Part shown: positions 1 to 64,000 of the stretch, piece after piece
Layout of the letters: every line of letters begins with the position of its first letter
Numbering within the stretch: the first letter of the stretch is position 1
NCBI GenBank assembly: GCA_025355725.1
Contig: JANXZC010000158.1
Coordinates: 2,714 to 66,713 of the forward strand
Direction of reading: 5' to 3'
Length of the DNA stretch: 64,000 nt
Origin: Syntrophus sp. (in: bacteria)
GTDB taxonomy: Bacteria > Desulfobacterota > Syntrophia > Syntrophales > UBA8958
The notes under the pieces: generated by a model
Databases searched by the model: none
Told to the model about the DNA's origin: nothing
What the model saw: only the letters and a program-made list of their open reading frames with translations
Position numbers and translations under genes: made by a program

Positions 1-178
1 CTCCAGAGCATCCTGAAAGCGTTACTCCCTTGATTATTCTAATCATGCTAAATTTTAATTGTAATAATTGAAATGTAAAACCGGAATAAATCTGATACAA
101 GGATCCGTGTTGCGCTGCAAGTAAACTAGGCAGCAAACGGGGAAAACAAACTCCAACTATATTTCTAAAGAATTTGAA

Positions 179-1354
179 ATGAAACAAATCAATTATTACC
201 GCTGGATATTAGTTTCTGTTGTACTTGCTTTACTGTTTATTACACCATATCTGACAATCGCAGCCCATTGTTCTACAGATTCCCACACGTCGATCAATGA
301 AGCAGCAATGCGGCTGGTGAAATTTTGCAATGATCCCAAGGTCGGCCTTGATGAACGAGATGTTGCCACCCTGGTGGACTACGTGCAAAGCCCGAAACAA
401 AACAGAGAACACGCCTTACTGGAATCCCAAGGATGTCCAGGAGCCTATCAAGAGTTCGACACAAAGATCAGCTTTTCTCGATTCATGGCCTATTCCTATA
501 ACTCACTTATCCCATCGGCTGTCACGAGACCATCTTCCATGCGATATTCTCTTTGGAGTGATCTCCAGGGTAAATTCCAGAAGCTACCAAGCAATTGGAA
601 ACTCATACCCCCAGCCGGAGCCCCATTGATCTTGCATGGGCTACAACATAATTCGAATACCCCTGATCCCACAACCGGACTCTATTATAAATATGATGTT
701 AAAAGAACATTCATTTTGGTCAATTACAAAGGTCGTCAGGTCCTGATCTCCGTATCAAAGCAAATCGGCGAATCCAATGTTGGGGAAAAAGGATATATCC
801 TCGGCAGTGACAGCGAATGGAACTACTACTACTCGGGGGAACCCGGCTCCGCAAAAGCCGGCCTTGGCTGGGTCAAATCTTACATTTACGATTTTTTTTC
901 AGTCGGTGTTTATATGGAATCAAGTATTTCGCCAGTCATGATGAGAAACGGCGTTTTTCAATGGATCAGTGCCGGCTGGTCGGGAATCAATTTTGTTCAG
1001 CCTAATAATATTATCGCCGGTATGAAGCGTTTTGCACGTGACAACAGGATGATCCTGGAGTCACCTCGACTGCCTGCACCGAATCAGATGATCTCCACAT
1101 ATCAATGGCTTTCGAATATGCCGATAAATGATTTAACAAAAATATATAGTGCTATGCAGCAGGCACGGTGGTCTGAGGCTCTACAGCTCGGTAAAATCAG
1201 CGGATCGAAAGCAGATAACCCCGCATCACTTGTTAAAACATCGAAAGACCAGATGGTGGCAGAATTGATGCTGGAGTACCTCAAGTTAGCCCTCGGAAAA
1301 CCAACACCAGTGGGCAAACAATTTTCTCTTATGCCCCCTGATTCTTTGAGATAA
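179..1354 (+). CDS. hypothetical exported or membrane-anchored protein, no family recognised
   Basis: 391-aa ORF with an N-terminal hydrophobic segment (ILVSVVLALLFITPYLTIAA). It lies in a visibly AT-richer block. I can name no catalytic motif. Confidence 0.45.
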   Translation: MKQINYYRWILVSVVLALLFITPYLTIAAHCSTDSHTSINEAAMRLVKFCNDPKVGLDERDVATLVDYVQSPKQNREHALLESQGCPGAYQEFDTKISFSRFMAYSYNSLIPSAVTRPSSMRYSLWSDLQGKFQKLPSNWKLIPPAGAPLILHGLQHNSNTPDPTTGLYYKYDVKRTFILVNYKGRQVLISVSKQIGESNVGEKGYILGSDSEWNYYYSGEPGSAKAGLGWVKSYIYDFFSVGVYMESSISPVMMRNGVFQWISAGWSGINFVQPNNIIAGMKRFARDNRMILESPRLPAPNQMISTYQWLSNMPINDLTKIYSAMQQARWSEALQLGKISGSKADNPASLVKTSKDQMVAELMLEYLKLALGKPTPVGKQFSLMPPDSLR

Positions 1355-1661
1355 ACTGACCATTATCTTGCGAAATTTAAGGAGGCTTTTTATTGTATGC
1401 TTCCTGCTATCAAGCATGTCAATTTTCTGCCATACATACAAGGTATCACTTGGAAATAAATGGCGCATCTGATTTAAGATCGTTTACTTTTACCTGTCTT
1501 TGTGCAAAATAATGTCGGAACTCTAGCTGACTCAACAGCGTGGTGCAAGATCATAAAAGAGGAAATGTAAATTTGGTAACTTTGGTACTGTAGATTATAT
1601 TACTCTCAACGGATAGCCGTTATCTCATATATGGGAAGCGAAAAAAATATCAGGATGCATA

Positions 1662-3017
1662 ATGGGTTCGATTAAAGAAGATGTTAAAGAGCATATAGTA
1701 GCTTCCCATGAGATTTTGAGGGACAGATGGTCTCACTGGGTACAAATACTAAAGGAAATTTGGCCTTTAATTCTTCTTCTGGTATTTGCTACTGGTTTAG
1801 CAATATGGTTTGCCAAACCAGCTCCTCCGAGTCATGTGATGATTGCTACTGGACCAAAAGGTAGTTCCGCGCAACTCTATGCAAGTCAGTACGCGAAGTT
1901 CTTTCAACGACATGGCATAACCCTGGAAATACTACCAACCATAGGCTCCAATGAAAATATGGCCCATCTCCTGGATCGAAAAGACCCCGTTCAGGCAGCT
2001 TTTGCTCAGGGAGGACTGCTGAAGCCGGAACAGGTGGAAGGGTTACTTTGTCTGGGGAGTATCGGGTATGAACCATTATGGTTCTTTCATCGTGGGGGCC
2101 TTGGGAAGAAAATCCAAGCAGTGGAGGCATTGAGGCTGCATAAAATTGCCATTGGACCACCGGGGAGCGGTACAAATACACTTGCCCAGAACATCCTGCG
2201 GCTCAATAGCATTCCGGTTGCTTCTAATGTCTTACAGATTCCCTGGCCAGATGCGGTAAATGCACTCCAGCGAGGTGAGATTGACGGCATGATCATTGTG
2301 GACACCCTTGAAGCCCCAATAATACAATACCTGTTGAGAAATCCCATGTTGAATCTGGCGAGCTTTGAGCGTGTATCTGCCTATACAAAGCAACTCCCAT
2401 TCATTGAAGCTGTTCAACTGCCCATGGGTTCAATAGACCTTGCCAAGAATTTACCGCCCCATGATGTACAATTGTTAGCCACGACCGTCAGCCTGTTGAT
2501 TGATAAAGATCTGCACCCGGCGATCCAGATGCTCTTCATGCAGGCGATGGAAGAAGTGAATGGGCGGGAGGGGTTTTTCTCCAACGCCAGAGAATTCCCC
2601 TCTTACAAAGACCCAACAGTGCCGGAAAGCGAGGTTGCGATCCGATACTACAAAAATGGCTCCCCCTGGATGATGCATTATATGCCCTTCTGGTTGGCTG
2701 AGTTCATTAACCGGATGTTCGTTATGCTGATGCCGCTGATTGCCCTTGCCTATCCAATCATCCGTTCAATGCCGAATTTCAGGCGCCAGCGGATACTCAA
2801 CCGTCTGCGGCAACATTATGGCAAACTGAAGTTCCTTGAGAACGATATTGCAAACCATTACGAGGCTTCCCGGCGGGACGAATACATTGATCGCCTGGAC
2901 AAACTGGAACGGGATGTTATCTCACTCAAAGTACCCCACAGTTTTGCAGAGAATTATTTCCAACTACGTTCAAATATTGACTTTGTCCGCGATAAACTAA
3001 GTCACCGAGATTCTTAA
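1662..3017 (+). CDS. TAXI-like (TRAP-type) periplasmic solute-binding domain protein with N- and C-terminal membrane segments
   Basis: An N-terminal TM (WPLILLLVFATGLAIWF) precedes IATGPKGSSAQLYASQYAKFF...TIGSNENMAHLL...AAFAQGG, which resembles the TAXI/NMT1-type binding fold. A C-terminal TM (FVMLMPLIALAYPII) and a charged coiled tail follow. Confidence 0.45.
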   Translation: MGSIKEDVKEHIVASHEILRDRWSHWVQILKEIWPLILLLVFATGLAIWFAKPAPPSHVMIATGPKGSSAQLYASQYAKFFQRHGITLEILPTIGSNENMAHLLDRKDPVQAAFAQGGLLKPEQVEGLLCLGSIGYEPLWFFHRGGLGKKIQAVEALRLHKIAIGPPGSGTNTLAQNILRLNSIPVASNVLQIPWPDAVNALQRGEIDGMIIVDTLEAPIIQYLLRNPMLNLASFERVSAYTKQLPFIEAVQLPMGSIDLAKNLPPHDVQLLATTVSLLIDKDLHPAIQMLFMQAMEEVNGREGFFSNAREFPSYKDPTVPESEVAIRYYKNGSPWMMHYMPFWLAEFINRMFVMLMPLIALAYPIIRSMPNFRRQRILNRLRQHYGKLKFLENDIANHYEASRRDEYIDRLDKLERDVISLKVPHSFAENYFQLRSNIDFVRDKLSHRDS

Positions 3018-3204
3018 TAATTGTAGCTCTTCGAAAATTGTCGATATTAATGACCATTTATGTTGGGAACATTATCCAACGGATACATGGTTGAAATATA
3101 TTGGCATTGTTAGGAAACCAATCGGCAACGGAAAAGACCCCATTATTATTGTCTTTTTTCTCCAAATTATATTAGGGAAAACTATATGTGGATGGAGGGA
3201 AATA

Positions 3205-3348
3205 ATGAGAAAAACCATATGTGCCTTGGTAATTGTTTTAATGTGTATGTCTTCATTTGCGCTTGCCGATACAATTAAAGTTATTAATCAAAGAAATGAG
3301 TATGGTGGAACAACAATGGAAAGCTATTTAAATTCGAAGAAGACGTAG
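3205..3348 (+). CDS. possible small exported peptide (47 aa)
   Basis: An internal ATG of ORF 3091..3348 is preceded by GGAGGG 5 nt upstream. The product MRKTICALVIVLMCMSSFALA/DTIK... has a signal-peptide-like N-terminus. There is no homology basis. Confidence 0.3.
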   Translation: MRKTICALVIVLMCMSSFALADTIKVINQRNEYGGTTMESYLNSKKT

Positions 3349-3690
3349 AGGCATGGACTGAAAAAGGATGCGAGTGGAATAAAAATAGATACACGTATAG
3401 GTAGGCGAACAGGAGCTCGTCATTATTGATATTTTATCGCAATCAGCCTTACTGACAACAAATACTAAAGCGAGAAATGAAATTTTATTTCATATCGCTG
3501 AATTGCGATCGAAACCTGCATATCATGGAAGTTGATTTTCCCGGAGATCAATGGTATTCTTGCTTTCCTTATTAATTTCACGAAGAAATGATTGATTAGC
3601 GGACTTCTTCTGGTAATGTTCAAACGAAATCGATGATAATGACAAGGTGGTTGATTGGCGATGTTACCGGACGTACCGGTGTAAAAATTA

Positions 3691-5139
3691 TCAAAACGAA
3701 TAGACCAACTCCCAGCGCGCATAGTACGCAAGGTCATTCTCAGGATAATAATCCCCGGGTTTTAACATTTCCAACCTGAGTTCACCCCTCAGGGTGTCGT
3801 TTTTTCTGAGGATGCTTTCTGCTAGTTGGAAGTTGGCCCGTATCGATGCCAGCCAACCCCTGATGTTTCCATCTCCGCCGCCGTCTCTTACCGGCGCCAA
3901 GAGGTAACCGATCATAAAGTTACTCTGCAGCCACGGAAGGGGGTTTACGGTCAGGTCGCTATAGTACATATTTACGTTGGACCACCGTCCTCCCCCTTCG
4001 TAACTCAAGGTGGTCTGGTAAATCACACTGTATCCCGCCCAGCGGGCAAAGGGCGAATCCCACCCTTCCTCCGTATCTTTAGACGGATCTCGGCCTGAGG
4101 TGTAATACCATCCGGCGCCCAGAACCGGCTTTAAACGATGCAGGAACGGCATTTTCCATTTCAGGAGAAAGTCGGCCATGTATCCAGTCTTGGGCGTTCC
4201 GCCGTCGTAGTACCCCGTTTGATAGGCGGCCTCGAAGTTGCCCTCCAGCGTATCGGTAAACTGAGGCATAATCCGCATGCCGAAGGTGTTGAATTGCAAT
4301 GCTGGGACCTTGACCATGTTTGTTTCGGGATCGTAAATCTGTACCCTCCCAACGTCCGTGTAAAGGTCCCCGTCAAACTCCCAACTGCTTTCACGCTTAT
4401 AGATACTGTAGGCCTCTATGGTCAACTTCGGGAGTGACTTGTTTTTGATGTAGATCCCGAATCCTGCTTCTGTCATCCATTCGCGCCAGGAAGGATAACC
4501 TGTCAGGTCCCTTCCTTGGGGATTGATGACCAGATTATTGGTCGGCCGGTCGTAAATGCCGATAATGTCGATTTCGGTATCCTTTATCCCCTTCCAGGTT
4601 ACCCGGGCGGCGTCGAAATATTCCGTCCGCCCCGAGCTCTTCGGTGTGCCGTTGGCGATAATTTTTCCGGTTCCGTAACGCAGTTCCTGCCTGCCTATCC
4701 TCAGATCGAGACTGCCGCCGGACAGTTTCTTTACATTCACATATAACTGGTCGACAAAGATTTCATCGGGAAACCGGTAGTTAGTGGTGCCGGACGGCTC
4801 AAAATAATATCGGAATTCGTTTGATATCCTGCCCCTGAAACTCACGTCTTCCCATGGCTGTATCTCGGCCCATAACCGGGTGCGGAGACGGAGGAAATTC
4901 GTATCGGAAAAATATTTGTCCCGGTAGTAGGGAACATTGTCGAAATAAGTCTGCCTGAGCCGGACATCGCCGCCAATTTTAAAGGGAATGCCGTCTGTTA
5001 CTCGGGGAGAACCATCTTCGGCTCCCGTTGCCGATGCGCCCGCGAGCAGAAAGGACAATACCAGCAAGGTGAAAAAGGAACGAATCGACCCCGTAATCAA
5101 AGCCGATGGATTATTTGCCATATGGTTTAGGCTTTCCAC
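3691..5139 (-). CDS. outer-membrane beta-barrel protein (alginate-export-like porin)
   Basis: Signal peptide (FFTLLVLSFLLAGASATGA), alternating aromatic/Gly beta-strand pattern throughout, and the C-terminal OMP signature ...YARWELVYSF ending in Phe. Assignment to the alginate-export family is from memory of the fold pattern. Confidence 0.55.
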   Translation of the reverse strand: MESLNHMANNPSALITGSIRSFFTLLVLSFLLAGASATGAEDGSPRVTDGIPFKIGGDVRLRQTYFDNVPYYRDKYFSDTNFLRLRTRLWAEIQPWEDVSFRGRISNEFRYYFEPSGTTNYRFPDEIFVDQLYVNVKKLSGGSLDLRIGRQELRYGTGKIIANGTPKSSGRTEYFDAARVTWKGIKDTEIDIIGIYDRPTNNLVINPQGRDLTGYPSWREWMTEAGFGIYIKNKSLPKLTIEAYSIYKRESSWEFDGDLYTDVGRVQIYDPETNMVKVPALQFNTFGMRIMPQFTDTLEGNFEAAYQTGYYDGGTPKTGYMADFLLKWKMPFLHRLKPVLGAGWYYTSGRDPSKDTEEGWDSPFARWAGYSVIYQTTLSYEGGGRWSNVNMYYSDLTVNPLPWLQSNFMIGYLLAPVRDGGGDGNIRGWLASIRANFQLAESILRKNDTLRGELRLEMLKPGDYYPENDLAYYARWELVYSF

Positions 5140-5665
5140 TGAAAACGATGAATTTTACTGTTGATTAAAGTAACTGATATGAGGTTTTTTTGCAAGGGCC
5201 TGAATTTATATCAAATTGAGTCAAATTAAATATTACCCAAGGAGGTGAAGAAAAAGGATTGTTGATTCATAAATCGATGCATTTGCCGCATCAGAACCGG
5301 GAAGTGTTTAGGAGAGCAGGGAAACCACCACTGACCATGTCAGTGGTTTTGACAGGAAATAAATATTATTGATGCCCGCCAGAAAAGTTCAAGGGCATGG
5401 GCAAGTAGATGTTGTGAATTCCAGCCAACACCTCTATTTCAATGTAAAGTCTTGCTGGCTTCCAAGAGAAAGGTGGCAAATAATTCCGTCTCAAACTGCC
5501 TGTTGTCTTGTCTTGATCATTGCCCCTTATCGCATTGCCAAGCTGGGACGGGGGGAGATCGCCACACACCACCAGGGCCAAGCGGAAAGGGGAGATCCGA
5601 TCCTCCGTCAGGGGTGAGTTCATGGCATTGCGCTCAATGACATTCTCGGACAATAACCTCTCTCT

Positions 5666-6499
5666 TCAGGTCATCTCTTTAAGTTTAGCTCCTGCTTCCC
5701 ATTGTTCCGCTTCGAGGAGATCTTTATCCGTTTTGTAGATCGTACTCGTATCGGCCCCATCCCACCTGGCTTCATGCATCAGGACGGCATGCATGTCCGC
5801 ATACGTCAGTTCTGCCTGGGAAAAATCTGCTCCTTTTACTATGGCGTGAGAGAAATTGGTGTAAGGCAAACGGGCCCGCACGAATTGTGCCCCTGTACAA
5901 TCCCCTTTAATAAAAAGGGATTGGGCGAGGGAGGCGTCCGCAAAGTTGGATACTTTGAGTTTCGCTTCCGTGAAATTGGACATAGGCAGGTTTGCCTTAT
6001 GGAAGTCCGCCTTATCTGCCTTGGCGCCGACAAAATTTACATATTTACCGTGGGCCTCCCGGAAGATTGCCCCGATCAAATTCGCCCCGGCAAAGCTCGC
6101 CTGGGTGATATCGGCACGGGAAAAATCGGCGGCTTTGAGATCTGCCTTCTCCAGGATGATCATTTTGAGGTTACAATTCAAAAACTTCTGCCCGGCCAGC
6201 TTTGCTTCCATGAAATAGGCTTTCGTCAGATCGGTTTGATGAAAAATGGCGGTGGTCATATCAGATGCGCCGGCTATCATGCGGCTTAGATTTGCCCCCG
6301 TGAAATCGGTCCCGGTTAGCAGACAGTGGTGCAGCGTAACCCGGGAAAGTGTCGCGCCCGCAAAGATGCAACCGCGAAGCGAAACATTTTCGAAAAAAGC
6401 CCCAGTAATTTCGCATCCGGAAAAATCAAGGCCCGTCAGGTCGGCGTCTTTGATTCCCCCATCTTTCCTGATCTTTTCAAGATATTCTTGTGCGCTCAT
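5666..6499 (-). CDS. pentapeptide-repeat protein
   Basis: Continuous A(D/N)LxX repeats (ADLTGLDFSGCEITGAFFENVSLRGCIFAGATLSRV...). Its ATG overlaps the upstream stop (ATGA), implying translational coupling. Confidence 0.85.
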   Translation of the reverse strand: MSAQEYLEKIRKDGGIKDADLTGLDFSGCEITGAFFENVSLRGCIFAGATLSRVTLHHCLLTGTDFTGANLSRMIAGASDMTTAIFHQTDLTKAYFMEAKLAGQKFLNCNLKMIILEKADLKAADFSRADITQASFAGANLIGAIFREAHGKYVNFVGAKADKADFHKANLPMSNFTEAKLKVSNFADASLAQSLFIKGDCTGAQFVRARLPYTNFSHAIVKGADFSQAELTYADMHAVLMHEARWDGADTSTIYKTDKDLLEAEQWEAGAKLKEMT

Positions 6500-9051
6500 A
6501 GATCCTTATTCAATGACAGCAGGGTTCTTTTGATATTTGCACCTTTGAGATTCGCTTTGTTGAGCTTCGCCTGGTAAAAATCAACACCGTAAAGGTTCGA
6601 CAACTTAAGGTCCGTCCACATCAGGCTTGCTTTGCGTAGCGAGCCTTTGAAGAGATTGATCCCCCCGAGAGTTGCCCCTTCGAGGTTTGCCTTGGCGAAT
6701 TTTGCTTCTCTGGCAATGGCCCTGGTTAAAATGGCGCCGTTTAGGTCCGCCGCTGTAAAATCTGCCCGGTCCAGCTTGGCCTCGTGCATTTGCGCCCGGG
6801 CCAGCTTCACTCCTTCCCAGGAGGCGTCTGTAAGATCAGCACGGTAAAATCGCCCGTTCGTAATTTCTGTATCTTTATCGGCCCGCGATTTTTTCAGGGA
6901 AGAGACGCTAAATGACGGTGAATCTCCCTTGACGCCAAAAAGCTTGATTCCGTCGGCCCGGACTTGGAAAAACGACGCATGTGATATCTGCGCTCCCGTA
7001 AGATCCGCTTCGCTGAGATCTGCTTCATCGAACTTGGTCTCACTGAGATCAGCCCCGGCAAACAGGGATCTGGGGGCCTTCGCTTTTACGCATTCCGCTT
7101 CCGTCATGATTGCCTTTTCGAATACGGCTTCGGTCATCGTGGCTCCCGTAAGATTCACGGCGGTAAAATCCGATGCCGTAAAATCACCCCCGGTCAGATC
7201 GGCCCTTTGCATAGAAGCCTTCACAAACTTTGCCTTCCCGGAACTGGCATGATTAAACAAGGCATCATCCATGACGGCTTCGCTGAAATCGGTTTCCGTC
7301 ATCAAGGCGCCGGTAAAACTGGCGCCCGCGAGTTTTGACTTCTTAAAGATGGCCCGCTCAAGGATAGAGTTCGAAAAGTCAGCCCCCGGCATCACCTGAC
7401 CGGAAAAGTCAATTCCCGTCAGGTCAAGGTTGCCCAAAGGTTCTCCCTGCCAGTACTTTGCCAGAACGTATTCCAGGGTCACGGCTGCCTCTGCCTGGGG
7501 AGGGACCGGCAACTCCGGGGGAGGGGCTTGAGCTGCTTGCGCGGCCTCGGCTGCCGCCTGCTTCTCAAGGTTGCCCAGGGAGGTCAGGGATTCGTGAACA
7601 AGCTTTTCCGTTTCCTTGAGCTGGGCCTCGATTTCCGGTTTGTGAAAGCCTCCCTTCCTGAGTCCGGCGATGATCTCGTCGGCGGATTTCAAAGGCGCCT
7701 CGGGCTTCGGCGCCATGATTTTCTCAACGTCGGCGGTAGTAAGGCCGAATTTTTTCATAAAATCGGCGGTCTGCTTTTCCAGGGCGGCAACAGCCGTTCC
7801 CAGGTCGGAAAGTGACCCTGTCGCCGCCCTCGCTTCGACAGGGGAAAACTGCCTGACCACGGCATCCGGATCGAGGCCTGCCTGCTTTAGCATTGCCGTG
7901 GTTTTGGCTTCAAATTCCTGGGTTTCCTTGAGCAGAGAAGCCAATTCCGGTTTAATCGCCGGGGCATCAGGTGGCGCCGTTACAGGGGCCGGTTTTGATT
8001 CCGGCAGCGGTTCCACCGGCGCTGCTTCCGCCTTCGCTTCCGCCGGGGTCAGTTTTTCCTCAAACATCCGGCGATATTCTTCAATGGATTTCGGTTGATC
8101 TTTGAGGGATTCCCATTGGGCATAAAAATGAAGCACATCTTCATACTCATCATCTGCCACGGCGACAGTGCCGCGATAGAGGAGAATGCCAATCTCCCGG
8201 TCGGGAAAGAGCCATAGCGTCTCCGCCCGGCAGGGTACTTCTTTGAAGATATCCTTTTCCCCCTCTTTCTGGTGAACGAAAAGACGACCCCGCAAGGCCG
8301 GCAGGTTTGATTTGATTACCGGCTTCCGGGGGTGCATATTGCGGATTTCCACCTTTTCGTCGCCGTTAAAGAACCCGGCGAGGCGCTGATCCTCCGGGGC
8401 GGCGTTGAAATATTCCCAGTCCGTATCCTTGGGGAAATGGGGCCAGTCTTCAAGCAACCACTTTTGATCCACCTTACCCAAATAGCCAAGCCGCTGGGGC
8501 CACGTCAGCGGGTAGGCAGTGAAACCGGCCGGTTTGGGTCTGTCTCCGGGAGAGCTCATGAGCTGACGGGGATCCTGAACATTGGGGAGCGGGGTTTTCC
8601 CCGTGCCATCGTGTTCCATTCCTTTCCCCAGGGGGTTCTCCGGCAGGTTCGGACCGCCGAAGGCATTTCCATAATTAATGGGCATATGGCTGAAAGGTTC
8701 GGGGTCCTGCGCCCCTGCCAGGCTCCAGTGGTGGTTTCCGAAAATGGCCAGGGTCTTGGATAAATTTCCGACGCGAACATGTACTTCCAGACCATGAACA
8801 GGCTTTGGCGCAAAGCCGGAACCATAAACGAGATATTCCCCGTGCACCTTGGGGACGCCGAAGTCGAAGATTTCGTCCTCATTTAAGGCCGCCCCGATAA
8901 TGGGCCACATCTCCGGCTCATCAAGGAGGCGGTTGGAAACGGATGTGTCCAGGGTGAAACAGGCGCAGGCAGCGATGGAAAGGCAGGCCCTTTTATCAAT
9001 AAAGCAGCTTTTGAAAAGGAGACCAAGATTTTGCGGTTTGATAATCTTCAT
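6496..9051 (-). CDS. DUF2169-domain protein fused to a Pro/Ala/Glu-rich linker and a C-terminal pentapeptide-repeat domain (T6SS accessory/adaptor family)
   Basis: The N-terminus MKIIKPQNLGLL... and PAGFTAYPLTWPQRLGYLGKVDQKWLLEDWPHFPKDTDWEYFNAAPEDQR match the DUF2169 pattern. The C-terminal ~300 aa are A(D/N)LxX repeats. The gene sits directly downstream of vgrG. Confidence 0.8.
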   Translation of the reverse strand: MKIIKPQNLGLLFKSCFIDKRACLSIAACACFTLDTSVSNRLLDEPEMWPIIGAALNEDEIFDFGVPKVHGEYLVYGSGFAPKPVHGLEVHVRVGNLSKTLAIFGNHHWSLAGAQDPEPFSHMPINYGNAFGGPNLPENPLGKGMEHDGTGKTPLPNVQDPRQLMSSPGDRPKPAGFTAYPLTWPQRLGYLGKVDQKWLLEDWPHFPKDTDWEYFNAAPEDQRLAGFFNGDEKVEIRNMHPRKPVIKSNLPALRGRLFVHQKEGEKDIFKEVPCRAETLWLFPDREIGILLYRGTVAVADDEYEDVLHFYAQWESLKDQPKSIEEYRRMFEEKLTPAEAKAEAAPVEPLPESKPAPVTAPPDAPAIKPELASLLKETQEFEAKTTAMLKQAGLDPDAVVRQFSPVEARAATGSLSDLGTAVAALEKQTADFMKKFGLTTADVEKIMAPKPEAPLKSADEIIAGLRKGGFHKPEIEAQLKETEKLVHESLTSLGNLEKQAAAEAAQAAQAPPPELPVPPQAEAAVTLEYVLAKYWQGEPLGNLDLTGIDFSGQVMPGADFSNSILERAIFKKSKLAGASFTGALMTETDFSEAVMDDALFNHASSGKAKFVKASMQRADLTGGDFTASDFTAVNLTGATMTEAVFEKAIMTEAECVKAKAPRSLFAGADLSETKFDEADLSEADLTGAQISHASFFQVRADGIKLFGVKGDSPSFSVSSLKKSRADKDTEITNGRFYRADLTDASWEGVKLARAQMHEAKLDRADFTAADLNGAILTRAIAREAKFAKANLEGATLGGINLFKGSLRKASLMWTDLKLSNLYGVDFYQAKLNKANLKGANIKRTLLSLNKDL

Positions 9052-9072
9052 ATCTGTCTCTACAGTCGTCCT

Positions 9073-11778
9073 CTATCCCAATTGAATGATACCGGTGGGG
9101 TCGATTGAAAGCGGACCGGCGTGCAGGTTTGCACCCAGGAAATTAAGCTTGATCCCGGTCTGCGAGCTCACACTGATATAATCGTTACCATGCTGGATCT
9201 TTATATCGTTGGCCGAGGCCACCACTTTTCCTCCTGCCGGCTGCTGTTCCATAGTGGCATCGGCGGCGGCCAAGGTTATTTTCCCTCCCCCGTTCTTTTG
9301 AATAACCACATTGGCACTGGTAACCTTAACGCTGTTGGCGGCGGGTAGCTGCTCAAGAGCCACCCCCTGGGCATCAACGGTAATCTTGCCCCCGGCCTGC
9401 TCCTTCTGAATAGTGATGCTTTCGTTGATTCCCGGGGTCATCTTGATGGAAGATGTCGGCGTAGCCATCACGGGACCGATCAGCAACTGGATGCCGTTAT
9501 TGTATGCAAGCTGAGCACTGTAGGGGCTGGCGTAAACTTTGATTCCCGTGTCATTCATCTCAATTTTGCTGATAGCGTTTGTGAGTTCGGTGCTCAGCTT
9601 ATTAACCAGATACGCCAGAGCGGCCACCTGCGCAGCCGCTCCCACCGCGATGGGTGCCATGCTTACCCCCATCTGCTTCATGGCCGCAACACCGCTCTCC
9701 TCATCGGGATAAGCGGCGCTGGCAATGTCACCGCCAAAGGCGGCCAGAAGGGCTCCCACCGCGGCACCGCCAAAGATCAGGGTTTTCTGCAGCGTGGACA
9801 GCACGGCCTTATCAGCAGGAAGAAGACCGGCGGAAATCACTACTTCTTCCGTGCCCAGCAGATCGTCTTTATCCTTGATGGTCTCTTTGGTCTTCCCGAA
9901 TTCGACGTGATGGCCTGCTTTGCACTCAATAGTCCCCGCCCATTCGAAAACGCTCTTCATGGCCATGGTGAACTCCGAGGCCGTCCCCACCATAAGTTCC
10001 GACTTAGAACCGATGGTCACATAGTTCTCCGAACCGATAACGATTGAGTCTTCCTGTCCCATGACCACTTCATGCTTGTTACCCGACGACTTGACGTGAA
10101 ACGCCCCTTCATCCTCTCCCCCCTTGCCTATATAGATACCATGGCCCTGCTTTCCAAAGGGGCTGAAGAGATAAATGTATTCCTCCCCCGTGGTATCGTC
10201 CATGACAATTTGATTGCCACCGGGGGTCTTGATTACGTGCTGTTTAGGATTTTTATCCGTAACCACGTTGAAGTCCTGGGAGTTGAAAACGGCACCGCTG
10301 ATGACGGGGAGATCGGGGTCGCCGTCCCGGAAGGAGAGGACAACCTCCGCCCCCTTGTGCAACGGGAAATTCATACCGTGAGTCTTGTCGCTCGTCCCGG
10401 CGAAAGGGCTCGCCATCCGCACATGATAAGAACTCGTACTCTTCCCCCACTTATTGCTGAAATCGTCACCCCCCTCCTCCGGCGCAAAAGGAAGCCTGAC
10501 CTTGTAGCGGCCCAGGGTCGGATCGATGTCCGGCGTCTCCGTAGACAGATCCCCGTCGATAACTGCATTCATAGTCGCGTGGATCTTTGGCTTGGGCGTC
10601 AGGCGCTGGGATCGGAACTGCACCGCTGCCGGAATCATCGTGAAGGTATTGTTATATTGAAATTCCTCCTCAACCCCCGTTAGCGGCTGTTGGCCCTCAT
10701 GTGCGGCATGGATGATCAGGTAATCACCGGAAAAGGTCTGACCGGGATCGTCAATGGTAATCAAAGTCCCGGGGATCAGGCCCGGCCCTGAAGCCATACC
10801 GTAATAAACCTTGGTCTGGCAGAATATCTCCTCGGCCCTGATCCCGGCCAGAGTCTGACCTTCCTCGGCAGTACTGAAATTCTCCCCATAAATGGTCTGC
10901 ACCCTGCCCGAGACATCGGTCGCAGAGCCTACATCCGCCGATGCCGACATGGTCCCCATCCCCGCCGTATTGTAATTGTAATTCCTCAAGATCACCTTCG
11001 CCGGAAAGGCCGCCTGATGCATGATCATGGTAAATATCGTCTCCGGCGCCGGGCCGGCGCCGGGAGTACCCACAGCCTTGTACTGCAACGTCTTCGTCGC
11101 CGGGGGATGGGATATTCTCGTATCCGTAATTACCATCTTTTCCGGCATCACATCCTGCAAACTATCATGCCAGGTCTGGTCCTGTTCAAAATAATAATAG
11201 ACCCCTTCCCTCTCCATCAGGCGCTGAAGAAAATTGAGGTCGCTCTCTTCATACTGACACACATAGGACCAGCGATTGTATCCCCCCAGCAACGGATCAT
11301 AATGGGTCCCCGTCAACTTCAGCTCATAGTCGAGAGAAGTAAAGCCGTTATCCTTCATAACGCCATCAATGATAGCACCAAACGCCTTCCCAACATAAAT
11401 GTCCGAGCGTGTATTGAGGTAAAGAAGAAACATCTTCGAGCGAAGCCGGAGCTCATACTGAGTGTAATCGCCCACCCTCTGGATCTGACGAAACTCCGTG
11501 ACGATGCCGTGATAGTAGGAAAAATGATTTTGAACAACCATGCATAATACGGCCGGTCGCAGCAGCACCTCCCCGAGCAAGGCCGGTATATTGTCCGTCG
11601 TGGAACGGAGAGTGACATAAAAATCATAAACAAAGGAAAGATTCTCATCCCCTGTAAACTTGACCACATCGAACTCCGGCTTGACCGTATCCTTGTCGTT
11701 ATAGATGAAGCTGAAGGTGAAATAATCATCCGGAGCTCCGCTAACGTCTGTCAAATTGTCCCACTTGTCCTCTTCCAT
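9073..11778 (-). CDS. vgrG: type VI secretion spike protein VgrG (TssI) with an extended C-terminus
   Basis: gp27-like region (YVCQYEESDLNFLQRLMEREGVYYYF), gp5 OB-fold (HVRMASPFAGTSDKTHGMNFPLHKGAEVVLSFRDGDPDLPVISGAVFN) and beta-helix repeats. GGGAGA lies upstream of the ATG. Confidence 0.9.
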   Translation of the reverse strand: MEEDKWDNLTDVSGAPDDYFTFSFIYNDKDTVKPEFDVVKFTGDENLSFVYDFYVTLRSTTDNIPALLGEVLLRPAVLCMVVQNHFSYYHGIVTEFRQIQRVGDYTQYELRLRSKMFLLYLNTRSDIYVGKAFGAIIDGVMKDNGFTSLDYELKLTGTHYDPLLGGYNRWSYVCQYEESDLNFLQRLMEREGVYYYFEQDQTWHDSLQDVMPEKMVITDTRISHPPATKTLQYKAVGTPGAGPAPETIFTMIMHQAAFPAKVILRNYNYNTAGMGTMSASADVGSATDVSGRVQTIYGENFSTAEEGQTLAGIRAEEIFCQTKVYYGMASGPGLIPGTLITIDDPGQTFSGDYLIIHAAHEGQQPLTGVEEEFQYNNTFTMIPAAVQFRSQRLTPKPKIHATMNAVIDGDLSTETPDIDPTLGRYKVRLPFAPEEGGDDFSNKWGKSTSSYHVRMASPFAGTSDKTHGMNFPLHKGAEVVLSFRDGDPDLPVISGAVFNSQDFNVVTDKNPKQHVIKTPGGNQIVMDDTTGEEYIYLFSPFGKQGHGIYIGKGGEDEGAFHVKSSGNKHEVVMGQEDSIVIGSENYVTIGSKSELMVGTASEFTMAMKSVFEWAGTIECKAGHHVEFGKTKETIKDKDDLLGTEEVVISAGLLPADKAVLSTLQKTLIFGGAAVGALLAAFGGDIASAAYPDEESGVAAMKQMGVSMAPIAVGAAAQVAALAYLVNKLSTELTNAISKIEMNDTGIKVYASPYSAQLAYNNGIQLLIGPVMATPTSSIKMTPGINESITIQKEQAGGKITVDAQGVALEQLPAANSVKVTSANVVIQKNGGGKITLAAADATMEQQPAGGKVVASANDIKIQHGNDYISVSSQTGIKLNFLGANLHAGPLSIDPTGIIQLG

Positions 11779-11829
11779 ATGATCTCCCTAACAAAGATGA
11801 CCTTCGTTGTGATTACAAATACATCCAAT

Positions 11830-12225
11830 TCATCCCATGATCATGACCTTGTTCTGGCTCGGCGCCAGCACGGAACCTACGGCATTGCCGTCGTTCTGTT
11901 TGGTCATATTGCCGAGAAATACGGCCGGATTGCCCTCCAATTTCACCTTTGTACTCCCCATAACGAATTCCGCGGGCCCCATGATCTTGCCGGAGACAGC
12001 TCCCTGGTTGACGCCTCCCTCATCACCGTTCGTAGGCGATATCTTCGAGGCCTTCGTCAGTGCGGGCATGCCATTGATCAAGACCTTGGTGGTGACCGGG
12101 TTGCCCATCTGGGGCATGCCGGTGTTGGGGTAGGGGGTCGGAATGGGCGGGGCCGGCGGGGCCGGGGTAAGGCAGACATCAGGCATGGCCATGAGCTGCC
12201 CATTTTCTTTGGTAACGGCAAACAT
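11830..12225 (-). CDS. DUF4150 PAAR-like spike-tip protein
   Basis: PDVCLTPAPP..PIPTPYPNTG...TKVLINGMPALTKASKISPTNGDEGGVNQGAVSG...GSTKVKLEGNPAVFLGNMTKQNDGN fits the DUF4150/PAAR-like pattern. It has a strong AGGAGA RBS and no C-terminal toxin extension. Confidence 0.72.
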   Translation of the reverse strand: MFAVTKENGQLMAMPDVCLTPAPPAPPIPTPYPNTGMPQMGNPVTTKVLINGMPALTKASKISPTNGDEGGVNQGAVSGKIMGPAEFVMGSTKVKLEGNPAVFLGNMTKQNDGNAVGSVLAPSQNKVMIMG

Positions 12226-12243
12226 GATATGATTTCTCCTAGG

Positions 12244-12900
12244 CTAACCGATGTGTATCTTCTTACCGTCGATAGTAACTTCCTCTTCCGAGATCAGGGA
12301 GGCATGGCCCGCCTTGACGGAGAAGCGATCCTTAACTATTGTCCGGATTCTGCCGGCCCTGATCTGTTCCAAATTTTCGATCCAGCGGAAACTGTCCCGG
12401 ACCCGCTCTGTGACTCTCCCGACTACGCTGTCAAGGATATCGATAACCTGAACGGACTTTTTGCTCCGCACCTCCATGATACTCGCCAGGAGGGAGCAGG
12501 CCGCAAAACGGACCTTCCCGGAGATACCGGTAATTTCAATATCCGGCGCTTCCAGGGCAACGCTTTTGTCACCACGAACAATAACGTTATCTGCCTGAAG
12601 CTTTAGCGGTCCCGTTTCCGTCCGCAGGCTGGCCTCCCCAGGAAATACCATCTCATAACATGTCCCGACTTTATCCAGAACCATCAGGATGTAGCCGCCT
12701 GCGGCGGCATCAGCGGTTATCAGCACCCGATCCCCAGTGTCCGGTTGAAGGAGACATCCCTCCGCCTTGCGCACCCAGAGGGATGCCCCGTCGTCAGTAT
12801 CAATCCGATAACGATCCTCGTCCCATTCCATTACCAGGCCATAGGCCAGGGATACAGGCCAAACAGTTACATTCTTTCTCAATACGGCAACATTTGTCAT
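12244..12900 (-). CDS. DUF3540-like protein, first gene of the vgrG island
   Basis: I chose the ATG at 12900, preceded by AAGAGG; the track start at 12921 is a TTG. The motif AEGCLLQPDTGDRVL...GGYILMVLDK and its position next to DUF4150/VgrG/DUF2169 match my recollection of DUF3540 neighbourhoods. The family call is context-driven. Confidence 0.5.
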   Translation of the reverse strand: MTNVAVLRKNVTVWPVSLAYGLVMEWDEDRYRIDTDDGASLWVRKAEGCLLQPDTGDRVLITADAAAGGYILMVLDKVGTCYEMVFPGEASLRTETGPLKLQADNVIVRGDKSVALEAPDIEITGISGKVRFAACSLLASIMEVRSKKSVQVIDILDSVVGRVTERVRDSFRWIENLEQIRAGRIRTIVKDRFSVKAGHASLISEEEVTIDGKKIHIG

Positions 12901-13250
12901 GGCGATACCTCTTTCCCGCAAAAAAGATTACTCCCGGCTCATCGGACGCATCTCATTATTTTCGGATGACCTGGAGAGGTATCCAAAAGGTTCCGTCTCC
13001 AAGAGCACGGGGAGTATAAAGAAATCCATCTCTCATGTCAAAATTATTTAAAGTCCAACTTAATATTAGCATGGCGTCGCACCTCATATTTTACGGTCAA
13101 TATCTCATTGACACATCGGGCAGTCCATCGTATGTTTTCAAAACTCATGCCCACTCTTACCCTCCTAGTAAAAGGAAGAGAAAGGGTTCATTATCCGCTA
13201 GTATTCATGGTGGATAGCCGTCATGGGGATGACGAAAATCTCCCGTAACC

Positions 13251-13294
13251 CCTCTTTCTCCAAAGAGGTGATATCCCCCCTCTGACAAAGAGGG
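13251..13294. repeat. pair of short GC-rich hairpins in the divergent intergenic region
   Basis: CCTCTTT-ctcc-AAAGAGG (13251-13268) and CCCTCT-gacaa-AGAGGG (13278-13294) lie ~45 nt upstream of the channel gene ATG. Confidence 0.6.
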
Positions 13295-13338
13295 ACTTAG
13301 GGGGGGTTGATGCGCATTTTCCGGTGAAAGGGTGACCG

Positions 13339-14505
13339 ATGTTAAAGCGGATTTTGATACCAATCCTATGTTTCGTGGTTATCCAGACGGGCCTTTTGAT
13401 CATGGATGCCGGATGGACGCCTGCGTCGGCCGCTGGGAAAAAGCTCATCGTCGGCATTGCCAATGATCCGCCTTATACTTTCAAGAACGAGCAAGGGCAG
13501 TGGACCGGAATAACGGTTGATCTCTGGCGACATATCGCCCAGGACTTGAAACTGGATTATTCGCTGAAGGAGATGACTCAGGAAGAAGTCCTGGATTCAC
13601 TTCAGAACGGCTCTATAGATTTATCGGCCGACGCCGTTATCATCACCTCGCAACGGGAACAGCGTTTTGAGTTTACCGTGCCCATTGCCAGCACGCGCGT
13701 AGCCGTGGCAACCCTTTACGACAAGGAAGATCACCCATGGCTGGCAGCCCTGAAGATATTCTTTTCCTGGGGTACTTTGAAGATTATCATTGTCCTGCTG
13801 ATGATACTGCTTTTACTTGGATTTCTCTTTTGGCGTATCGAGAAGAAGGGCAACCCCGAACACTTTGGAGAAGGGCTGATCCGGGGTATTGGTTCCGGCA
13901 TTTACTGGGTGGGCTCGACCATGACATCAGGCGTCTGTTTCGGAGTCAGCTTGAAATCTGTCAGCGGCCGGGTATTGGGTCTCTTTTGGATGCTGATCTG
14001 CGCCCTGGCTTTGAGCGCCTTTATTGCATCCCTCAGCTCTTCCCTTACCACGCATCATCTCAGTGAAACAAAATTCGGCATCGATAAGCTGAGAAGAATG
14101 CACTTGGGGACAGAAGCAGGGTCGGTGCCTCATTCCATTGTCGAGAAAATTGGCAGCCGGACAACATTTATAAAGGGCGGTGAAGAGGATGTATTAAAAG
14201 AACTCATCAATAAAAAAATTGACGGCTTCCTTTACGATGAGGCAACGCTGCATTATTACGCAGAGGGGAAATACCGGGGAATCATAACCGTGCACCCGAC
14301 CAGCCTGAAAGAGATCGTTATTGCCTTTGGAATGCCCCACAACAGCCCGCTGCGGAAACCGATCAACATATCGCTGTTAAAGCTTCTCGATGAACCGGTG
14401 TGGGAATCCATCCTCAGCCGTTATGGCCTGGATAGTAATTTCGAAGCAAGGCACATTGTAATCGGCAGGGAAAAGAAACATAAAACCTTGAAAAGCGACG
14501 AATAA
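13339..14505 (+). CDS. GluR0-type channel: family-3 solute-binding domain split by a two-TM pore-loop ion-channel module
   Basis: Signal/TM, then SBP lobe 1 (KKLIVGIANDPPYTFKNEQGQWTGITVDLWRHIAQDL...IITSQREQRFEFTVP), TM (IIIVLLMILLLLGFLFW), pore-loop-like IYWVGSTMTSGVCFG, TM (VLGLFWMLICALALSAFIASL), and SBP lobe 2 (LGTEAGSVPH...IDGFLYDEATLHYY...IAFGMPHNSPLRKPINISLLKL). Confidence 0.65.
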   Translation: MLKRILIPILCFVVIQTGLLIMDAGWTPASAAGKKLIVGIANDPPYTFKNEQGQWTGITVDLWRHIAQDLKLDYSLKEMTQEEVLDSLQNGSIDLSADAVIITSQREQRFEFTVPIASTRVAVATLYDKEDHPWLAALKIFFSWGTLKIIIVLLMILLLLGFLFWRIEKKGNPEHFGEGLIRGIGSGIYWVGSTMTSGVCFGVSLKSVSGRVLGLFWMLICALALSAFIASLSSSLTTHHLSETKFGIDKLRRMHLGTEAGSVPHSIVEKIGSRTTFIKGGEEDVLKELINKKIDGFLYDEATLHYYAEGKYRGIITVHPTSLKEIVIAFGMPHNSPLRKPINISLLKLLDEPVWESILSRYGLDSNFEARHIVIGREKKHKTLKSDE

Positions 14506-14516
14506 GGACAAATACC

Positions 14517-16133
14517 ATGAAGACAATCCCCCCGCCCTACACAATTCTTGCGCTAGGTCCTTTTTGCCCCGTCCCGGAGACGGGATTTTCTTTGAAGATC
14601 ACCCCCGTAGAAACCACGGCTCTTCAGGAGGCTTTTAGTGAATTGTCACCCCGGCTCTGGATTCCGGCACCCACGGACATCTGCCCGCCCGGGGGGCTGA
14701 CCCTGCAACCGTCCGGGATAAGAGACCTCACCCCGGACGGCCTGATCCGGACGACACCCTATCTCAAGGATCTCTGCGACGCCGGGGAATTGATCGCCAA
14801 GGGCCACAGCAGCGGCGCCACCCCGGCTGATATCGCCGCCCAGGTGCAGTCCGCCTGGCCCCATCTTCCCTTGGACCTTTCCATTCCCACCGTATCTGCG
14901 CATGGGCAACAGGCAACCCGCCTCGACAGCGCCGTCGACGATATCCTCTCCATGGTGGCCATGCCCGATGGACCAGATCAGGGAGCGCCAAGGAGCGCGG
15001 GAGGTCCTGCGGAGTGGAAAAGGAATCTTGATGACCTCTTGTCGGCAAATATCGCCTGTATCTTCGGAAGCAAAGACTTCCGAGCCTTTGAAGCGACCTG
15101 GCGGGGGGCGGAATGCCTCATCCGCCGGGGCGGTGTTAAGGAAGGGGGGAAGATCGTATTGAAAATCGTCCCGGTCTCGGCAGAGAGCCTTTCCGGGACC
15201 TTGGAATCCCTGGCAATCGAACTTGCTGCGGACACCCCCGACCTTATCCTCATCGACCTGCCCCTGGACAACACCCCCGGGGGCGTCGAGACACTGGGGA
15301 AAATCGCCGCCTTTGCGGCTACACTGCTCATCCCGGCGACAACATGGATTACCCCCGCTTTTTTCCATCTTGATAACTGGCGGGATCTGCACCGCCTTGC
15401 CTATCTCAAAAACCATCTGGACGACGCCGTCTATGCCAAGTGGCGCAAACTCAGGGAACAACCGTCGGGGCAGTGGCTGACCATGACCTGCAACCGTTTT
15501 CTTACCCGCCCTCCCTATGGAGAAGACAACCGCCCCCGCTCCGTCGCCTTCACGGAGCAGGAACTCCTGTGGATCAGTCCGGTATGGGCACTGGGAACCC
15601 TGGCTGCTCAGAGCGTCAACCAGTTTGGCTGGCCATCGCGCCTGAGCGACTACATGCGCATACGCATGAAGGATCTTGCCGTGTCAGTCCAAGGTGATGA
15701 CACAGCTTCGCCCACCGAGGCGGTCTTCCCGGACGACCGGATTCGGCAGTTTGTGGAAATCGGCATCACACCCCTGGCGGGGGCGCCGGGGCAGGACACG
15801 GCCTTCATGCCCAAGGCAGCCGTCGCCTCCGGCGAATCCCTTCTTTCCCAAATGTTCCTTTCCCGGATCATCGGTTTTCTCATCAGGTTGCGGGAGGCCT
15901 ACGAGCAAAGCGACAGGGAAACGGAACCGATAAGTTTCGTCACCGAGGCCCTGATGGCCTTTTTTGAAGCAACGGGACAGGAACCGCCGGACGACCTGTT
16001 GGTAGCCGTCGGCGCCCACCCTGAAGGACACAAGCAGGAGGAAGAGGCAACGCTGCCCCTGGATATTACCTTCACTCCTCCGAAGGCGGTGTCCCCGGAT
16101 TCCCGAAATCTGGCCTTCACCTTTTCCTGGTAG
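14517..16133 (+). CDS. fused TssB-like / TssC-like contractile-sheath homologue (single 538-aa polypeptide)
   Basis: Residues 1-100 follow the VipA/TssB pattern (YTILALGPF..., LKITPVETTALQEAF, LTLQPSGIRDLTPDGLIRTTPYLKDL). From about residue 175 the sequence tracks VipB/TssC block by block: FRAFEATWRGAECLI (cf. FQAMESAWRGLKLFV), VYAKWRKLREQPSGQWL, CNRFLTRPPYG (cf. APRFLLRVPYD), LLWISPVWALGTLAAQSVNQFGW, SPTEAVFPDDRIRQFVEIGITPL, and SQMFLSRIIGFLIRL. Confidence 0.65.
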   Translation: MKTIPPPYTILALGPFCPVPETGFSLKITPVETTALQEAFSELSPRLWIPAPTDICPPGGLTLQPSGIRDLTPDGLIRTTPYLKDLCDAGELIAKGHSSGATPADIAAQVQSAWPHLPLDLSIPTVSAHGQQATRLDSAVDDILSMVAMPDGPDQGAPRSAGGPAEWKRNLDDLLSANIACIFGSKDFRAFEATWRGAECLIRRGGVKEGGKIVLKIVPVSAESLSGTLESLAIELAADTPDLILIDLPLDNTPGGVETLGKIAAFAATLLIPATTWITPAFFHLDNWRDLHRLAYLKNHLDDAVYAKWRKLREQPSGQWLTMTCNRFLTRPPYGEDNRPRSVAFTEQELLWISPVWALGTLAAQSVNQFGWPSRLSDYMRIRMKDLAVSVQGDDTASPTEAVFPDDRIRQFVEIGITPLAGAPGQDTAFMPKAAVASGESLLSQMFLSRIIGFLIRLREAYEQSDRETEPISFVTEALMAFFEATGQEPPDDLLVAVGAHPEGHKQEEEATLPLDITFTPPKAVSPDSRNLAFTFSW

Positions 16134-16256
16134 AGGCCGGAAAGGCATCGCAATCTTGTATTGTTTAACAATTCTATATCATTGGTTAATTACGATTAAA
16201 CAAAAAATAGCCCTTTCGAAGAGGGCACAAAGCCTGTGAAATAAGGAGGTCTCGAC

Positions 16257-17033
16257 ATGAAAAAGATCTGGATCAGCGCCTTGGAAAAGGACCAGGAAAA
16301 GGTCCAAAAGATTATGAGTGTGGTCAAGACTTATGGGCTGGCCGTGGATGGGCATTTCTGGCTGGATGACCTGACGAAGATGGCCTGGGACAGCGCCCTG
16401 GAACCTCTTGCTGCCAAGGATACGGCCATGTGGATAATTATCGGCGCAGAGGCCTCATGGCAAACTCTTTCCATCCGGCAAGGACTTTCTCTCCTTGCCC
16501 TTGCCGTTCAACATCAAAAAGGGTTGGGGTTTCCAATCCTCATTGTCCCCACGGAGGGAACAATCGATCCGGAAACGCTTCCCACCCTCTTCCGGGGCGC
16601 AGAGGTTATTCCCTTCGCCACGGCAACGCTGGGACCAAAGATCGTGGCCCTGGCCAATCGGCCTGTAATATCCCTTGATCCGGGATACCGCCTCAATCTC
16701 CACGCCCTCCATGGCATCGGCCTGTGGTTCGAGGTGGGCCCGCCGAAGGACATCCCCTGGGACGGCGCCATGTTCGGCGTCCACGGGGCGGATATCGACG
16801 TCCACGGCGTCGGTCCGGCGGACGGGATTCCTGCCCGAACCGTCCTGGAGTACGCCATGAAGGGCATGAAGGTTACCCTTGGGGAGGAGGAGTTTAACGC
16901 CTGGGCCGCCCAGAATCACCTCGACGGAACCATGTCCTATTACGTCAGGGTCCAGGGCGTCCCCGACAAACTGCTCTTCGGTCCTTATGCCGCCTCCGAC
17001 GATGCGGAGGTCCATATCGTCGCCCTGACTTGA
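16257..17033 (+). CDS. hypothetical protein (258 aa), no family recognised
   Basis: Strong RBS (AAGGAGG 7 nt upstream). The N-terminal ~130 aa alternate beta/alpha (KKIWISALEKDQEKVQKIMSVVKTYGLAVDGHFW...WIIIGAE...PILIVP), and the C-terminal ~120 aa are beta-rich. The strand and codon style match the upstream sheath-like gene. Confidence 0.55.
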   Translation: MKKIWISALEKDQEKVQKIMSVVKTYGLAVDGHFWLDDLTKMAWDSALEPLAAKDTAMWIIIGAEASWQTLSIRQGLSLLALAVQHQKGLGFPILIVPTEGTIDPETLPTLFRGAEVIPFATATLGPKIVALANRPVISLDPGYRLNLHALHGIGLWFEVGPPKDIPWDGAMFGVHGADIDVHGVGPADGIPARTVLEYAMKGMKVTLGEEEFNAWAAQNHLDGTMSYYVRVQGVPDKLLFGPYAASDDAEVHIVALT

Positions 17034-17140
17034 CAGGGGCCCGAATATTTCGGAAAGGCATGAAGTCAGGCACGACAAGGCCTTAGGCTCGAATTTGCGC
17101 CGTCTCAGAATGAGATCATAATGATGGCAGGAAATGGTTG

Positions 17141-17851
17141 TCAGCGAGGGGCTTTATGGTATCCCGCCCGGATCGCCGCCGTCTCGGAATCAAACTCGAC
17201 GCGGTGATAAGCCTCGACCTTATGGTAATATTTCATCCCCGGCAGATGATACCGCTTGCTGTCCCGGTTCCCGACAACCTTCTCCTTCCTTACGACAGCC
17301 GGAGCCGGAGATTTGACTGCCGCCCGCGGGACTTCGGCCTTGACCACCTCAATTTTAACGGCCCTATCCCGGAGGGGATGGAAATAAAAAATAATGCCGG
17401 ACAGAAACACAAAGAAGAAAACGAACGAGGCGACGCTTGTGAAAAAAAGACGGTACTTGCGAAAAAAGCCGGCTTCCTTCACAGAGGAGAGAACCGACGG
17501 GGGGAGGGTATATGAGGGGGCGACGACGGGTGGGGGCAGAGGATCTTCAATAACTTCGGGAAGACACGCTTCAACGGCTTCGGGCAGGCAGTGCCTGACG
17601 GGCTGAGACTCGAAACGTTTCAGGGCCTCCTCCTCATCGATAAGGAGATAACGGCAATAGCTCTTGAGATAATCGGGGACGGCCTTTTTATCCGGGAAGG
17701 CAGCCTGGTCATCGGCTTCCAGTGCCACAAGGAGAGGCAGGCTGATCTTCGTAGCCTTGGAAACGGCTGTCAGCTTGATCTCCCGGGCTTCCCGCTCTCT
17801 GCGCAGATAGGTCCCCAGCGTCTCTCTCTCTTTCTTATCCATAGCCGTCAT
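17141..17851 (-). CDS. membrane-anchored helix-turn-helix (RodZ/Xre-like) protein with a small C-terminal Ada-N/'sunset'-like domain
   Basis: N-terminal HTH region (LGTYLRREREAREIKLTAVSKATKISLPLLVALE), a single TM (FFTSVASFVFFFVFLSGIIFYF), and a C-terminal KRYHLPGMKYYHKVEAYHRVEFDSETAAIRAGYHKAPR. I moved the start to the ATG at 17851; the track start at 17875 is a GTG. Confidence 0.55.
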   Translation of the reverse strand: MTAMDKKERETLGTYLRREREAREIKLTAVSKATKISLPLLVALEADDQAAFPDKKAVPDYLKSYCRYLLIDEEEALKRFESQPVRHCLPEAVEACLPEVIEDPLPPPVVAPSYTLPPSVLSSVKEAGFFRKYRLFFTSVASFVFFFVFLSGIIFYFHPLRDRAVKIEVVKAEVPRAAVKSPAPAVVRKEKVVGNRDSKRYHLPGMKYYHKVEAYHRVEFDSETAAIRAGYHKAPR

Positions 17852-17979
17852 CCTCGATATTCCTTCATAACACACCCCCCGGTCCTTGACAATACGAATG
17901 TCCCTTCCTTCCTGCTGTCCTTTTTCCTTGACACCTCGTCATCCGTTCATTATCCTCACTCCCGGGGAATGATAAAATC

Positions 17980-18867
17980 ATGGTAAAGTGTTCACTTCTA
18001 TTATTAACAATTATGATCTGCTTCCTGGCGGGCTGTGGACCGGGAAAGATTGTCGTTAAGACCGACGACAAACAGTTATCCCGGGATTACAAGATCCATG
18101 ACGAAATTATTCCCGCCAACCCCGGCGTCTTTCCCGAGAATCAGCCCTGGCAAACCGTAAATGCCAATCTGAGAAGAAAAGTATATTTCAACGACCGACA
18201 GACAATCGTCCTCAATGAGGCGACCAAAACGAGTACGGGCAAGGATGTGAAGACCCAGTATCATTATCACGAGCTTTCCGGATACGTACTCAGCGGCAAT
18301 CTGCTCATCAGGATCGACAAGAACGTCCAGAATATCGGGCCGGGAGGGGTCTTTATCATCCCTTCCAATGTTCATTACGCCGTGCTTCCCCTCGATGGCA
18401 AGGTCTCCTACCTGGAGATATTTACACCCACCCGGGATGACCTTCGCAGCCTTCCCATTCTCCCGCGTTTCGACGAAAACGACGTGAAAAGCGTGATCTA
18501 CAAGTGGTACGCCTATCTGGACAAGCTGGCCAATGTGGATAATTACCTGCCCTTGCTGGCAAACAGAGGCCTGGTCATGCGTAATCCCGGAGCTGTTATT
18601 CGCAATCAGGAAGATTTCAAGGCCTGGTATGCGGGAATGCTCAAGAAGACTAAAACCAATACCAGCAAGGTTAAAAATGTTGTCGTCAAGCTCGACGAAA
18701 AAGGCTATTTTATTGCGGAATTCATTGTGTCCTGGGACGCCATCACCTCTCTTGATGAAAAAAGGACTTTTACCTCCCGTCAGAAATGGACCCTCGTTGA
18801 TCAGGGCGGGACAACTCCCGTCATTCTGGACACGGATTACCAAGAAACCAGCAACATCGTGCCGTGA
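17980..18867 (+). CDS. lipoprotein with a cupin domain and an NTF2/SnoaL-like C-terminal domain
   Basis: Lipobox LAGC (MICFLAGCG). Cupin-like core YHYHELSGYVLSGNLLIRID...GPGGVFIIPSNVHYAV. The C-terminal half resembles NTF2-like folds (WYAYLDKL...FIVSWDAI). Confidence 0.55.
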   Translation: MVKCSLLLLTIMICFLAGCGPGKIVVKTDDKQLSRDYKIHDEIIPANPGVFPENQPWQTVNANLRRKVYFNDRQTIVLNEATKTSTGKDVKTQYHYHELSGYVLSGNLLIRIDKNVQNIGPGGVFIIPSNVHYAVLPLDGKVSYLEIFTPTRDDLRSLPILPRFDENDVKSVIYKWYAYLDKLANVDNYLPLLANRGLVMRNPGAVIRNQEDFKAWYAGMLKKTKTNTSKVKNVVVKLDEKGYFIAEFIVSWDAITSLDEKRTFTSRQKWTLVDQGGTTPVILDTDYQETSNIVP

Positions 18868-18952
18868 CGACGGCGCCGATCTCCCGAATTTAAGCTTCTG
18901 TCTTCAAAAAACGTGAGAAATATGCATCAGTGAAACAAAAGGAGGATAAACA

Positions 18953-19345
18953 ATGCAAGAAAAAGCAAAACGCACCGTCATTTTATCTTTGGTTGGAATA
19001 TTCACAATTTTCGCCCTGACCTATCTCTGTCCGACCGCGGTCAACGCCCATGCCCCGCAAAAGGTCCTGCTGGCCTACGATGAAGTGACCAAAACACTTA
19101 GTGTTACGGTCACCCACACGCGCTTCTCTGAGGGCCACTATATCGAGAGGGTAGTGATCAAGAAGAACGGAACAGTCGTGGCTACGCAGGATTACAAAAG
19201 CCAGCCCTCGGAAACATTTACCTATACCTACAAGATTGATGCAGTCAACGGCGATACCCTGGACGTTAAGGCCTCATGCAGCAGGTTCGGTTCCACATCC
19301 GAAAAAATTACCGTTGGGAAGGATCCAAGCAAAACTCCCAAATAA
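18953..19345 (+). CDS. exported small beta-sandwich protein, distantly desulfoferrodoxin/neelaredoxin-like
   Basis: Strong RBS and a signal/anchor segment. HAPQKVLLAYDEVTKTLSVTVTHTRFSEGHYIERVVIKKNG...LDVKASCSRFG mirrors the SOR pattern (H.P...V.V.H....HYI..I...ng......C..HG), but the last His ligand is absent. Confidence 0.35.
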   Translation: MQEKAKRTVILSLVGIFTIFALTYLCPTAVNAHAPQKVLLAYDEVTKTLSVTVTHTRFSEGHYIERVVIKKNGTVVATQDYKSQPSETFTYTYKIDAVNGDTLDVKASCSRFGSTSEKITVGKDPSKTPK

Positions 19346-19373
19346 TCGAACATACCTCTGACAAAAAGAGTGA

Positions 19374-19778
19374 ATGGAAATGTCAACCTTCTATATCCAT
19401 GTCTTTTTCATGACCGCAGGATTGCTGGCAATGACCGCAGGGGTCAGCGTTGCCAGATTCCTGCGGCGGAAGCAATGGTGGCTGAAGATACATCGCACTG
19501 CGGGAATCACCGGGGCGGTGTGCCTTAGCGCCGGATTTGCGGCAGCCGTCGTCATGGTTTCCCAATCCGGAGACGGACAATTCAAGGTCCCCCATGCCTG
19601 GTTGGGCCTGGCAACAGTTCTTTGCGCGGTTGCCGCGCCCACCCTGGGGCATCTCCAATTTAAAATTCGCTCAAAAATCCAGCAACTCCGCCTCTGGCAC
19701 CGACGGACCGGATATGCAGCCCTGATCCTGACCCTGTTATCGGTGCTGTCGGGACTGTTTGTCGCCGGGATAATTTAA
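19374..19778 (+). CDS. four-TM membrane protein with a conserved His in each helix (cytochrome-b-like)
   Basis: There are four hydrophobic helices, each containing His: YIHVFF..., KIHRTAG..., VPHAWLG...LGHLQF, and LWHRRTG.... The gene starts 28 nt after the preceding gene. Confidence 0.5.
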   Translation: MEMSTFYIHVFFMTAGLLAMTAGVSVARFLRRKQWWLKIHRTAGITGAVCLSAGFAAAVVMVSQSGDGQFKVPHAWLGLATVLCAVAAPTLGHLQFKIRSKIQQLRLWHRRTGYAALILTLLSVLSGLFVAGII

Positions 19779-19780
19779 CC

Positions 19781-19823
19781 GTCATGAAAAAGATCTTCAA
19801 GATCCCCACACCTTTTTCATGAC
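19781..19823. repeat. nested inverted repeat immediately after a stop codon
   Basis: The perfect 12-bp arms GTCATGAAAAAG / CTTTTTCATGAC enclose the palindrome GATCTT-C-AAGATC. No T-run follows, so this is not a canonical terminator. Confidence 0.55.
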
Positions 19824-19894
19824 GGTGGTATTACGCTACCCGGAACTACCGCCTCGTCTCAACGGGATATCCAGAATCGGCTATCCGGAGACGG

Positions 19895-20035
19895 ATGAAC
19901 CACCAGTTTGTCATTCCGGCGATTTCCCTGTTTGGGATTGTTGTTACGATACTGGGATTCGACAACAGCACAATGATCTATATGGCGTCTCCCCTGGTTG
20001 CCTATGCAGTTGACCGCTATTCCAAAAAAATATAG
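19895..20035 (+). CDS. possible 46-aa hydrophobic peptide (below the ORF-track size cut-off)
   Basis: An ATG preceded by GGAG encodes MNHQFVIPAISLFGIVVTILGFDNSTMIYMASPLVAYAVDRYSKKI. This is my own reading and has no homology basis. Confidence 0.2.
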   Translation: MNHQFVIPAISLFGIVVTILGFDNSTMIYMASPLVAYAVDRYSKKI

Positions 20036-20108
20036 CAAAACAGCATGGTTCGGATTGCGATGATTTCGCCAGTATCTTTCCTGAAATCGTTAAGCTAACA
20101 AATTTTTA

Positions 20109-20117
20109 TGATATAAT
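20109..20117 (+). promoter_or_regulatory. extended -10 promoter element TGaTATAAT
   Basis: TGATATAAT at 20109-20117 has a weak -35-like TTAAGC 16 nt upstream and lies ~70 nt before the 20189 ORF. Confidence 0.35.
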
Positions 20118-20188
20118 AGATTCCGAATGGAAATCGTGATAGTAAATTTAACGCATGAAAGACAGCGGAGGTCAGGGACAGGATATCG

Positions 20189-21280
20189 TTGTCAGACTTC
20201 CTGCCCGAATTTGATGGCAGAATCTTCGATTTTAGCCGAGACGATTTTCTGGCTGGCCTTGCCTCCGCCGCACTCCACCTTGGAAATCCGGACTGGATGG
20301 TGTATCATTGGGGATGTTTTGTATTGCACACAGGTGGCCAGGCGAAGCTGGTGCTCAGCCTCGATCAGGTGGCCACCCTTGGTCTGCAATTACAACGTCT
20401 CTCGCACTTCGACAATTTCAAGGGCCTGATAGATGGCTTTCGTAACCCACCTCAATTCGAAGATACGCGCTTTGAAGTCAAGGTTGCCAACCTTTTTGCA
20501 CAACTAGACTGGGTCGAGAAGATCAGATTTGCGCCCGAGCAAAAGGTAAGGGGGCGGGTAAAACGTCCCGATTTCGAGGCAACTGGCATCTATGCAAATT
20601 TATATGTGGAATGCAAAAGGTGTCACCTGTTTTTCCAGAATGCACTGTCTTCTTTGAACAAAATTTCAGCGCGGTTCAACAAGGTCATGAAAGAGTACAA
20701 TTGGCCAAACAATCTGCGGCTCGAAGTAGAGATAGCAGGGCCTCTGGCTGGAAAAATCGACAGTTTCATCCGTACTACGGTGCAAGCTGCAATGGAAACA
20801 GGTGCGATAGCCGCACCTATTACTACCGGACCGTTTCGATCGTATGTGGTGTTCCGTCCTGATGCGTTTCGTCTCCCGTCGGCCAACTGGATTAAAGACA
20901 CAATGATCGGCGGCGACGTCGCCACAGGTATTCTAAATCCAGAATTTACCATGCTACGTGTAGCGAACTACCGCGCTCACAAGAGGTTCCGGAGTTCTGT
21001 CGGTACCCGTGTGAATGTAGCTCTTCACCAATTGCAAGAGGACAAACAGTGTATGATATTTATTGGGGACATACCAGTTCACATTGGACAATCTGTATGC
21101 GAACAGCGGCTGCTTGACCGAGTCTATGATCACATAATCGCTTTTGGAATCTGGGAAACTGAAGAACCTGAGCCAACATTATTTTGTCGAGGTAAGGATG
21201 GCGAGCGTGTTGGCTTGTTTTTCGGATCAACCTCTTCAGGTACCCCCCCACAAAAAGGATGCCAAGGGAGCAGGTATTGA
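20189..21280 (+). CDS. hypothetical protein with a PD-(D/E)xK nuclease-like motif
   Basis: 363-aa ORF (TTG start in the track; the first ATG is 36 codons in). It contains ...VKRPDFEATGIYANLYVECKR..., the spacing expected for a restriction-endonuclease-fold D...ExK core. It is flanked by long non-coding stretches and has a lower GC than its neighbours. Confidence 0.35.
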   Translation: MSDFLPEFDGRIFDFSRDDFLAGLASAALHLGNPDWMVYHWGCFVLHTGGQAKLVLSLDQVATLGLQLQRLSHFDNFKGLIDGFRNPPQFEDTRFEVKVANLFAQLDWVEKIRFAPEQKVRGRVKRPDFEATGIYANLYVECKRCHLFFQNALSSLNKISARFNKVMKEYNWPNNLRLEVEIAGPLAGKIDSFIRTTVQAAMETGAIAAPITTGPFRSYVVFRPDAFRLPSANWIKDTMIGGDVATGILNPEFTMLRVANYRAHKRFRSSVGTRVNVALHQLQEDKQCMIFIGDIPVHIGQSVCEQRLLDRVYDHIIAFGIWETEEPEPTLFCRGKDGERVGLFFGSTSSGTPPQKGCQGSRY

Positions 21281-21504
21281 CATGGAATAAGGGTGCCGAA
21301 AAATCCGACACCACGGGGCTCACGACGACACTCCATTTCAATCCGTAATCATAGTTTCTTGGAAACCTCGATAGCTAAGCACACAAGATGTACTGCGTAA
21401 GGATTGATCACCCATTATAAGTTGATCCATATACAGCGAATTAATGGAAGAGACCTCCTGTCATTGACAGGGATTATGTTTAGGATCATGGCCAGGCATC
21501 CTTC

Positions 21505-22191
21505 TTACTTGTAGAATTTAGAGAGACGCTCCGGAGAGACGCCGAAAAAGTAAAGGCTGATCAGCAGCCAGTTCCGGAGTGTACACAAGAGGATCCCTTC
21601 CTTTTCCCAGCGGCGTGCCGATGTCGTGACAGAGCGATTAAGAATGGCAATCCTCCCCCCCCGTTTCTTGATGCGCCGCATGATTTCCACATCCTCCATA
21701 AGGGGAATATTTGCAAAGCCGCCAATATCATTAAAGTAATCCCTACGGAAGAAGAACGTCTGGTCTCCATAGGGGATGCGGGTAATCCGGGAGCGGAAAG
21801 AAGCGATTTTTGCGAGCAAACGGTAAATGGGCCGGCCGGAGTCGATAGCCAGATCAAAGGCGCCGACCAGGCAGACAGGATCACTTAAAGCTCCTTCCAT
21901 GAGGGCAAACGCATCGGGGGGGAGGCGGGTATCGGCATGGAGAAAGACGACGATGTCGCCCCGGGCCATAGCGGCGCCCCTGTTCATCTGGTTCCCCCGT
22001 CCTTTTTCACCTGTTGCGGTTCTGACATTTCCATTCCGTATAACCCCGATCGTTTCCCCCGACCTGTCTCCGTCCACGACGATAATTTCCATGGATGCAG
22101 ACACCTGGAGAGTTTCAAGGTGTTCAATAGTTGAATTGATAACGCCTTCTTCATGGATGACAGAAATGATAATTGAAAAGTGAGGAGGCAT
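21505..22191 (-). CDS. family-2 glycosyltransferase of the 'rSAM/selenodomain-associated transferase 2' type
   Basis: FSIIISVIHEEGVI...IIVVDGDRSGET...RGNQMNRGAAMARGDIVVFLHADTRLP...IPYGDQTFFFRRDYFNDIGGF..PLMEDVEIMRRIKKRG. The start overlaps the upstream stop (TGATG). Confidence 0.75.
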   Translation of the reverse strand: MPPHFSIIISVIHEEGVINSTIEHLETLQVSASMEIIVVDGDRSGETIGVIRNGNVRTATGEKGRGNQMNRGAAMARGDIVVFLHADTRLPPDAFALMEGALSDPVCLVGAFDLAIDSGRPIYRLLAKIASFRSRITRIPYGDQTFFFRRDYFNDIGGFANIPLMEDVEIMRRIKKRGGRIAILNRSVTTSARRWEKEGILLCTLRNWLLISLYFFGVSPERLSKFYK

Positions 22192-22871
22192 CAGCAGTGT
22201 TTAGTAAAGCCGTGATCCTGCAGGCAGGATATGGTTTTTGAGCCGGCAAATCCCGTTTTCTCGCTGTCATTGATCAGGGCGACGACATCCTCCGGCCGGT
22301 CAATATCTCTCCAGGCGGGAAGGACATGGACTCTTTTTCCTGCGCTTTCAAGGATATCCATCGTTGTTTTGTAGACGCTTTCCGTACCCCAGTCTATTCC
22401 CTCGAAGGCCTCGGGGGTGAATGATTCTATGCAAAAGCCGATCAGGTAATATCCCCCGTCATAGGAAGGACCGATGACGGCGTCGCTTTTTTCCAGGGCC
22501 TGGAAGGCTTCTTTAATGATCTGGGGCGGAAGATCGGGACTATCGCTCCCGATAACGACAACCGCCTGATATCCATCAGAAAAGCATTTTTTGAAGGCGT
22601 TTTGCATCTTTTTACCAAGACCTGTCCCTGTCTGGGGCATATATGAATAAGTATTTCCGAAATCTTTACTGAAATCGTTTTTTCTTTCCCGGGGATGATA
22701 AGCTATCCGGAACCGGTAGTCGCCATTCGAAAGTCTTTCCAGCAGGTCCTCGATGAAGGCACGGTAGAGACGGACGACCATGTCCTCATCCCAATATTGA
22801 CTAAGCCGGGATTTAACCTTCCCCTTATCCGGGTATTTGACAAACATGATAAGACATCGTTCTTTGTCCAT
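22191..22871 (-). CDS. DUF2064 GT-A-like protein ('rSAM/selenodomain-associated transferase 1' type)
   Basis: CLIMFVKYPDKGKVKSRL...QTGTGLGKKMQNAF...VVVIGSDSPDLPPQII...DAVIGPSYDGGYYLIG. I moved the start to the ATG at 22871; the track start at 22937 is a TTG. Confidence 0.72.
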   Translation of the reverse strand: MDKERCLIMFVKYPDKGKVKSRLSQYWDEDMVVRLYRAFIEDLLERLSNGDYRFRIAYHPRERKNDFSKDFGNTYSYMPQTGTGLGKKMQNAFKKCFSDGYQAVVVIGSDSPDLPPQIIKEAFQALEKSDAVIGPSYDGGYYLIGFCIESFTPEAFEGIDWGTESVYKTTMDILESAGKRVHVLPAWRDIDRPEDVVALINDSEKTGFAGSKTISCLQDHGFTKHC

Positions 22872-22994
22872 TTTTTTATTTAACCTGGAATTTATTATTC
22901 GCGGGCTGAGTATAGGAAGAAGGGCCTTGGGTGTCAAGAGGCGAGTTTTTCGTAATCATTTCACAGGACCCCATGTACTTGAGACATATTATTA

Positions 22995-23023
22995 TTGACA
23001 TGCTCCCTGGGATTGTTTATATG
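22995..23023 (+). promoter_or_regulatory. sigma70-like promoter (TTGACA-17-TATATG)
   Basis: TTGACA at 22995-23000, a 17-nt spacer, then TATATG at 23018-23023. This would give a ~200-nt leader before the mauE-like start. Confidence 0.35.
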
Positions 23024-23235
23024 CTCGTCGTTACATTATGCTTTCTCTGGATGGATTAAGAGTGAAATCGATGAGTTACTTATTGTTATTCTTCACACCG
23101 TTAATATGAGGCGCTGACAGAGAACCCGGGTGGTTCTCCGAACAACGCCGTCTTGCCGTCTCGCCGCTTCTGACCCCTTAGCCTCTTGAGGGTCATGCCG
23201 CGGGGAACGCGGTATGGCGCCAAAAGGAGGCGGAA

Positions 23236-23748
23236 TTGGTCACACAAAATTCCCGAAACTCGTTTTATTTAAGCAGGATCAGAACCATTTTCCGGCAGGG
23301 ATTGGTTCATCCCTGGCCCTACCGGATCGTTCGGCTTGCCCTGGCAGCCCTCTTCATCTATGGCAGCGTCACCAAGCTCATTGATCCCAAGGCCTTCGCA
23401 GCGACGATCTCTGCTTATGATCTCGTCCCGGAAGCTTTCCTTCCCATTGTCGCCATCGGTCTGCCCCTTATCGAAACGATTGCCGGCCTCGCCCTGGTCT
23501 TTGACCGTCCCTGGGGACTCCATCTGATCACGTTACTTTTGGCCTTGTTCGTGTTTGTCCTCGGTTACGGCATCCTCGGCGATTTGAATATCGATTGCGG
23601 TTGCTTCGGAGTCGAGGATCTGGACAAGCGGGCGGGCTTGCGGGAGGCCTTTTACCGCGACCTTGTCCTTATCGGCATCGTTGCGCCGTATCTCTATCTC
23701 TCCCGGCGGGTACGGGCAGCGGCCACGGTCAGGGACGACGGGCGGTGA
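23236..23748 (+). CDS. MauE/DoxX-family redox-associated membrane protein
   Basis: TTG start with AAGGAGG 5 nt upstream. LALAALFIYGSVTKLIDPKAFAATISAYDLVPEAFLPIVAIGLPLIETIAGLALVF and the DCGCFG motif are present. Confidence 0.65.
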   Translation: MVTQNSRNSFYLSRIRTIFRQGLVHPWPYRIVRLALAALFIYGSVTKLIDPKAFAATISAYDLVPEAFLPIVAIGLPLIETIAGLALVFDRPWGLHLITLLLALFVFVLGYGILGDLNIDCGCFGVEDLDKRAGLREAFYRDLVLIGIVAPYLYLSRRVRAAATVRDDGR

Positions 23749-23868
23749 CTGTTGTGGCAAGGGATGTCCCTTTTCGTTTGAAATGCCCGTCACATAAGCA
23801 GGGATCACCGTCCGGCGCGCCTGAGGTATTTTTGAAGGAGAATTCATAAAAATATGGGAGGTTATACA

Positions 23869-25725
23869 ATGATGAGGCTATTTTTGCGTTTTGTTTTTTA
23901 TCTGTCCATCGTCTTTCTGATTTTGGCGGTAAGTTATCCCGCTATTACCCATTCCGCCGGCGCTACGTCTACGCAGTCCCTTGCCGTTAATGATTATCCG
24001 AATGCGCAGCTTCTGGTTTCGACAAAATGGCTGGAGGAAAATATCCAGGCGAAAAACCTGGCCGTCATCGATGTCCGCACCCAAGGGTACAAGGACGGAC
24101 ACATTCCGGGGGCGATCAACCTGCGGCCTGACGATTTCAAAATGGAGAAGGCGGCCCGGAATATTACCGGGTTGGAGACCAAACTGCGGTTAGCCGGGTT
24201 GCATAAAGATCTGAAATATATCATTTATGACGATCCGTCCGCTTCCCGGCCGGCGGCGGGGCTGTTTTTCCGGCTCTTTGAGCAGCTTGGCTGTGCGGAT
24301 GTGCACATCCTGGACGGAGGCTGGGCTAAATGGGCGGCCGAAGGGCGGCCGATACAAAAGGAAGAGACCCGCAAGCCCGTATCGGGAAAATTCAAGGGGG
24401 ACGTTAAAAATGCCGTCACCGTAAAGGCCGATTATATCCTGAAAAAATCAACCAATAAGGAATTTGCCCTGATTGACGCCCGGAGCACTGAGGAATTCAA
24501 CGGCTGGCAGCTTCACGGCGAGAAGCGCGGCGGTCATATTCCGGGGGCCGTCAATATCGACTCTCGTTCCTTTTACGGCCCTGATAAAACCATCTTGCCC
24601 TCCGGAGAGATAAAAAAGCTCCTTACGTCCCGGGGCATCACGGACGGAAAAGAGGTCGTTTCCTACTGCACCGACGGGACCAGGAGCGGCTTTACCTATT
24701 TCATTTTAAGATTGATGGGTTATCAAAATTGCTCCGTCTATGACAGATCCATCCTCGCCTGGGCTGCCGACCCGTCGCTGCCCATGGACAAGCTCGCCCG
24801 TTATGAAAAGCTCGTTTATCCCGCCTGGCTGAAAGCTTTGGTGGAGGGGAAGAACCCGCCCAATTACTCAGGTAAGAAGTATGTGGTCCTCGAGGCTCGC
24901 TATACCGGCTTTTCCGTGGCCCAATTAGCGTCCATCCGCGAGACCGGTTATATCCCCGGGGCCGTATCCGTGAATATCTGTTATTTCGATCTCGGCAAAG
25001 ACACGACGAATTACTACCCCAACTGGAGTCATCCGGATCACGGCAATCTGTTGCCCCCCGATAAGCTGCGGAAGGCGATCGCGGATCTGGGCATCACGAA
25101 AGATACCGTCGTTATCGTATACGGAAACGGTAAGATTATCCCCATGATTGCCTCGCGGGCCGCCTGGGCGCTGATGTATGCGGGCGTCGAAGACGTCAGG
25201 ATTCTAAACGGCGGGTTTACCGCCTGGACCGCGGCAGGTTACCCCGTCGCGACGTCGCCCGCACCCCCCCAAGCCGCCGCCGATTTCGGGGCCGCCGTAC
25301 CTGTACATCCCGAATATTACGCAAAAATGGATTATGTCCGCTCCCTGGCCCAGGGACAAAATAAGACGGCCTACCTTGTTGATGTACGCAAGTTTGAAGA
25401 GTTCGACGGCCGTCTCTGTCCCTATCCCTTTTTTGACAAGAAAGGTCATATCCCCGGCGCCGTTTGGCAGGGAGACTGGGATACCCTGGTTAACATGAAA
25501 GACGATACCTACCGCAGTTACCCCGAGGTTAGAGAGAAATGGAACAAGCTGGGAATCACGCCGGACAAGGAACCGGTATTTTACTGCGGAGGCGGCTGGC
25601 GGTCGAGCATCGGATTTTTGTATGCCTATCTCATGGGATTTGAAAGGATGAGAAATTATGACGGCGGCTTCTATGAATGGAGCTTTTATCCGGAAAATCG
25701 GATCATAGCCAATGCCCCGAAATAG
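23869..25725 (+). CDS. exported multi-domain rhodanese sulfurtransferase (four rhodanese modules, two with active-site Cys loops)
   Basis: I chose the start MMRLF... with GGGAGG upstream. There is a signal peptide and repeated GHIPGA motifs. The active loops are YCTDGTRSG and YCGGGWRSS. Confidence 0.85.
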   Translation: MMRLFLRFVFYLSIVFLILAVSYPAITHSAGATSTQSLAVNDYPNAQLLVSTKWLEENIQAKNLAVIDVRTQGYKDGHIPGAINLRPDDFKMEKAARNITGLETKLRLAGLHKDLKYIIYDDPSASRPAAGLFFRLFEQLGCADVHILDGGWAKWAAEGRPIQKEETRKPVSGKFKGDVKNAVTVKADYILKKSTNKEFALIDARSTEEFNGWQLHGEKRGGHIPGAVNIDSRSFYGPDKTILPSGEIKKLLTSRGITDGKEVVSYCTDGTRSGFTYFILRLMGYQNCSVYDRSILAWAADPSLPMDKLARYEKLVYPAWLKALVEGKNPPNYSGKKYVVLEARYTGFSVAQLASIRETGYIPGAVSVNICYFDLGKDTTNYYPNWSHPDHGNLLPPDKLRKAIADLGITKDTVVIVYGNGKIIPMIASRAAWALMYAGVEDVRILNGGFTAWTAAGYPVATSPAPPQAAADFGAAVPVHPEYYAKMDYVRSLAQGQNKTAYLVDVRKFEEFDGRLCPYPFFDKKGHIPGAVWQGDWDTLVNMKDDTYRSYPEVREKWNKLGITPDKEPVFYCGGGWRSSIGFLYAYLMGFERMRNYDGGFYEWSFYPENRIIANAPK

Positions 25726-25812
25726 ACAGGGCATAGTCGAAAAGTTTGCTGATTTCGGTGCCTTGAAGAAGGTAAATAATATTTCATTAACAACAGGAAA
25801 GGAGAAGGAAGA

Positions 25813-26325
25813 ATGAAGGTAAAGAGAAGAATGTTGAGTGTTTTGATTGCGGGCCTGCTGGTTTTCGGTATGGCCGGAGGGGCCATGGCGGCTTGGGGTA
25901 CGAAGGAGCTTGATACGGAGAAGAGCGCCGTGACCTTCGCCGCGGAAGTGCAGCGGGGGGGCTACAAGGTAGTCGGCACCCAGGAACTCAAGAGCTGGAT
26001 CGACCAGAAGAAACCTATGCTCATCGTCGACACCATGCCCTATGAAGACAGCTACAAGAAACAGCATGTCCCCGGAGCCGTCCAGATGCTGTTTCCCATT
26101 CCCGAAATGACGACCCTCGACAACAAGACCAAGGCCGACCTGGAGAAGCTACTCGGGCCGGACAAGAATCGCCTCATCGTTTTCTACTGCGGTTTCGTCA
26201 AATGCACCCGGAGCCATAACGGGGCCATGTGGGCCGTGAAGCTCGGTTACAAGAACGTCTATCGTTATCCCGGCGGCATCAAGGCCTGGGCGGAGGCGGA
26301 TTATTCCATTGGGACGGTAAAATAA
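25813..26325 (+). CDS. exported single-domain rhodanese
   Basis: Signal peptide (LSVLIAGLLVFGMAGGAMA), HVPGAV, and the active loop FYCGFVKCTRS. Confidence 0.8.
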   Translation: MKVKRRMLSVLIAGLLVFGMAGGAMAAWGTKELDTEKSAVTFAAEVQRGGYKVVGTQELKSWIDQKKPMLIVDTMPYEDSYKKQHVPGAVQMLFPIPEMTTLDNKTKADLEKLLGPDKNRLIVFYCGFVKCTRSHNGAMWAVKLGYKNVYRYPGGIKAWAEADYSIGTVK

Positions 26326-26328
26326 CCG

Positions 26329-27441
26329 GTGGTTGATTTCAAGAAAGAGTGTAAAAATTGCAACACTTGCGCCCACGTCTGCCCTTTTATGGCGGAATAC
26401 GGAACGCCGGGGGAGATCCTTGCGGAGCGCCCGGAAGTCTCGTTTTATTGCACGTCCTGCGGTCGGTGTAACGCTGCCTGTCCCCTCAAGCTGTCACCAG
26501 CCGCTGCTTTTTTCGAGACCAAGGAGCGGCTGGTGCAACAGAATGAGGTCCCGGCAACCGTCCGGAAGGTGCTTGACGGTGCCCGGGGGTTCGCAAGAGC
26601 CGGGCACGGGTTTCCATTTTCATTTTATGGAAGTAAGGATACAGTCTTCTGGCCGGGATGCGGTCTCGCCGCAAACCGGCCGGGACTGGTCCGCAAGCTT
26701 CGGAAAATATTGAGTAGTCAGTTGAGGAAGCAGGTCGGGCTGGTCCTCGATTGCTGCTACGATTCTGTTTACAGGTTAGGCGATACGGAAACGGCCTTGG
26801 CCGCCTTGCAGGAAATAAACAAACGCCTTCGTGATCACGGCGTCAGACAAGTAGTCACCGGTTGTCTGAATTGTTACAAGCTCCTGTCCCAGCATCTTGA
26901 AGACATTCAGGTTGTCTTCATCCTGAAGCTTTTGCCCCCGGATCTCTTTGAGAAGAAGTGGGCGGGGCCGGCATATCTTCATCACCCCTGTCCGTCCTCC
27001 CGGTGGAAGGGAATCAGGAACACTGCTAAGGGTTTGATTAATTATTTGCGTGAAACTACAGTATCTATAGCGACAGCTTCAGGAAAGGGGATGGATTCAA
27101 AATCGGCCCCCCTTCCAGCGGCTCTCCCTGTTACCGAGGTGTCCGAAGCCCTTTGCTGCGGCGCCGGCGGCGGCCTGTGCTCCTCATCCCCGGAGCTGGC
27201 CGACCGTTTTCTCGACCGGATCGTTGCGGAAGGAAGAGGCCGAACCATGGTAACGTATTGCGTCGGCTGTCAGAACCGCTTCCTCAAACGGGGCGTGGAA
27301 GCGGTCCATCTGCTCGAATGCCTGCCGGGGATAAAGCCGCGCCTGGAGGTATCTTCCCCCCTCAAGCAGTGGGGCAACCGTTTGGCCCTGGCCGTGATCG
27401 AAAGAGTGAAAACGAGGAAATTCCTGCCGCCCTTCTCATAG
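26329..27441 (+). CDS. Fe-S oxidoreductase with two 4Fe-4S motifs and CCG (heterodisulfide-reductase-type) Cys-rich domains
   Basis: CKNCNTCAHVCP and CTSCGRCNAACP ferredoxin motifs, plus the later LDCCYDS, TGCLNCY, ALCCGAGGG and YCVGCQN motifs. The start is a GTG. Confidence 0.7.
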   Translation: MVDFKKECKNCNTCAHVCPFMAEYGTPGEILAERPEVSFYCTSCGRCNAACPLKLSPAAAFFETKERLVQQNEVPATVRKVLDGARGFARAGHGFPFSFYGSKDTVFWPGCGLAANRPGLVRKLRKILSSQLRKQVGLVLDCCYDSVYRLGDTETALAALQEINKRLRDHGVRQVVTGCLNCYKLLSQHLEDIQVVFILKLLPPDLFEKKWAGPAYLHHPCPSSRWKGIRNTAKGLINYLRETTVSIATASGKGMDSKSAPLPAALPVTEVSEALCCGAGGGLCSSSPELADRFLDRIVAEGRGRTMVTYCVGCQNRFLKRGVEAVHLLECLPGIKPRLEVSSPLKQWGNRLALAVIERVKTRKFLPPFS

Positions 27442-27624
27442 CCCTTCTGGTTGGCGGCGGTATTTGCTTCAATGAAATTAATATCTTTTCGGAGCCATTA
27501 TTGGTACTATTACTCTGTTTTTACCCGTCGCCCCGGGGTCGTTTTTTCGTAAGATTGGGGAAAACGAGACGACGGCGCTTCCTGATAAACCCGGGAAAAA
27601 GGACGATACAGGAAAGGAGATTGA

Positions 27625-27960
27625 GTGATGGCTGACTATTATGAACAGAAAGACTTGGCGGATTTTGCGCATATTGGGGAATACGCTCCGGAATTGGGCA
27701 AGAAGTATTTCGATTACTATGGAGAGGCGCTGAAAGACGGCGCCCTGTCGGCACGGGAAAAGGCGCTGATTGCCCTGGCCGTGGCCACAACACAGCATTG
27801 CCCGTATTGTATCGACGCTTACACGAATCAGTGCCTGTCTCTGGGGGTATCCCAAGAGGAAATGATGGAGGCGGTTCATGTCGGGTCGGCCATGGTGGCC
27901 GGGATTGTCCTGGCCCACTCCACTCAGATGCGAAAGATCATCAAGAAAAAGGAGATGTAG
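27625..27960 (+). CDS. carboxymuconolactone-decarboxylase/AhpD-like protein (the peroxidase-like partner of ArsS-type radical SAM genes)
   Basis: 111 aa containing ALIALAVATTQHCPYCIDAYT (CxxC in the AhpD-like position). Its stop is 2 nt before the radical-SAM ATG. Confidence 0.8.
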   Translation: MMADYYEQKDLADFAHIGEYAPELGKKYFDYYGEALKDGALSAREKALIALAVATTQHCPYCIDAYTNQCLSLGVSQEEMMEAVHVGSAMVAGIVLAHSTQMRKIIKKKEM

Positions 27961-27962
27961 CA

Positions 27963-28925
27963 ATGGATGAACCCAGGATTCATCCCTCCTTTGAGCAGAA
28001 GATGGCCGCCCCCCTCAAGGCGGAGGGCATCGATACTTTTCAGATTAATCTCGGCTACCGATGCAACCTTGAATGCAGGCATTGTCATGTCGAAGCGGGT
28101 CCAAACCGGCGGGAACTCTTGTCCCGAGCGGTGATGGAGATGTGTTTGCAGGTCTTACAGTGCCACCCCATTCCCACCATAGATATCACCGGTGGAACCC
28201 CGGAGATGCATCCCGATTTCCCCTGGTTCCTGGAAGAATGCGCCGCCTTGGACCGTCGCATCCTCGTGCGGACCAACGGCGTCATCCTTCTGGAAGGGCC
28301 ATACACGCCCTTTCTCAATCTCTATGCCAAGCATCGGGTGGAAGTTGTGGTGTCCTTTCCCCATGTGGATATGAAGATGACAAACCGGCAACGGGGCGAG
28401 GGCGTTTATTCCCGACTGATTGAAGCCGTCCGGATGCTAAACGCAAGGGGCTATGGGCAACCCGGCAGCGGGCTTATCCTGAATCTGGTCCACAACCCCA
28501 GCGGGGCCTATCTTCCGGGCTTGCAGAACAGCCTGGAAAACCATTACCGCCAGGCCCTCAAGGAAAAGCATGGGATCGTCTTCAACCAGCTCTTCTGCAT
28601 CACGAATATGCCCATTGGGCGGTATTTAACATTCTTAAAAAAGACAGAAAACTATGAAGAATACATGACCGCCCTGGTTAATGCCTTCAACCCTGCCACC
28701 TTGGAGAGCGTCATGTGCAAGTATAGCCTTTCCGTTGGCTGGGATGGCAAACTCTATGACTGCGATTTTAACCAGATGCTGGGCATGACGGTGAACCACG
28801 GCGCCCCGGAACATATTGAGATGTTTGACTTGAACAGTCTTGCCAACCGCCGGATTGTTACGGGGAATCACTGCTACGGCTGCACAGCGGGGGCGGGAAG
28901 TTCATGCCGGGGTGAGATTGCATGA
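27963..28925 (+). CDS. arsS: radical SAM/Cys-rich-domain protein of the ArsS (arsenosugar biosynthesis) family
   Basis: I chose the ATG at 27963 (MDEPRIHPSF...); the 27798 extension overlaps the previous gene. It has the CxxxCxxC cluster GYRCNLECRHCHVEAG and the C-terminal Cys-rich tail GNHCYGCTAGAGSSCRG typical of this family. Confidence 0.78.
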   Translation: MDEPRIHPSFEQKMAAPLKAEGIDTFQINLGYRCNLECRHCHVEAGPNRRELLSRAVMEMCLQVLQCHPIPTIDITGGTPEMHPDFPWFLEECAALDRRILVRTNGVILLEGPYTPFLNLYAKHRVEVVVSFPHVDMKMTNRQRGEGVYSRLIEAVRMLNARGYGQPGSGLILNLVHNPSGAYLPGLQNSLENHYRQALKEKHGIVFNQLFCITNMPIGRYLTFLKKTENYEEYMTALVNAFNPATLESVMCKYSLSVGWDGKLYDCDFNQMLGMTVNHGAPEHIEMFDLNSLANRRIVTGNHCYGCTAGAGSSCRGEIA

Positions 28926-29653
28926 TAAAGGCAGGCGCTATGATCGTCCGGCCTGTTTTGGTATTGCTGACCCTGACGCTCCTTACTCAGACTACGGCGC
29001 TGGGAGCGGAACAGACGATTCTCTTCCGGGAGAACTTTGAGAGCCTCGCCCAGTGGGAGCCCCTGACCTTTCCCAAGATCAAGGCCCATTCAACCTACAC
29101 CCTGGTCAAGGAAGGGGGGGAAACCGTATTGAAGGCCGAAAGCCGGGCTTCCGCCTCAGCCCTCGTCTATCGCCGGACCTTCAATATCTATGATTATCCC
29201 CATATCCGCTGGCGCTGGAAGGTGACACAGCTATCGGACCGGGGAAACCCCAAGGAAAAAGCGGGGGACGACTATCCGATCCGGATCTATGTCATGTTTC
29301 AATATGATCCCGACAAGGCAACCTTGGGCGACCGCCTGATATACGGGGCCACCAAGGCGATCTACAGCAAATATCCGCCCCACAGCACCCTGAATTATGT
29401 CTGGACGGGCTATAGTCTTCTCGAGCGGGTTATTGTGAGTCCCTATACGGAAAAGGCCCGCATCGTGATTCTGGAGCAGGGCAAACAAAGGGTAGGCCAG
29501 TGGGTGGAAGAGTCGGTCAACGTCCTTGCGGACTACCGGCAGGCCTTCGGCAAAGATCCGCCGCCGATTGCCGGCCTTGCCGTCATGAGCGATACGGACA
29601 ACACCGGAGAAAGTGCGGTTGCGTACCTGGATTTTATTGAAGTGGGACGATAA
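28922..29653 (+). CDS. DUF3047 exported protein
   Basis: ATGA overlap with arsS and a signal peptide. The motifs WEPLTFPKIKAHSTYTLVKEGGETVLKAESRASASALVY...IRWRWKV...AGDDYPIRIYVMF are present. Confidence 0.68.
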   Translation: MIKAGAMIVRPVLVLLTLTLLTQTTALGAEQTILFRENFESLAQWEPLTFPKIKAHSTYTLVKEGGETVLKAESRASASALVYRRTFNIYDYPHIRWRWKVTQLSDRGNPKEKAGDDYPIRIYVMFQYDPDKATLGDRLIYGATKAIYSKYPPHSTLNYVWTGYSLLERVIVSPYTEKARIVILEQGKQRVGQWVEESVNVLADYRQAFGKDPPPIAGLAVMSDTDNTGESAVAYLDFIEVGR

Positions 29654-29919
29654 GTGAAGAACTGTCCCGTAAAACAAAACCCAAGCCGATTGGCCTGATA
29701 GCCCGGCAGAGAAATGAAAAACGGGGAACACTTTCGTCAATACGTTAATAGTATCGATATCTTAACCTATGCCGGAGCACCGGCGGAGGTTTTTGGGTCA
29801 GGGAAGGTGCTTCAAGCGGATAGCTCTAAACTACCTATTTTAACTGTACTTTCCTGCTTCGCCCCTGATTGCGCGTAGTGCCTCCAAAGGCTCTGAAAAT
29901 ATATGTGTCCTTGCTACTG

Positions 29920-30375
29920 TCAAAATAAGGATTCATCGTCATGCTTCCTGATGACGGCGCGGACATCTTCGTTCCCTTTCTTGATCACAAAGGAGGCACT
30001 TCCTTTCGCGATTAATTGGTTACTCTCATCGAAGAGCTCCGCCTCCGCATGGGCCAGGCGGCGGCCGCGGCGGATGAAACGGCCCTTTCCGAGCAAATTG
30101 CCACTTTTTACAGGCATAAAGTAATGGATCTGCAATCCTGCCGTCATGATCATTTCATTGTCATTCAAAAACGGGAAAATGGAGGCGCTGCAGGCCGCAT
30201 CAGCCAAGGAGGCGATAACACCGCCGTGGACCGTCCCCCAGAGGTTCATATGTTTCCTTGTCGATGATATCCTGAGTAGCGAGCCACGTTCATCCATCAT
30301 CTCTATCTGTAGCGATATCGTCTGGAAATAGGGTACTCCCCCGATTTTAGACCGGATGTATTCCCTGATGTTCAT
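29920..30375 (-). CDS. PaaI-family hotdog-fold thioesterase
   Basis: NLWGTVHGGVIASLADAA...GLQIHYFMPV...GRFIRRGRRLAHAEAELF. Confidence 0.8.
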   Translation of the reverse strand: MNIREYIRSKIGGVPYFQTISLQIEMMDERGSLLRISSTRKHMNLWGTVHGGVIASLADAACSASIFPFLNDNEMIMTAGLQIHYFMPVKSGNLLGKGRFIRRGRRLAHAEAELFDESNQLIAKGSASFVIKKGNEDVRAVIRKHDDESLF

Positions 30376-30379
30376 CCGC

Positions 30380-31729
30380 TCAACTCCCTTGTTTTTCCGG
30401 AAGGATCAAAGCGCCGGCAACGAGATCCATGATCTGAACCACCTTCATGTCCAGTTGGTAATGGCTGATCAAATCCCCAAGGCCGTCGCGGCAGTTATGA
30501 CACATTGTACAGACAACATCGGCGCCGGTTGTTTTCAACTGCTCAGCTTTTATTTTGGCGACCTCCAGGCGTATGTCGCGGTACTCGGGCATGACCAGGA
30601 GACCGCTGCCGCCGGTGCAGCAAAAATTGTTCATGCCGTTGGGGTGCATTTCCCGGAAATCGGAGCAAATCTGTTTCAATATCCAACGCGGTTCCTCGAC
30701 GAGGCCGCTGTAGCGAGCGACATTGCAGGAGTCATGGAAGGTAACGGATGCTCTATATCTGGACCGGTCGACTTTGATCATGCCTTCCCTGAGGTAACGT
30801 ATGATGGTTTCGATAACCGACTCCGTGGGAATCGTCTGATTGTGCTTTGCCCAGTTATATCCCTCCCACCGGACGGAGCGATAGCCGTGGCCGCACTCGG
30901 AAACCACGATTCGTTTTGCCCGGAGCCTTGCGGCTGCCTGATAGAGATTGCCTGCCATGAAGGCGCCCAGACGATCATCGCCGGAAAAAAGACCGAAATT
31001 TGTCTGGTCCCATCCGTGCCGGGGAAGAGTCCAGCTTTCCCCGGCGAGATAAAAGAACTTTGCGGCGTTTATCAGGGAGCGGGGATCATATTTAACCTCC
31101 CGGGGGTTGACGGCGTAGATGAAATCGCAGTCCTCTTTGTCCACCCCTATCTCCACGTCATTCACCCCTAATTCATATTGAACCTCGTCACGGACCCAAC
31201 TAAGGGAGTCTATGAAATCTTCCTCCGTAACGCGCATCTGATTGCCCATTTCCCATTGATTCCTGCATACATTCGACATGCCTTGCGGAACGACACCCAC
31301 CTCCATGAGAATACCCCGGGCCAAGCGTATCAGGGCCGCATTGTCCACGCCCATGGGGCAGTTGAAAGTGCACCGCCGGCACCCGCTGCAAGTGCCGAAG
31401 ACAATATCCTTCAGGCGAGAAAGATCCGTCTCTTCCGTCTTGCCGCCTGCCCCGACCCAGCGGGGAAAGACCCGTCCCAGCCAATCCAGGTGACGATTAA
31501 ATATTTTCCTGATCTGGTCGGCCTTGTAAGCGGGGCTCATGAACGGGTCGTGGGGCCTCGCCAATGCGTAATGGCATGATTGTGCGCATTCCCCGCAATG
31601 CACGCATGTCACCATGGAACATGCCGTTTGCCTATTGATCCTGGCGCGCAGTAGCGCCGGGATTCTTCCGGCCGTGGCAAGCGCCGGATCTCCTAACCGG
31701 TTCCCGGATAGATGAGTATTTGCGTTCAT
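30380..31729 (-). CDS. DsrK/HdrD/HmeD-like Fe-S protein (two ferredoxin motifs plus CCG domains)
   Basis: CVHCGECAQSCH and CSGCRRCTFNCP, followed by SECGHGY, HDSCNVARY, NFCCTGGSG and CTMCHNC. A GGAGGTG RBS is present. Confidence 0.7.
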   Translation of the reverse strand: MNANTHLSGNRLGDPALATAGRIPALLRARINRQTACSMVTCVHCGECAQSCHYALARPHDPFMSPAYKADQIRKIFNRHLDWLGRVFPRWVGAGGKTEETDLSRLKDIVFGTCSGCRRCTFNCPMGVDNAALIRLARGILMEVGVVPQGMSNVCRNQWEMGNQMRVTEEDFIDSLSWVRDEVQYELGVNDVEIGVDKEDCDFIYAVNPREVKYDPRSLINAAKFFYLAGESWTLPRHGWDQTNFGLFSGDDRLGAFMAGNLYQAAARLRAKRIVVSECGHGYRSVRWEGYNWAKHNQTIPTESVIETIIRYLREGMIKVDRSRYRASVTFHDSCNVARYSGLVEEPRWILKQICSDFREMHPNGMNNFCCTGGSGLLVMPEYRDIRLEVAKIKAEQLKTTGADVVCTMCHNCRDGLGDLISHYQLDMKVVQIMDLVAGALILPEKQGS

Positions 31730-31762
31730 TAAATTGCACCTCCGTATAGTTTAGCCATGCCG

Positions 31763-32431
31763 TCAGGAAAGGCCGCTGATCTTGCCGTTGCCGATGTTTC
31801 TATGTCCCATTGTTTTCCCCAGGTAGTAACGTGTAAAGGGGTAATAGAGGTAATGGATGATCTTTGAAAAGGGAACATAGAAGTGAAAGAATGCCGCCAT
31901 CAGAAAGAACGCCCATAAGGGACCGTTGCCCATCATGAGTGAGTTGACGGAGATGGCGCCTAGGGCCGCAGCATAGAAGGCCGTCATCATGATCAGCGCA
32001 AAATAATCATCGGGCGTACTGATCATCCTTAAAGACGGCTCCGCCAGACGCCGATAAAGCCTGAGCAGGCCGACGACAAATGCCGCCCCCAGGGTGATCT
32101 GCAACGTCCTCATGAAGAGTCCATATTTCAACAGCTCCGGCCGGTAGGGAATGAAATATGTCAGACTGATGGCAGCGGCAGCGCCAAGATGGAATAAGAC
32201 AAACTGTACATAGAACACCGGATTCCTGTTGCTGCCTTCCCTGGTCCAGGGTTTTGCCACCGCCAGCAGCGAGCTTACCACCACGCCCGCCGGCTGCCCG
32301 GCAGGCAGCGTCCTCTCCCTGGCGGCGCTGAAATTCAACAGCCAGATGATTCTCAGGACATAGGCGATGCCCATAAACGCAAGGACCGCCATGTGAAGCT
32401 TATGCTGGATTATGCCGAGAAATTCATTCAT
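31763..32431 (-). CDS. DsrM/HmeC/NarI-like integral membrane cytochrome-b-type subunit
   Basis: 222 aa with five or six TM helices carrying conserved His (FVLFHLG, FFHFYVPFSKIIHYLYYPF). It sits immediately upstream of the DsrK-like gene. Confidence 0.6.
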   Translation of the reverse strand: MNEFLGIIQHKLHMAVLAFMGIAYVLRIIWLLNFSAARERTLPAGQPAGVVVSSLLAVAKPWTREGSNRNPVFYVQFVLFHLGAAAAISLTYFIPYRPELLKYGLFMRTLQITLGAAFVVGLLRLYRRLAEPSLRMISTPDDYFALIMMTAFYAAALGAISVNSLMMGNGPLWAFFLMAAFFHFYVPFSKIIHYLYYPFTRYYLGKTMGHRNIGNGKISGLS

Positions 32432-32520
32432 GGTTCCCCCTGATAGATCGATAAGAAATTCCGTTGCCTAAGTTTATAAAACCAGTTTCATGAAAAAGTA
32501 TCGATATGAGTAAGACGTGA

Positions 32521-32838
32521 TCAAACACAGCCATCCGGTTTGGGCAGACCGGCAATCCGGCATGCCCCCCTTGCCAGTCCCACGGGAAACAGCCCCTGAA
32601 GCTGTTCCAAACGAAGCCCGGTGCTCTGACAGACTTTCCTGATCAGGGGCGCCGTCTTGTTCTTTTCCCAATATTCTCTCACATAATTGATGACGGCCCA
32701 GTGTTGCTCACTCAGTTCAACGATACCTACGCCTTTCGCAATGCGTCGCGCCAAATCCTCATTCCAGAGTTCCGGTCTGAGGAGATAACCGTCACCGCTG
32801 TATTCAACGGTTATTGCGCCGATTAATAATGCTTCCAT
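32521..32838 (-). other. dsrC: DsrC-like module, possibly also translated independently from an internal start
   Basis: An internal ATG at 32838 is preceded by AAGAGG (32853-32848) at 9-nt spacing. The 105-aa product MEALLIGAITVEYSGDGYLL...ARGACRIAGLPKPDGCV has the normal size and C-terminal arm of DsrC. Confidence 0.5.
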
Positions 32839-33852
32839 ATGATTCGACCTCTTAAAACCGATTTTTGATAATCTTTTATTCCAACCGGGGAAACAGGTCA
32901 GAACATTCAGATAGCAGAGCATGACGGGAAGCTGCACCAAGGGTCCCGCAATGGCAATGGACAGGGCCTCTGTCCCGCTGAAGGCCGTCATAGCCAACGC
33001 CATGGCAATGGCCGTATTCTTTGTCGTCGCCCCGATGGTCACAGCGACGCGATCACCGTAAGGTAGACGGAATGCTAGGCACGCGAGGGTAGCCATAATG
33101 AGAAGGAGCAGGGAAAACGATATGGCCGGCAGGATCATCTCGAGAATGAAATGGGGGCTGTGGGAGAGGAAGGGCGCGTTCGTCGCGGCAATGATGAATA
33201 ACATGAGCAACAGCCCCATTACGGAAATATTCTGAAGAAATCCTTTCATGTCGGCAAAGGTCGCCTCGCCATGTCTGCGTATCACCCAATGTCTGACCAG
33301 GGCCGCCAGGAGCATGGGCAGGATAATGATCAGGAAGAGATACTTGCCAATCAGGAATATGGGAACGGGGACGACCTTGCCGATGAGGACCCAGCTCCAG
33401 AAAGGAACGGAACCCAGACTCAGGAATAGACTCACCGCCGAGATGGTAACGGACAGATTGACGTTGCCCGCCAGCATCCCCGTATAGGCCGGTCCCATGC
33501 CGCCGGCGGGGATCATCCCGAAGATGAGCAAACCAACCGTCAGGCCCGTTATTGATTTTGCCGGCAGCAAGGCCGTCAATCCGTACATCAGTAACGGCGA
33601 CATCAGGATGTTAAAAAAAAGCGAAATGAGAAACGGCAACGGCCGGGCGGCGACGTCCACAAGTCTCTTCCTGTTGATCTCCAGGAAGGTGGGAAAGAGC
33701 ATCAGCGCGCAGGCCAGGGGCAGGAGCAACCTGATCGGGGGCAGGGAATGGAGATTGCCGATGAGGATGCCGGCGGCGAAGGCGGCGAAAGAACATATCC
33801 CCAGGTTCCGCCTGATCTGCATCGTTATCTCCATGATGAACATTTTCCCCAT
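32521..33852 (-). CDS. bile-acid:Na+ symporter (BASS) family transporter fused in frame to a full-length DsrC/TusE domain
   Basis: The N-terminal ~335 aa are polytopic (about 10 TM, BASS-like). The last 105 aa are a complete DsrC ending GACRIAGLPKPDGCV, with both conserved Cys. Confidence 0.65.
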   Translation of the reverse strand: MGKMFIMEITMQIRRNLGICSFAAFAAGILIGNLHSLPPIRLLLPLACALMLFPTFLEINRKRLVDVAARPLPFLISLFFNILMSPLLMYGLTALLPAKSITGLTVGLLIFGMIPAGGMGPAYTGMLAGNVNLSVTISAVSLFLSLGSVPFWSWVLIGKVVPVPIFLIGKYLFLIIILPMLLAALVRHWVIRRHGEATFADMKGFLQNISVMGLLLMLFIIAATNAPFLSHSPHFILEMILPAISFSLLLLIMATLACLAFRLPYGDRVAVTIGATTKNTAIAMALAMTAFSGTEALSIAIAGPLVQLPVMLCYLNVLTCFPGWNKRLSKIGFKRSNHMEALLIGAITVEYSGDGYLLRPELWNEDLARRIAKGVGIVELSEQHWAVINYVREYWEKNKTAPLIRKVCQSTGLRLEQLQGLFPVGLARGACRIAGLPKPDGCV

Positions 33853-33879
33853 GTCCCGGCCCTTCCCGTAGCGAAATCG

Positions 33880-34305
33880 TTAAGGTTTTTTCTCCATCAG
33901 AATGTCCACCAGCAGCCCCGTCGCTCTCCCCGTCAGCTCTTTACACTTGATATACTTTTCCTGTTCCCCCAGACTCTCAAGAATATCTGCGCAGTTGGTC
34001 GAGCCGAAAGCCGCGCGGAAGGCGTTGCGAAACGCCGTTACCACTCTTGCTGCCTCACGGAAATCCTTGCCCTGCTCCATACGGCCGAAAAGGTATCCCG
34101 CGGCGATCACGCCCCCCGTCAAGGCCCCGCAGATATCCTCATGTGACCTGCCGATGCCCCCGCAAAAGCCCGAGGCAACCTTGACGGGAAAGCCGTCGGG
34201 ATTCTCGGCGAAATGATCGATGATCGTCTTGGCAATGGCCTCGGAACAGCAAAATCCATTGTTGAAATAATCGAACGCCTTTTTTTCCAGTTCTTCTTTT
34301 TCCAT
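33880..34305 (-). CDS. C_GCAxxG_C_C family redox protein
   Basis: FNNGFCCSEAI...CGALTGGV...NCADILE...KCKELT match the family's namesake Cys pattern. Confidence 0.85.
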   Translation of the reverse strand: MEKEELEKKAFDYFNNGFCCSEAIAKTIIDHFAENPDGFPVKVASGFCGGIGRSHEDICGALTGGVIAAGYLFGRMEQGKDFREAARVVTAFRNAFRAAFGSTNCADILESLGEQEKYIKCKELTGRATGLLVDILMEKKP

Positions 34306-34344
34306 GTCATGGACCTCCCGTTTTTTTGTTGAAAAAAACCATGG

Positions 34345-34362
34345 TTTGCATTATAATGCAAA
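34345..34362. promoter_or_regulatory. perfect 18-bp palindrome TTTGCATTATAATGCAAA, a candidate LysR operator overlapping -10 hexamers
   Basis: Perfect dyad in the 91-bp divergent region between the C_GCAxxG_C_C and LysR genes. The centre reads TATAAT on both strands, and a half-site copy (TTTGCATAA) recurs at about 34379-34387. Confidence 0.5.
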
Positions 34363-34396
34363 TGAATTGTAATTATTATTTGCATAATTTAAAATT

Positions 34397-35299
34397 ATGG
34401 ATACTTATCTCAATCAACTGAAAATTTTTCATGTTGCGGCCAAAGAAAAGTGTTTCACACGCGCCGCCACGGTGTTATTTCTTACCCAGCCGGGAATAAG
34501 CAAGCATATCAAGGATCTGGAGGGGCATTACGGAACAAGGCTCTTCGACCGGTTGGGGAAAAAAGTGGCCCTTACCCAGGCGGGGGAAATCCTTTTCGCC
34601 AAAACAGCAACCATCTTCAATATGATCGAGCAGTTGAAAGTGGAGATTGATGAATTGCAGGGCATGAAGGGCGGCTTTTTGAAGATCGGCGCCAGCATGA
34701 CCATCGGCGTTTATGTACTGCCGCCGATATTGGGAAGATTCCGGGACACCTATCCCCAGGTGGACATCAGTCTCGATGTCGCCGTCAACCGGCAGGTAGA
34801 GGAGAATCTACTCGCCAATGCCATTGACATCGGTTTTCTCGGGGCGCCTGCTGCTGATGCCAGGCTTGTCACAGGGCCTTTCTTAAATGACGAACTGGTC
34901 GTAATCGTGCCGATGAGCCATGAATGGGCGCGGCGGGATTTCGTGCCGCCCCACGAACTGATAAATCAAACCTTCGTCATAGCCAAAGAGGGTTCCGGAA
35001 CGAGGCGGATTATCGAAGCAAGGCTCGCGGACCGGGGCGTGACCTTAAAGAAGACCATCGAGTTCGGCCATACGGAAGCGGTAAAGAAAGCCGTGGAATC
35101 AGGCTTGGGGGTGGGTATCCTGTCCAAACTGGTCATTGTCCGGGAAGAGCATCTGGGCCTGATCAAATCCCTCCGCCTGGAAGGAGTCGATCTGACCCGG
35201 ACATTTTTCTTTGCCTATCGCAAGGATAAATATCTAAGCCGGGTTACAAAGACTTTTCTGCAGTATGCCATTTATGGAAAGGCCGGATCCGACCAATAA
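34397..35299 (+). CDS. LysR-family transcriptional regulator
   Basis: N-terminal HTH (LKIFHVAAKEKCFTRAATVLFLTQPGISKHIKDLE) and a LysR substrate-binding domain. Confidence 0.9.
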   Translation: MDTYLNQLKIFHVAAKEKCFTRAATVLFLTQPGISKHIKDLEGHYGTRLFDRLGKKVALTQAGEILFAKTATIFNMIEQLKVEIDELQGMKGGFLKIGASMTIGVYVLPPILGRFRDTYPQVDISLDVAVNRQVEENLLANAIDIGFLGAPAADARLVTGPFLNDELVVIVPMSHEWARRDFVPPHELINQTFVIAKEGSGTRRIIEARLADRGVTLKKTIEFGHTEAVKKAVESGLGVGILSKLVIVREEHLGLIKSLRLEGVDLTRTFFFAYRKDKYLSRVTKTFLQYAIYGKAGSDQ

Positions 35300-35385
35300 T
35301 CACTATTGGCCGGAGAGAAGCAGTTCTTGATTTGTTCTATATGGATCGTTCATCTGATGCCCCCTACCATATATTACCAAATAAG

Positions 35386-35868
35386 CTATTTGCCAGAACG
35401 CACCGGAAGTACCCGATATAAGTAGCTGAAGGACTGATGACGCCAGATCCGTCTGCCTTCGGTGAAAAAGAAGAGGGCGGCGTCAGAACCGCGTTTTTCC
35501 GATGTCCAGGCCCAGGCGCAGGTAAGACCAATCGATTCCGTTAAATTAACGTCATGTCCACAGCCGACAGTACGAGTTTTTTTATTGTCATACAAGCTTG
35601 CCAGCTCATCCAGCGTCGGCATTCGCCAGTCCTCGAAGCCGCCACCGCGATACCGCTCACAATAGCGCTGGGCCCCTTGCCAGTTGACATCTTCCCCATT
35701 GTCCTTCGTCGCCCACATGAGTCCCGACTTCTGGTCCAGAACGGTGCCGTCATTATTAGCAATGAAGCGGCCGTCCTTGTTGATCTCTTCGGCCGGCCCC
35801 GCGCCAGGTAGGGATAAAAAAAGCACCCATAGGAGGCAGAGGACAATTTTTGCTGACTTTACTAACAT
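35386..35868 (-). CDS. DUF1566 (Lcl C-terminal / C-type-lectin-like) exported protein
   Basis: Signal peptide, then DGTVLDQKSGLMWATKDNGEDVNWQGAQRYCERYRGGGFEDWRMPTLDELASLY. Confidence 0.75.
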   Translation of the reverse strand: MLVKSAKIVLCLLWVLFLSLPGAGPAEEINKDGRFIANNDGTVLDQKSGLMWATKDNGEDVNWQGAQRYCERYRGGGFEDWRMPTLDELASLYDNKKTRTVGCGHDVNLTESIGLTCAWAWTSEKRGSDAALFFFTEGRRIWRHQSFSYLYRVLPVRSGK

Positions 35869-35885
35869 GTCGAGCCCCTTATAAC

Positions 35886-36437
35886 CTATTTGACGGAACG
35901 TACCGGGAGCGCCCGGATGGTGGTGATTTCGTCGCTTGACTGTTTACTCCAGTACCGCCCGCCAAAGCTGAAAGAGAAGAAGGCGACGTCGGAACCGCGC
36001 TTTTCGGACGCCCATATAAAACTATCGGTAAGATCAATGAGGGGCGTAATATGGCACCTGCCGTTACAGGGCTGATTCTCACCCTCATCAAACAATCCCG
36101 CCAGTTCATCCTGTGTCGGCATTCGCCAGTCCGTATATCCACCCCCGCGATAATTTTTGCAATAGCTCCTGGCATCCGCCCATTTTATGTTGCTTCCATT
36201 ATCCTTCGCCGCCCACATCAGCCGCGTCCGCGTGTCCAGGACGGTGCCGTCGTCATAGGCGATGAATTTAACGTCCCGGGCGGTTTCTACGGCCGCGGGT
36301 TGAGGGGGGCTTTTCGCCATAGCGAGGATCGTCCCCGCTCTTGCTTCCTTTTCCTCCGTCGCTGTACTCAGTGAAGGTGGGGAGATTATAACGAGTATAA
36401 ACAGGACCAGGAAGACTCTTATCGGCATGGTTTGCAT
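35886..36437 (-). CDS. DUF1566 exported protein (tandem paralogue)
   Basis: DGTVLDTRTRLMWAAKDNGSNIKWADARSYCKNYRGGGYTDWRMPTQDELAGLF. I preferred the ATG at 36437, which is preceded by AGAGGGG; the track start is 36482. Confidence 0.72.
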   Translation of the reverse strand: MQTMPIRVFLVLFILVIISPPSLSTATEEKEARAGTILAMAKSPPQPAAVETARDVKFIAYDDGTVLDTRTRLMWAAKDNGSNIKWADARSYCKNYRGGGYTDWRMPTQDELAGLFDEGENQPCNGRCHITPLIDLTDSFIWASEKRGSDVAFFSFSFGGRYWSKQSSDEITTIRALPVRSVK

Positions 36438-36553
36438 AGAAATACCCCTCTGTTTAACAAATCGACGTTTCTTATACTTCATCCGCCCTCAAATGACAAT
36501 TCTATGTTGCTGCTTTCCGATGGACTCTGCCGTTGGTCCCGACAAGGTATCGC

Positions 36554-36609
36554 CTTTCACATATCTTTCATCGTTCTGTCATCATTCTGCAACATTTGCC
36601 GTCTATATT
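36554..36609 (+). promoter_or_regulatory. tandem Pho boxes plus -10 of the pstS promoter
   Basis: Four 7-bp direct repeats in exact 11-bp phase, CTTTCAC-atat-CTTTCAT-cgtt-CTGTCAT-catt-CTGCAAC (36554-36593). TATATT (36604-36609) follows 10 nt downstream. Confidence 0.65.
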
Positions 36610-36645
36610 GAACGCGAATACATGATGGGAATAACGTGAGGAGGA

Positions 36646-37470
36646 ATGAAGATGGGAACAATTTTCAGGATCTTAGCATGTGGGATGCTGTGTCTGCTCA
36701 TAGCCGCCCCAGCGGCCCTGGCAGGAGGCAGTATGGTAATCAAAGGCTCCACAACGTTGTTGCCGGTGGCTCAGGCCGCCTCGGAGGCCTACATGAAGCT
36801 CCACAAGGACGTGAATATTTCCCTGTCCGGCGGCGGCTCCGGCGACGGCATCAAGGCCCTCATCGACAAATCCACAGACATCGCCAATTCGTCAAGAGAG
36901 ATGAAGAAACAGGAAACGGATCTGGCAAAGAGTAAAGGAGTCAACCCCGTGGCTCATATCGTCGCCATCGACGCTATTGTGCCGATCGTCAATCCCAGGA
37001 ACAAGGTCAAAGATCTGAGCACCGACCAGCTCAGCCAGATCTATCAGGGCAAGATAAAAAATTGGAAAGAAGTGGGGGGAGAAGATCTGGCCATCGTGGT
37101 GATCTCCCGGGACAGCAGCTCCGGCACCTATGAATCATGGGGCCAGCTTGTTCTGAACGGCGCGAAGGTGACGTCCAGAGCCCAGCTTCAGGCCTCCAAC
37201 GGCGCTATCGTCCAGGCCATCTCCAAGAACAGATACGCCATCGGCTATATAGGCATCGGCTATCTCAACAAATCCGTCCAGGCCCTGACCGTCAACGGCA
37301 TCCAGGCATCGGCCAAAACGGCCCTCTCCAAGGAGTATCCAGTTGCCAGGCCCCTGTATATGTACACGAACGGAGCGCCCAAGGGAGACGCAGAGGGATT
37401 CATCAAATTCCTCCTCAGCAAGAAGGGACAGGAGATCGTAAAAAAGGAAGGCTTCGTTCCCGTTAAATAG
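36646..37470 (+). CDS. pstS: phosphate ABC transporter substrate-binding protein PstS
   Basis: Signal peptide; GSTTLLPVAQAA...LSGGGSGDGIKALI...ANSSREMK...SRDSSSGTYE...IGYIGIGY. Confidence 0.9.
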   Translation: MKMGTIFRILACGMLCLLIAAPAALAGGSMVIKGSTTLLPVAQAASEAYMKLHKDVNISLSGGGSGDGIKALIDKSTDIANSSREMKKQETDLAKSKGVNPVAHIVAIDAIVPIVNPRNKVKDLSTDQLSQIYQGKIKNWKEVGGEDLAIVVISRDSSSGTYESWGQLVLNGAKVTSRAQLQASNGAIVQAISKNRYAIGYIGIGYLNKSVQALTVNGIQASAKTALSKEYPVARPLYMYTNGAPKGDAEGFIKFLLSKKGQEIVKKEGFVPVK

Positions 37471-37483
37471 ATTGAGAGTAGTG

Positions 37484-38371
37484 ATGACCCGACATCAAAA
37501 AGAAATTATCATAAAGAACGTCTTTTTTATTCTTTCCCTGGTCTCTATTTTGATTCTGGGGCTGATTGTCGTTTTTCTTTTCCGGGAAGGGCTTCCTCTC
37601 TTCCGGGAAGTCTCCCTGCGGGATTTCATTTTCGGCATGGAGTGGTATCCGACCTACAGTCCCCCGTCTTACGGGATCTGGCCCTTGATTGTCGGCTCCC
37701 TGATCGTCACCATCTTATCTTCCCTCATCGCTGTTCCCCTGGGGGTACTGGCGGCGGTTTACATCTCGGAAATCGCTCCCCCGGCAATCAAGGAAGTCCT
37801 CAAAGCGATCATTGAGCTTTTGGCCGGACTGCCTTCGGTAGTCCTCGGCTTTTTCGGCATGGTCATTATCGCCCCCTGGCTCCAGGAGACCTTCGATCTG
37901 CCCACGGGCTTGAATATCGTCAACGCCTCGGTGATTCTTGCCATCATGGCGGTCCCCACCATCTCGAGCATCTCCGAAGACGCCCTCTACGCCGTTCCCA
38001 ATGAATTCAAGGAAGCCTCTTACGCCCTGGGAGCGACGAAGTTTGAAACTATTACCCGCATTATTATCCCGTCCGCCCTGTCCGGCATTTCCACAGCCGT
38101 CATCCTGGGGATGGCCCGGGCGATCGGCGAGACGATGGTCGTCCTGATGGTAGCCGGAGGCGCCGCCGCCCTCCCCGAAAGCATCTTCGACTCCGTCCGG
38201 CCCATGCCGGCCAGCATCGCCGCAGAGATGGGAGAGGCGCCCTTCCGCAGCGGTCATTATCACGCTCTCTTTGCCACCGGTATCGTCCTGTTTCTCATGA
38301 CCCTGGCCTTCAATCTGATCGCCGATTATATTTCCCAGAAATTCAAGGAAGTGGGTTCGGCAACATTATGA
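37484..38371 (+). CDS. pstC: phosphate ABC transporter permease PstC
   Basis: Six-TM permease containing ALGATKFETITRIIIPSALSGI (the EAA-loop region). I chose the ATG at 37484; the track TTG is at 37472. Confidence 0.9.
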   Translation: MTRHQKEIIIKNVFFILSLVSILILGLIVVFLFREGLPLFREVSLRDFIFGMEWYPTYSPPSYGIWPLIVGSLIVTILSSLIAVPLGVLAAVYISEIAPPAIKEVLKAIIELLAGLPSVVLGFFGMVIIAPWLQETFDLPTGLNIVNASVILAIMAVPTISSISEDALYAVPNEFKEASYALGATKFETITRIIIPSALSGISTAVILGMARAIGETMVVLMVAGGAAALPESIFDSVRPMPASIAAEMGEAPFRSGHYHALFATGIVLFLMTLAFNLIADYISQKFKEVGSATL

Positions 38372-39249
38372 CCGGACAGACCGTAAGCGGGAACATGAAA
38401 CGGCGCTATCTCAAGCAACACCTCTTTTTCGGCGCCGTCCGCCTGTCGGCCATAATTCTCACCCTGGCCCTGGGTGGCATTCTTTTCTACATCCTTGCAA
38501 ACGGTATCCAGGTTATCAGTTGGGAATTTTTGACTGCACCGCCTACGGACTCCATGACGAAAGGCGGCATCATGCCCGCCATCCTCGGGACGCTGTACCT
38601 GACTATCGGCGCGATCACCGTCGCCCTTCCTCTGGGCGTCGTGGCAGCTATCTATTTAACGGAATACGCCAAGCAGGGAAAAATCGTCCGGGCCATCCGG
38701 GTGGGCGTCAATTGCCTAGCCGGGGTTCCTTCGGTAGTTTTCGGTCTTTTTGGCCTGGGTTTCTTTGTTGTCTTTCTGAAATTCGGTTCCTCCATCCTTG
38801 CCGGCGCCCTTACCCTCGGAATTCTCATCCTGCCCACAATCATCGGCGCCGCTGAGGAAGCCCTCAAAGGAGTCCCCCAAACTTTCCGGGAGGCATCTCT
38901 GGCCCTGGGGGTTTCCAAATGGCTGACGATCTGGAAGATCGTCCTGCCTAACGCCCTCCCGGGAATATTGACCGGCTCCATCCTTGGCATCGGCCGGGCC
39001 GCCGGGGAAACGGCCCCCATCATGTTTACGGCGGCTGCTTTTTTCACGGCCAAGCTTCCCGGCTCCATCTTTGACGAAGTCATGGCCCTCCCCTACCACG
39101 TCTATGTCCTGGCCACCGCCGGAACCCATATTGAAGAGACCCGCCCCATCCAGTACGGCACGGTCCTCGTCCTCGTCGTCCTGGTCCTGGGCATCGATCT
39201 CATTGCTATTGTCATCCGTAGTTACATGCGCAGGAATAAAAGGTGGTAA
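38368..39249 (+). CDS. pstA: phosphate ABC transporter permease PstA
   Basis: ATGA overlap with pst[31 protein letters not shown] is present. Confidence 0.9.
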
Positions 39250-39251
39250 AC

Positions 39252-40025
39252 ATGGAAAACAACCATTTTGATACCGAGATTATCAAGACAAAGAATGTCA
39301 ATTTTTATTACGGCCCCTTCAAGGCCCTGACAGACATCTCCATGAACTTTGAGAAAAGGAAAGTGACGGCACTGATCGGCCCTTCGGGTTGCGGCAAGTC
39401 AACCCTCCTACGCCTCCTCAACCGGATGAACGACCTGATCGCCGGGGCGCGGGTGGAAGGAGAAGTCCTCTTTGAAGGGATGAATATCTATGACCCCGAG
39501 GTGGATCCCGTGGAAGTGCGCCGCCGGGTCGGCATGGTCTTTCAGAAACCAAACCCCTTTCCCAAGTCCATCTTCAATAATATCACCTATGGCCCCCGGC
39601 TCACCGGCACGGCGAATAAATTGGATCTGGAAGCCTTGGCGGAGATTAGCCTCAAACAGGCCGTCCTGTGGGACGAGGTCAAGGATATCCTGGGCAGATC
39701 GGCAATGACCCTCTCCGGGGGGCAGCAGCAGCGCCTCTGTATCGCCCGGGCCCTGGCCATGAAACCAGACATCCTCCTCATGGACGAACCCACTTCGGCC
39801 CTCGATCCGATTTCCACGGCGAAGATTGAAGAATTGATTGACGAATTGAAAAAAACCTATACTATCATCATCGTCACCCATAACATGCAGCAGGCGGCCC
39901 GGATTTCCGATAAAACGGGTTTCTTTTACATAGGAAAACTAATCGAATACAACGCCACGGAAAAGATTTTTACAAACCCCGACGTCAAGCAAACGGAAGA
40001 TTACATCACCGGGCGCTTCGGATAA
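39252..40025 (+). CDS. pstB: phosphate ABC transporter ATPase PstB
   Basis: Walker [10 protein letters not shown], signature [14 protein letters not shown], and Walker [14 protein letters not shown] chose the ATG at 39252. Confidence 0.95.
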
Positions 40026-40035
40026 AAGGAGAAAG

Positions 40036-40704
40036 ATGGATACAAAGCGACACACAAGCAGGCAATATGAAGCAGAAATGCAAGAAGTAACGGAAAACCT
40101 TCTCTATCTGGGAACATTGATAGAAAAAGCCATTGCCGACAGCATCCAGGCGCTTGTGGAGCGGGATCCAGAGCTGGCCCGGAAGGTCATTGCCTATGAC
40201 ATCCACATTGACAAACTCGACTACGAGATCGAGGAAAAATGCATCCGCCTCCTGGCGCTGCGGCAACCTGCCGCCCGGGACCTGCGGTTCATCACAACGG
40301 CCATCAAGATTAACGGCCACCTTGAGCGGATCGGGGACATGGCCGTCAAGATATGCGAAAAGGTCCTCATCCTCAACGAGGAACCTCAATTGAAGCCCTA
40401 TATCGATCTTCCCCGCATGGCGGAAATATCGCGGCAGATGATCCGTGAAAGCCTGGATGCCCTCGTCCATGAAGATGTCGATCTGGCCAACAAGGTCCGC
40501 GACGAAGACGAAACGGTGGATAACCTCAACGAGCAAATCTTTCGGGAACTCTTGACCTTCATGATGGAAGACCCGCGGACGATACATAGGTCCCTGCTCA
40601 TCATGCAGATTTCCAAGACCGTCGAGCGGATCTCCGATCATGCCAAAGGGATAGCCGACATGGTGGTGTATATGGTGACGGGCAAAAGCGTCCGCCATCA
40701 ATAG
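40036..40704 (+). CDS. phoU: phosphate signalling regulator PhoU
   Basis: Two PhoU repeats (RDLRFITTAIKINGHLERIGDMAV; LLIMQISKTVERISDHAKGIA). Confidence 0.9.
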   Translation: MDTKRHTSRQYEAEMQEVTENLLYLGTLIEKAIADSIQALVERDPELARKVIAYDIHIDKLDYEIEEKCIRLLALRQPAARDLRFITTAIKINGHLERIGDMAVKICEKVLILNEEPQLKPYIDLPRMAEISRQMIRESLDALVHEDVDLANKVRDEDETVDNLNEQIFRELLTFMMEDPRTIHRSLLIMQISKTVERISDHAKGIADMVVYMVTGKSVRHQ

Positions 40705-40735
40705 CCTTTCGAAGGATACGCGAGGACATGTTCAT

Positions 40736-42487
40736 ATGAAAAGCCGCCTTTTTTACAAGATCTTTGCCTCGTATCTGGTCCTGGTCGTGCTGGTTATCGC
40801 CGTCATGGAATTTTACCTTACCCCGAAAATCCATGATACCGTAACGAAAGGAATTACAGAAAGGATGATCGCCAGCGGTCGCATCATGGCCCTCATGCCC
40901 AGGGGGGACATGATCAGGGAGATCAAGGAACTTGATTCCCGCTCCGAGGCCAGGGTCACCATCATTGACGCCGCCGGCAAGGTTCTGGCGGATTCCCAGT
41001 CGTCGGAACAGCGGATGGATACCCACCTCAACCGTTCCGAAATCCAGGAAGCCCGCATCAAGGGCCAGGGGGTTGCCCAGCGTTACAGCCGTACCCTTCA
41101 GGCCGAAATGCTCTATGTGGCTGTTGCCGTCGGGGATAAAGAAAATATCAGGGGATATGTCCGCCTGGCCCGTTCCCTGGCAAATGTATCTGATTCCATT
41201 CAGCATCTTTATAGAATCATCTATCTGACCCTGTTTTTGATTTCCCTGCCATCCTTGTTTCTGGCCTTCTGGTTCGCCAGAAACATCACCGCCCCCATCC
41301 GCCGGATGGCGGCGTTCACCGGGAAGCTCCGGGCCGGTCAGCGGCCAGCGCCGATGCTGGTGGACTCAGGAGATGAACTGGCGCAATTAGCCAGGGATAT
41401 CAACCATATACTTGAAGAACAGGACGAAAAAGTCCGCCGGGCCCAAGAAGAAAAAAGCAAGCTGGAGGCGGCTTTTGCCAGCATGGTGGAAGGGGCCCTT
41501 ACCCTGGACCGGGACAACCGCATCGATCAATTCAACCGGAGCCTCAGAAAGATGATCGGGAAGCGCTATGAAGACATCCTGGGCAAGACGCCGATGGAAG
41601 CCTTCCGTAGCATCGCTTTGCAGGACGCCCTTCTCCGCTTTCGGGAATCAGGCCAGCCGGTCGTGGAGGAGATTATTCTGGGCGATGAAAACCCGCGGAT
41701 TCTCGACGTCAATATCACTGCCATTCAGGGCTTCCCCGGTGCGGAACCAAAAATTCTGATGATGTTCCATAATGTTACCCGCCTGAAGCAGCTTGAGCGG
41801 ATGCGCATGGATTTTGTGGCCAATGTCACCCATGAGATCAGGACGCCCCTCACAGCCATCATTGGCTACATTGAAACTTTGCAGCAAGGCGCCGTTCATG
41901 ATCGGGAAAAGGCCGAAATATTCCTCCAAACCATCCATAACAACGCCCAGCGCCTCAATCGTCTTGTCGATGACCTGCTTACCTTATCAAATATCGAGAT
42001 GGGGGAAACAAAATTGCAGTTCCGAGAGGTAGCCGTCGCGGAAGTCATCGGGGAGGTATTGAAAACTGTGGCGTCCCAGGCAGCGGCCAAGAAGATTACT
42101 ATGGGAGAGAATCTCCCTGAGGACATCCCGCCTATCCGTGCCGACCGGGATCGGGTCTTTCAGATTCTCCTGAACATCCTCGATAACGCCGTCAAATTCA
42201 CTCCCGAAGGTGGCGCAATCATGATAACGGCCTCCCAAAAAGACGCCGAAACAATCGCCGTCCGGATCGCCGACACAGGCATCGGCATTCCGAAAAATGA
42301 AATTCCCCGGTTGGGCGAACGTTTCTACCGGGTGGAAAAGACCCGTTCCCGTGACTCAGGGGGGACAGGATTGGGTCTCTCCATTGTCAAGCACCTCATG
42401 GCGGCCCACGGCGGGGTTATGGAAATTGCCAGCGCTCCGGGAGAGGGAACCACGGTCTCCCTGTTTTTTCCTGTGGTCCATCCCTGA
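40736..42487 (+). CDS. phoR: phosphate-regulon-type sensor histidine kinase (PhoR-like)
   Basis: Two TMs flank a ~150-aa extracytoplasmic domain, followed by HAMP, PAS, the H-box HEIRTPLTAIIGYIE, and N/G boxes (LLNILDNAVKFT, DTGIGIP, GGTGLGLSIV). Its position follows pstSCAB-phoU. Confidence 0.75.
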   Translation: MKSRLFYKIFASYLVLVVLVIAVMEFYLTPKIHDTVTKGITERMIASGRIMALMPRGDMIREIKELDSRSEARVTIIDAAGKVLADSQSSEQRMDTHLNRSEIQEARIKGQGVAQRYSRTLQAEMLYVAVAVGDKENIRGYVRLARSLANVSDSIQHLYRIIYLTLFLISLPSLFLAFWFARNITAPIRRMAAFTGKLRAGQRPAPMLVDSGDELAQLARDINHILEEQDEKVRRAQEEKSKLEAAFASMVEGALTLDRDNRIDQFNRSLRKMIGKRYEDILGKTPMEAFRSIALQDALLRFRESGQPVVEEIILGDENPRILDVNITAIQGFPGAEPKILMMFHNVTRLKQLERMRMDFVANVTHEIRTPLTAIIGYIETLQQGAVHDREKAEIFLQTIHNNAQRLNRLVDDLLTLSNIEMGETKLQFREVAVAEVIGEVLKTVASQAAAKKITMGENLPEDIPPIRADRDRVFQILLNILDNAVKFTPEGGAIMITASQKDAETIAVRIADTGIGIPKNEIPRLGERFYRVEKTRSRDSGGTGLGLSIVKHLMAAHGGVMEIASAPGEGTTVSLFFPVVHP

Positions 42488-42546
42488 AAATTGACACCCA
42501 CCAATGGTCGCCCACGGCAAACATGATGCGACAACATCCATCAAAA

Positions 42547-42982
42547 ATGGACAAAAAAAACCGCCCTTTTTCTTTGCACCCATAATTCCAGCCGCTCCCA
42601 GATGGCCGAAGAGCTGCTCCGCTCAATACATGGGGAACAATGGGAGGCCTTCAGCGCCGGCACGGAACCCCGGGGCATCCATCCTTACGCCATCACGGTC
42701 ATGGCGGAAATAGGCATCGATATTTCGGAAAGCCAATCTAAACATGTGGACTCCCTGCTGGGAAAAAATTTCGATCTTGTGATCACCGTTTGCAATGACG
42801 CCAACGAGGCCTGTCCCATATTCCCCGGCGGAATAAAAAGGCTCCATCGGGGATTCCCGGATCCTTCCGCAGCACCGGGAACGCCAGAGGAACGTCTGGC
42901 CGTGTTTCGCCATGTCCGAGACGAAATCAGGCAATGGATAAAGACGGATACCATCTTCACCGTCCATCAGCTAACATATTGA
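42547..42982 (+). pseudogene. arsC: thioredoxin-type (LMW-PTP family) arsenate reductase ArsC, reading frame broken in an A8 run
   Basis: The track ORF (42602..42982) starts at QMAEELL and lacks the catalytic P-loop. The P-loop KKTALFLCTHNSSRSQ is encoded in the same frame just upstream but has no start codon. The ATG at 42547 is one base out of frame across A8 (42553-42560), and seven As would give MDKKTALFLCTHNSSRSQMAEE.... The downstream VITVCNDANEACP Cys pair is intact. Confidence 0.75.
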
Positions 42983-43032
42983 TACAAAAAAATTTTATGG
43001 AGAATGAAAAACGGCAGTGTAACCGAAGCTCC

Positions 43033-43371
43033 TTACTTACCCCTTTTGCTTTTATTTCCTTTTAGTTTTGGAAGTGGAAGTTCTTTTGCTGTTATCTCTA
43101 TTAACCCACTGATCCATTCCCGATCTTCAAATGCATCTTCTATCAGGAAATACAACTTAGCGCCGGGATACGGCGGGGCTTCAATAATATCAATTATATA
43201 CGATCTCCCGCTTTCGGACGGTTTTACAAAAAGCCGATTGTCGCAAACGAGGGCTACGACTTTACCATCACAATATATTGCGTACTCACCAAACATCTTC
43301 TTGTAGGAAATAAGCCCCGCATCCCCCATTTGATCTACGATAAATTCAATGAAACTTTTATCAGATGCCAT
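43033..43371 (-). CDS. TfoX/Sxy N-terminal-domain family protein
   Basis: FIEFIVDQMGDAGLISYKKMFGEYAIYCDGKVVALVCDNRLFVKP. The gene is AT-rich relative to its flanks. Confidence 0.7.
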   Translation of the reverse strand: MASDKSFIEFIVDQMGDAGLISYKKMFGEYAIYCDGKVVALVCDNRLFVKPSESGRSYIIDIIEAPPYPGAKLYFLIEDAFEDREWISGLIEITAKELPLPKLKGNKSKRGK

Positions 43372-43413
43372 TTTTATTGCCCACCTTGAAGCTGATGTTA
43401 CTACGATAAAGCT

Positions 43414-44305
43414 TCAAGATACCATCTCGTCAATAATGGCCTTGACTGGCTTGATCTCCCTGATGAGCGAGGCCACCTGGCCGGCGCCGGCAGGGAAGAG
43501 ATCGAAGTCGCCGCTCATCCAACCCTTTGGGGCGTTCATCAGATTGTATTCCTGGGATAGATCGACGGCCGGATCGGCCGACAGATCGATCAGCTTCTTG
43601 TTGGGAATGACGCGCATCTTCATGTTTGTCAGGGGTACCAGCGTCGTGCCGCCGTCGCCGCAGGCCAGAATAGCTTCTTTCCATACCTGCGGGGCGGGCG
43701 CTTCTTCCGAGGCGATGAAGCGCGTCCCGATCTGTACACCCTGCGCCCCCAGGGCCAGCGCCGCCCGATAACCGCGCCGATCGGCAATACCCCCCCGCCG
43801 CCACCACGGGAATCTTCACATGATCGGCCACTAAGGGCACCAGGACCATAGAGGAGGATTCGGAGCCCATGGAACGTAAGCCCCCCGACTCCGATCCGGA
43901 AACGACAAGGCCGTCCACGCCTTCACTGGCGGCCCGGATCGCGTGGGGAAGGGCCAGAAGCACATGCAGCCCCTTCATACCCAGTTCGTGAAGGAGGGGA
44001 TAGATTTTCGCCGGTGATCCGGCCGAGGTAGTTACGGTTTTTACCCCCGCTGCGGCCAGGATTTTCAGGATCTCAGGATTGGCGGGGTTCATGATCATGA
44101 TGTTGGCTCCGAAAGGCTTGTCCGTGAGCTCCCGCACCCCGTCCACAAGCTTTTTCGTTTCCTCGGGGCTGCTGAACCCCAGGGCGATCATTCCGAAAGC
44201 CCCCGCCTCACAGACGGCAGCGGTCAGTCGGGGACTGTTCATGGCCGCAATGGGACCCTGAATGATGGGATAACGGCATCCTAACATTTCCAGTAATGCT
44301 GACAT
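43414..44305 (-). pseudogene. nitronate monooxygenase / FabK-like FMN oxidoreductase, frameshifted in a G7 (plus-strand C7) run
   Basis: The N-terminus YPIIQGPIAAM...FGANIMI... runs to KIPVVAAGG and then becomes nonsense (YCRSARLSGG...). Shifting one base at C7 (43790-43796) restores ...AAGGIADRRGYRAALALGAQGVQIGTRFIASEEA... and joins the ORF 43414..43623. Confidence 0.75.
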
Positions 44306-44356
44306 GGTATTACCTCCTGAGATTATTTTATTGCCGGCAAGGTTTCGCCTTGACCA

Positions 44357-45139
44357 TCAACCCTGCCCGACCTGCCTGTCCAAATAGTCATTCAAATGAA
44401 CCATTACCACATCTATCTCTTTTGAAGCCGGCAAACTCTTCCTGATGGCTTCCAAATATTGCCTTTCCTTGATTCTTTTTACCGTTATAGGAAAATTTAA
44501 ATCGTATATCCAGCCCAGTTGGAGCAGCTTGAAGTCGTTCAGGGTCCTCATTTTTTTCATGTCGACCAATTTATTCTTGGATAGATCGGACAGCATCTCC
44601 GTTGAATATCCCGGTTCATCAGGAAGGTCCAACTCAATAACGGCGTTTCTGCCGTTGCCGTTGTAGTAGGTGCTGATCAGGTCAAAGATGTCCAGCTTAT
44701 CGGCATCCCTGATCAATTTGCCGAATAAAATAACGCGGGGGGATTCCTCATCGGGTATCTTGAGGCGGTTGTGGTAGGAAATGGCTTTCTCGATGATCTC
44801 TTGAATGTCATTGTCAAGATGGTTCAGAATTTGGCCTTCCTGAAGAACCTTTACCCCGAGTTCGGCATGGTTTTCGGATTTCTTATCCAAGAAGGTATGA
44901 TAGCGGCTGAATTGTTCAAAGCGGCCGATGTCGTGCAATAGTCCTATCGTTTCCGCAAGGGCGAGGTCTTCATTATTCAGATTGAGCGACCTGCCGATTT
45001 CCCCACAGATTCGACTGACTTTCGCCGAATGCCTGATTTTCAGTTTGTAGGCTTCTTTGTAAGTTGAATTCAGGGAGGAATACCGATTGGTGTATTGAGA
45101 AAACCAGGACTTGAGATTTTGAAATTCCGCTTTGTTCAT
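44357..45139 (-). CDS. HD-domain metal-dependent phosphohydrolase
   Basis: HSAKVSRIC...GLLHDIGRFEQF...HAELG...IRDADKLD. Confidence 0.7.
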   Translation of the reverse strand: MNKAEFQNLKSWFSQYTNRYSSLNSTYKEAYKLKIRHSAKVSRICGEIGRSLNLNNEDLALAETIGLLHDIGRFEQFSRYHTFLDKKSENHAELGVKVLQEGQILNHLDNDIQEIIEKAISYHNRLKIPDEESPRVILFGKLIRDADKLDIFDLISTYYNGNGRNAVIELDLPDEPGYSTEMLSDLSKNKLVDMKKMRTLNDFKLLQLGWIYDLNFPITVKRIKERQYLEAIRKSLPASKEIDVVMVHLNDYLDRQVGQG

Positions 45140-45160
45140 ATATTGATGAATACTACTGAT

Positions 45161-45868
45161 TCAACTGCCGAATTTGTACCCCAGGCCGCGGACGGTCAGG
45201 ATGTACTCGGGCCTGTCCTTGTCTTTTTCGATAGCCCCCCGGAGGCGACTGATGTGGACATCAACCGTGCGGGGTTCGACAAAGGTTTCGTCGCCCCAGA
45301 CTCTGTCCAGGAGCTGATCCCGGGAATAGACCCGGCCCGGATGGCGGGTAAAGAAAGTCAGGAGTTTGTATTCCGTCGGCCCCATTTCCACTTTATTGCC
45401 GGCGACGGTAACAGCGCAGGCGGCATAGTCCAGATGGAGATCACGAAAAGAAAAGACTTCCGGCGCAGCCGGATCCGGACCCTTCCGGGTTTCCGCACGG
45501 CGCAGGATTGCCCGTACCCTCGCCACAAGCTCCCGGATACTGAAGGGTTTAGTGATATAGTCGTCGGCCCCCATTTCGAGGCCAACTACCTTGTCCAGGT
45601 CTTCTCCTTTTGCGGTCAGCATAATGACGGGAAGCCATTCCGTTTCGGGATGCCTGCGGATGATCCGGCAGATATCGAGTCCCTTAATGCCGGGAAGCAT
45701 AAGATCAAGGACGACCAGATCAAGCTTCCCGTTCTTGATCACGGCCAGCGCCTTTTCCCCGTCGCCGGCGGTCAAGACCTCATAGCCTTCCTTTTCGAGA
45801 TTATAAGCGATAAGATCAACAATGTCTTTCTCGTCATCGACAACAAGAATACACTTCCTGGCGGCCAT
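45161..45868 (-). CDS. phoB: OmpR/PhoB-family response regulator
   Basis: Receiver domain (ILVVDDEKDI...DLVVLDLMLPG...IMLTAKG) and a winged-helix output domain (LTFFTRHPGRVYSRDQLLDRVWG...VDVHISRLR...TVRGLGYKF). I chose the ATG at 45868. The phoB name is contextual. Confidence 0.75.
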   Translation of the reverse strand: MAARKCILVVDDEKDIVDLIAYNLEKEGYEVLTAGDGEKALAVIKNGKLDLVVLDLMLPGIKGLDICRIIRRHPETEWLPVIMLTAKGEDLDKVVGLEMGADDYITKPFSIRELVARVRAILRRAETRKGPDPAAPEVFSFRDLHLDYAACAVTVAGNKVEMGPTEYKLLTFFTRHPGRVYSRDQLLDRVWGDETFVEPRTVDVHISRLRGAIEKDKDRPEYILTVRGLGYKFGS

Positions 45869-46103
45869 AATTAATGGATGCTCCTTTACATACAACGATA
45901 ATTCTTATGATGAATTTTTTCAAGGGGAGATTATTTAAAATTGCAACTATTTATATTCTTTCGGCAACATTTAAAATCTGTTGCATTTTGAGAAGCAATC
46001 CGATAGATGACTTCCGAAATTGGAGCCGTGACAGATCCGGCGTCATACAGACAAGTAGTAAATTCATGAACAGAAGGTCAGGACCGTAGGGAGGGTACTA
46101 AGG

Positions 46104-46724
46104 ATGCGATTAATTCCCAGGGAAGAGAAATTTTACGACCTCTTCGAGGAGTTGGCCGAAAAAATCGACGAAGGGGCCAAGCTCTTTCTCGAGATGCTCC
46201 ATAACTACGACACTTTCACCACCAGGCTTGTCAAGCTTAAGGAACTGGAGCACGAGGCGGACGTCATTACCCACCGGACCTACGAAAAGATGCACAAAAC
46301 CTTCCTTACCCCCCTGGACCGGGAAGACATTTATGCCCTTGTCAACAAGATGGACAGCATTCTCGACTTGACGGAGGCCGCGGCCATCCGCATGTCCCTT
46401 TATAAAATCAAGGCCCCGGTGGAAGCACTCTTTGAGCAGGCGAAACTGCTGAATGTGGCCACAGAGAAAGTAAAAATGATCGTCCATGGCCTGCGGGACA
46501 TGAAAAACGCCCCGATGATCCTTGAGGCTTGCGTGGAAATCAATACCATCGAGAACGCCGGGGATCAGATCCTGAGAACTGCCGTGGGTCAGCTTTTTGA
46601 AAGGGAAACAGATCCCATCGAACTGATCAAATGGAAAGAGATTTTTGAAAGGTTTGAGGAAACTCTTGACATCTGTGAGGATGTCTCGAACATTGTTGAG
46701 GGTATCGTCCTGAAAAATGGTTAG
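46104..46724 (+). CDS. DUF47 / PhoU-like accessory protein of PiT transporters
   Basis: REEKFYDLFEELAEKIDEGA...HEADVITH...TPLDREDI...NAGDQILR. It sits immediately upstream of the PiT gene. Confidence 0.8.
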   Translation: MRLIPREEKFYDLFEELAEKIDEGAKLFLEMLHNYDTFTTRLVKLKELEHEADVITHRTYEKMHKTFLTPLDREDIYALVNKMDSILDLTEAAAIRMSLYKIKAPVEALFEQAKLLNVATEKVKMIVHGLRDMKNAPMILEACVEINTIENAGDQILRTAVGQLFERETDPIELIKWKEIFERFEETLDICEDVSNIVEGIVLKNG

Positions 46725-46762
46725 TGAAAAAAGATCGGTTTTCGATTCTTTAAAATATCGAC

Positions 46763-47764
46763 ATGGTTGACTCTTTCGGATTCGTCGTTTTTCTTATTGT
46801 CATCGCCTTGGCCTTTGATTTCATCAACGGCTTTCATGACGCCGCCAATTCCATCTCCACTATTGTCTCAACCCGGGTCCTCTCGCCCAAATATGCCGTC
46901 ATGTGGGCCGCTTTTTTCAACTTTGCCGCCATTTTTATCATCGGTACGCCCGTGGCCAATACTATGGGCGTCGGGATCATTCATCCCGAATCCATAGACA
47001 ACTATATCATTTTTGCCGCCCTTGGCGGGGCCATTGTCTGGAATCTCGTCACCTGGTATTACGGCCTCCCCAGCAGTTCCTCCCACGCCCTGATCGGTGG
47101 CCTCGTCGGCGCCGGCGTCCTGAAGTCGGGGATAGGCAACCTGGTTTGGGGAGGGCTTATCAAGACGGCCCTCTTTATCTTTTTATCCCCCGCCCTCGGG
47201 ATGTTTCTCGGATTGTGCATGATGACCCTCGTTCTGAATCTCAGCAGGAATTCCAATGTGGCCACTTCCATGCGCCTCTTCAGGAAGCTACAGTTATGTT
47301 CCTCGGCCATCAGCAGTCTCGGTCACGGCATGAACGACGCCCAGAAGACCATGGGCATCATTGCCATCATCCTCTACAGTAAAGGACTCATCGGACCTGT
47401 TTTTCATATCCCTTTCTGGGTCATCTTTGCGTGTTACACCGTCATCGCCCTGGGGACCCTCAGCGGGGGCTGGCGGATCGTCAAGACCATGGGGACCAAA
47501 ATCACCAAGCTCCAGCCCATCGGGGGCTTCTGCGCCGAGTTGGCGGCAGCCGTCTCCATCATCGGCGCCTCCCTGGGCGGGATTCCCGTCAGCACGACCC
47601 ATACCATCGCCGGGGCCATCATGGGCGTGGGGGCCACGAGAAGACTGACCGCCGTGCGCTGGGGTGTCGCCGGTACGCTTGTCTGGGCCTGGGTGTTGAC
47701 CATACCCGTCACCGCAGCAATCTCGGCTGTTATTTACAGCCTGAGCGTCGTCTTCTTAAAATGA
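46763..47764 (+). CDS. pit: inorganic phosphate transporter, PiT family
   Basis: FDFINGFHDAANSIST...GLPSSSSHALIGG...GHGMNDAQKTMG...PVSTTHTIAGAIMG. Confidence 0.9.
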   Translation: MVDSFGFVVFLIVIALAFDFINGFHDAANSISTIVSTRVLSPKYAVMWAAFFNFAAIFIIGTPVANTMGVGIIHPESIDNYIIFAALGGAIVWNLVTWYYGLPSSSSHALIGGLVGAGVLKSGIGNLVWGGLIKTALFIFLSPALGMFLGLCMMTLVLNLSRNSNVATSMRLFRKLQLCSSAISSLGHGMNDAQKTMGIIAIILYSKGLIGPVFHIPFWVIFACYTVIALGTLSGGWRIVKTMGTKITKLQPIGGFCAELAAAVSIIGASLGGIPVSTTHTIAGAIMGVGATRRLTAVRWGVAGTLVWAWVLTIPVTAAISAVIYSLSVVFLK

Positions 47765-47777
47765 TAGAGCAAGAGGG

Positions 47778-48389
47778 ATGAAAGAAAAGATTTTCTGGCT
47801 TGGCCATTCCAGCATCCGCATCGAGGGAGAACAGGTCATCTACATCGACCCCTGGAAGATCAAGGGGGAACCCAAGGCGGATCTGATCCTGGTTAGCCAC
47901 GGCCACCACGATCATTTCTCCCCGAGAGACATCGGAAAACTACAAAAGGAAAACACCATCGTCGTTGGCCCACCGGATTGCATGACCCAGCTTGCGGGCG
48001 ATGTCCGGCCGATGCAGCCGGGCGGCACCGTCACCATCGGCGACGTAAAAATTGAAGCCGTCCCCTCCTATACTCCCCAGAAACCTTTCCATCCCCGGGC
48101 AAATCAATGGCTCGGCTTTATTTTAGAGATGGCCGGCATGAGGATCTACTACGCCGGAGACACCGATTTTATCCCCGAGATGAAAGACATTAGGGCCGAT
48201 ATCGTCATCCTCCCCGTCGGCGGCACTTATACCATGACCGCCGAAGAAGCGGCCCGGGCCGTCGAGCTCATTCAACCTCAACTCGCCATCCCCATCCACT
48301 GTGGGGATATTGTCGGTGTAATGGACGACGCGGAGCGCTTTAAGAAACTTGCCGGGGTTCCCGTGGAAATCAAACTCGTCACAAGATAA
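47778..48389 (+). CDS. MBL-fold metal-dependent hydrolase (UPF0173-like)
   Basis: WLGHSSIRIEGEQVIYIDPW...DLILVSHGHHDHF...YYAGDTDF. Confidence 0.72.
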   Translation: MKEKIFWLGHSSIRIEGEQVIYIDPWKIKGEPKADLILVSHGHHDHFSPRDIGKLQKENTIVVGPPDCMTQLAGDVRPMQPGGTVTIGDVKIEAVPSYTPQKPFHPRANQWLGFILEMAGMRIYYAGDTDFIPEMKDIRADIVILPVGGTYTMTAEEAARAVELIQPQLAIPIHCGDIVGVMDDAERFKKLAGVPVEIKLVTR

Positions 48390-48407
48390 AAATATCGTTT
48401 GCAAACC

Positions 48408-48436
48408 TTGACACCGGGAATTTGATGTATATTTTA
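48408..48436 (+). promoter_or_regulatory. sigma70-like promoter upstream of groES (TTGACA-16/17-TATTTT)
   Basis: TTGACA at 48408-48413 and an AT-rich -10 around 48430-48436. No CIRCE inverted repeat is visible. Confidence 0.3.
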
Positions 48437-48509
48437 TGCTGCGAAATGTCCGGGAAACAAAATAGCGTTTAAAATCTTTAATAATATATTGATGAAAGGA
48501 GAGGACAGC

Positions 48510-48803
48510 ATGAAAATCAGGCCATTGCAGGACAGAGTCATTGTTGAGCGCTTGGCGGAAGAGGGAAAAACCAAAGGCGGCATCATCATCCCCGATACCG
48601 CGAAAGAAAAACCCATGGAGGGCAAAATTATCGCCGTGGGCAAGGGAAAGACCACCGAAGACGGCAAACTTGTCAAACTCGATGTCAAAGCCGGTGATAA
48701 GGTGCTTTTCAGCAAGTATGCCGGGACAGAAGTCAAGATCGACGGCAAGGAATACCTCATTATGCGCGAAGACGACATTCTGGGCGTCATCGAAGGCAAG
48801 TAA
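48510..48803 (+). CDS. groES: co-chaperonin GroES
   Basis: [35 protein letters not shown].... I chose the ATG at 48510, which lies behind AGGAGAGG. Confidence 0.95.
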
Positions 48804-48814
48804 AACCTGACTGA

Positions 48815-50467
<1,653 letters not shown>

Positions 50468-50506
50468 TAAGTAATAAAACAACTTAAGCAACAGATATAA
50501 AGCCGA

Positions 50507-50538
50507 GCCCCCTGGAGAAACATTTCCAGGGGGCTTTT
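50507..50538 (+). terminator. rho-independent terminator after groEL
   Basis: A perfect 10-bp stem GCCCCCTGGA / TCCAGGGGGC with an 8-nt loop, followed by TTTT. Confidence 0.85.
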
Positions 50539-50613
50539 GCATTCTCCTTGAAAGCAATCATTTTCTATGATAGCCTTCCCGACTACAATTTTTGAGAATT
50601 GAAGGAGCGCGCC

Positions 50614-53412
50614 ATGGATTACAAAGAAAGCTTGAACCTGCCCAAGACCGATTTCCCCATGAAGGCCAATCTCGCCACCCGGGAGCCGGTGACGCTTGCC
50701 AAATGGGAAGAAATGAAAATCTACCACCAGATCCGCGCGGTCTCCAAAGGCCGGGAAGTCTATATTCTCCACGATGGTCCCCCCTACGCCAACGGCAACA
50801 TCCACCTCGGCACCGCCCTGAACAAGATTATCAAGGACATGGTCATCAAAGCCAAGAACATGTCCGGCTATGACAGCATCTACGTCCCCGGCTGGGACTG
50901 TCACGGTCTCCCTATTGAACATCAGGTGGACAAGGAACTGGGGGACAAGAAGTATGAGATTTCCCAGGCCGACAAGCGGCGCTTCTGCCGCGCCTACGCG
51001 GAACGATTCGTGGATCTTCAGCGGGGTCAGTTCAAGCGTCTCGGGGTCTTCGGAGAATGGGAAAACCCCTACCTGACCATGACCTACGACTATGAGGCCG
51101 TCACCGTCGCCGAATTCGGCAAGCTCTTCCTGAACGGCGACGTCTATAAAGGCAAGAAGCCTGTTTACTGGTGCGCCACCTGTAAAACCGCCCTGGCCGA
51201 GGCGGAGGTGGAGTACGGCGACCACACGACGCCGTCCATCTACGTCAAGTTCCCCATGATCTCCGACATCGCCGCCGTCCGGCCCAAATTGGCGGGAGAG
51301 AAAGTGAGCGTCGTCATCTGGACGACGACACCCTGGACGATTCCCGCCAATCTGGCCATCGCCTTCCACGAGGAATTTCTCTATGTCGCCGTCAAGGTGG
51401 AAGGGGAGGTCCTGATTTTAGCCAAAGACCTTCTCGATTACTGCCTCGACGCCTTCGGCTGGCAGGGCAAGCCCTTCGAAATCCTCGACGAGTTCCCCGG
51501 CGCCGTCATGGAAGGCCTCAAGACCCGCCATCCCCTCATTGACCGGGAAAGCGTTCTCATCCTCGCCCCCTTCGTTACCCTCGAAGCAGGTACAGGTTGC
51601 GTCCACATCGCCCCCGGCCACGGCCAGGAGGATTATGAAATCGGCATGAAGTACGGGCTGGACAACTACGCCCCTGTCGATGAAGACGGTTGCTTTACCA
51701 AAGACGTTGATGACTTTGCCGGGCTGTTCGTCTTCGACGCCAACGACCCTGTCAACAACAAGCTCAAAGAGGTCGGGGCGCTTCTGGGCCTCGTGGACAT
51801 CGACCATTCCTATCCCCACTGCTGGCGCTGCAAGAAGCCCATTATCTTCCGTTCCACGGAGCAATGGTTCATCTCCATGGAAAAGAACAGCCTCCGGAAG
51901 AAGGCGTTGGAAGCCATCTCCCAGGGGGAATGGATTCCCGCGTGGGGGATGGACCGGATCTACGGCATGGTGGAAAACCGCCCCGACTGGTGCATCTCAC
52001 GCCAGCGTCTCTGGGGAGTCCCGATCACCATATTCTACTGCAACGAATGCCAGCATGAATTGCTCACAAAAGAGATCCTCGATCACATCGTCGCCCTGGT
52101 TCGGGAACATGGGGCGGATGTCTGGTTCGAGCGGGAGGCGAAGGACCTGCTCCCCCCCGGAACCATCTGCCCGATCTGCAAGGAAGGCCATACCTTCCGG
52201 AAGGAAACGAACATCCTCGACGTCTGGTTCGATTCCGGCGTCAGCCACGCCGCCGTCCTGGAGACCCGTCCGGACCATCGCTCCCCTGCGGACATGTACC
52301 TTGAGGGAAGCGATCAGCACCGGGGCTGGTTCCATTCGTCGCTCCTCGAATGCGTGGGCACCCGGGGGCGGGCCCCTTACAAGACCGTCCTGACCCACGG
52401 TTTCGTCGTCGACGGCGAAGGCAAGAAGATGTCCAAGTCCGTCGGCAACGTCATCGAACCGGAAGAGATCATCAGCGAATACGGTGCCGAGATCCTGCGC
52501 CTCTGGGTGGCGGCGGAAGACTACACCGACGACATCCGCATCTCCAAGGAGATCCTCACCCGCCTCGTCGAGGCCTACCGGCGGATCCGCAATACAAGTC
52601 GCTACATCCTCGGCAACCTCTCCGATTTCGATCCCGACCAAGACCGGCTGGCCTATGAGGACATGGAAGAGATGGACCGCTGGGTCCTAAACCGCCTCCA
52701 GGAGATCATCCGCCGGGTTCGGGAGGCCTATGACAAGTATCAGTTCCACATGGTCTATTACACCCTCTACAACTTCTGCACCGTGGACCTGAGCGCCCTT
52801 TACTTAGACGTCCTCAAGGACCGTCTCTACACTTCCAAGGCGGCAGCCCGGCAGCGCCGCTCCGCCCAGACGGCGATGGAGATTATCCTCGAAACGATGA
52901 TGCGTCTCCTGGCCCCGATCCTCACCTTCACCGCTGAGGAGGTCTGGAGCGCCATGCCCGCCTATGCGGGAAAACCGGCGAGTATCCATCTCACCCAGTT
53001 TCCGGAAGTCAACCCGGCTTATCAGGATGAAGCCCTGGGCGAGAAATGGCGGTCCCTCATCGACGTCAAGGGGGAAATCTCCCGGGCCATCGAAACAGCG
53101 AGGAAGAACAAGGTTATCGGTCATTCCCTCGACGCCGCCGTGGCCATCGCCTTACCTGAGAAACTAAAGGAGCTTGTTGCGGGGCACCGGGAAGATCTGC
53201 GGACCCTCCAGATCGTCTCACAACTGGATGTGGTGGAAAAAGGCGCCCTCACCGCCGATCCCTACGAAAGCAAGGAGATCGAGGGCCTGTACGTTAGCGT
53301 TACCAAGGCCCGGGGCCAGAAATGCGACCGCTGCTGGATCTACAGCGAGGATATGGGGAAAGACCCGGAACACCCCACAATCTGCGGACGGTGTCTTCCC
53401 AATTTGAAGTAG
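50614..53412 (+). CDS. ileS: isoleucine--tRNA ligase
   Basis: MDYKESLNLPKTDFPM, the HIGH-type motif PPYANGNIHLGT, KMSKS, and a C-terminal Zn-finger Cys pair (KCDRCW...ICGRC). Confidence 0.97.
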   Translation: MDYKESLNLPKTDFPMKANLATREPVTLAKWEEMKIYHQIRAVSKGREVYILHDGPPYANGNIHLGTALNKIIKDMVIKAKNMSGYDSIYVPGWDCHGLPIEHQVDKELGDKKYEISQADKRRFCRAYAERFVDLQRGQFKRLGVFGEWENPYLTMTYDYEAVTVAEFGKLFLNGDVYKGKKPVYWCATCKTALAEAEVEYGDHTTPSIYVKFPMISDIAAVRPKLAGEKVSVVIWTTTPWTIPANLAIAFHEEFLYVAVKVEGEVLILAKDLLDYCLDAFGWQGKPFEILDEFPGAVMEGLKTRHPLIDRESVLILAPFVTLEAGTGCVHIAPGHGQEDYEIGMKYGLDNYAPVDEDGCFTKDVDDFAGLFVFDANDPVNNKLKEVGALLGLVDIDHSYPHCWRCKKPIIFRSTEQWFISMEKNSLRKKALEAISQGEWIPAWGMDRIYGMVENRPDWCISRQRLWGVPITIFYCNECQHELLTKEILDHIVALVREHGADVWFEREAKDLLPPGTICPICKEGHTFRKETNILDVWFDSGVSHAAVLETRPDHRSPADMYLEGSDQHRGWFHSSLLECVGTRGRAPYKTVLTHGFVVDGEGKKMSKSVGNVIEPEEIISEYGAEILRLWVAAEDYTDDIRISKEILTRLVEAYRRIRNTSRYILGNLSDFDPDQDRLAYEDMEEMDRWVLNRLQEIIRRVREAYDKYQFHMVYYTLYNFCTVDLSALYLDVLKDRLYTSKAAARQRRSAQTAMEIILETMMRLLAPILTFTAEEVWSAMPAYAGKPASIHLTQFPEVNPAYQDEALGEKWRSLIDVKGEISRAIETARKNKVIGHSLDAAVAIALPEKLKELVAGHREDLRTLQIVSQLDVVEKGALTADPYESKEIEGLYVSVTKARGQKCDRCWIYSEDMGKDPEHPTICGRCLPNLK

Positions 53413-53447
53413 TAATCGAAATGTTCGATCCCGTTTTTCTTTCATCT

Positions 53448-53468
53448 CCCTCCCCTTGAAGGGGAGGG
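53448..53468. repeat. GC-rich hairpin repeat, copy 1 (CCCTCCCC-ttgaa-GGGGAGGG)
   Basis: A perfect 8-bp stem 36 nt after the ileS stop. The same core recurs at 63944 and, degenerate, at 56115. Confidence 0.7.
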
Positions 53469-53515
53469 GAAAATATAAAGTTATCAACATGTTTCAATTT
53501 ATAATCTTGTAATTT

Positions 53516-54013
53516 ATGACAAAAAAGAATTTAATCTTCTTAGCGACCGTGGTGATACTGCTCATCCTGGACCAGGCAACGAAATACGTCATCCACACGG
53601 GTATGGCCCTCCACGAGTCCATCCCTGTCCTTCCGGGGTTTTTCAACATCACCTACATCCGGAATCCCGGGGCGGCCTTTGGTTTTCTGGCCGGGGCATC
53701 GCCGACCTTCCGCTATGTCTTCTTCATCGGCGTCACCGTCGCCGCCATCGGCCTCATCATCCATTACCTGAGGACCTATGCCGCCGGCGACCAGCTCCTG
53801 ACGATCTCCCTGGGAATGATCCTCTCCGGGGCCATAGGAAATCTCATCGACCGGGTCCGCTTCGGAGAAGTGATTGATTTTCTCGATGTCTATCTCGGCA
53901 CAACCCACTGGCCAGCCTTTAATGTCGCTGATTCGGCTATTTCCGTCGGCGCCTTTATCCTTTTCTTCCATCTTATCCTACAGAAAAAATCCGCCCCGGG
54001 GCCGCTTCCTTGA
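53516..54013 (+). CDS. lspA: lipoprotein signal peptidase (signal peptidase II)
   Basis: DQATKY...FNITYIRNPGAAFG...GAIGNLIDR...VIDFLD...WPAFNVADSAI. It follows ileS in the classic arrangement. Confidence 0.9.
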   Translation: MTKKNLIFLATVVILLILDQATKYVIHTGMALHESIPVLPGFFNITYIRNPGAAFGFLAGASPTFRYVFFIGVTVAAIGLIIHYLRTYAAGDQLLTISLGMILSGAIGNLIDRVRFGEVIDFLDVYLGTTHWPAFNVADSAISVGAFILFFHLILQKKSAPGPLP

Positions 54014-54053
54014 ACATGGGAAAACCACCATTACCCGGCAGCGGATAACTACC

Positions 54054-55421
54054 ATGGACTTGTTGACCCGCTTGAAAATTCTCATCTCTCCCCTGTTCAC
54101 CCCGACGCGGATATTTATCCTCAGTTTTGCCGGGGTAATCCTCCTGGGGACACTGCTTTTGTGGCTCCCGTTTTCCGCCGGCAAGGGTCAGATTACCTTT
54201 ATCGACGCCCTGTTTACATCAACTTCGGCGGTCTGCGTGACGGGCCTGGCCACAATCGACATGGGCAGGGACCTCTCCTTCACCGGCCAGATTATAAGTC
54301 TGATCCTATTTCAGATCGGCGGGTTGGGCATCATTACCTTCTCGGTGGTCTTCTTCGGGATGATGGGCCGGGGGATATCCTTCAAGGAGCGGGAAATTGT
54401 CCAATCTACTTTTCTCCATACGCCCCGGCGGGACTTTCTGCCCATCATGAAGTGGGTCCTTCTTTCAACCTTCATAATCGAGGGGCTGGGCTCTCTCTTG
54501 CTCTTCATTCGCTTCTCCTTCGATTTGCCGGCGGGGCACGCTCTCTACCAGGCGATCTACCACGCCGTCTCCGCCTTCAACAACTGCGGTTACTCCCTGT
54601 TTTCCAACAACCTCGTTAATTACCGGGACGACTGGACAGTCAATCTGACGATCATGGGCCTCATCATCCTGGGGGGCATCGGCTTCATTGTCCAGTACGA
54701 AGTGGCCGCTCTCACCCGGGGCAGGATCAAGAAGCTCTCCATTCACTCCCGGATTGTTCTTATCACGACAGGGATACTCATTGTCGGCGGGGCGGCATGC
54801 TTCTACTTATTCGAGATGAACTCCCTGTTCCGGGAAGCCTCCTTCCAGACATCGTTCCTCGCCTCCTGCTTCCACTCCGTTTCCGCCCGGACCAGCGGTT
54901 TCAATACCGTGGATATCGGCCAGCTCACCAACGCCACGATTCTCATTCTGATTATTCTCATGTTCATCGGGGCCTCTCCCGGTTCGACCGGGGGCGGTAT
55001 CAAGACGACCAGCTTCGCTTTGCTGGTTTTCATGATCTGGAACCGAATCAAAGGCCAGGATGAGGTCAACATGTTTAACCGGACCATACCAAAGGAAATC
55101 CTCAGCCGGACCATCTCCATCACTATTGCCTCGGCCTTTTCCGTCTGCCTGATTACCTCCATCCTCCTTTTATTCACCGGCGGCGCCGAGGCTCCTCTAC
55201 AGAGCCGCCATTTCTTCGTAGAGTACCTGTTTGAAACCGTATCGGCCTTTGGAACCGTGGGTCTTTCCATGGGGATTACGGCAAACATGAATGACCTTCA
55301 GAAGTTAGCCATCACCTTGATAATGTTTGCCGGACGGGTGGGCCCCCTGACCCTGGCGTTTGCCTGGAGCGCCCCGAAGAAGGGAATCACCTACGCCGAA
55401 GAACAGGTCATGGTGGGATAA
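54054..55421 (+). CDS. trkH: Trk/Ktr-type K+ uptake membrane subunit (TrkH/KtrB)
   Basis: Four pore-loop repeats (TSAVCVTGL, AFNNCGYS, SARTSGFN, FGTVGLS). I chose the ATG at 54054; the 53874 extension overlaps lspA. Confidence 0.85.
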   Translation: MDLLTRLKILISPLFTPTRIFILSFAGVILLGTLLLWLPFSAGKGQITFIDALFTSTSAVCVTGLATIDMGRDLSFTGQIISLILFQIGGLGIITFSVVFFGMMGRGISFKEREIVQSTFLHTPRRDFLPIMKWVLLSTFIIEGLGSLLLFIRFSFDLPAGHALYQAIYHAVSAFNNCGYSLFSNNLVNYRDDWTVNLTIMGLIILGGIGFIVQYEVAALTRGRIKKLSIHSRIVLITTGILIVGGAACFYLFEMNSLFREASFQTSFLASCFHSVSARTSGFNTVDIGQLTNATILILIILMFIGASPGSTGGGIKTTSFALLVFMIWNRIKGQDEVNMFNRTIPKEILSRTISITIASAFSVCLITSILLLFTGGAEAPLQSRHFFVEYLFETVSAFGTVGLSMGITANMNDLQKLAITLIMFAGRVGPLTLAFAWSAPKKGITYAEEQVMVG

Positions 55422-55435
55422 AAAGGAGTAACACA

Positions 55436-56083
55436 ATGCAAAGGGTTATCGTCATCGGTTTGGGAATCTTCGGCGTCAATATCGTCCGGGAGCTTTATGA
55501 AGGTGGCTTCGAGGTTTATGCCATAGATAAAAAGAAGGACGCCGTACAGAAGGTCAAAGATTTTTCCACCAAGGCCATCGTCGCCGATGGCACTGACAAT
55601 GAGGTCATGGAGATGATTGGCGTCCAGGAAGATGACACCGTCGTCATTTCCTTCGGCGAGGACCTGGCCGCAAGCACCCTGATTACCCTGCACATGAAAC
55701 AGATGAAGGTCAAAAACATTATCGTCAAAGCCCCCAATGAAGAACACAAACTAATCCTTGAAAAAGTCGGCGCCACGGAGGTTATCATCCCCGAAAAGGA
55801 AATCGCCGGCAAGGTTGCCAAGAGTATCATCTCCCCGAATGTTCTCGACTATCTACCCCTTTCCGACGGCTACATGATCTTTGAAATGGCCCCTCCGGAC
55901 AGCTTTTTCGGCAAGACCATCGCTGAGTTACAATTACGGAACAAGTACCACATCGAGGTAATCGCCATCCGGGATGTCCTGTTGGACCGGGTCCACATGA
56001 TCCCTCAGGCCGGTTTTGTCTTCAAGGACGGGGAGGTGATGGTAATCGTGGGGAAGGAAACGGATATCAGAAAAATCAAGTAA
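55436..56083 (+). CDS. trkA: Trk/Ktr RCK-domain regulatory subunit (TrkA/KtrA)
   Basis: VIVIGLGIFGVNIVREL (GxGxxG) TrkA-N domain and a TrkA-C domain. An AAAGGAG RBS is present. Confidence 0.85.
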   Translation: MQRVIVIGLGIFGVNIVRELYEGGFEVYAIDKKKDAVQKVKDFSTKAIVADGTDNEVMEMIGVQEDDTVVISFGEDLAASTLITLHMKQMKVKNIIVKAPNEEHKLILEKVGATEVIIPEKEIAGKVAKSIISPNVLDYLPLSDGYMIFEMAPPDSFFGKTIAELQLRNKYHIEVIAIRDVLLDRVHMIPQAGFVFKDGEVMVIVGKETDIRKIK

Positions 56084-56114
56084 TAATGCTCCCTCACACA
56101 ACCCCGTCCCCAGT

Positions 56115-56136
56115 CTCCCCCTTGAAGGGGAAGGAG
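56115..56136. repeat. GC-rich hairpin repeat, degenerate copy (CTCCCCC-ttgaa-GGGGAAGGAG)
   Basis: It shares the CCCCTTGAAGGGGA core with copy 1 and lies between the convergent trkA and MBL gene ends. Confidence 0.5.
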
Positions 56137-56137
56137 T

Positions 56138-56887
56138 CTATATTTCTATTTCCATTCCATCAACTGTGGCAGCGGTGTTAGGGAAGATGACCCGGGCGTC
56201 ACCCTCGGCAACCTGCCGCAGGTCCAGGGTGGGATAGATCCGGGCATCGAAATGGACGAGGGCCAGGCGCTTGGCATTGGCCTCTTTTGCGATTTGGGCC
56301 GCCGTCTCCGGATTCAGATGGGGCCAGTCGTCACTGCCCTGGCCGCTCTGATAGGCGCATTCGGCAATTACCAGGTCCGCCTCCCGGGACAGGCGCACGG
56401 CATTCTCACAGTATCCGGTGTCGGGGCAATAGCCGATGACCTGGTTCTCCAGTTCGATCCGATATCCCAGGGTGAGAGAAGCATGGAGGAGGGGCCGGGC
56501 TGCCACTTGAAAGGGAAGTTGTGCGAGCTCGGCAGGCAACTCCAGGATCTTGACGGGATAAGGAAGATCTCCCAGGGCCAGCGTGAAAGGCTGATTGACG
56601 AGGGCATGCAGGATTGACCGGGAGCCTTCGGGACCGCAGATGGTCAGCCCGCCGGGAAAGGAAAATTTTGCCAGGGTGTGGAGCCCCACGACATGATCGA
56701 GGTGGAAGTGGCTCAGGAAGAGATAGACAGGTCGGCCATTTTCCCCCACACCATATTGGTCGGCCTTGGCGAGACCATTGCCCGCGTCGAGGAGAATATC
56801 ACAATCCGCCGTCTTCAGAAGGGTGCAGATCGTGTTGCCCGTGGCCGTGTCATACCAGCCGTTGGTACCCAGAAAAATGACTTTCAT
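56138..56887 (-). CDS. MBL-fold metallo-hydrolase (RNase Z/BN-like)
   Basis: KVIFLGTNGWYDT...LLDAGNG...LFLSHFHLDHVVGLH...HLNPETAA...LVHFD. Confidence 0.72.
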   Translation of the reverse strand: MKVIFLGTNGWYDTATGNTICTLLKTADCDILLDAGNGLAKADQYGVGENGRPVYLFLSHFHLDHVVGLHTLAKFSFPGGLTICGPEGSRSILHALVNQPFTLALGDLPYPVKILELPAELAQLPFQVAARPLLHASLTLGYRIELENQVIGYCPDTGYCENAVRLSREADLVIAECAYQSGQGSDDWPHLNPETAAQIAKEANAKRLALVHFDARIYPTLDLRQVAEGDARVIFPNTAATVDGMEIEI

Positions 56888-57183
56888 TAGCCGAGGATCG
56901 TTTTACGAGCCCTCTCCAGGATCTCCATCTTGAAGGATGGATAGCCCGGAATGGTCTGGTTGAGAAATTTGTTGGTGTACTGGGTGTCCCAAATGAGCAT
57001 CCGTTCGAAATCCGCCACTTTCCCCATAGGTTCCAGTTGTCTCGTCACCTCGGTGACAAAGAATTCCTCGATCCGGGTTGCATAATCCCGAACCAGAGCC
57101 TTTCTGCCCTCCGCGTCCAGATTCGCTAATTTGCCTTCCTTATCGAGCTCATCGATCCATTGTCCTGCTGTCTCTTGAAACAT
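56887..57183 (-). CDS. hypothetical 98-aa protein
   Basis: Its stop overlaps the ATG of the downstream MBL gene (TAATG), suggesting translational coupling. No family recognised. Confidence 0.5.
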   Translation of the reverse strand: MFQETAGQWIDELDKEGKLANLDAEGRKALVRDYATRIEEFFVTEVTRQLEPMGKVADFERMLIWDTQYTNKFLNQTIPGYPSFKMEILERARKTILG

Positions 57184-57245
57184 ATTGCCTCTCCCAATTA
57201 ACCAGTCGGAATTACCAAAATGCCTACGGAAAACCGCTTGCGGGT

Positions 57246-58142
57246 TTATGATTTATTTCTCTTCCGACCCAGGCCGGTCATCGCGGCAAGCGAAACTGAC
57301 GATAATATTATTACCCCCAAAAGGGCGGCGATTACCGATGATAAATACTCATGACCGATAAACGACGCCTTGTAGTCGTGCAGCGGGGCGGCAAAATAGG
57401 GCATGCTTTCGTGGAGAAGCCTGTATCGCTGGGCTACCCATTCCAGGCCATCGGGCAGCGGGCTGGCGAAGGGGGCCAGCAGCATTCCGCCGATCACCAG
57501 GAAAAGGGAGACGACATAACCTCTTCCCATACCTCCAAAGGAAGCGGCCGGGCTGCGGTCTTCCCATGTCAAGGCCTTCAAGATGCCCAGAGTAGTAACT
57601 GCTTCGCCAACTCCGGTGAGGGAGTGGACGGCGACCATGGCCAGGAGCGGCGCCGGATAGCCCCCGGCAACAGAAAGCACGAGTTCCAGGCCACAGGCGA
57701 AAGAGGCCGCGACCACGGAAATCCACGCAGCCACACCGGTAGCGATGAGGCCCGGTTTGAGACACCTGATGACGACGCCATAGGTCCCGGCGCCAATAAT
57801 AGCCATATTGAAAAGATTTGCCCCCAGCGCCGTGATCCCGCCATCTCCGAAGACCAGGGTCTGCACCGTAATAACGAGCCCCATGGCCAGAATCCCAAAA
57901 CTGGTTCCCAAGAGCGATGCCGCCAGGACCCCTCCGAGAAAATGCCCCGACGTCCCCTCCTGGACGGGAAAATTAAGCATCTGCAAGACGAAGATGATGA
58001 CCACGGTCTTTACAAAATCCAGCCGCGCTGGTTTCTTCTCATCTCTCAGGGCGGAATAAACGGCTGCCCCGACTCCTGTCATGGCAACGATGGACGTTAC
58101 CACTTCTACCTGCTCCACAAGCATGTGACCCGGTATATGCAT
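57246..58142 (-). CDS. CbiM/NikM-type Ni/Co ECF substrate-capture subunit fused to a PDGLE (CbiN-like) domain
   Basis: The start MHIPGHML (ATG at 58142) is the typical CbiM N-terminus. The protein is polytopic, and its C-terminal part contains SPLPDGLEWVA. Confidence 0.72.
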   Translation of the reverse strand: MHIPGHMLVEQVEVVTSIVAMTGVGAAVYSALRDEKKPARLDFVKTVVIIFVLQMLNFPVQEGTSGHFLGGVLAASLLGTSFGILAMGLVITVQTLVFGDGGITALGANLFNMAIIGAGTYGVVIRCLKPGLIATGVAAWISVVAASFACGLELVLSVAGGYPAPLLAMVAVHSLTGVGEAVTTLGILKALTWEDRSPAASFGGMGRGYVVSLFLVIGGMLLAPFASPLPDGLEWVAQRYRLLHESMPYFAAPLHDYKASFIGHEYLSSVIAALLGVIILSSVSLAAMTGLGRKRNKS

Positions 58143-58144
58143 GT

Positions 58145-59353
58145 TCAACCTCCTCTTTCTTTTCTATGCAGACGTCCCGCCAGATGGACGGCTTCTTCGT
58201 AAATTTCCCGCAGTGGTTTTCCCGATCTCACCGCTGCTTCTTTACAGTCTTCATACTCAGGGCTGCATTTTAATATTCCCCCGTCCTTGTATGCAACCTT
58301 CACACTGATGTCTCCATAGGGAGTGGCCATTTTAATAATTCTTCTGTCCAGTTTCTTTCTGTGAAAGGCGGTTTTCCTCAGACCGATGGTCGAGGTCTCC
58401 CGGAACAGGATATCTTCTATTATCTGCTCATCTTTCTTAAGACAGATCACGGAAAGTTTCTGTCCCGGCCGATTTTTCTTCATCATAATATTGGTCAGAT
58501 AGACATCGAGGGCGCCCACGGCCAGTAGTTTGTCAAAAACATAACCATAAAGTTCGGGATTCATGTCGTCAATATTGGTTTCGAGAATGACCACCTCCAC
58601 CACTTCCGGGAGCGCACCAGAGATGACCCGCAGGACATTCGGCAGCTCGCTGTCCCTCTGCCCGGCACCGTAGCCCACCCGTTCGGGAATGATTTCCGGG
58701 AGGGGCAGGTAACCTTCACAAACGGCCTTTAATATAGCCATCCCCGTGGGCGTGGCCAGCTCTCGGGCCGGTGTGACACTGGAATAAACGGGTATGCCTC
58801 GGGCAAGTTCAGCAACCGCGGGGGCCGGCACGGGAAGAAGCCCGTGAGCACAGCGGACAAAGCCGCTCCCGAGGTTCACCGGCGACGACAATACCCGGTC
58901 CGGTCTAAGCAGTTGGAGACAGACGGCAAAGCTCACAATATCCACGATGGAATCCACGGCCCCGATTTCATGGAAATGAACCTCATCGATGCCTGTCCCA
59001 TGCACGGTGGCCTCCGCCTCCGCAAGGAGAAAGAATATCTTCCTGCTCAAGGCCCGAGTATCTTCTCCCAGACCGCTGGCGTCAATAATGGCATAAATAT
59101 CAACAAGGTTTCGATGCCCGTGGTGATCCTCCCGGCAATTCACGATAAACTGTTTGCTCCGGATACCATTCTTGACAGTTTCCCGAATATCGATTTCATA
59201 TTCATGAAGGTTGAGCTTCCGAAGCTCCTGCCGGAAGAAATCGACGTCAATGCCCAGATCCAGCAGGGCCGCCACGGCCATATCCCCGCTGATTCCAGAG
59301 AAACAGTCGAAATAGAGGATTTTTTGCCCGTCCGAATTCACTTTTCCATCCAC
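58145..59353 (-). CDS. larC: nickel-pincer cofactor biosynthesis protein LarC (nickel insertion, DUF111)
   Basis: ILYFDCFSGISGDMAVAALLDLG...HFHEIGAVDSIVDIV...TPTGMAIL. It is a single uninterrupted ORF. Confidence 0.85.
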   Translation of the reverse strand: MDGKVNSDGQKILYFDCFSGISGDMAVAALLDLGIDVDFFRQELRKLNLHEYEIDIRETVKNGIRSKQFIVNCREDHHGHRNLVDIYAIIDASGLGEDTRALSRKIFFLLAEAEATVHGTGIDEVHFHEIGAVDSIVDIVSFAVCLQLLRPDRVLSSPVNLGSGFVRCAHGLLPVPAPAVAELARGIPVYSSVTPARELATPTGMAILKAVCEGYLPLPEIIPERVGYGAGQRDSELPNVLRVISGALPEVVEVVILETNIDDMNPELYGYVFDKLLAVGALDVYLTNIMMKKNRPGQKLSVICLKKDEQIIEDILFRETSTIGLRKTAFHRKKLDRRIIKMATPYGDISVKVAYKDGGILKCSPEYEDCKEAAVRSGKPLREIYEEAVHLAGRLHRKERGG

Positions 59354-59388
59354 CTATGGCCCCTCACCTGGTACCCGCTGTCTATTGC

Positions 59389-60141
59389 CTATTCTATCTG
59401 CCTGATGATCAGGGCTGCCAGATATGCGGCCCCGAAGCCATTGTCGATGTTTACCACGCCGATCCCGCCGGTGCAACTGTTGAGCATCGCCAAGAGGGCG
59501 GAGAGGCCATGAAAATTAGCTCCGTAGCCGACGCTCGTAGGAACGGCGATTACGGGCTTGTCCGTCAGGCCCGCGACGACACTGGGGAGGGCTCCCTCCA
59601 TGCCGGCAACGGCTATTATTACCGACGCGCCGTTAATCCTTTCGAGATTAGCGAAAAGACGGTGGATACCCGCGATGCCGACATCATAAATTCTATCCGC
59701 CCCTATTCCCAAGCATTCGGCCGTGACAGCGGCTTCTTCCGCGACCGGAATATCCGTGGTCCCAGCCGTGACGACAACTATTTTTTTCGAACATTTAGGA
59801 AACGTTCCCTGGTCTATAAAGAAGATTCTGGCCTCCTCGAAATACTGGGCGCCGGCAAACTGCCCCGTCAATGCCCGGAACTGCTCGCGAGTGCACCTCG
59901 TGCCAAGCACGGAAGATCCTCTTTCCCAGATCCCGCAGGCAATGCCCAGCAGTTGATCAACCGTCTTGCCGGCGCAAAAAATGATCTCCGGAAATCCTCG
60001 TCTTATTTCGCGTTGATGATCGATTTTGGCATAGTGAATATCCTGGAAGGGCAGGCCTCCGAATTTTTCCGCCGCATCGGTAACTTTGAGGCGCCCTGAC
60101 CTGACTTCTTCGAGGATTTGCAGCAATTCTTCTTTTTTCAA
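59389..60141 (-). CDS. larB: nickel-pincer cofactor biosynthesis protein LarB (AIR-carboxylase-like)
   Basis: AKIDHQREIRRGFPEIIFCAGKT...IVVVTAGTTDIPVAEEA...AVAGMEGALPSVVAGL...PVIAVPTSVGYG. The TTG start overlaps the larE stop. Confidence 0.85.
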   Translation of the reverse strand: MKKEELLQILEEVRSGRLKVTDAAEKFGGLPFQDIHYAKIDHQREIRRGFPEIIFCAGKTVDQLLGIACGIWERGSSVLGTRCTREQFRALTGQFAGAQYFEEARIFFIDQGTFPKCSKKIVVVTAGTTDIPVAEEAAVTAECLGIGADRIYDVGIAGIHRLFANLERINGASVIIAVAGMEGALPSVVAGLTDKPVIAVPTSVGYGANFHGLSALLAMLNSCTGGIGVVNIDNGFGAAYLAALIIRQIE

Positions 60142-60956
60142 AGCCCCACTCCCCGTTGTCGGTCCGTTTTGTACCCTTCGAGATCGAGGGAAACATACTT
60201 GTATCCGATGCCTTTCAGCTCTCTAGCGACGTCGTCCATGAGACTCCCCTCAAAAAACGCCGCCCGTTCTTCAGGAGTAACCTCAATTCGTGCCACCTCC
60301 CCATGATGCCTTACCCGAACCTGCCGGAATCCTTTTGCCAGCAGATAATCTTCGGCAGCCTCTATCATAGCCAATTTGCCCGGCGTTATTTCTTGCCCAT
60401 GAGGAATGCGGGTGGCAAGACAGGAAGACGGAGGCTTATTCCAGGCGGGTACTCCTTTTGAAGCCAGAACGAAGCGGACCTCGTCCTTCGTAAACCCGAT
60501 ATCCCGGAGGGGGGAAAGAACGTCCAATTCACTAAGTGCCCTCATCCCGGGACGATCTGTAGATAAATCATCATGATTCGTCCCGTCGAGGATGCACGTA
60601 GTCCCATAGGCGGCAAACACTTTGTCTTTTATCTCCGTGAAGAGTTCCTTCTTGCAATAATAACAGCGTTCCCGGGGGTTATTGAGAATGCGCGGGTCGG
60701 AAAATCCTTTTTTTTCTATGATCAGATGCTCCAGGGTCAGCGATGACGCAAGCTGTACTGCCATATGCAATTCCTGCCGGGGAAAAAACGAGGAATCGAT
60801 AGTGACGGCGATTACTTGCCTACTGCCATTATCATGAGCTGCGGTCAGCAGCAAAAGGCTGTCCACGCCGCCGGAGAAGGCGATCGCCGCTTTACCGATA
60901 CCTTGTATCGTTTCCTTTAAATCACTGAATTTGCGCCAGGCATGCTCCGGGTTCAC
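60138..60956 (-). CDS. larE: ATP-dependent sacrificial sulfur transferase LarE (PP-loop ATPase)
   Basis: PP-loop AFSGGVDS and the candidate sacrificial Cys in PSSCLATRIP. Its position is upstream of larB-larC. Confidence 0.85.
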   Translation of the reverse strand: MNPEHAWRKFSDLKETIQGIGKAAIAFSGGVDSLLLLTAAHDNGSRQVIAVTIDSSFFPRQELHMAVQLASSLTLEHLIIEKKGFSDPRILNNPRERCYYCKKELFTEIKDKVFAAYGTTCILDGTNHDDLSTDRPGMRALSELDVLSPLRDIGFTKDEVRFVLASKGVPAWNKPPSSCLATRIPHGQEITPGKLAMIEAAEDYLLAKGFRQVRVRHHGEVARIEVTPEERAAFFEGSLMDDVARELKGIGYKYVSLDLEGYKTDRQRGVGL

Positions 60957-61053
60957 TTACACCTTCCCTCAATAATGAAACATGCTGTTTTGTATATGCG
61001 ATTCCCCTGCGGAGGGCAAGACCGAAAATGCCCTTTTGCCTGTCATTTTATCC

Positions 61054-61100
61054 TTGACAAAAACAGCGATAGCATTTATTCTTTCCATCATTTGATGGAA
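61054..61100 (+). promoter_or_regulatory. sigma70-like promoter (TTGACA-17-TATTCT) abutting an 8-2-8 inverted repeat TTCCATCA-tt-TGATGGAA, a candidate TetR operator
   Basis: TTGACA at 61054-61059, TATTCT at 61077-61082, and perfect 8-bp arms at 61083-61100, ending 20 nt before the TetR ATG. Confidence 0.45.
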
Positions 61101-61120
61101 GCAAACAGTGGAACATACCG

Positions 61121-61753
61121 ATGGCTACACCTCTCGAAAAAGCCCATAAAGACCCCGAATCAATGAAGGCGCGCATCCTGGCGGTCGCCTGCCGTATTTT
61201 CGGCGAATACGGCTTTCACGGAACGACCACGCGGATGATCGCCCAGGAGGTCGGCATCGACATCTCAACCCTCCACTACCACTGGGGAGAAAAGAAGGAT
61301 CTCTACGAGGCGGTAATCCTCGACATCAACAAGGACCTCGGCCAGAAACTCATCGACGTCGAAAAAATCATTCATGGCCTGCCGTTGAGCGAGCGCATGG
61401 CCATCGCCATTGACACTATGACGGATTATTTCTTCGCCCGCCCCGAAATCTCCAATATCATGCTCTTCCGCTATATCGCCAAAACACGGGACAATGTCGA
61501 TCTGCGGGTTCCCGAATTCACAGCAGATATCGCCCGTTCCATGGGGCTGACCAGGAACTCCCCCCATCACACGCCGCCCCGGGCCATGCTGGAGGTTCTC
61601 GCCGTAATGAACGCCATCCATAACTTCATCTCCGGAGAGAACTTCTTCCGCCCCATGGTTAACCTGGAGCGGGAGGAATACATCAAGACCGTGAAAGAAA
61701 CGCTGAAGTTTGTTTTAATTCCCGCATTTGTCCAGAGAGAAGGAGAAACATAG
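61121..61753 (+). CDS. TetR/AcrR-family transcriptional regulator
   Basis: N-terminal HTH ILAVACRIFGEYGFHGTTTRMIAQEVGIDISTLHYHWGEKKDLY. Confidence 0.85.
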   Translation: MATPLEKAHKDPESMKARILAVACRIFGEYGFHGTTTRMIAQEVGIDISTLHYHWGEKKDLYEAVILDINKDLGQKLIDVEKIIHGLPLSERMAIAIDTMTDYFFARPEISNIMLFRYIAKTRDNVDLRVPEFTADIARSMGLTRNSPHHTPPRAMLEVLAVMNAIHNFISGENFFRPMVNLEREEYIKTVKETLKFVLIPAFVQREGET

Positions 61754-61803
61754 ACGAATTTTGACATGACATTTTCAAGAAATATTAACAGGAGGTAATA
61801 ATC

Positions 61804-63933
61804 ATGGCGATCAATTTGGAAGCAATCGGCAGGAAGATAGGACCCGTCACCAAGACCTACGACTGGAAGGACGCGGTCCTCTATGCCCTCGGAGTGGGAG
61901 CCGGTTTTGACGAACTGGATTATGTTTACGAAAAGAATCTCAAGGTTATACCGAGTTTTTCCGTCGCCAGCATCTTCGATTTTTTCTGGCACGTGGCCGG
62001 GGCCTCCAACGTCAATCTGGCCGGCATCCTCCACGGCGAGCAGGACATCATCTTCTATCGCCCCATTCCCACTGCGGGAACCCTGACGACGGAAGGGGCC
62101 GTCACCCGCTACTACGACAAAAAGGACAAAGGGGCTATCGTCATCGCCGAGGGAGACACCTGCGACGCCGGCGGCAAGAAGCTCTTCAAGAATATTATTA
62201 CCATCTTCAGCCGCCTCGACGGCAACTTCGGAGGCGAGGAGGGCGCCGCCACACCGTTTATCTATCCGGAGCGAGCACCTGATTTTGTCGTCGAGGCGCA
62301 CCCATCGCCGGAACAACCGCTGATTTACCGCCTCTCCGGGGACATCTTTCAGCTCCATGTCGATCCCGATTTTGCCCGCAAAGTGGGCTTCGAGAAGCCC
62401 ATCATGCACGGCCTGTGCACCTACGGCTTCGCCTGTCGCGCCCTGATGTCGAAGCTGACCCCGGGGCAGCCCGAGCTCGTCCGGCGCTTTGCCTGCCGCT
62501 TCTCGAAGACCCTTTATCCCGGTGAACCAATCAAAACGCTGATCTGGAAAGACGGGGAGGGGAAGGCCATATGGCGGACCCTCAACGCCAAAACCGGCGA
62601 CGTAGTCATTGACAATGGCATCTTCGAATACGGCCCTGTACCAGCGGATCAGGACAAGATCCTTTACGACGGCCGGGTGGCGGTGGTGACGGGGGCCGGA
62701 GGAGGACTGGGCCGGGTATATGCCCTCGAACTGGCCAAACGGGGGGCTAAGCTCGTCATCAACGACTTCGGCGGAGCCCGAGACGGGGCGGGAGACGGAT
62801 CGAGCTCCCCCGCCGACAGAGTCGTCGCGGAAATCAAGTCAATGGGGGGTGAAGCCGTCGCCAACTACGACAACGTCGCCACCCCGGAGGGGGGGGAAGG
62901 GATCGTTAAGACCGCCCTCGCTGCCTTCGGAAGGGTGGATATCCTCATCAATAACGCGGGAATCCTGCGGGACAAGGGCATCCTCAAGATGGAACCGGAG
63001 AACTGGCGAGCCGTCATGGACGTCCATCTGAACGGGGCCTACCACGTCACCAAGCCCGCCTTCCAGGTCATGCGGGACAACGGCTACGGCCGCATCATCA
63101 TGACCACCTCGGCGGCGGGGCTATACGGCAACTTCGGCCAAACCAACTACTCCTCGGCAAAGCTCGGGCTCGTGGGTTTCATGAACACCCTTAAACAGGA
63201 AGGGCAGAAGTACAATATCAAGGTTAATACAGTGGCTCCCATCGCCGCCTCACGACTCACGGAAGACGTCCTCCCCCCCGACATCTTTGGAAAACTAAAA
63301 CCGGATTTTGTCGCCCCCATCGTCCTCTACCTCTGCTCCGAGGCGTGTAGCGACACGGGAAGCATCTACAACGCCGGCATGGGCTATTACAATCGTGCCG
63401 CCATTCTGACCGGGCCGGGGATCGTCATCGGCGACGGCACGAAGGTCCCCGCCGTGGAGGATATCGCCGCCAACTGGGAAAAGATCCGCACCATGAACGG
63501 GGCCAAGGAGTATTTCCAGCTCATGGATCAGGTGACGGACCTCCTTAACGCCTTCGCGCCGGGGAAGGAGGCCCCAGCCGCAGATAATCAGTCGGCAAAA
63601 GCAGCAGCGACGCCTTCCGCTGCGGGAATCTTCGCTGCCATGGGGAAGTCCTTCAACACCGAGAAGGCCGCCGGGGTCAGCGTCGTCTTCCAGTTCCACA
63701 TCACCGGCGACGGGGGCGGGGACTGGCTGGTCGAGATCAAGGACGGGGCATGCAGGATCGAGACGGGCAAACATGCCGCCCCGACGACGACCATCACCAT
63801 GGCCGCCGCCGATTTTCTGGAGATGATGGGCGGCAAACTCTCGGCCATGCAGGCCTACACCTCGGGAAAGATAAAGATCGGCGGCGATCTCATAAAATCG
63901 CAATTGATCGAAAAGCTCTTTAAACTCAAATAA
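61804..63933 (+). CDS. multifunctional beta-oxidation-type enzyme: MaoC double-hotdog hydratase, SDR dehydrogenase and SCP2 carrier domain
   Basis: Hydratase (HVDPDFARKVGFEKPIMHGLCTYG), SDR (VAVVTGAGGGLGR...NNAG...YSSAKLGLVGF) and SCP2 (FQFHITGDGGGDWLVEIKDG...FLEMMGGKLSAMQAYTSGKIKIGGDL). Confidence 0.85.
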   Translation: MAINLEAIGRKIGPVTKTYDWKDAVLYALGVGAGFDELDYVYEKNLKVIPSFSVASIFDFFWHVAGASNVNLAGILHGEQDIIFYRPIPTAGTLTTEGAVTRYYDKKDKGAIVIAEGDTCDAGGKKLFKNIITIFSRLDGNFGGEEGAATPFIYPERAPDFVVEAHPSPEQPLIYRLSGDIFQLHVDPDFARKVGFEKPIMHGLCTYGFACRALMSKLTPGQPELVRRFACRFSKTLYPGEPIKTLIWKDGEGKAIWRTLNAKTGDVVIDNGIFEYGPVPADQDKILYDGRVAVVTGAGGGLGRVYALELAKRGAKLVINDFGGARDGAGDGSSSPADRVVAEIKSMGGEAVANYDNVATPEGGEGIVKTALAAFGRVDILINNAGILRDKGILKMEPENWRAVMDVHLNGAYHVTKPAFQVMRDNGYGRIIMTTSAAGLYGNFGQTNYSSAKLGLVGFMNTLKQEGQKYNIKVNTVAPIAASRLTEDVLPPDIFGKLKPDFVAPIVLYLCSEACSDTGSIYNAGMGYYNRAAILTGPGIVIGDGTKVPAVEDIAANWEKIRTMNGAKEYFQLMDQVTDLLNAFAPGKEAPAADNQSAKAAATPSAAGIFAAMGKSFNTEKAAGVSVVFQFHITGDGGGDWLVEIKDGACRIETGKHAAPTTTITMAAADFLEMMGGKLSAMQAYTSGKIKIGGDLIKSQLIEKLFKLK

Positions 63934-63943
63934 ATATAATTCC

Positions 63944-63983
63944 CCCTCCCCTTCAAGGGGAGGGTTGGGGTGGGGATGGGTGG
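63944..63983. repeat. GC-rich hairpin repeat, copy 2 (CCCTCCCC-ttcaa-GGGGAGGG) followed by a run of G-tracts
   Basis: A perfect 8-bp stem 11 nt after the stop of the multifunctional enzyme, continuing as GGGGAGGGTTGGGGTGGGGATGGGTGG. Confidence 0.7.
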
Positions 63984-64000
63984 CAAAAAAATTGAACCGT

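Follow-up and report, generated by a model that had tools for sequence, protein, structure and literature searches.

An intact Class III Tvp spike-tip module in a Syntrophales bacterium with a candidate payload in the VgrG C-terminal region

We analyzed a 64,000-nt window of contig JANXZC010000158.1 from the Syntrophus sp. assembly GCA_025355725.1. Five genes lie on its minus strand, from the open reading frame at 12244-12921 down to that at 5666-6499, in the transcriptional order tvpC-paar-vgrG-tvpAB-tvpB, and Pfam matched all five defining families with E values from 2e-34 to 3e-77. The DUF3540 gene tvpC (12244..12900, minus strand; E 1.9e-42) likely starts at the ATG at 12900, preceded by an AAGAGG box, to give 218 aa, with a TTG at 12921 (225 aa) as the alternative; its relatives, 208-218 aa long, carry PF12059 in 20 of 20 cases. 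Next, paar (11830..12225, minus strand; Tox-PAAR-like/DUF4150, E 2.3e-34) encodes a 131-aa PIPY-type PAAR-like cap with a proline-rich stretch (TPAPPAPPIPTPYP) and no extension or effector domain. The 901-aa spike encoded by vgrG (9073..11778, minus strand) was recognized by the Pfam models Phage_GPD (E 2.4e-52) and Phage_base_V and by NCBIfam TssI/VgrG (238 bits, against a cut-off of 186 bits). In the 851-aa TvpAB protein (6496..9051, minus strand), a DUF2169 domain at aa 21-293 (E 3e-77) is joined by a linker to a pentapeptide-repeat beta-helix of ~300 aa that reaches aa ~845, and, among solved structures, the N-terminal part matched 8vth, a DUF2169 structure (E 1.1e-15). Finally, tvpB (5666..6499, minus strand) encodes a stand-alone pentapeptide-repeat protein of 277 aa (E 3.6e-40). 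The genes, coordinates and families named in the original prediction, including a 131-aa PAAR-like protein without toxin extension, were thus confirmed, as was its reading that no enzymatic toxin is present: Pfam and NCBIfam searches detected no toxin domain in any of the five proteins.

The genes are closely packed. Direct reading of the sequence verified the reported stop/start overlap of tvpAB and tvpB at 6496-6499 as ATGA, by which tvpB is, on sequence grounds, translationally coupled to tvpAB; the remaining gaps are 19, 51 and 21 nt, the last between vgrG and tvpAB. Upstream of tvpC, a consensus scan and direct reading located a putative sigma-70-like promoter (13013..13041, minus strand; TTGACA-17-TATACT, 11/12 matches) in a divergent intergenic region of 438 bp. 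None of the five frames is interrupted, and dN/dS values are 0.06-0.28 (tvpC, 0.15-0.16; paar, 0.06-0.09; vgrG, 0.15-0.28; tvpAB, 0.20-0.21; tvpB, 0.26-0.28). The five genes are intact, under purifying selection and not decaying.

Behind tvpB lies a conserved tail (5328..5665, minus strand) with a 95-aa TTG-start ORF (5366-5653) and a perfect hairpin with an 8-bp stem at ~5328-5346, where similarity to the nearest relative stops. The DNA of this ORF is ~95% conserved in that relative, with a 22-nt indel that shifts the N-terminus and with 6 of ~10 substitutions changing the amino acid; the ORF is absent from the ortholog of the island in the complete congener genome G004, and the tail has no Rfam match. 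It is probably a 3' untranslated region with a terminator rather than an immunity gene, in line with earlier doubts about the ORF, and no immunity gene adjoins the island, also as anticipated. On the other side, a divergently transcribed trio (13339..17033, plus strand) encodes a GluR0-type channel (13339-14505) and a 538-aa fused TssB-TssC sheath paralogue (14517-16133), both assigned by Pfam/NCBIfam, and a 258-aa protein of unknown family (16257-17033). In many homologues of the 538-aa protein, PF05591 and PF05943 occur together. The same neighbors adjoin VgrG/Tvp modules at loci L019, L041 and L042 and in G004 and, minus the channel, at the Desulfovibrionaceae loci L036 and L037; a Fundidesulfovibrio counterpart shares 49% identity with the 258-aa protein. 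The Desulfovibrionaceae loci have an NlpC/P60 gene and a 250-aa gene located between those for the 258-aa protein and PAAR; the two look like a classical effector-immunity pair. In G000, L019, G004 and L041, no cargo-type gene is found in or beside the island.

VgrG has a gp27/gp5 core up to aa ~600, where similarity to solved VgrG structures stops, followed by a lineage-restricted C-terminal module found in only 29 representative clusters among 1.84 billion proteins. Beyond the portion homologous to solved structures, two Ala/Gly-rich hydrophobic segments (aa 659-690 and 703-728; hydropathy >1.7 over 19-residue windows) are linked by the acidic loop PDEES (aa 659-728; 9595..9804, minus strand). 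Close homologues keep this pair, as do 16/16 of the family members inspected, the most divergent of which are ~30% identical. An AF2 monomer model, poor outside the N-terminal domain, places helices at aa 654-689 and 693-731, at pLDDT 29-40. In Burkholderia VgrG-5, aa 651-697 are predicted to form a transmembrane segment of 46 aa; its deletion abolished cell fusion but not secretion (10.1101/2023.02.09.527577). Because the hydrophobic pair is conserved, lies past the structurally solved region and parallels the VgrG-5 segment, we regard aa 659-728 as a candidate membrane-inserting helical hairpin and hence as the likeliest payload. The earlier proposal that the effector is encoded elsewhere was nearer the mark than its alternative, but the best candidate lies inside VgrG rather than in a separate gene. 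A search run without a positive control found no Vai1/DUF3192-like immunity gene, so that an antibacterial membrane toxin would have no known self-protection.

The closest described system is Serratia marcescens Db10's Class III Tvp system, comprising VgrG1, TvpAB, TvpB, TvpC and Paar1 (Monlezun, Earl & Coulthurst, EMBO J 2026, PMC13373197). Class III is defined by exactly these five families and is accompanied by PAAR proteins that are small and have no effector domain (PMC13373197); it equals the DUF2169 'synteny type C' arrangement, in which ~37% of DUF2169 genes occur (Sachar et al., JBC 2025, PMC11883445). Both loci share the five protein families, a DUF2169-pentapeptide fusion followed by a separate pentapeptide protein, a ~130-aa PAAR-like cap without effector domain, a VgrG longer than usual and the lack of a separate toxin gene. 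They differ in order (vgrG-(vai1)-tvpAB-tvpB-tvpC-paar in Serratia), in the Vai1/DUF3192 gene, in whose place there are only the 21 nt between vgrG and tvpAB here, in host, an uncultured anaerobic Syntrophales bacterium here, and in the VgrG tail, which in Serratia VgrG1 is a purely elongated beta-prism with hydrophobic last 26 residues rather than one with an internal hairpin. The same five-family set is listed for T6SS-5 of the Burkholderia pseudomallei group (VgrG-5, TagA/B-5, TagB-5, TagC-5 (DUF3540) and TagD-5/PAAR5; PMC6335564; 10.1101/2023.02.09.527577), which likewise has no known immunity gene and whose 130-aa PAAR-like protein also carries an N-terminal proline-rich stretch. The internal hydrophobic segments sit at nearly the same place in both VgrGs, a likeness of position and description; the C-terminal domain of VgrG-5 is reportedly confined to Burkholderia. 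The Burkholderia module lies in canonical order within a core cluster and targets mammalian host-cell membranes, whereas here tvpC-paar precede vgrG and the host is a free-living anaerobe. More distantly, prePAAR/TMD effectors with Eag (DUF1795) chaperones also carry spike-borne, membrane-inserting hydrophobic segments that are shielded before firing. The families are unrelated, however, and those segments are N-terminal in a PAAR/Rhs toxin instead of lying inside a VgrG prism, with the DUF2169/pentapeptide proteins as the presumed shield here.

Given the five families, the 8vth match, the tight coupling, the upstream promoter match and the identical sets in the literature, we consider it likely that the island is one operon for an alternative T6SS spike tip and its assembly helpers, a module of Tvp Class III, which equals 'synteny type C' and the Burkholderia T6SS-5 Tag set, and that its payload most likely has no gene to itself and is probably the VgrG C-terminal module.

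The original prediction had termed the island an orphan and allowed for a decaying remnant under relaxed selection in a genome that lost its T6SS. Consistent with such a loss, TssM, TssB, canonical TssC, Hcp and TssF were not found in this 98.4%-complete metagenome-assembled genome (MAG). The same MAG, however, contains a tssJ-tssK-tssL run that is interrupted where contig C10 stops, leaving only the 5' end of tssL, and the genes upstream keep synteny with the complete G004 cluster. That congener carries all 13 core genes and four such modules on one contig, with the ortholog of the island, in the same gene order, inside a single ~55-kb T6SS super-locus. A fragment of another module on a 3-kb contig (C26) suggests that the assembly breaks up where modules are repeated. 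Together with five open frames and the low dN/dS values, these data make a remnant very improbable, and the island is probably not an orphan.

Another idea, also raised originally, makes the pentapeptide-repeat proteins the cargo. TvpB would then be a toxin, perhaps one that mimics DNA, with immunity provided by the DUF3540 protein. A model of this kind was put forward for Pantoea ananatis DZ-12 TecG-TseG-TsiG (Zhao et al. 2024, PMC10933656), where the same set occurs by position (DUF2169 gene, pentapeptide gene, next gene, PAAR and VgrG) and the pentapeptide protein is read as effector and the next gene as immunity. There, the stand-alone pentapeptide protein is secreted T6SS-1-dependently, is mildly toxic, slowing E. 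coli growth, which the downstream gene rescues, and binds both neighboring gene products (PMC10933656). At family level, the pentapeptide regions of the island are similar to Qnr/MfpA-type repeats, though they score far under every curated cut-off. Yet the Pantoea interactions are exactly those of a Tvp pre-complex, and Serratia TvpAB and TvpB, which serve the spike tip as cap and 'seat belt', never turned up in the secretome (PMC13373197). Burkholderia requires TagA/B-5 for Hcp-5 secretion (PMC6335564), which is the mark of a component of the machine and not of a payload, and all four G004 modules repeat the same set, pairing each VgrG tip with its own Tvp proteins. The AF2 model of TvpC, poor beyond the N-terminal domain, has a confident five-stranded N-terminal barrel (pLDDT 74-91), an OB-fold as described for the VgrG mimic TvpC, with PDB matches that were all generic OB-folds and not VgrG specifically. 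The effector reading from Pantoea, which conflicts with the Serratia and Burkholderia data, is a minority view, advanced in one paper, that we do not favor; it appears quite improbable for this locus, where the pentapeptide proteins are most likely helpers. Somewhat more credible, but still unlikely, is a purely structural spike variant with an inactive VgrG tail, hydrophobic segments that only dock the Tvp cap or baseplate, and toxins encoded elsewhere, as Hcp-borne effectors, on other VgrGs or in the neighboring trio. In Serratia, Hcp-dependent cargo is likewise delivered by VgrG1-Paar1 assemblies, and the Tvp proteins may do no more than occupy the cavity of the baseplate (PMC13373197); the missing immunity gene and the Desulfovibrionaceae NlpC/P60 pair fit as well. 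Paired ~25-residue Ala/Gly-rich segments retained across ~30% identity, however, exceed the needs of a docking patch and have a functional parallel in VgrG-5, and the island loci compared above lack cargo-type genes.

For the favored module with a VgrG-borne payload, we infer the assembly pathway by analogy with Serratia. TvpC, proposed as a trimeric VgrG mimic seeding the pre-complex, would form a short VgrG-like trimer on which the small hydrophobic PAAR-like cap settles. The DUF2169 domain of TvpAB, a putative PAAR chaperone and tip wrap, would grip the cap, and the beta-helices of TvpAB and of TvpB, the putative 'seat belt', would wrap and belt the tip. Real VgrG would then replace TvpC in the baseplate, and the Tvp proteins would remain in the cell on spike firing. 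The hairpins, three per trimer, may loop out of the beta-prism and insert into a target membrane, with parallels in the membrane-depolarizing Serratia VgrG1 and in the VgrG-5 C-terminal domain that mediates membrane fusion. The island is an ordinary, intact example of the recently characterized Class III Tvp kit, in which, as a rule, the PAAR-like cap is small and toxin-less and a separate effector gene is absent.

The island at positions 5666-12900 is a real, intact and ordinary member of the known and recently explained Class III Tvp system, for which we propose the annotation tvpC-paar-vgrG-tvpAB-tvpB. Six-frame ORF listing gave five closely packed minus-strand genes (12921/12900-5666), and Pfam searches assigned a domain to each product. 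The first gene, tvpC (12244-12900, minus strand), encodes a DUF3540 protein (E 1.9e-42, profile positions 3-199 of 199 covered). Its most likely start is the ATG at 12900, since this codon has an AAGAGG box upstream and yields a protein of 218 aa, a length as in relatives. A consensus scan found a predicted promoter, TTGACA-17-TATACT, at 13041-13013 on the minus strand. The product of paar (11830-12225, minus) is a 131-aa protein with a Tox-PAAR-like/DUF4150 domain (aa 11-117, E 2.3e-34), no extension and a PIPTPY motif within a proline-rich stretch. The 901-aa product of vgrG (9073-11778, minus) contains Phage_GPD (E 2.4e-52) and Phage_base_V domains, and NCBIfam agreed with the VgrG call. 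In tvpAB (6496-9051, minus), a DUF2169 region (aa 21-293, E 3e-77) matching the solved DUF2169 structure 8vth (E 1.1e-15) is combined with ~300 aa of pentapeptide repeats that end at aa ~845. Directly after it, tvpB (5666-6499, minus) encodes a 277-aa pentapeptide protein (E 3.6e-40), with the stop and start codons overlapping as ATGA at 6496-6499. For both pentapeptide regions, NCBIfam returned only sub-threshold and generic matches (Qnr, MfpA, PipB2, HetL). The original prediction, made from sequence alone, was borne out in its five domain calls by the profile search, in the minus-strand packing by the ORF listing and in the stop/start overlap by direct sequence reading.

The island shares with Class III systems a DUF2169-pentapeptide TvpAB, a separate TvpB, a long-DUF3540 TvpC, a small effector-less PIPY/DUF4150 PAAR-like protein and, in the same operon, a VgrG with an extended C-terminal tail. 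Class III corresponds to DUF2169 ‘synteny type C’, which comprises ~37% of DUF2169 genes (Sachar et al. 2025, PMC11883445), and the same set is present in Burkholderia T6SS-5 as VgrG-5, TagA/B-5, TagB-5 and TagC-5 together with TagD-5 (PMC6335564). In Serratia, TvpAB, TvpB, TvpC (a VgrG-like trimer) and the DUF4150 protein Paar1 form a pre-complex, in which TvpC is later replaced by VgrG1; TvpAB and TvpB were never detected in the secretome, and the antibacterial, membrane-depolarizing effect follows VgrG1 itself (PMC13373197). PAAR proteins associated with Class III systems are small and devoid of effector domains (PMC13373197). The missing toxin is, therefore, a trait of the class and not an anomaly of this island.

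The published definition of Class III does not include gene order. The canonical order in Serratia is vgrG-tvpAB-tvpB-tvpC-paar, whereas the island reads tvpC-paar-vgrG-tvpAB-tvpB. This permuted order also occurs in the locus of the nearest relative (L019) and in an ortholog in the complete congener genome G004, one paralogous module of which keeps the canonical order. Specific to this copy are the permuted order, a conserved hairpin of hydrophobic segments in the VgrG tail and the fused-sheath and 258-aa neighbors. For TvpC, an AF2 monomer showed an N-terminal barrel at pLDDT 74-91 and a C-terminal half at pLDDT <50. Every Foldseek match of the barrel in the PDB was an OB-fold (E ~1e-3) and none was VgrG-specific; a model of one chain does not capture the trimeric prism. 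BLASTP gave no significant match between TvpC and the island’s own VgrG.

The original prediction regarded the island as an orphan and called for a genome check for a core T6SS. The window belongs to a 3.15-Mb metagenome-assembled genome (MAG; 183 contigs, 98.4% complete). This check gave a divided answer: whole-genome family searches recovered no more than TssK, TssJ and part of TssL, and Hcp, TssB, TssF, TssM and canonical TssC were not found in the MAG. The genes detected lie at the end of one contig (C10), which carries tssJ and tssK and breaks off ~66 codons into tssL. In G004 (completeness 100%), the genes that share synteny with C10 continue directly into tssJKLM-tssA-tssB-tssC-hcp-tssE-tssF-tssG-clpV, and the 13 core T6SS genes are followed by four VgrG/Tvp modules on one contig. 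We consequently rejected a missing T6SS machine as the explanation, as C10 ends inside tssL and G004 holds the full syntenic cluster. The third G004 module is a same-order ortholog of the island with identities of 70-95% (tblastn) or 73-94% (global alignments). On a further MAG contig, C26 (L035, 3084 nt), a second vgrG is represented by its 3′ end and a long TvpAB gene by its first ~930 codons; the contig is 84.5% identical to the second G004 module, indicating that the MAG assembly breaks at repeated modules. Judged from these contig ends and the G004 super-locus with its orthologous island, the most likely reason for the orphan appearance is that the assembly broke up at repeated modules. 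Decay into a remnant, which the original prediction had named as a possible refutation, was also rejected: dN/dS values of 0.06-0.28 against two relatives, in all five genes, contradict it.

The G004 modules occupy a ~55-kb super-locus (C7:48559-102697; L031-L034) and are of two designs, one with ~900-aa VgrGs bearing the hydrophobic hairpin and ~850-aa TvpABs, the other with ~750-780-aa VgrGs bearing a coiled-coil-like tail and 1260-1306-aa TvpABs. The fourth module has no equivalent in the MAG. On its tvpB side, the island abuts unrelated genes on this contig, so its chromosomal place differs from that in G004. Just beyond the island lies a gene for a 482-aa alginate-export-family outer-membrane barrel (3691-5139, minus) with no counterpart at the same position in L019 or G004, indicating that the tvpB-side junction varies among relatives. 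The related-locus search of genome contigs yielded only two close loci; the wider context came from genome and encoding-contig searches.

We found no toxin family in the five proteins using Pfam and NCBIfam, as anticipated by the original prediction, and the toxin domain with adjacent small immunity gene that marks classical T6SS effector-immunity islands is absent here. The vgrG-tvpAB gap of 21 nt leaves no space for a gene at the position of Serratia Vai1, and no PF11399 (DUF3192/Vai1) match was found in the MAG, the control genomes being likewise without a match. A 95-aa ORF, already doubted as an immunity gene, was rejected after base-by-base alignment with a relative, which revealed ~95% DNA identity, substitutions that for the most part alter the amino acid, and an indel that shifts the frame; it is not convincingly coding, and its region has no Rfam match. 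The ~300 nt 3′ of tvpB (5328-5665) are ~95% identical to L019 except for a 22-nt indel, and the similarity ends directly after a perfect hairpin, CCACTGAC-ATG-GTCAGTGG. The tvpB gene of L019 has an altered stop codon and a product longer by 15 aa.

Homology of the island’s VgrG to solved VgrGs stops near aa 600, beyond which two Ala/Gly-rich hydrophobic segments (aa 659-690 and 703-728, Kyte-Doolittle 1.77-1.80) are linked by an acidic PDEES loop and followed by beta repeats as far as a conserved C-terminal ...IQLG. The hydrophobic pair is at the same position in all 16 VgrG relatives examined, down to ~30% identity. The tail itself is rare: a HMMER search of 1.84 billion representatives detected the module in only 29 clusters, all of them VgrGs of 860-950 aa or fragments, and 19 clusters, mostly from Syntrophales, emerged from a word-based search across 5.8 billion proteins. 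The AF2 monomer of the whole VgrG had a mean pLDDT of 55, with the C-terminal beta repeats (aa 776-887) at 71-86; at the hydrophobic segments it draws two long helices at low confidence (pLDDT 29-40), lending weak support to a hairpin. Compared to its paralogues, the VgrG is 82-88% identical in the gp27 part and 11-28% in the tip, a gradient that fits a tip co-evolving with its own Tvp set. By published description, Burkholderia VgrG-5 likewise carries an internal segment of this kind in its C-terminal domain, a predicted 46-aa transmembrane stretch (residues 651-697), deletion of which abolished cell fusion and virulence and left secretion intact (preprint 10.1101/2023.02.09.527577). On the basis of the tail beyond solved-VgrG homology, its rarity, the conserved hydrophobic pair and the VgrG-5 parallel, we propose that this VgrG is a specialized spike whose hairpins, three per trimer, would insert into the target membrane, with the pentapeptide wrap shielding them until firing.

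Two other readings place the activity elsewhere. The island might provide a structural spike only, with effectors encoded at other sites. This is possible, as the VgrG1 assemblies of Serratia deliver Hcp cargo too, and Desulfovibrionaceae loci hold an NlpC/P60 gene paired with a gene for a protein of up to 250 aa. In the Fundidesulfovibrio and Desulfovibrio loci (L036, 13172-14490; L037, 12468-13735), these genes, for 189-191-aa and 231-250-aa proteins, are flanked by the 258-aa gene on one side and the PAAR gene on the other and are candidates for a peptidoglycan-hydrolase effector and its immunity protein; the window contains no such pair. Alternatively, the pentapeptide proteins could be the cargo, an option raised in the original prediction and claimed for Pantoea TseG/TsiG by Zhao et al. 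2024 (PMC10933656). We do not favor it: the interactions reported for TseG/TsiG are those of the Tvp pre-complex, and the claim is at odds with what has been found in Serratia and Burkholderia.

Beside the operon, a divergent plus-strand trio encodes a GluR0-type channel, a 538-aa protein and a 258-aa protein, none with a defense-system match in PADLOC. The channel (13339-14505), with an SBP_bac_3 domain interrupted by Lig_chan (GluR0 architecture), ends 11 nt upstream of the 538-aa gene (14517-16133). Homologues of the latter often contain both VipA and VipB domains, which marks it as a single-chain TssB-TssC sheath paralogue. The 258-aa protein (16257-17033) has no family assignment in Pfam or NCBIfam and is 49% identical to its Fundidesulfovibrio counterpart. 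Trio genes adjoin VgrG/Tvp modules in L019, G004 and two further loci, L041 and L042; in L042 only the 258-aa gene is visible, as the contig begins just upstream. At the channel position, L041 carries a shorter SBP/Lig_chan-Glu_bd gene of 270 aa, and nothing of the kind is present in the Desulfovibrionaceae loci. In Fundidesulfovibrio and Desulfovibrio, the sheath paralogue and 258-aa protein adjoin a VgrG/TvpAB/PAAR module, with canonical TssC on another contig; in Syntrophales and Desulfovibrionaceae alike, the pair recurs away from canonical tssBC genes. Further along the window (17141-17875, minus) is a gene for a 244-aa protein whose N-terminal HTH is RodZ-like and whose C-terminus is formed by a ‘sunset’ domain (NCBIfam NF051437, E 3.7e-10). 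Its 348-aa G004 counterpart directly follows the fourth VgrG/Tvp module.

As these neighbors recur beside VgrG/Tvp modules, the functional unit is probably larger than the five genes, and the consistent presence of the fused sheath paralogue and 258-aa gene suggests further accessory parts. A far more speculative reading, which we consider unlikely as a whole, is that the Syntrophales/Desulfovibrionaceae Tvp module belongs to a larger undescribed unit, always with the fused TssB-TssC and 258-aa proteins and, in Syntrophales, the glutamate-receptor-type channel. Its spike would have a built-in transmembrane hairpin and no need of an immunity gene, and the unit could act as a membrane-fusing or channel-inserting device against non-kin membranes instead of launching antibacterial toxins in the classical way. 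If true, eukaryotic grazers or archaeal syntrophic partners would be examples of possible targets.

Assignment to Class III removes the apparent mystery of ‘toxin-less’ vgrG/DUF2169/pentapeptide/DUF3540/PAAR-like islands, which are spike-assembly kits. The island also bears on a question left open by the Serratia and Burkholderia work, the membrane action of VgrGs without a toxin domain. With an unmistakable conserved hydrophobic hairpin in its tail, this small VgrG family of uncultured anaerobes offers a cleaner test system than does Serratia VgrG1, as well as a harmless counterpart to VgrG-5.

What the first reader, a model, noticed from the sequence alone, without database searches (positions are those of the whole stretch)
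13339..14505. GluR0-architecture ligand-gated channel apparently co-transcribed with the sheath homologue
**What the sequence shows**
- The ORF is a periplasmic family-3 binding protein split by a TM / pore-loop / TM insert. This is the S1-M1-P-M2-S2 layout of prokaryotic glutamate-receptor channels.
- The pore loop IYWVGSTMTSGVCFG (about nt 13900-13945) aligns with the K+-channel signature region (FWWAVVTMTTVGYGD) but lacks the TVGYG filter. Selectivity is therefore probably altered.
- Its stop is 11 nt from the ATG of the TssB-TssC fusion gene, on the same strand, with only a weak AAGGA between them.

**Why it matters**
- An extracellular-ligand-gated ion channel coupled to a contractile-sheath-like protein is not an arrangement I know of.
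- It suggests signal-gated control, for example ion-flux-triggered assembly or firing.
Basis: partly seen in the sequence, partly recalled or inferred. Interest (0 to 1): 0.65.

Follow-up and report, generated by a model that had tools for sequence, protein, structure and literature searches.

The report
Bacterial glutamate-receptor-type channel beside sheath paralog
The gene is a genuine bacterial relative of animal glutamate-receptor ion channels and very probably shares an operon with an unusual fused secretion-system sheath protein, but the pairing occurs only in a narrow group of uncultured Syntrophales and was cleanly deleted in the closest relative, so a working link between the two is unproven.

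Summary
ORF 13339-14505 (+) is a family-3 solute-binding domain split by an M1/pore-loop/M2 insert. Lig_chan scores above Pfam's cut-off, and the model matches AMPA-receptor LBD-TMD chains at E about 1e-18.

The pore lacks TVGYG. It is iGluR-like (…MTSGVCFG… aligns to GluA …MQQGC-D…), which places it in the known "Group 2" prokaryotic iGluRs.

The next gene starts 11 nt after the stop and is a real single-chain TssB+TssC sheath paralog (here "SH").

The proposed functional coupling is weakly supported:
- Among about 130 SH loci, the channel lies directly upstream only in the window's shallow clade (SH at least 75% identical).
- The closest relative removed the channel by a 1033-bp deletion between GGGAAAA repeats and kept promoter, SH and orf258.
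- The nearest channel relatives (73% and 66% identity) have unrelated neighbours.
- SH always sits 15-50 nt behind whatever gene precedes it. Its conserved partners are T6SS genes and orf258.

One caveat remains. In a sister Syntrophaceae clade, non-orthologous channels and a soluble binding protein also flank SH-orf258.

Verdict: new member of a known channel kind in a lineage-specific operon, of moderate interest.

The parts
13108..13136 (+). Promoter-like site (TTGACA-17-TATGTT) about 200 nt upstream of the channel ATG. It faces a divergent promoter-like site for the minus-strand operon at 13041-13013.
   Evidence: Consensus scan, (10/12 and 11/12 matches; 8 sites found against 2.7 expected in the region). 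The region is conserved in L001 and L002. It is a consensus match only, not shown to be functional.
13194..13320 (+). Structured insertion of about 127 nt in the 5' leader of the channel gene. It is present in the window and L001 and absent in L002.
   Evidence: Alignment. Fold energy -57.3 kcal/mol, z = -2.4. Single copy in the window and the loci. No Rfam match.
13339..14505 (+). Prokaryotic iGluR (GluR0 architecture, 'Group 2' pore), 388 aa. Signal peptide nt 13339-13434; S1 13441-13728; pre-M1 and M1 13735-13842; P-helix and filter 13876-13959; M2 13960-14064; S2 14080-14430.
   Evidence: Pfam; PDB sequence hits; family alignment; AlphaFold model with pLDDT 78; Foldseek matches to AMPA LBD-TMD at E 1e-18; hydropathy.
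13435..13441 (+). Upstream copy of the GGGAAAA direct repeat. It is the left breakpoint of the natural 1033-bp deletion seen in L001/L060.
   Evidence: The repeat spacing is 1033 nt, equal to the deletion size.
14468..14474 (+). Downstream copy of the GGGAAAA direct repeat (right breakpoint of the deletion).
14504..14516 (+). Junction between the channel and SH genes: AAGGA (14504-14508) overlapping the TAA stop, and an 11-nt spacer before the ATG at 14517.
   Evidence: Sequence. Conserved in L001-L005.
14517..16133 (+). SH: a single-chain TssB+TssC sheath paralog, 538 aa. TssB-like residues 7-121, a disordered linker at about 122-162, then a TssC-like part.
   Evidence: Pfam VipB and TIGR03355 at 91 bits, far below the 271.5 cut-off. 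PDB profile search. AlphaFold model pLDDT 86. Foldseek matches to TssC/VipB at E 1e-19.
16257..17033 (+). orf258: a conserved protein of unknown family and the most constant neighbour of SH across lineages.
   Evidence: No Pfam, NCBIfam or PDB hit. Found next to SH in loci of many lineages.
5666..12921 (-). Divergent operon, a Class III Tvp-type VgrG spike accessory module: TvpC/DUF3540 (12244-12921), PAAR-like DUF4150 (11830-12225), VgrG (9073-11778), TvpAB with DUF2169 plus pentapeptide repeats (6496-9051), and TvpB pentapeptide protein (5666-6499).
   Evidence: Pfam and NCBIfam. The class definition is from PMC13373197.
17141..19778 (.). Genes that recur with SH-orf258 in relatives: an HTH_25 plus sunset-domain protein (17141-17875, minus strand), a cupin lipoprotein (17980-18867), a 130-aa protein (18953-19345) and a cytochrome b561-like membrane protein (19374-19778).
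   Evidence: The same set surrounds SH beside a complete T6SS core cluster in L053/L054. The cupin gene follows SH in Syntrophorhabdus loci.

Best explanation
The ORF encodes a genuine prokaryotic ionotropic glutamate-receptor homologue, exported by a signal peptide.

How it probably works:
- A periplasmic bilobed amino-acid-binding clamshell (S1/S2) keeps the Arg (R106) and Asp (D300) that hold the alpha-carboxylate and alpha-amino groups of an amino acid.
- The clamshell is wired to an inner-membrane M1/P-loop/M2 pore.
- By analogy with GluR0 and iGluRs it most likely forms tetramers that open when an amino acid binds in the periplasm.
- Its filter is iGluR-like (…STMTSGVCFG…, M2 …LSAFIASLSSSL…) and not TVGYG. 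I therefore infer cation conductance that is not K+-selective.

Operon context:
- In this genome the gene heads an operon: promoter-like site at 13108, then channel, SH, orf258.
- This gene order is a recent, lineage-specific arrangement and not a conserved functional pair.
- SH is a T6SS accessory paralog. Elsewhere it is always the tightly spaced downstream member of whatever T6SS operon precedes it (ClpV, or VgrG-Tvp-PAAR).
- In the window's clade that upstream module lies inverted, so the channel gene now supplies the upstream position and probably the promoter.

Shown: architecture, fold, pore type, spacing, distribution of the pairing, and the natural deletion. Inferred: tetramer, ligand class, selectivity, co-transcription, and promoter capture.
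For: Channel identity:
- Lig_chan is above the gathering cut-off and SBP_bac_3 is split by the insert.
- The best PDB sequence hit is a bacterial iGluR ligand-binding domain, 2pyy, with the motifs ITxxRE…F and DxxxxD aligned.
- The transmembrane insert alone hits only iGluRs.
- The model matches AMPA LBD-TMD chains over about 375 columns, E 1e-18, TM-score up to 0.67.
- 28 of the 40 invariant family columns lie in residues 132-232, the pore module, so it is under strong constraint.
- Ger et al. 2010 define this filter-less 'Group 2' and the Arg/Asp ligand pair (PMC2950845).

Operon:
- The 11-nt spacer carries an AAGGA, with no terminator-like or promoter-like site between the genes.
- The junction is conserved across the clade.

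Pairing is lineage-specific:
- A channel lies directly upstream of SH only in L002-L005 and L061-L067, where SH is 75-95% identical to the window's.
- L001/L060 (SH 95% identical) carries a 1033-bp deletion between GGGAAAA repeats. It leaves a 39-codon remnant and keeps the leader, SH and orf258.
- About 110 other SH loci have no channel or binding-protein gene within 6-10 kb.
- SH follows ClpV or PAAR at 15-50 nt in L009 and L053-L058.
- The nearest channel relatives outside the clade, P0016 (73%) and P0017 (66%), and also P0027, P0073 and P0106, have unrelated neighbours.
Against: - No transcript data exist, so co-transcription is inferred from spacing alone.
- No electrophysiology exists. 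Ligand, stoichiometry and selectivity are inferred by homology at 16-18% identity to the solved receptors.
- Lig_chan is only 1.8 bits above its cut-off.
- The 'recent accident' reading is challenged by a sister Syntrophaceae clade. L009 has a channel overlapping the orf258 stop. L007 has two tandem channels after orf258 and a soluble SBP_bac_3 protein 39 nt upstream of SH. L055 has the same soluble protein.
- Those channels belong to different subfamilies from the window's (46-53% identity; L009's is 70-72% identical to the unlinked P0106). This suggests repeated recruitment and not inherited synteny.
- The neighbour-joining trees are unbootstrapped.
Confidence: 0.68

Rival explanations
1. 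Real functional coupling, the first reader's idea restricted to Syntrophaceae. Periplasmic amino-acid sensing by iGluR-type channels (and a soluble binding protein) feeds, through ion flux or membrane potential, into the SH-orf258 module of the T6SS. Selection therefore keeps such sensors next to it.
For: - Binding-protein-fold genes flank SH-orf258 in three different arrangements within one family-level clade: channel upstream (window clade); channel or channels directly after orf258 (L007, L009; in L009 the ORFs overlap); and a soluble binding protein 39 nt upstream (L055, L007).
- The linked channels are not each other's closest relatives, and each has a closer unlinked relative. This looks like repeated recruitment.
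- The tight junction is conserved in the clade.
Against: - The pairing is absent from about 110 other SH loci. These include L053/L069, which group nearest the window clade in an unbootstrapped neighbour-joining tree of SH proteins and where SH sits beside a complete T6SS core.
- It was deleted in nature without loss of SH or orf258.
- Most channel homologues are unlinked.
- The copy number of this channel family per Syntrophaceae genome was not measured, so chance or hot-spot effects cannot be quantified.
- No mechanism connecting ion flux to sheath proteins is known, and no literature link was found.
Confidence: 0.2
2. The hydrophobic insert is only a membrane anchor or a transporter-related segment, and the protein is a tethered solute-binding or sensor protein with no ion channel function.
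For: - Lig_chan exceeds its cut-off by only 1.8 bits.
- Database names call the homologues 'ABC-type amino acid transport substrate-binding protein'.
- Ger et al. list many binding proteins with transmembrane segments that are not channels.
Against: - The insert has the M1/re-entrant P-helix/M2 layout and aligns to the GluA pore and to the SYTANLAAF-equivalent region.
- The whole model superposes on the LBD plus TMD of AMPA receptors.
- The pore module holds 28 of the 40 invariant columns, far more constraint than an anchor needs.
Confidence: 0.07
3. It is an orthologue of Synechocystis GluR0 in the strict sense, that is, a glutamate-gated K+-selective channel.
For: Same S1-M1-P-M2-S2 layout without an amino-terminal domain or M4. 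The ligand-binding domain is similar to Slr1257 (1ii5, E 6e-9).
Against: No TxVGYG and no Ion_trans_2 match. The transmembrane insert finds no K+ channel in PDB even at E up to 10.
Confidence: 0.03

Closest known systems
'Group 2' prokaryotic ionotropic glutamate receptors (Ger et al. 2010, PLoS One, PMC2950845; TCDB GIC family 1.A.10)
   Same: A signal peptide, S1 and S2 lobes of a family-3 binding protein flanking M1-P-M2, the conserved Arg (S1) and Asp (S2) ligand pair, no K+ signature, and closer to eukaryotic iGluR pores than to K+ channels.
   Different: A distinct and very conserved pore and linker signature (NPEHFG…GIYWVGST(M/L)(T/A)SGVCFG) in a Desulfobacterota/Syntrophales subfamily. 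It has not been characterised, and here it lies in an operon with T6SS accessory genes.
Synechocystis GluR0 (Slr1257), the founding prokaryotic glutamate-gated K+ channel
   Same: Overall architecture and size (about 390-400 aa), with no amino-terminal domain and no M4. The ligand-binding domains are homologous (1ii5 hit).
   Different: GluR0 carries the K+ channel signature (Group 1). This protein does not, so its selectivity is expected to differ.
Eukaryotic AMPA-type iGluRs (GluA1-4)
   Same: The best fold matches cover the LBD and TMD. The pore aligns (MQQGC-D to MTSGVCFG; SYTANLAAF to SAFIASLSS).
   Different: Only 16-18% identity. The bacterial protein has no amino-terminal domain, no M4 helix and no cytoplasmic tail.
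T6SS sheath TssB/TssC (VipA/VipB), for the downstream gene
   Same: The TssB-like and TssC-like parts are recognisable by profile and by fold. In relatives the gene lies inside or beside T6SS clusters.
   Different: The two subunits are fused in one 520-540-aa chain. It scores far below the TssC equivalog cut-off. It coexists with canonical tssB and tssC in the same cluster (L053). It is not listed among known accessory factors in a 2026 review.
Class III Tvp accessory system (VgrG-TvpAB-TvpB-TvpC-Paar1; EMBO J 2026, PMC13373197), for the divergent operon
   Same: The same domain set: DUF2169 plus pentapeptide repeats, a pentapeptide protein, DUF3540, DUF4150 and VgrG.
   Different: The gene order is permuted (TvpC-PAAR-VgrG-TvpAB-TvpB) and the module is divergent from SH instead of upstream of it.

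Membership tests
Prokaryotic iGluR / GluR0-architecture channels (GIC family) | A bilobed family-3 solute-binding ligand domain split into S1 and S2 by the channel insert | tested here: met
   SBP_bac_3 matches residues 36-362 onto profile positions 1-129, around the insert. The bacterial iGluR ligand-binding domain 2pyy aligns in two pieces, residues 36-121 and 282-362. The model shows a clamshell.
Prokaryotic iGluR / GluR0-architecture channels (GIC family) | An M1 / re-entrant P-loop / M2 pore module homologous to iGluR pores | tested here: met
   Lig_chan scores 32.6 bits against a cut-off of 30.8. The insert alone finds only iGluR chains in PDB. Foldseek matches LBD-TMD chains at E 1e-18. 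Helices lie at 144-168, 180-197 and 208-242.
Prokaryotic iGluR / GluR0-architecture channels (GIC family) | A conserved Arg in S1 and Asp in S2 that bind the amino-acid alpha groups | tested here: met
   R106 is at least 90% conserved and D300 is invariant in 30 homologues. Both align to the corresponding motifs of 2pyy. The criterion comes from PMC2950845.
Prokaryotic iGluR / GluR0-architecture channels (GIC family) | Tetrameric assembly and ligand-gated conductance | not testable with these tools
   Needs biochemistry, electrophysiology or a structure of the oligomer.
GluR0 sensu stricto / 'Group 1' glutamate-gated K+ channels | The K+ channel signature TxVGYG (Ion_trans_2-type filter) | tested here: not met
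   The filter is T-S-G-V-C-F-G, invariant in the family. There is no Ion_trans_2 hit at E up to 0.01 and no K+ channel among the PDB hits of the insert at E up to 10.
T6SS contractile sheath (TssB/TssC), downstream gene | TssB-like and TssC-like folds | tested here: met
   The profile search matches TssB chains (residues 7-121) and TssC chains (residues 130-432). Foldseek matches TssC/VipB at E 1e-19 with target TM-scores of 0.63-0.69.
T6SS contractile sheath (TssB/TssC), downstream gene | Scores as the TssC equivalog, with two separate subunits | tested here: not met
   TIGR03355 scores 91.3 bits against a cut-off of 271.5. The protein is a single fused chain. Canonical tssB and tssC are present in addition in L053/L054.
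T6SS contractile sheath (TssB/TssC), downstream gene | Encoded with the T6SS core genes (TssA, E, F, G, Hcp, ClpV) | tested here: inconclusive
   No core genes were found among the window ORFs that were scanned. In relatives SH directly follows ClpV or lies beside a full core cluster. The rest of this genome was not available.
   The upstream pairing occurs only where SH is at least 75% identical (12 loci). It is deleted in L001/L060. It is absent in about 110 other SH loci and around five channel relatives. Exception: different arrangements occur in L007, L009 and L055.
Class III Tvp VgrG-PAAR accessory system (divergent operon) | DUF2169 plus pentapeptide TvpAB, pentapeptide TvpB, DUF3540 TvpC and DUF4150 PAAR, together with VgrG | tested here: met
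   All five domain types were found at 5666-12921 on the minus strand. The definition is from PMC13373197.

The most novel reading that the evidence does not exclude
In Syntrophaceae, iGluR-type amino-acid-gated channels and a soluble relative of their ligand-binding domain may have been recruited at least three separate times next to the SH-orf258 pair, a single-chain TssB-TssC sheath paralog and its unknown partner. The reason would be that extracellular amino-acid sensing, read out as ion flux or membrane-potential change, controls assembly or firing of a T6SS-related contractile structure. That would be a prokaryotic case of a glutamate-receptor-like channel acting as the trigger of a contractile injection machine.
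Probability: 0.15. Interest if true: 0.8.

Novelty: new member of a known kind. Interest (0 to 1): 0.4.

Why it matters
Prokaryotic iGluR homologues without a K+ filter have been known from sequence since 2010, but to my knowledge almost none has a physiological role assigned.

This one belongs to a large, tightly conserved Desulfobacterota subfamily whose pore resembles the AMPA-receptor pore. That makes it a compact candidate (388 aa, no amino-terminal domain, no M4) for structural and evolutionary work on iGluR gating and selectivity.

Its operon partner may matter more. A fused TssB-TssC sheath paralog with a constant unknown partner (orf258) is spread through the T6SS loci of Desulfobacterota and Acidobacteriota, and I found no description of it.

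If the recurrent Syntrophaceae juxtaposition reflects function, it would link amino-acid sensing to a contractile machine in syntrophic bacteria. If it does not, the locus is a clear example of operon rewiring followed by gene loss.

Tried and rejected
- Riboswitch or other known RNA in the leader or junction: Rfam E-value scan of 12800-14700 gave no match.
- Terminator between the two genes: none. The only plus-strand terminator-like hairpin (14568-14593) lies inside SH codons 18-26. The number of such sites in the region (4) is below the shuffle mean (5.6). Its nucleotide conservation was not separated from coding constraint.
- The 127-nt leader insertion as a repeated mobile element: single copy in the window and in all loci fetched up to that call. 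No inverted terminal repeats were evident. Left unexplained.
- K+ channel relationship of the pore: rejected.
- The soluble binding protein upstream of SH in L055/L007 as a recent derivative of the channel: rejected. Only 23% identity over 70 residues of S1.
- T6SS core genes elsewhere in the window: none among 28 ORFs scanned.
- Function of orf258: no Pfam, NCBIfam or PDB sequence hit, even at lax thresholds. Structure-prediction jobs were exhausted.
- Literature: no paper links T6SS with iGluR-type channels. No paper describes a fused TssBC paralog. These searches cover open-access text only.
- P0016 context: the DNA was not retrievable, so only the gene table was used.
Full report
WHAT IS THERE

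The window comes from an uncultured Syntrophales bacterium. Its channel protein is 98% identical to a 'Syntrophus sp.' MAG protein, and the nearest contigs are Syntrophales MAGs.

ORF 13339-14505 (+) encodes 388 aa.
- Pfam finds SBP_bac_3 as one match spanning residues 36-362 around a large insert.
- Lig_chan covers residues 151-252 at 32.6 bits, above the gathering cut-off of 30.8.
- Lig_chan-Glu_bd is just below its cut-off. There is no Ion_trans_2 match.
- NCBIfam shows only partial, sub-threshold similarity to GlnH and other ABC-transporter binding proteins, restricted to lobe S1.

Hydropathy and the AlphaFold model (pLDDT 78) give this layout:
- an N-terminal signal peptide with an ASA|AG site;
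- S1 (residues 35-130), a pre-M1 helix and M1 (133-168);
- a re-entrant helix and loop (180-207) and M2 (208-242);
- S2 (248-364).

Foldseek places the model on the LBD-TMD chains of AMPA receptors over about 375 columns, at E about 1e-18 and TM-score up to 0.67.

THE PORE

The family alignment has 30 homologues that are 40-90% identical to the window protein.
- 28 of the 40 invariant columns fall in residues 132-232.
- The nearly invariant signature is NPEHFG…GIYWVGST(M/L)(T/A)SGVCFG…R…W…CA…SA..A.L.
- There is no TVGYG.

Searched alone against PDB, the insert finds only iGluR chains (GluA1-4, GluN1, plant GLR3.4) and no K+ channel.
- YWVGSTMTSGVCFGVSLKSVSGRVLG aligns to GluA [24 protein letters not shown].
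- LSAFIASLSSSLT aligns to ISSYTANLAAFLT.

This is the 'Group 2' type of prokaryotic iGluR described by Ger et al. 2010. That group lacks the K+ filter and is closer to eukaryotic receptors (PMC2950845). The Arg (S1) and Asp (S2) pair that the paper names as the amino-acid alpha-group ligands is present: R106 is at least 90% conserved and D300 is invariant.

I infer, but have not shown, a tetrameric channel gated by a periplasmic amino acid, conducting cations without K+ selectivity.

THE NEIGHBOUR AND THE JUNCTION

The stop at 14503-14505 is followed by 11 nt and the ATG at 14517. AAGGA overlaps the stop. No terminator-like or promoter-like site lies between the genes. A promoter-like site (13108-13136) precedes the channel and faces a divergent one.

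The downstream 538-aa protein, here called SH, is a true single-chain sheath protomer.
- Profile search matches TssB chains at residues 7-121 and TssC chains at 130-432.
- The model (pLDDT 86, pTM 0.85) superposes on TssC/VipB over about 435 columns at E 1e-19.
- It scores far below the TssC equivalog cut-off, 91 against 271.5 bits.

Other neighbours:
- The divergent minus-strand genes (5666-12921) have the domain set of a Class III Tvp VgrG-PAAR accessory module.
- No T6SS core gene was found among the window ORFs I scanned.

IS THE PAIR CONSERVED?

I collected 48 SH loci from species-representative genomes, 80 from metagenomes and 6 by exact look-up. I mapped the window's proteins onto them.

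A channel lies directly upstream of SH only in the window's own shallow clade.
- These are L002-L005 and L061-L067, with SH 75-95% identical to the window's.
- The junction sequence is conserved where I aligned it (L001-L005). The spacing is 11-15 nt in most of these loci and about 105 nt in two.

The closest relative, L001 (the same contig as L060; SH 95% identical), has lost the channel.
- A 1033-bp deletion, exactly the spacing of two GGGAAAA repeats at 13435 and 14468, leaves a 39-codon remnant.
- It retains the leader, the junction, SH and orf258.

Elsewhere the pattern is different.
- In about 110 other SH loci no channel or binding-protein gene occurs within 6-10 kb.
- There SH sits 15-50 nt behind ClpV at the end of a canonical core cluster (TssA-B-C-Hcp-E-F-G-ClpV), or behind the PAAR-like gene of a VgrG-Tvp module.
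- It is usually next to orf258, or followed by the cupin gene.
- Tight spacing is therefore SH's habit with any upstream gene, not a mark of a special tie to the channel.

Conversely, the channel's nearest relatives outside the clade have unrelated neighbours. These are P0016 (73%), P0017 (66%), P0027, P0073 and P0106.

In the more distant relatives the VgrG-Tvp module precedes SH on the same strand. In the window clade it lies inverted. I therefore infer that the channel gene now occupies the upstream slot and supplies the promoter. The L001 deletion kept that promoter region, which fits this reading.

THE CAVEAT

A sister Syntrophaceae clade complicates a pure 'accident' reading.
- L009 has a channel whose ORF overlaps the orf258 stop.
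- L007 has two tandem channels after orf258, plus a soluble 275-aa SBP_bac_3 protein 39 nt upstream of SH.
- L055 has the orthologous soluble protein, 74% identical.

These channels are not orthologues of the window's.
- They are 46-53% identical to the window's channel.
- L009's channel is 70-72% identical to P0106, which is unlinked.
- The window's channel nests among unlinked relatives in a neighbour-joining tree.

This looks like repeated recruitment of binding-protein-fold sensors next to SH-orf258 within one family, and that is hard to attribute to inherited synteny alone. I could not measure the family's copy number per genome. The trees are unbootstrapped. L053/L069, which group nearest the window clade in the unbootstrapped SH tree, have no such gene. 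I therefore give a real functional link about 0.15-0.2.

COMPARISON AND NOVELTY

The channel is a new member of a known kind: a Group 2 prokaryotic iGluR with GluR0 architecture and no K+ filter.
- It fails the defining feature of GluR0 in the strict sense.
- The channel-sheath 'system' fails the conservation test as a general entity.
- I found no literature connecting iGluR-type channels with T6SS.
- I found no description of a fused TssB-TssC paralog. It is not among the accessory factors in a 2026 review. These searches cover open-access text only.

VERDICT

- The best explanation is an amino-acid-gated, iGluR-type cation channel. It is co-expressed with a T6SS sheath paralog through a recent, lineage-specific and dispensable operon arrangement.
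- Interest is 0.4. SH-orf258 is a by-product worth its own follow-up.

Noticed in passing
window 14517-17033 (+); loci L008-L011, L014-L020, L027, L046, L053-L058, L069-L139: SH (a single-chain TssB+TssC sheath paralog of about 525 aa) and orf258 (no detectable family) form a widely conserved pair in the T6SS loci of Desulfobacterota and Acidobacteriota. They occur alongside canonical tssB and tssC. SH is always the tightly spaced gene after ClpV or after the PAAR-like gene. I found no description of it in the literature searched.
   Followed up: partly
L001 4007-4152 (the same contig as L060); window 13435-14474: A natural 1033-bp deletion between two GGGAAAA repeats removes the channel in the closest relative. 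It leaves a 39-codon signal-peptide remnant directly upstream of an intact SH gene.
   Followed up: yes
window ~13194-13320 (+): A structured insertion of about 127 nt (z = -2.4) lies in the channel's 5' leader. It is present in the window and L001 and absent in L002. It is single copy, has no Rfam match and no obvious terminal repeats.
   Followed up: partly
L055 9156-9962 and L007 9135-9962: A soluble periplasmic SBP_bac_3 protein (268-275 aa, Lig_chan-Glu_bd above its cut-off) is encoded 39 nt upstream of SH in two Syntrophaceae genomes. L007 also has two tandem GluR0-like channels after orf258.
   Followed up: partly
window 14568-14593 (+): A GC-rich hairpin followed by a T-run lies inside SH codons 18-26 and is almost invariant at the nucleotide level across the clade. 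It could be coding constraint or a pause/attenuation site. The count of such sites in the region is not above the shuffle expectation.
   Followed up: no
window 17141-19778: Four genes travel with SH-orf258 in relatives and sit beside a complete T6SS core cluster in L053/L054: an HTH_25 protein with a C-terminal 'sunset' domain, a cupin lipoprotein, a 130-aa protein and a cytochrome b561-like membrane protein.
   Followed up: partly
window 5666-12921 (-): A Class III Tvp-type VgrG-PAAR accessory module with a permuted gene order (TvpC-PAAR-VgrG-TvpAB-TvpB). L003 and L004 carry a second copy in the usual order downstream of orf258.
   Followed up: partly
window 32521-33852 (-): A 443-aa protein fuses an SBF (sodium/bile-acid symporter family) transporter to a C-terminal DsrC-like domain. 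Nearby are a four-domain rhodanese protein (23854-25725) and CCG/4Fe-4S proteins, which suggests a sulfur-trafficking locus.
   Followed up: no

Follow-up and report, generated by a model that had tools for sequence, protein, structure and literature searches.

Introduction

The central thiol carrier in dissimilatory sulfur metabolism is DsrC, which as a rule occurs as a free, soluble protein in high abundance. Natural fusions of the domain include an Rrf2-DsrC-DsrC protein (P0211/P0213), a protein of five tandem DsrC domains (P0175) and a protein in which an N-terminal domain of no known kind precedes DsrC (P0255/P0270). The DsrC domain is C-terminal in P0255, P0270 and P0175, as in the protein described below, and DsrC thus tolerates N-terminal partners; unlike that protein, none of these fusions has a membrane transporter as partner. 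The quinol-linked DsrC-trisulfide reductase modules described are DsrMK, HmcEF and TmcBC (Barbosa et al. 2024, PMC10861901). Among transporters of the BASS fold, ASBT_NM has a cytoplasmic C-terminus and was used in uptake assays with EGFP fused to that end, so the fold tolerates a large cytoplasmic C-terminal fusion (PMC6739316).

The window analysed here is a stretch of 64,000 nucleotides from Syntrophus sp. (assembly GCA_025355725.1, contig JANXZC010000158.1, positions 2,714 to 66,713 of the forward strand), in which one reading frame encodes a BASS-fold transporter and a DsrC. A literature search found no description of a BASS-DsrC fusion.

Structure of the fused gene

The fused gene and its parts are listed below with the evidence for each.

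32521..33852, minus strand: fused 443-aa ORF, BASS/SBF-fold transporter, linker and DsrC (ORF listing, Pfam, AF2, Foldseek)
32878..33852, minus strand: transporter domain, residues 1-325, 10 TM helices, TM4 and TM9 discontinuous (AF2 secondary structure; PDB sequence matches 4n7w and 3zux)
32839..32877, minus strand: linker, residues 326-338, KRLSKIGFKRSNH, predicted disordered (pLDDT; junction compared with split relatives)
32521..32838, minus strand: complete DsrC module, M339-V443, with its own ATG at 32838-32836 (Pfam, TIGR03342, PDB alignment)
32560-32562, minus strand: CysB431 codon
32527-32529, minus strand: CysA442 codon
32848..32853, minus strand: AAGAGG Shine-Dalgarno (SD) motif, 9 nt upstream of the DsrC ATG (purine-rich SD motif kept in split relatives)

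A sequence-only reading of the window had described a single 443-aa ORF with a polytopic transporter followed by a full DsrC, two redox cysteines 11 positions apart in the C-terminal arm, and an internal ATG at 32838 with AAGAGG 9 nt ahead of it. All of this was borne out by the ORF listing, by the sequence and by Pfam, in which SBF (PF01758; TC 2.A.28) matched residues 46-229 (E 1.2e-24; 87.5 bits, cut-off 24.3) and DsrC (PF04358) matched residues 348-443 (E 8.2e-29; 100.6 bits, cut-off 24.9). The profile TIGR03342 (dsrC_tusE_dsvC) scored 85.3 bits against a cut-off of 53.5, which places the module in the DsrC/TusE/DsvC family. The AF2 model of the fused protein (mean pLDDT 85.7) contained two confident domains, and Foldseek matched the N-terminal one to ASBT_Yf (TMt 0.86) and ASBT_NM and the C-terminal one to DsrC 2v4j_C (TMt 0.89). 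At residues 322-338 the pLDDT fell below 50, which predicts a disordered tether of about 13-17 residues. Linker-spanning peptides such as LSKIGFK or SNHMEALLIGAITVEYSGDGYLLR would mark the fusion protein, and an N-terminal MEALLIG peptide would mark free DsrC.

Transporter domain and topology

The transporter domain has the 10-TM SBF architecture with crossed, discontinuous TM4 (motif IPAGGMGPAYT) and TM9 (motif TTKNTAIAMALA), and was matched by Foldseek to 4n7x and 6lh1 with a TMt of 0.86. The fold with its crossed helices is shared with ASBT_NM, ASBT_Yf (3zux, 4n7w) and ACR3 at a TMt of 0.71-0.86, and their N-in/C-in topology is predicted here too, whereas the identity to these proteins is about 20%, the scores are far below the curated cut-offs and only the window protein carries a DsrC domain. 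The BASS subfamily profile TIGR00841 gave 48.3 bits against a cut-off of 326.3, and the ACR3 profile TIGR00832 gave 72.5 bits against 282.8. ACR3 arsenite pump, the JGI name for some homologues, was rejected: the equivalog cut-off is missed by a wide margin, and the TM4 cysteine of ACR3 is absent from the TM4 motif of the window.

Clusters of lysine and arginine mark the predicted inside loops and the tail. This positive-inside count, taken with the homology to ASBT_NM, points to a transporter C-terminus in the cytoplasm and not in the periplasm. A C-terminus on that side would put the tethered DsrC on the correct side of the membrane, facing the DsrK-like subunit described below.

DsrC module

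The DsrC module aligned over its full length with the solved DsrC structures 1ji8, 2xsj_C and 2v4j_C and ends in GLARGACRIAGLPKPDGCV, which carries Cys431 and Cys442. In an alignment with 20 stand-alone DsrC proteins every invariant and near-invariant column was retained, both cysteines included. The fold is that of DsrC (Foldseek TMt 0.89-0.90 to 2v4j_C, 2xsj_C and 3or2_C), and the two arm cysteines with the motif ACRIAGLPKPDGCV are those of DsrC proper as distinct from TusE/RspA, the arm motif being one residue (T to D) off the DiSCo motif AGLPKPTGC quoted in PMC8477390. Compared with described DsrC (PF04358, TIGR03342; 2v4j_C, 2xsj_C, 1ji8), the module shares the full-length domain and fold (TMt 0.89), the arm with CysB and a penultimate CysA 11 positions apart, the AGLPKPxGCV motif, and a gene adjoining those of a DsrK-type Fe-S/CCG protein and a DsrM-type membrane protein. 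It differs in its covalent attachment to the C-terminus of a 10-TM transporter, in the subclade signature FPVGLARGAC instead of FPxGPAKGAC, and in an organism that has no DsrAB.

The fused DsrC is the sole DsrC-family match in the 98%-complete MAG, and a profile search of the same MAG found no DsrA or DsrB. The best dsrA match (94.6 bits, cut-off 393) is a 293-aa assimilatory-type sulfite reductase adjoining CysH. Since the organism is without DsrAB, the role of the module is not one in sulfate respiration. The SD motif (AAGAGG, N9) and the ATG of the module are untouched, so that translation from this conserved internal start probably still yields free DsrC of 105 aa.

Operon and neighbouring genes

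The genes around the fused gene are listed below.

33880..34305, minus strand: C_GCAxxG_C_C putative redox protein, operon gene 1 (Pfam E 5e-23; syntenic in all related loci)
31763..32431, minus strand: DsrM/HmcE/TmcC-like membrane subunit, 222 aa (NCBIfam HmcE 39 bits, TmcC 38 bits)
30380..31729, minus strand: DsrK/HmcF/TmcB-like Fe-S/CCG subunit, 449 aa (Pfam CCG and Fer4_8; NCBIfam)
29920..30375, minus strand: 4HBT-fold thioesterase, last operon gene (Pfam 4HBT E 6e-14)
34397..35299, plus strand: divergent LysR-type regulator (Pfam HTH_1 and LysR_substrate; kept in L001, L005, L031 and L037)

The fused gene lies directly upstream of the DsrM-like and DsrK-like genes, as had been noted from the sequence, and the DsrM-like gene partners the DsrK-like gene by synteny in all loci. 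The DsrK-like protein stayed below each NCBIfam cut-off, with 239 of 400 bits for DsrK (NF045796), 311 of 735 for TmcB and 308 of 750 for HmcF, and the DsrM-like protein was far below those of HmcE (cut-off 275) and TmcC. A PDB sequence search gave a single distant Fe-S reductase match for the DsrK-like protein (9ojn) and no meaningful match for the DsrM-like protein. Like DsrMK, HmcEF and TmcBC, the pair consists of a membrane b-type-cytochrome-like subunit and a cytoplasmic Fe-S/CCG subunit encoded beside a DsrC gene, and by this analogy it is the presumed reductase for oxidised DsrC. The differences are that both subunits fall below every equivalog cut-off, that there is no DsrJOP and no DsrAB, and that the genes stand in a LysR-controlled operon with a transporter, a C_GCAxxG_C_C protein and a thioesterase. 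A literature search found no function assigned to the C_GCAxxG_C_C protein.

Origin of the junction

Three features of the junction bear on how the frame was lost.

32874..32877, minus strand: A4 run, most probable site of a 1-nt deletion (A5 in L005; one A restored gives NKKIIKNRF*)
32862..32866, minus strand: A5 run, alternative deletion site with a poorer homologue fit (would give NKRLSKNRF*)
32852..32854, minus strand: relic TAA transporter stop in the -1 frame, directly before GAGG, at the same position as the TGA of L035

In more distant relatives, whose genes are split, the stand-alone transporters end in NKK(I/V)(I/V)xxR(I/F)*, and the stop codon directly adjoins the SD motif of DsrC. 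The split locus L035 reads WNKKVVKERI-TGA-GAGG-N10-ATG, and the -1 frame of the window matches it in length and in the position of the stop. The transporter tail of L005 is AAT AAA AAG ATC ATA AGC GAA AGG ATT TAA, with which the window (AAT AAA A-G ATT ATC AAA AAT CGG TTT TAA) lines up base for base except for one A. With one A restored at 32874-32877 the window reads NKKIIKNRF-TAA-GAGG. Since the tail matches those of the split relatives after the addition of one A, the fusion amounts to a single 1-nt deletion. The sequence-only reading had pointed to a missing A in the A5 run; that run and the -1-frame TAA before GAGG are present, and either candidate site restores the same stop, but the base was probably lost from the A4 run at 32874-32877 rather than from the A5 run at 32862-32866. 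By comparison with the split relatives, the linker consists of the frameshifted transporter tail and the former intergenic/SD region, and the frameshift costs the transporter only about 7 native C-terminal residues.

Programmed -1 frameshifting at this A-rich junction would yield the ancestral short transporter (...KNRF*) and the fusion in a set ratio; the -1 frame does encode a tail like that of the homologues before it stops at the relic TAA, and the A AAA A stretch allows A-site tRNA-Lys re-pairing. However, neither lineage has a canonical X XXY YYZ heptamer (UCA AAA AUC in the window, UUA AAA AUC in L001), and there is no upstream SD-like stimulator at the usual spacing. Transcriptional slippage occurs on runs of 8 or more, for which A5 is too short. 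Without a canonical slippery heptamer and with a run of only A5, both mechanisms were rejected, and the chance that programmed frameshifting operates at the junction is vanishingly small.

Authenticity of the fusion

The junction could also be a sequencing or assembly artefact, the genome having one more A and two genes in a stop-SD-start arrangement, as the sequence-only reading had cautioned. The -1 frame is indeed a textbook TAA-GAGG-N9-ATG, and the two likely homopolymer frameshifts which that reading had reported elsewhere in the window are both present in the assembly: an A8 run at 42553-42560 leaves the only ATG of an ArsC/LMWP gene out of frame with its P-loop LFLCTHNSSRSQ, and in an NMO-family gene the reading frame is broken by a C7 run at 43790-43796. 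The runs at the junction are only 4-5 bases long, against 7-8 at those two frameshifts. The junction was reproduced exactly in an independent Logan assembly, where contig L043 (SRR23617163; seen in 3 samples) encodes the exact 443-aa protein and is 100% identical to positions 32470-36137 of the window (3.7 kb). In a sister species with 84-91% nucleotide identity to the window (about 89%), five independently assembled metagenome contigs (L001-L004 and L042) share the fused junction and its frame. They come from ENA, Logan and three JGI samples and differ in assembler as well as in sample, and the probable deletion site in this species is AACAG, which is not a homopolymer. The explanation by a sequencing error is thereby largely refuted, and on these sequences an assembly error is very unlikely to be the source of the fusion.

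Distribution among relatives

The fusion is carried by two related uncultured Syntrophales species, that of the window and its sister. The earlier reading had allowed that orthologues might always be split, which holds outside this narrow clade and fails within it. More distant relatives have the gene order C_GCAxxG_C_C, SBF, DsrC, DsrM-like, DsrK-like, 4HBT with SBF and DsrC separate, and this order with split genes was found in L028/L029, in L032-L034/L040 (Syntrophorhabdus) and in L035, with an SBF protein of 333-338 aa and a DsrC of 105 aa. Compared with the split operons of Syntrophorhabdus sp. PtaB.Bin047 (MVQP01000009; L040/L032) and of the metagenome contigs L028 and L035, the window has the same genes in the same order, a DsrC that is 69-76% identical, a transporter that is about 47-61% identical and, likewise, an SD motif just before the DsrC ATG. 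Their transporter stop lies 1-14 nt before the DsrC ATG, whereas the window has lost one base and is fused. No further BASS-DsrC fusion was found in the top 150 matches of a search of 1.84 billion representatives, and none in 60 GTDB relatives, including 11 species of the same genus.

The SBF and DsrC genes are 1-14 nt apart in every lineage with the cassette, so the two proteins very probably work together. This adjacency would suit a tether that was selected, in which the transporter hands an imported or exported sulfur (or selenium or arsenic) anion to the cysteines of the attached DsrC, which then passes it on to the DsrK-like subunit, the DsrMK-like pair recycling the carrier. A sulfur-anion theme is suggested by L031, where a TauE-family transporter replaces SBF, and by L028, which adds SLAC1 and TusA. 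The cassette and the SBF 3' end show 91-96% nucleotide identity between the two fused lineages against 68-89% in the flanks, and with the cassette less diverged than the flanks the fused allele could have spread by recombination. Against such a coupling stand its single 1-nt-deletion origin, the very narrow distribution with split genes everywhere else, and a linker made up of nothing but frameshifted tail and intergenic sequence, in which no optimisation is visible. As the SD motif and ATG inside the gene are kept, a stoichiometric tether is not enforced. A tether designed to couple the transporter to a thiol-disulfide relay, as the sequence-only reading had envisaged, found no support in a 1-nt deletion with split orthologues outside the clade, and a selected tether whose allele spread by recombination is improbable.

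Selection since the fusion

Between the two fused lineages omega was 0.12 for the DsrK-like gene (p = 1.5e-18) and 0.28 for the DsrM-like gene (p = 1.4e-4), and both genes have stayed under purifying selection after the fusion, which indicates that the system remained functional. On its own, DsrC gave an omega of 0.43 based on 7 synonymous and 10 non-synonymous changes; no gene of the operon had a higher value, and it does not fall significantly short of 1 (p = 0.08). The DsrK-like gene of the sister lineage has a 210-nt in-frame deletion that removes 70 residues and with them the second CxxCxxCxxxCP motif. The nearest transporter orthologues, P0002 (93%) and P0003/L005 (88%), are without DsrC, DsrM-like and DsrK-like genes, and L037 also lacks this cassette; in L005 the 4HBT gene directly follows the transporter gene. 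The stand-alone transporter P0002 is followed by a 74-aa gene. With the cassette missing from the nearest relatives and part of the DsrK-like gene deleted in the sister lineage, the group can evidently do without the cassette and may be in the course of losing it.

The fusion could be a first step of decay, a neutral or mildly deleterious lesion in an accessory cassette that is disappearing from the clade, with a read-through product that is misfolded or degraded, free DsrC as the only functional form, if any, and a tether without a role. The absence of the cassette from L005, P0002 and L037, the shortened Fe-S protein of the sister lineage, the DsrC omega and the confinement to two lineages (none other in the best 150 matches from 1.84 billion representatives) all favour this. 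It is opposed by the strong purifying selection on the DsrK-like and DsrM-like genes since the fusion, by a window DsrK-like gene that is intact, by a DsrC that keeps every conserved residue and by a transporter that gives up so few residues, in a family in which C-terminal additions are tolerated in ASBT_NM-EGFP (PMC6739316) and in a natural SBF-HSP20 fusion (P0220). Decay is the strongest of the competing accounts, with a chance that is appreciable and still clearly the lesser one.

Proposed origin and function

The reading we lean towards is that of a genuine, evolutionarily recent fusion by a 1-nt deletion, in which DsrC, tethered or free, works with the DsrK-like subunit and the change was tolerated and near-neutral. 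In the ancestral operon, which would have had the gene order of the split relatives, the transporter would have ended ...WNKKIIKNRF-TAA, its stop abutting the DsrC SD motif. The loss of one A, most probably from A5 to A4 at 32874-32877, would have carried the frame past the stop and into that of DsrC. Ribosomes on the transporter would then continue through 12 new residues (RLSKIGFKRSNH) into the complete DsrC, and the product would be a 10-TM transporter with a cytoplasmic tether and a DsrC arm whose Cys431 and Cys442 are free at the extreme C-terminus. Tethered or free, DsrC may shuttle between two proteins. One would be the cytoplasmic DsrK-like Fe-S/CCG subunit, which would return the disulfide or trisulfide of DsrC to the reduced state with electrons that the DsrM-like subunit draws from quinol. 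The other would oxidise DsrC and is probably the C_GCAxxG_C_C protein, whose substrate would be the anion that the transporter carries. The fusion would keep DsrC at the membrane, where the reductase already sits.

The 1-nt origin, the split orthologues, the cassette-free relatives and the internal start fit a tolerated accident and an adaptive coupling alike. Rather than a new mechanism, the fusion most likely represents a near-neutral change that has been tolerated.

Significance

With a distribution limited to two close lineages and an effect that may be near-neutral, the fusion is of modest general importance. If the tether were selected after all, it would be a natural fusion of a transporter and a redox relay in a DsrAB-free syntroph. 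For annotation, the locus teaches that the loss of one base where a stop codon overlaps an SD motif can give rise to a protein of two domains, and that such a protein is not automatically an assembly error. The locus also points to a conserved, unstudied operon (C_GCAxxG_C_C protein, transporter, DsrC, DsrM-like, DsrK-like) in syntrophic Deltaproteobacteria-like lineages. A natural DsrC that is anchored to a membrane transporter and has no DsrAB in the same organism amounts to a small experiment of nature, and suggests that a DsrK-type reductase can still be served by a DsrC held at the membrane.

Domain composition and topology

The ORF listing showed one 443-aa ORF at window 32521-33852 (minus strand), in which Pfam placed an SBF domain at residues 46-229 (E 1.2e-24) and a DsrC domain at residues 348-443 (E 8.2e-29), and the NCBIfam model TIGR03342 (dsrC_tusE_dsvC) scored 85.3 bits (cut-off 53.5). 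The protein ends in ...GLARGACRIAGLPKPDGCV, with Cys431 and Cys442 spaced 11 positions apart. The DsrC module aligned over its full length with the solved DsrC of Pyrobaculum (1ji8), Desulfomicrobium (2xsj_C) and Desulfovibrio (2v4j_C), and when it was aligned with 20 stand-alone DsrC proteins, all invariant or near-invariant columns proved to be kept. The domain is genuinely of the DsrC family and has both cysteines, and the single frame joining an SBF-type N-terminal part to a full DsrC, as described in the sequence-only reading, was borne out. The junction elements named there were also present:

32866-32862 (minus strand): A5 run
32854-32852 (minus strand): out-of-frame TAA abutting GAGG
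32853-32848 (minus strand): AAGAGG, an internal SD 9 nt upstream of the DsrC ATG
32838 (minus strand): first base of DsrC's own ATG (M339)

The AlphaFold2 model, built from a 77-sequence alignment (mean pLDDT 85.7), contained two confident domains, with linker residues 322-338 below pLDDT 50. In Foldseek, the N-terminal domain resembled ASBT_Yf (TMt 0.86) and ASBT_NM (TMt 0.71), and the C-terminal domain resembled DsrC (2v4j_C, TMt 0.89). Ten TM helices were modelled; TM4 and TM9 are discontinuous, a feature of BASS transporters. The fold of the transporter is that of the BASS family, but its scores did not reach the curated cut-offs for BASS or ACR3. The C-terminus of ASBT_NM is cytoplasmic, and a C-terminal EGFP fusion of that protein served in uptake assays (PMC6739316), while the K/R clusters of the window protein (N-terminus, 61-70, 187-203, 262-268 and tail 326-335) fit an N-in/C-in topology. 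From these two features, a cytoplasmic position is predicted for the DsrC module, which would put it on the side of the membrane where the DsrK-like subunit lies, in agreement with the cytoplasmic transporter C-terminus earlier supposed.

Origin of the fusion

A search using the DsrC part alone as query found split relatives, whose stand-alone DsrC proteins are 69-76% identical to the window DsrC part. Their contigs, one of them from Syntrophorhabdus sp. PtaB.Bin047, carry the same operon as separate genes:

C_GCAxxG_C_C protein
SBF transporter, 333-338 aa
DsrC, 105 aa
DsrM-like protein, 216-227 aa
DsrK-like protein, 444-460 aa
4HBT thioesterase, additionally present in the split operon of contig L028

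In the split loci, 1-14 nt lie between the transporter stop and the DsrC ATG. The junction of locus L035 reads ...TGG AAC AAG AAG GTC GTC AAA GAG CGA ATT TGA GAGG N10 ATG (WNKKVVKERI*), and stand-alone transporters end in NKKIAKNEI*, NKKIISERI*, SKKIVGKRF* and NRKTVNNRI*. The transporter tail of L005, a locus without the DsrC-M-K cassette, is AAT AAA AAG ATC ATA AGC GAA AGG ATT TAA, and the window tail with the gap placed is AAT AAA A-G ATT ATC AAA AAT CGG TTT TAA. An extra A at 32874-32877 gives NKKIIKNRF*, which matches all homologues in length and character. Because the restored tail is homologue-like, the fusion is attributed to one 1-nt deletion, common to the window and the sister species (the second fused lineage), most probably in the run 32874-32877. 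The sequence-only reading had named the A5 run as the place where one extra A would create a stop-SD-start arrangement; the TAA-GAGG relic is there, but an A at that run gives NKRLSKNRF*, a poorer fit. The deletion made a 12-residue linker (RLSKIGFKRSNH) out of the last seven transporter codons and the SD region.

Reality of the fused frame

The exact 443-aa protein was present on three contigs, including Logan contig L043 (SRR23617163; seen in 3 samples), which is 100% identical to window 32470-36137. A 440-aa fusion protein (P0001), 85% identical to the window protein, is encoded by four contigs, each from a different sample, which represent three sources (ENA k141, Logan, two JGI), and a 30-mer junction search showed a fifth fused contig of the sister species (L042, JGI). 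These contigs, 84-91% identical to the window in nucleotides, keep the window's frame at the junction and have AACAG, with no homopolymer, at the most probable deletion site. An artefact of sequencing or assembly had been feared, and the assembly does contain two further homopolymer frameshifts that look like real interruptions (A8, 42553-42560; C7, 43790-43796). However, those runs are much longer than the junction runs, and with L043 and the five sister-species contigs an artefact is very improbable; the fused ORF is almost certainly real at the DNA level.

At window 42547-42982, the only ATG (MDKK...) of an ArsC/LMW-phosphatase gene and the CX5R P-loop of that gene (LFLCTHNSSRSQ) lie in frames that differ by one base, the offset spanning the A8 run. 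At 43430-44305 (minus strand), an NMO (nitronate-monooxygenase)-family gene is apparently interrupted at the C7/G7 run, and its match to the Pfam NMO profile is split and incomplete.

Genome context and proposed function

The source genome is a Syntrophales-type MAG (98% complete), with named relatives among Syntrophaceae, Syntrophales and Syntrophobacterales MAGs. In this MAG the fused gene was the only DsrC-family match, and no DsrAB was found, the best match being a sulfite reductase of assimilatory type (293 aa) encoded next to CysH. The window domain shares both cysteines with the DsrC family and differs in its genome lacking a DsrAB partner; the DsrM-like and DsrK-like proteins scored below every equivalog cut-off. 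The cluster at G000:C6:2443-6243 (L007) encodes a MoeB/ThiF-type E1 enzyme, a JAMM desampylase-like protein, the 293-aa siroheme sulfite-reductase-like protein and CysH APS/PAPS reductase, and resembles an assimilatory pathway for sulfur, with traits that recall sulfur-carrier-protein systems.

Across lineages the operon is conserved and under LysR control. In L031:5576-9276, LysR, C_GCAxxG_C_C, DsrC, DsrM-like and DsrK-like genes are followed by a TauE-family (sulfite-exporter-type) permease replacing SBF, and SLAC1/TehA-type, TusA and thioredoxin-like genes lie downstream in L028; these neighbours suggest that a sulfur-type anion is handled. DsrMK is a DsrC-trisulfide reductase (PMC10861901); by analogy, the DsrM-like/DsrK-like pair would re-reduce oxidised DsrC using quinol electrons, and DsrC would then serve both the C_GCAxxG_C_C protein and the substrate of the transporter. 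Alternatively, because the genome holds several CCG-domain proteins, the window DsrC could be a thiol/disulfide carrier for Hdr-type complexes, as proposed in Syntrophorhabdus (PMC6687939).

Selection, cassette loss and distribution

The fusion is older than the split of the two fused lineages, and their divergence therefore reports post-fusion selection:

DsrK-like: omega 0.12; p (omega < 1) 1.5e-18
DsrM-like: omega 0.28; p (omega < 1) 1.4e-4
DsrC: omega 0.43 (7 synonymous, 10 non-synonymous differences); p (omega < 1) 0.08

The DsrK-like and DsrM-like values indicate that the module as a whole stayed under constraint after fusion; for DsrC alone, omega is not significantly below 1. Since the DsrC SD and ATG are identical in both lineages, internal initiation should still give free DsrC. 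Between the lineages (window 30400-33050 vs L001), the cassette and transporter gene 3' end are 91-96% identical in nucleotides (dS 0.10-0.26), against 68-89% for the transporter gene 5' half and 84-90% for the thioesterase gene (dS 0.33-0.54); the lower cassette divergence may be due to exchange of the fused allele between species by recombination.

The nearest transporter orthologues, P0002 (93% identical) and P0003/L005 (88%), are without the entire 2.5-kb cassette, which is also absent in L037. In L005 (3363-3388 vs window 30376-32873) the absence is clean, the thioesterase ATG following 1 nt after the transporter stop. As the cassette is absent in this closest stand-alone relative yet present and collinear in L028, which is far more distant, repeated losses seem to have occurred. 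In the sister DsrK-like gene (L001:6605-7747, L002:3889-5031), an in-frame deletion of 210 nt (70 residues; equivalent to window 31220-31429) is bordered by a short TEE(T/D) repeat and takes away the second CxxCxxCxxxCP Fe-S motif, which is kept in the window. Decay in progress is a rather unlikely reading of the locus.

No further SBF-DsrC fusion was found among the best 150 matches of a 1.84-billion-representative search or in 60 GTDB relatives (11 other same-genus species included), nor was a BASS-DsrC fusion found in the published literature searched. As to relatives sharing the fusion, a point raised by the sequence-only reading, the sister species is fused, and the genes are split in the more distant relatives that carry the operon. 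Other DsrC fusions comprised an Rrf2 regulator with two DsrC domains (P0211/P0213, about 365 aa), five tandem DsrC domains (P0175, 541 aa) and DsrC preceded by unknown N-terminal domains; an SBF transporter was also fused to HSP20 (P0220, 475 aa).

Adaptive coupling of the transporter to a thiol-disulfide relay, the significance first given to the fusion, is made improbable by the narrow spread, the cassette losses and the Fe-S motif lost in the sister lineage. A tolerated fusion, in which membrane-tethered and free DsrC serve a DsrMK-like relay, is the best explanation and is favoured with some reserve. The fusion is real and narrowly distributed, and it is probably an accident of one base that has been tolerated, not a new mechanism.
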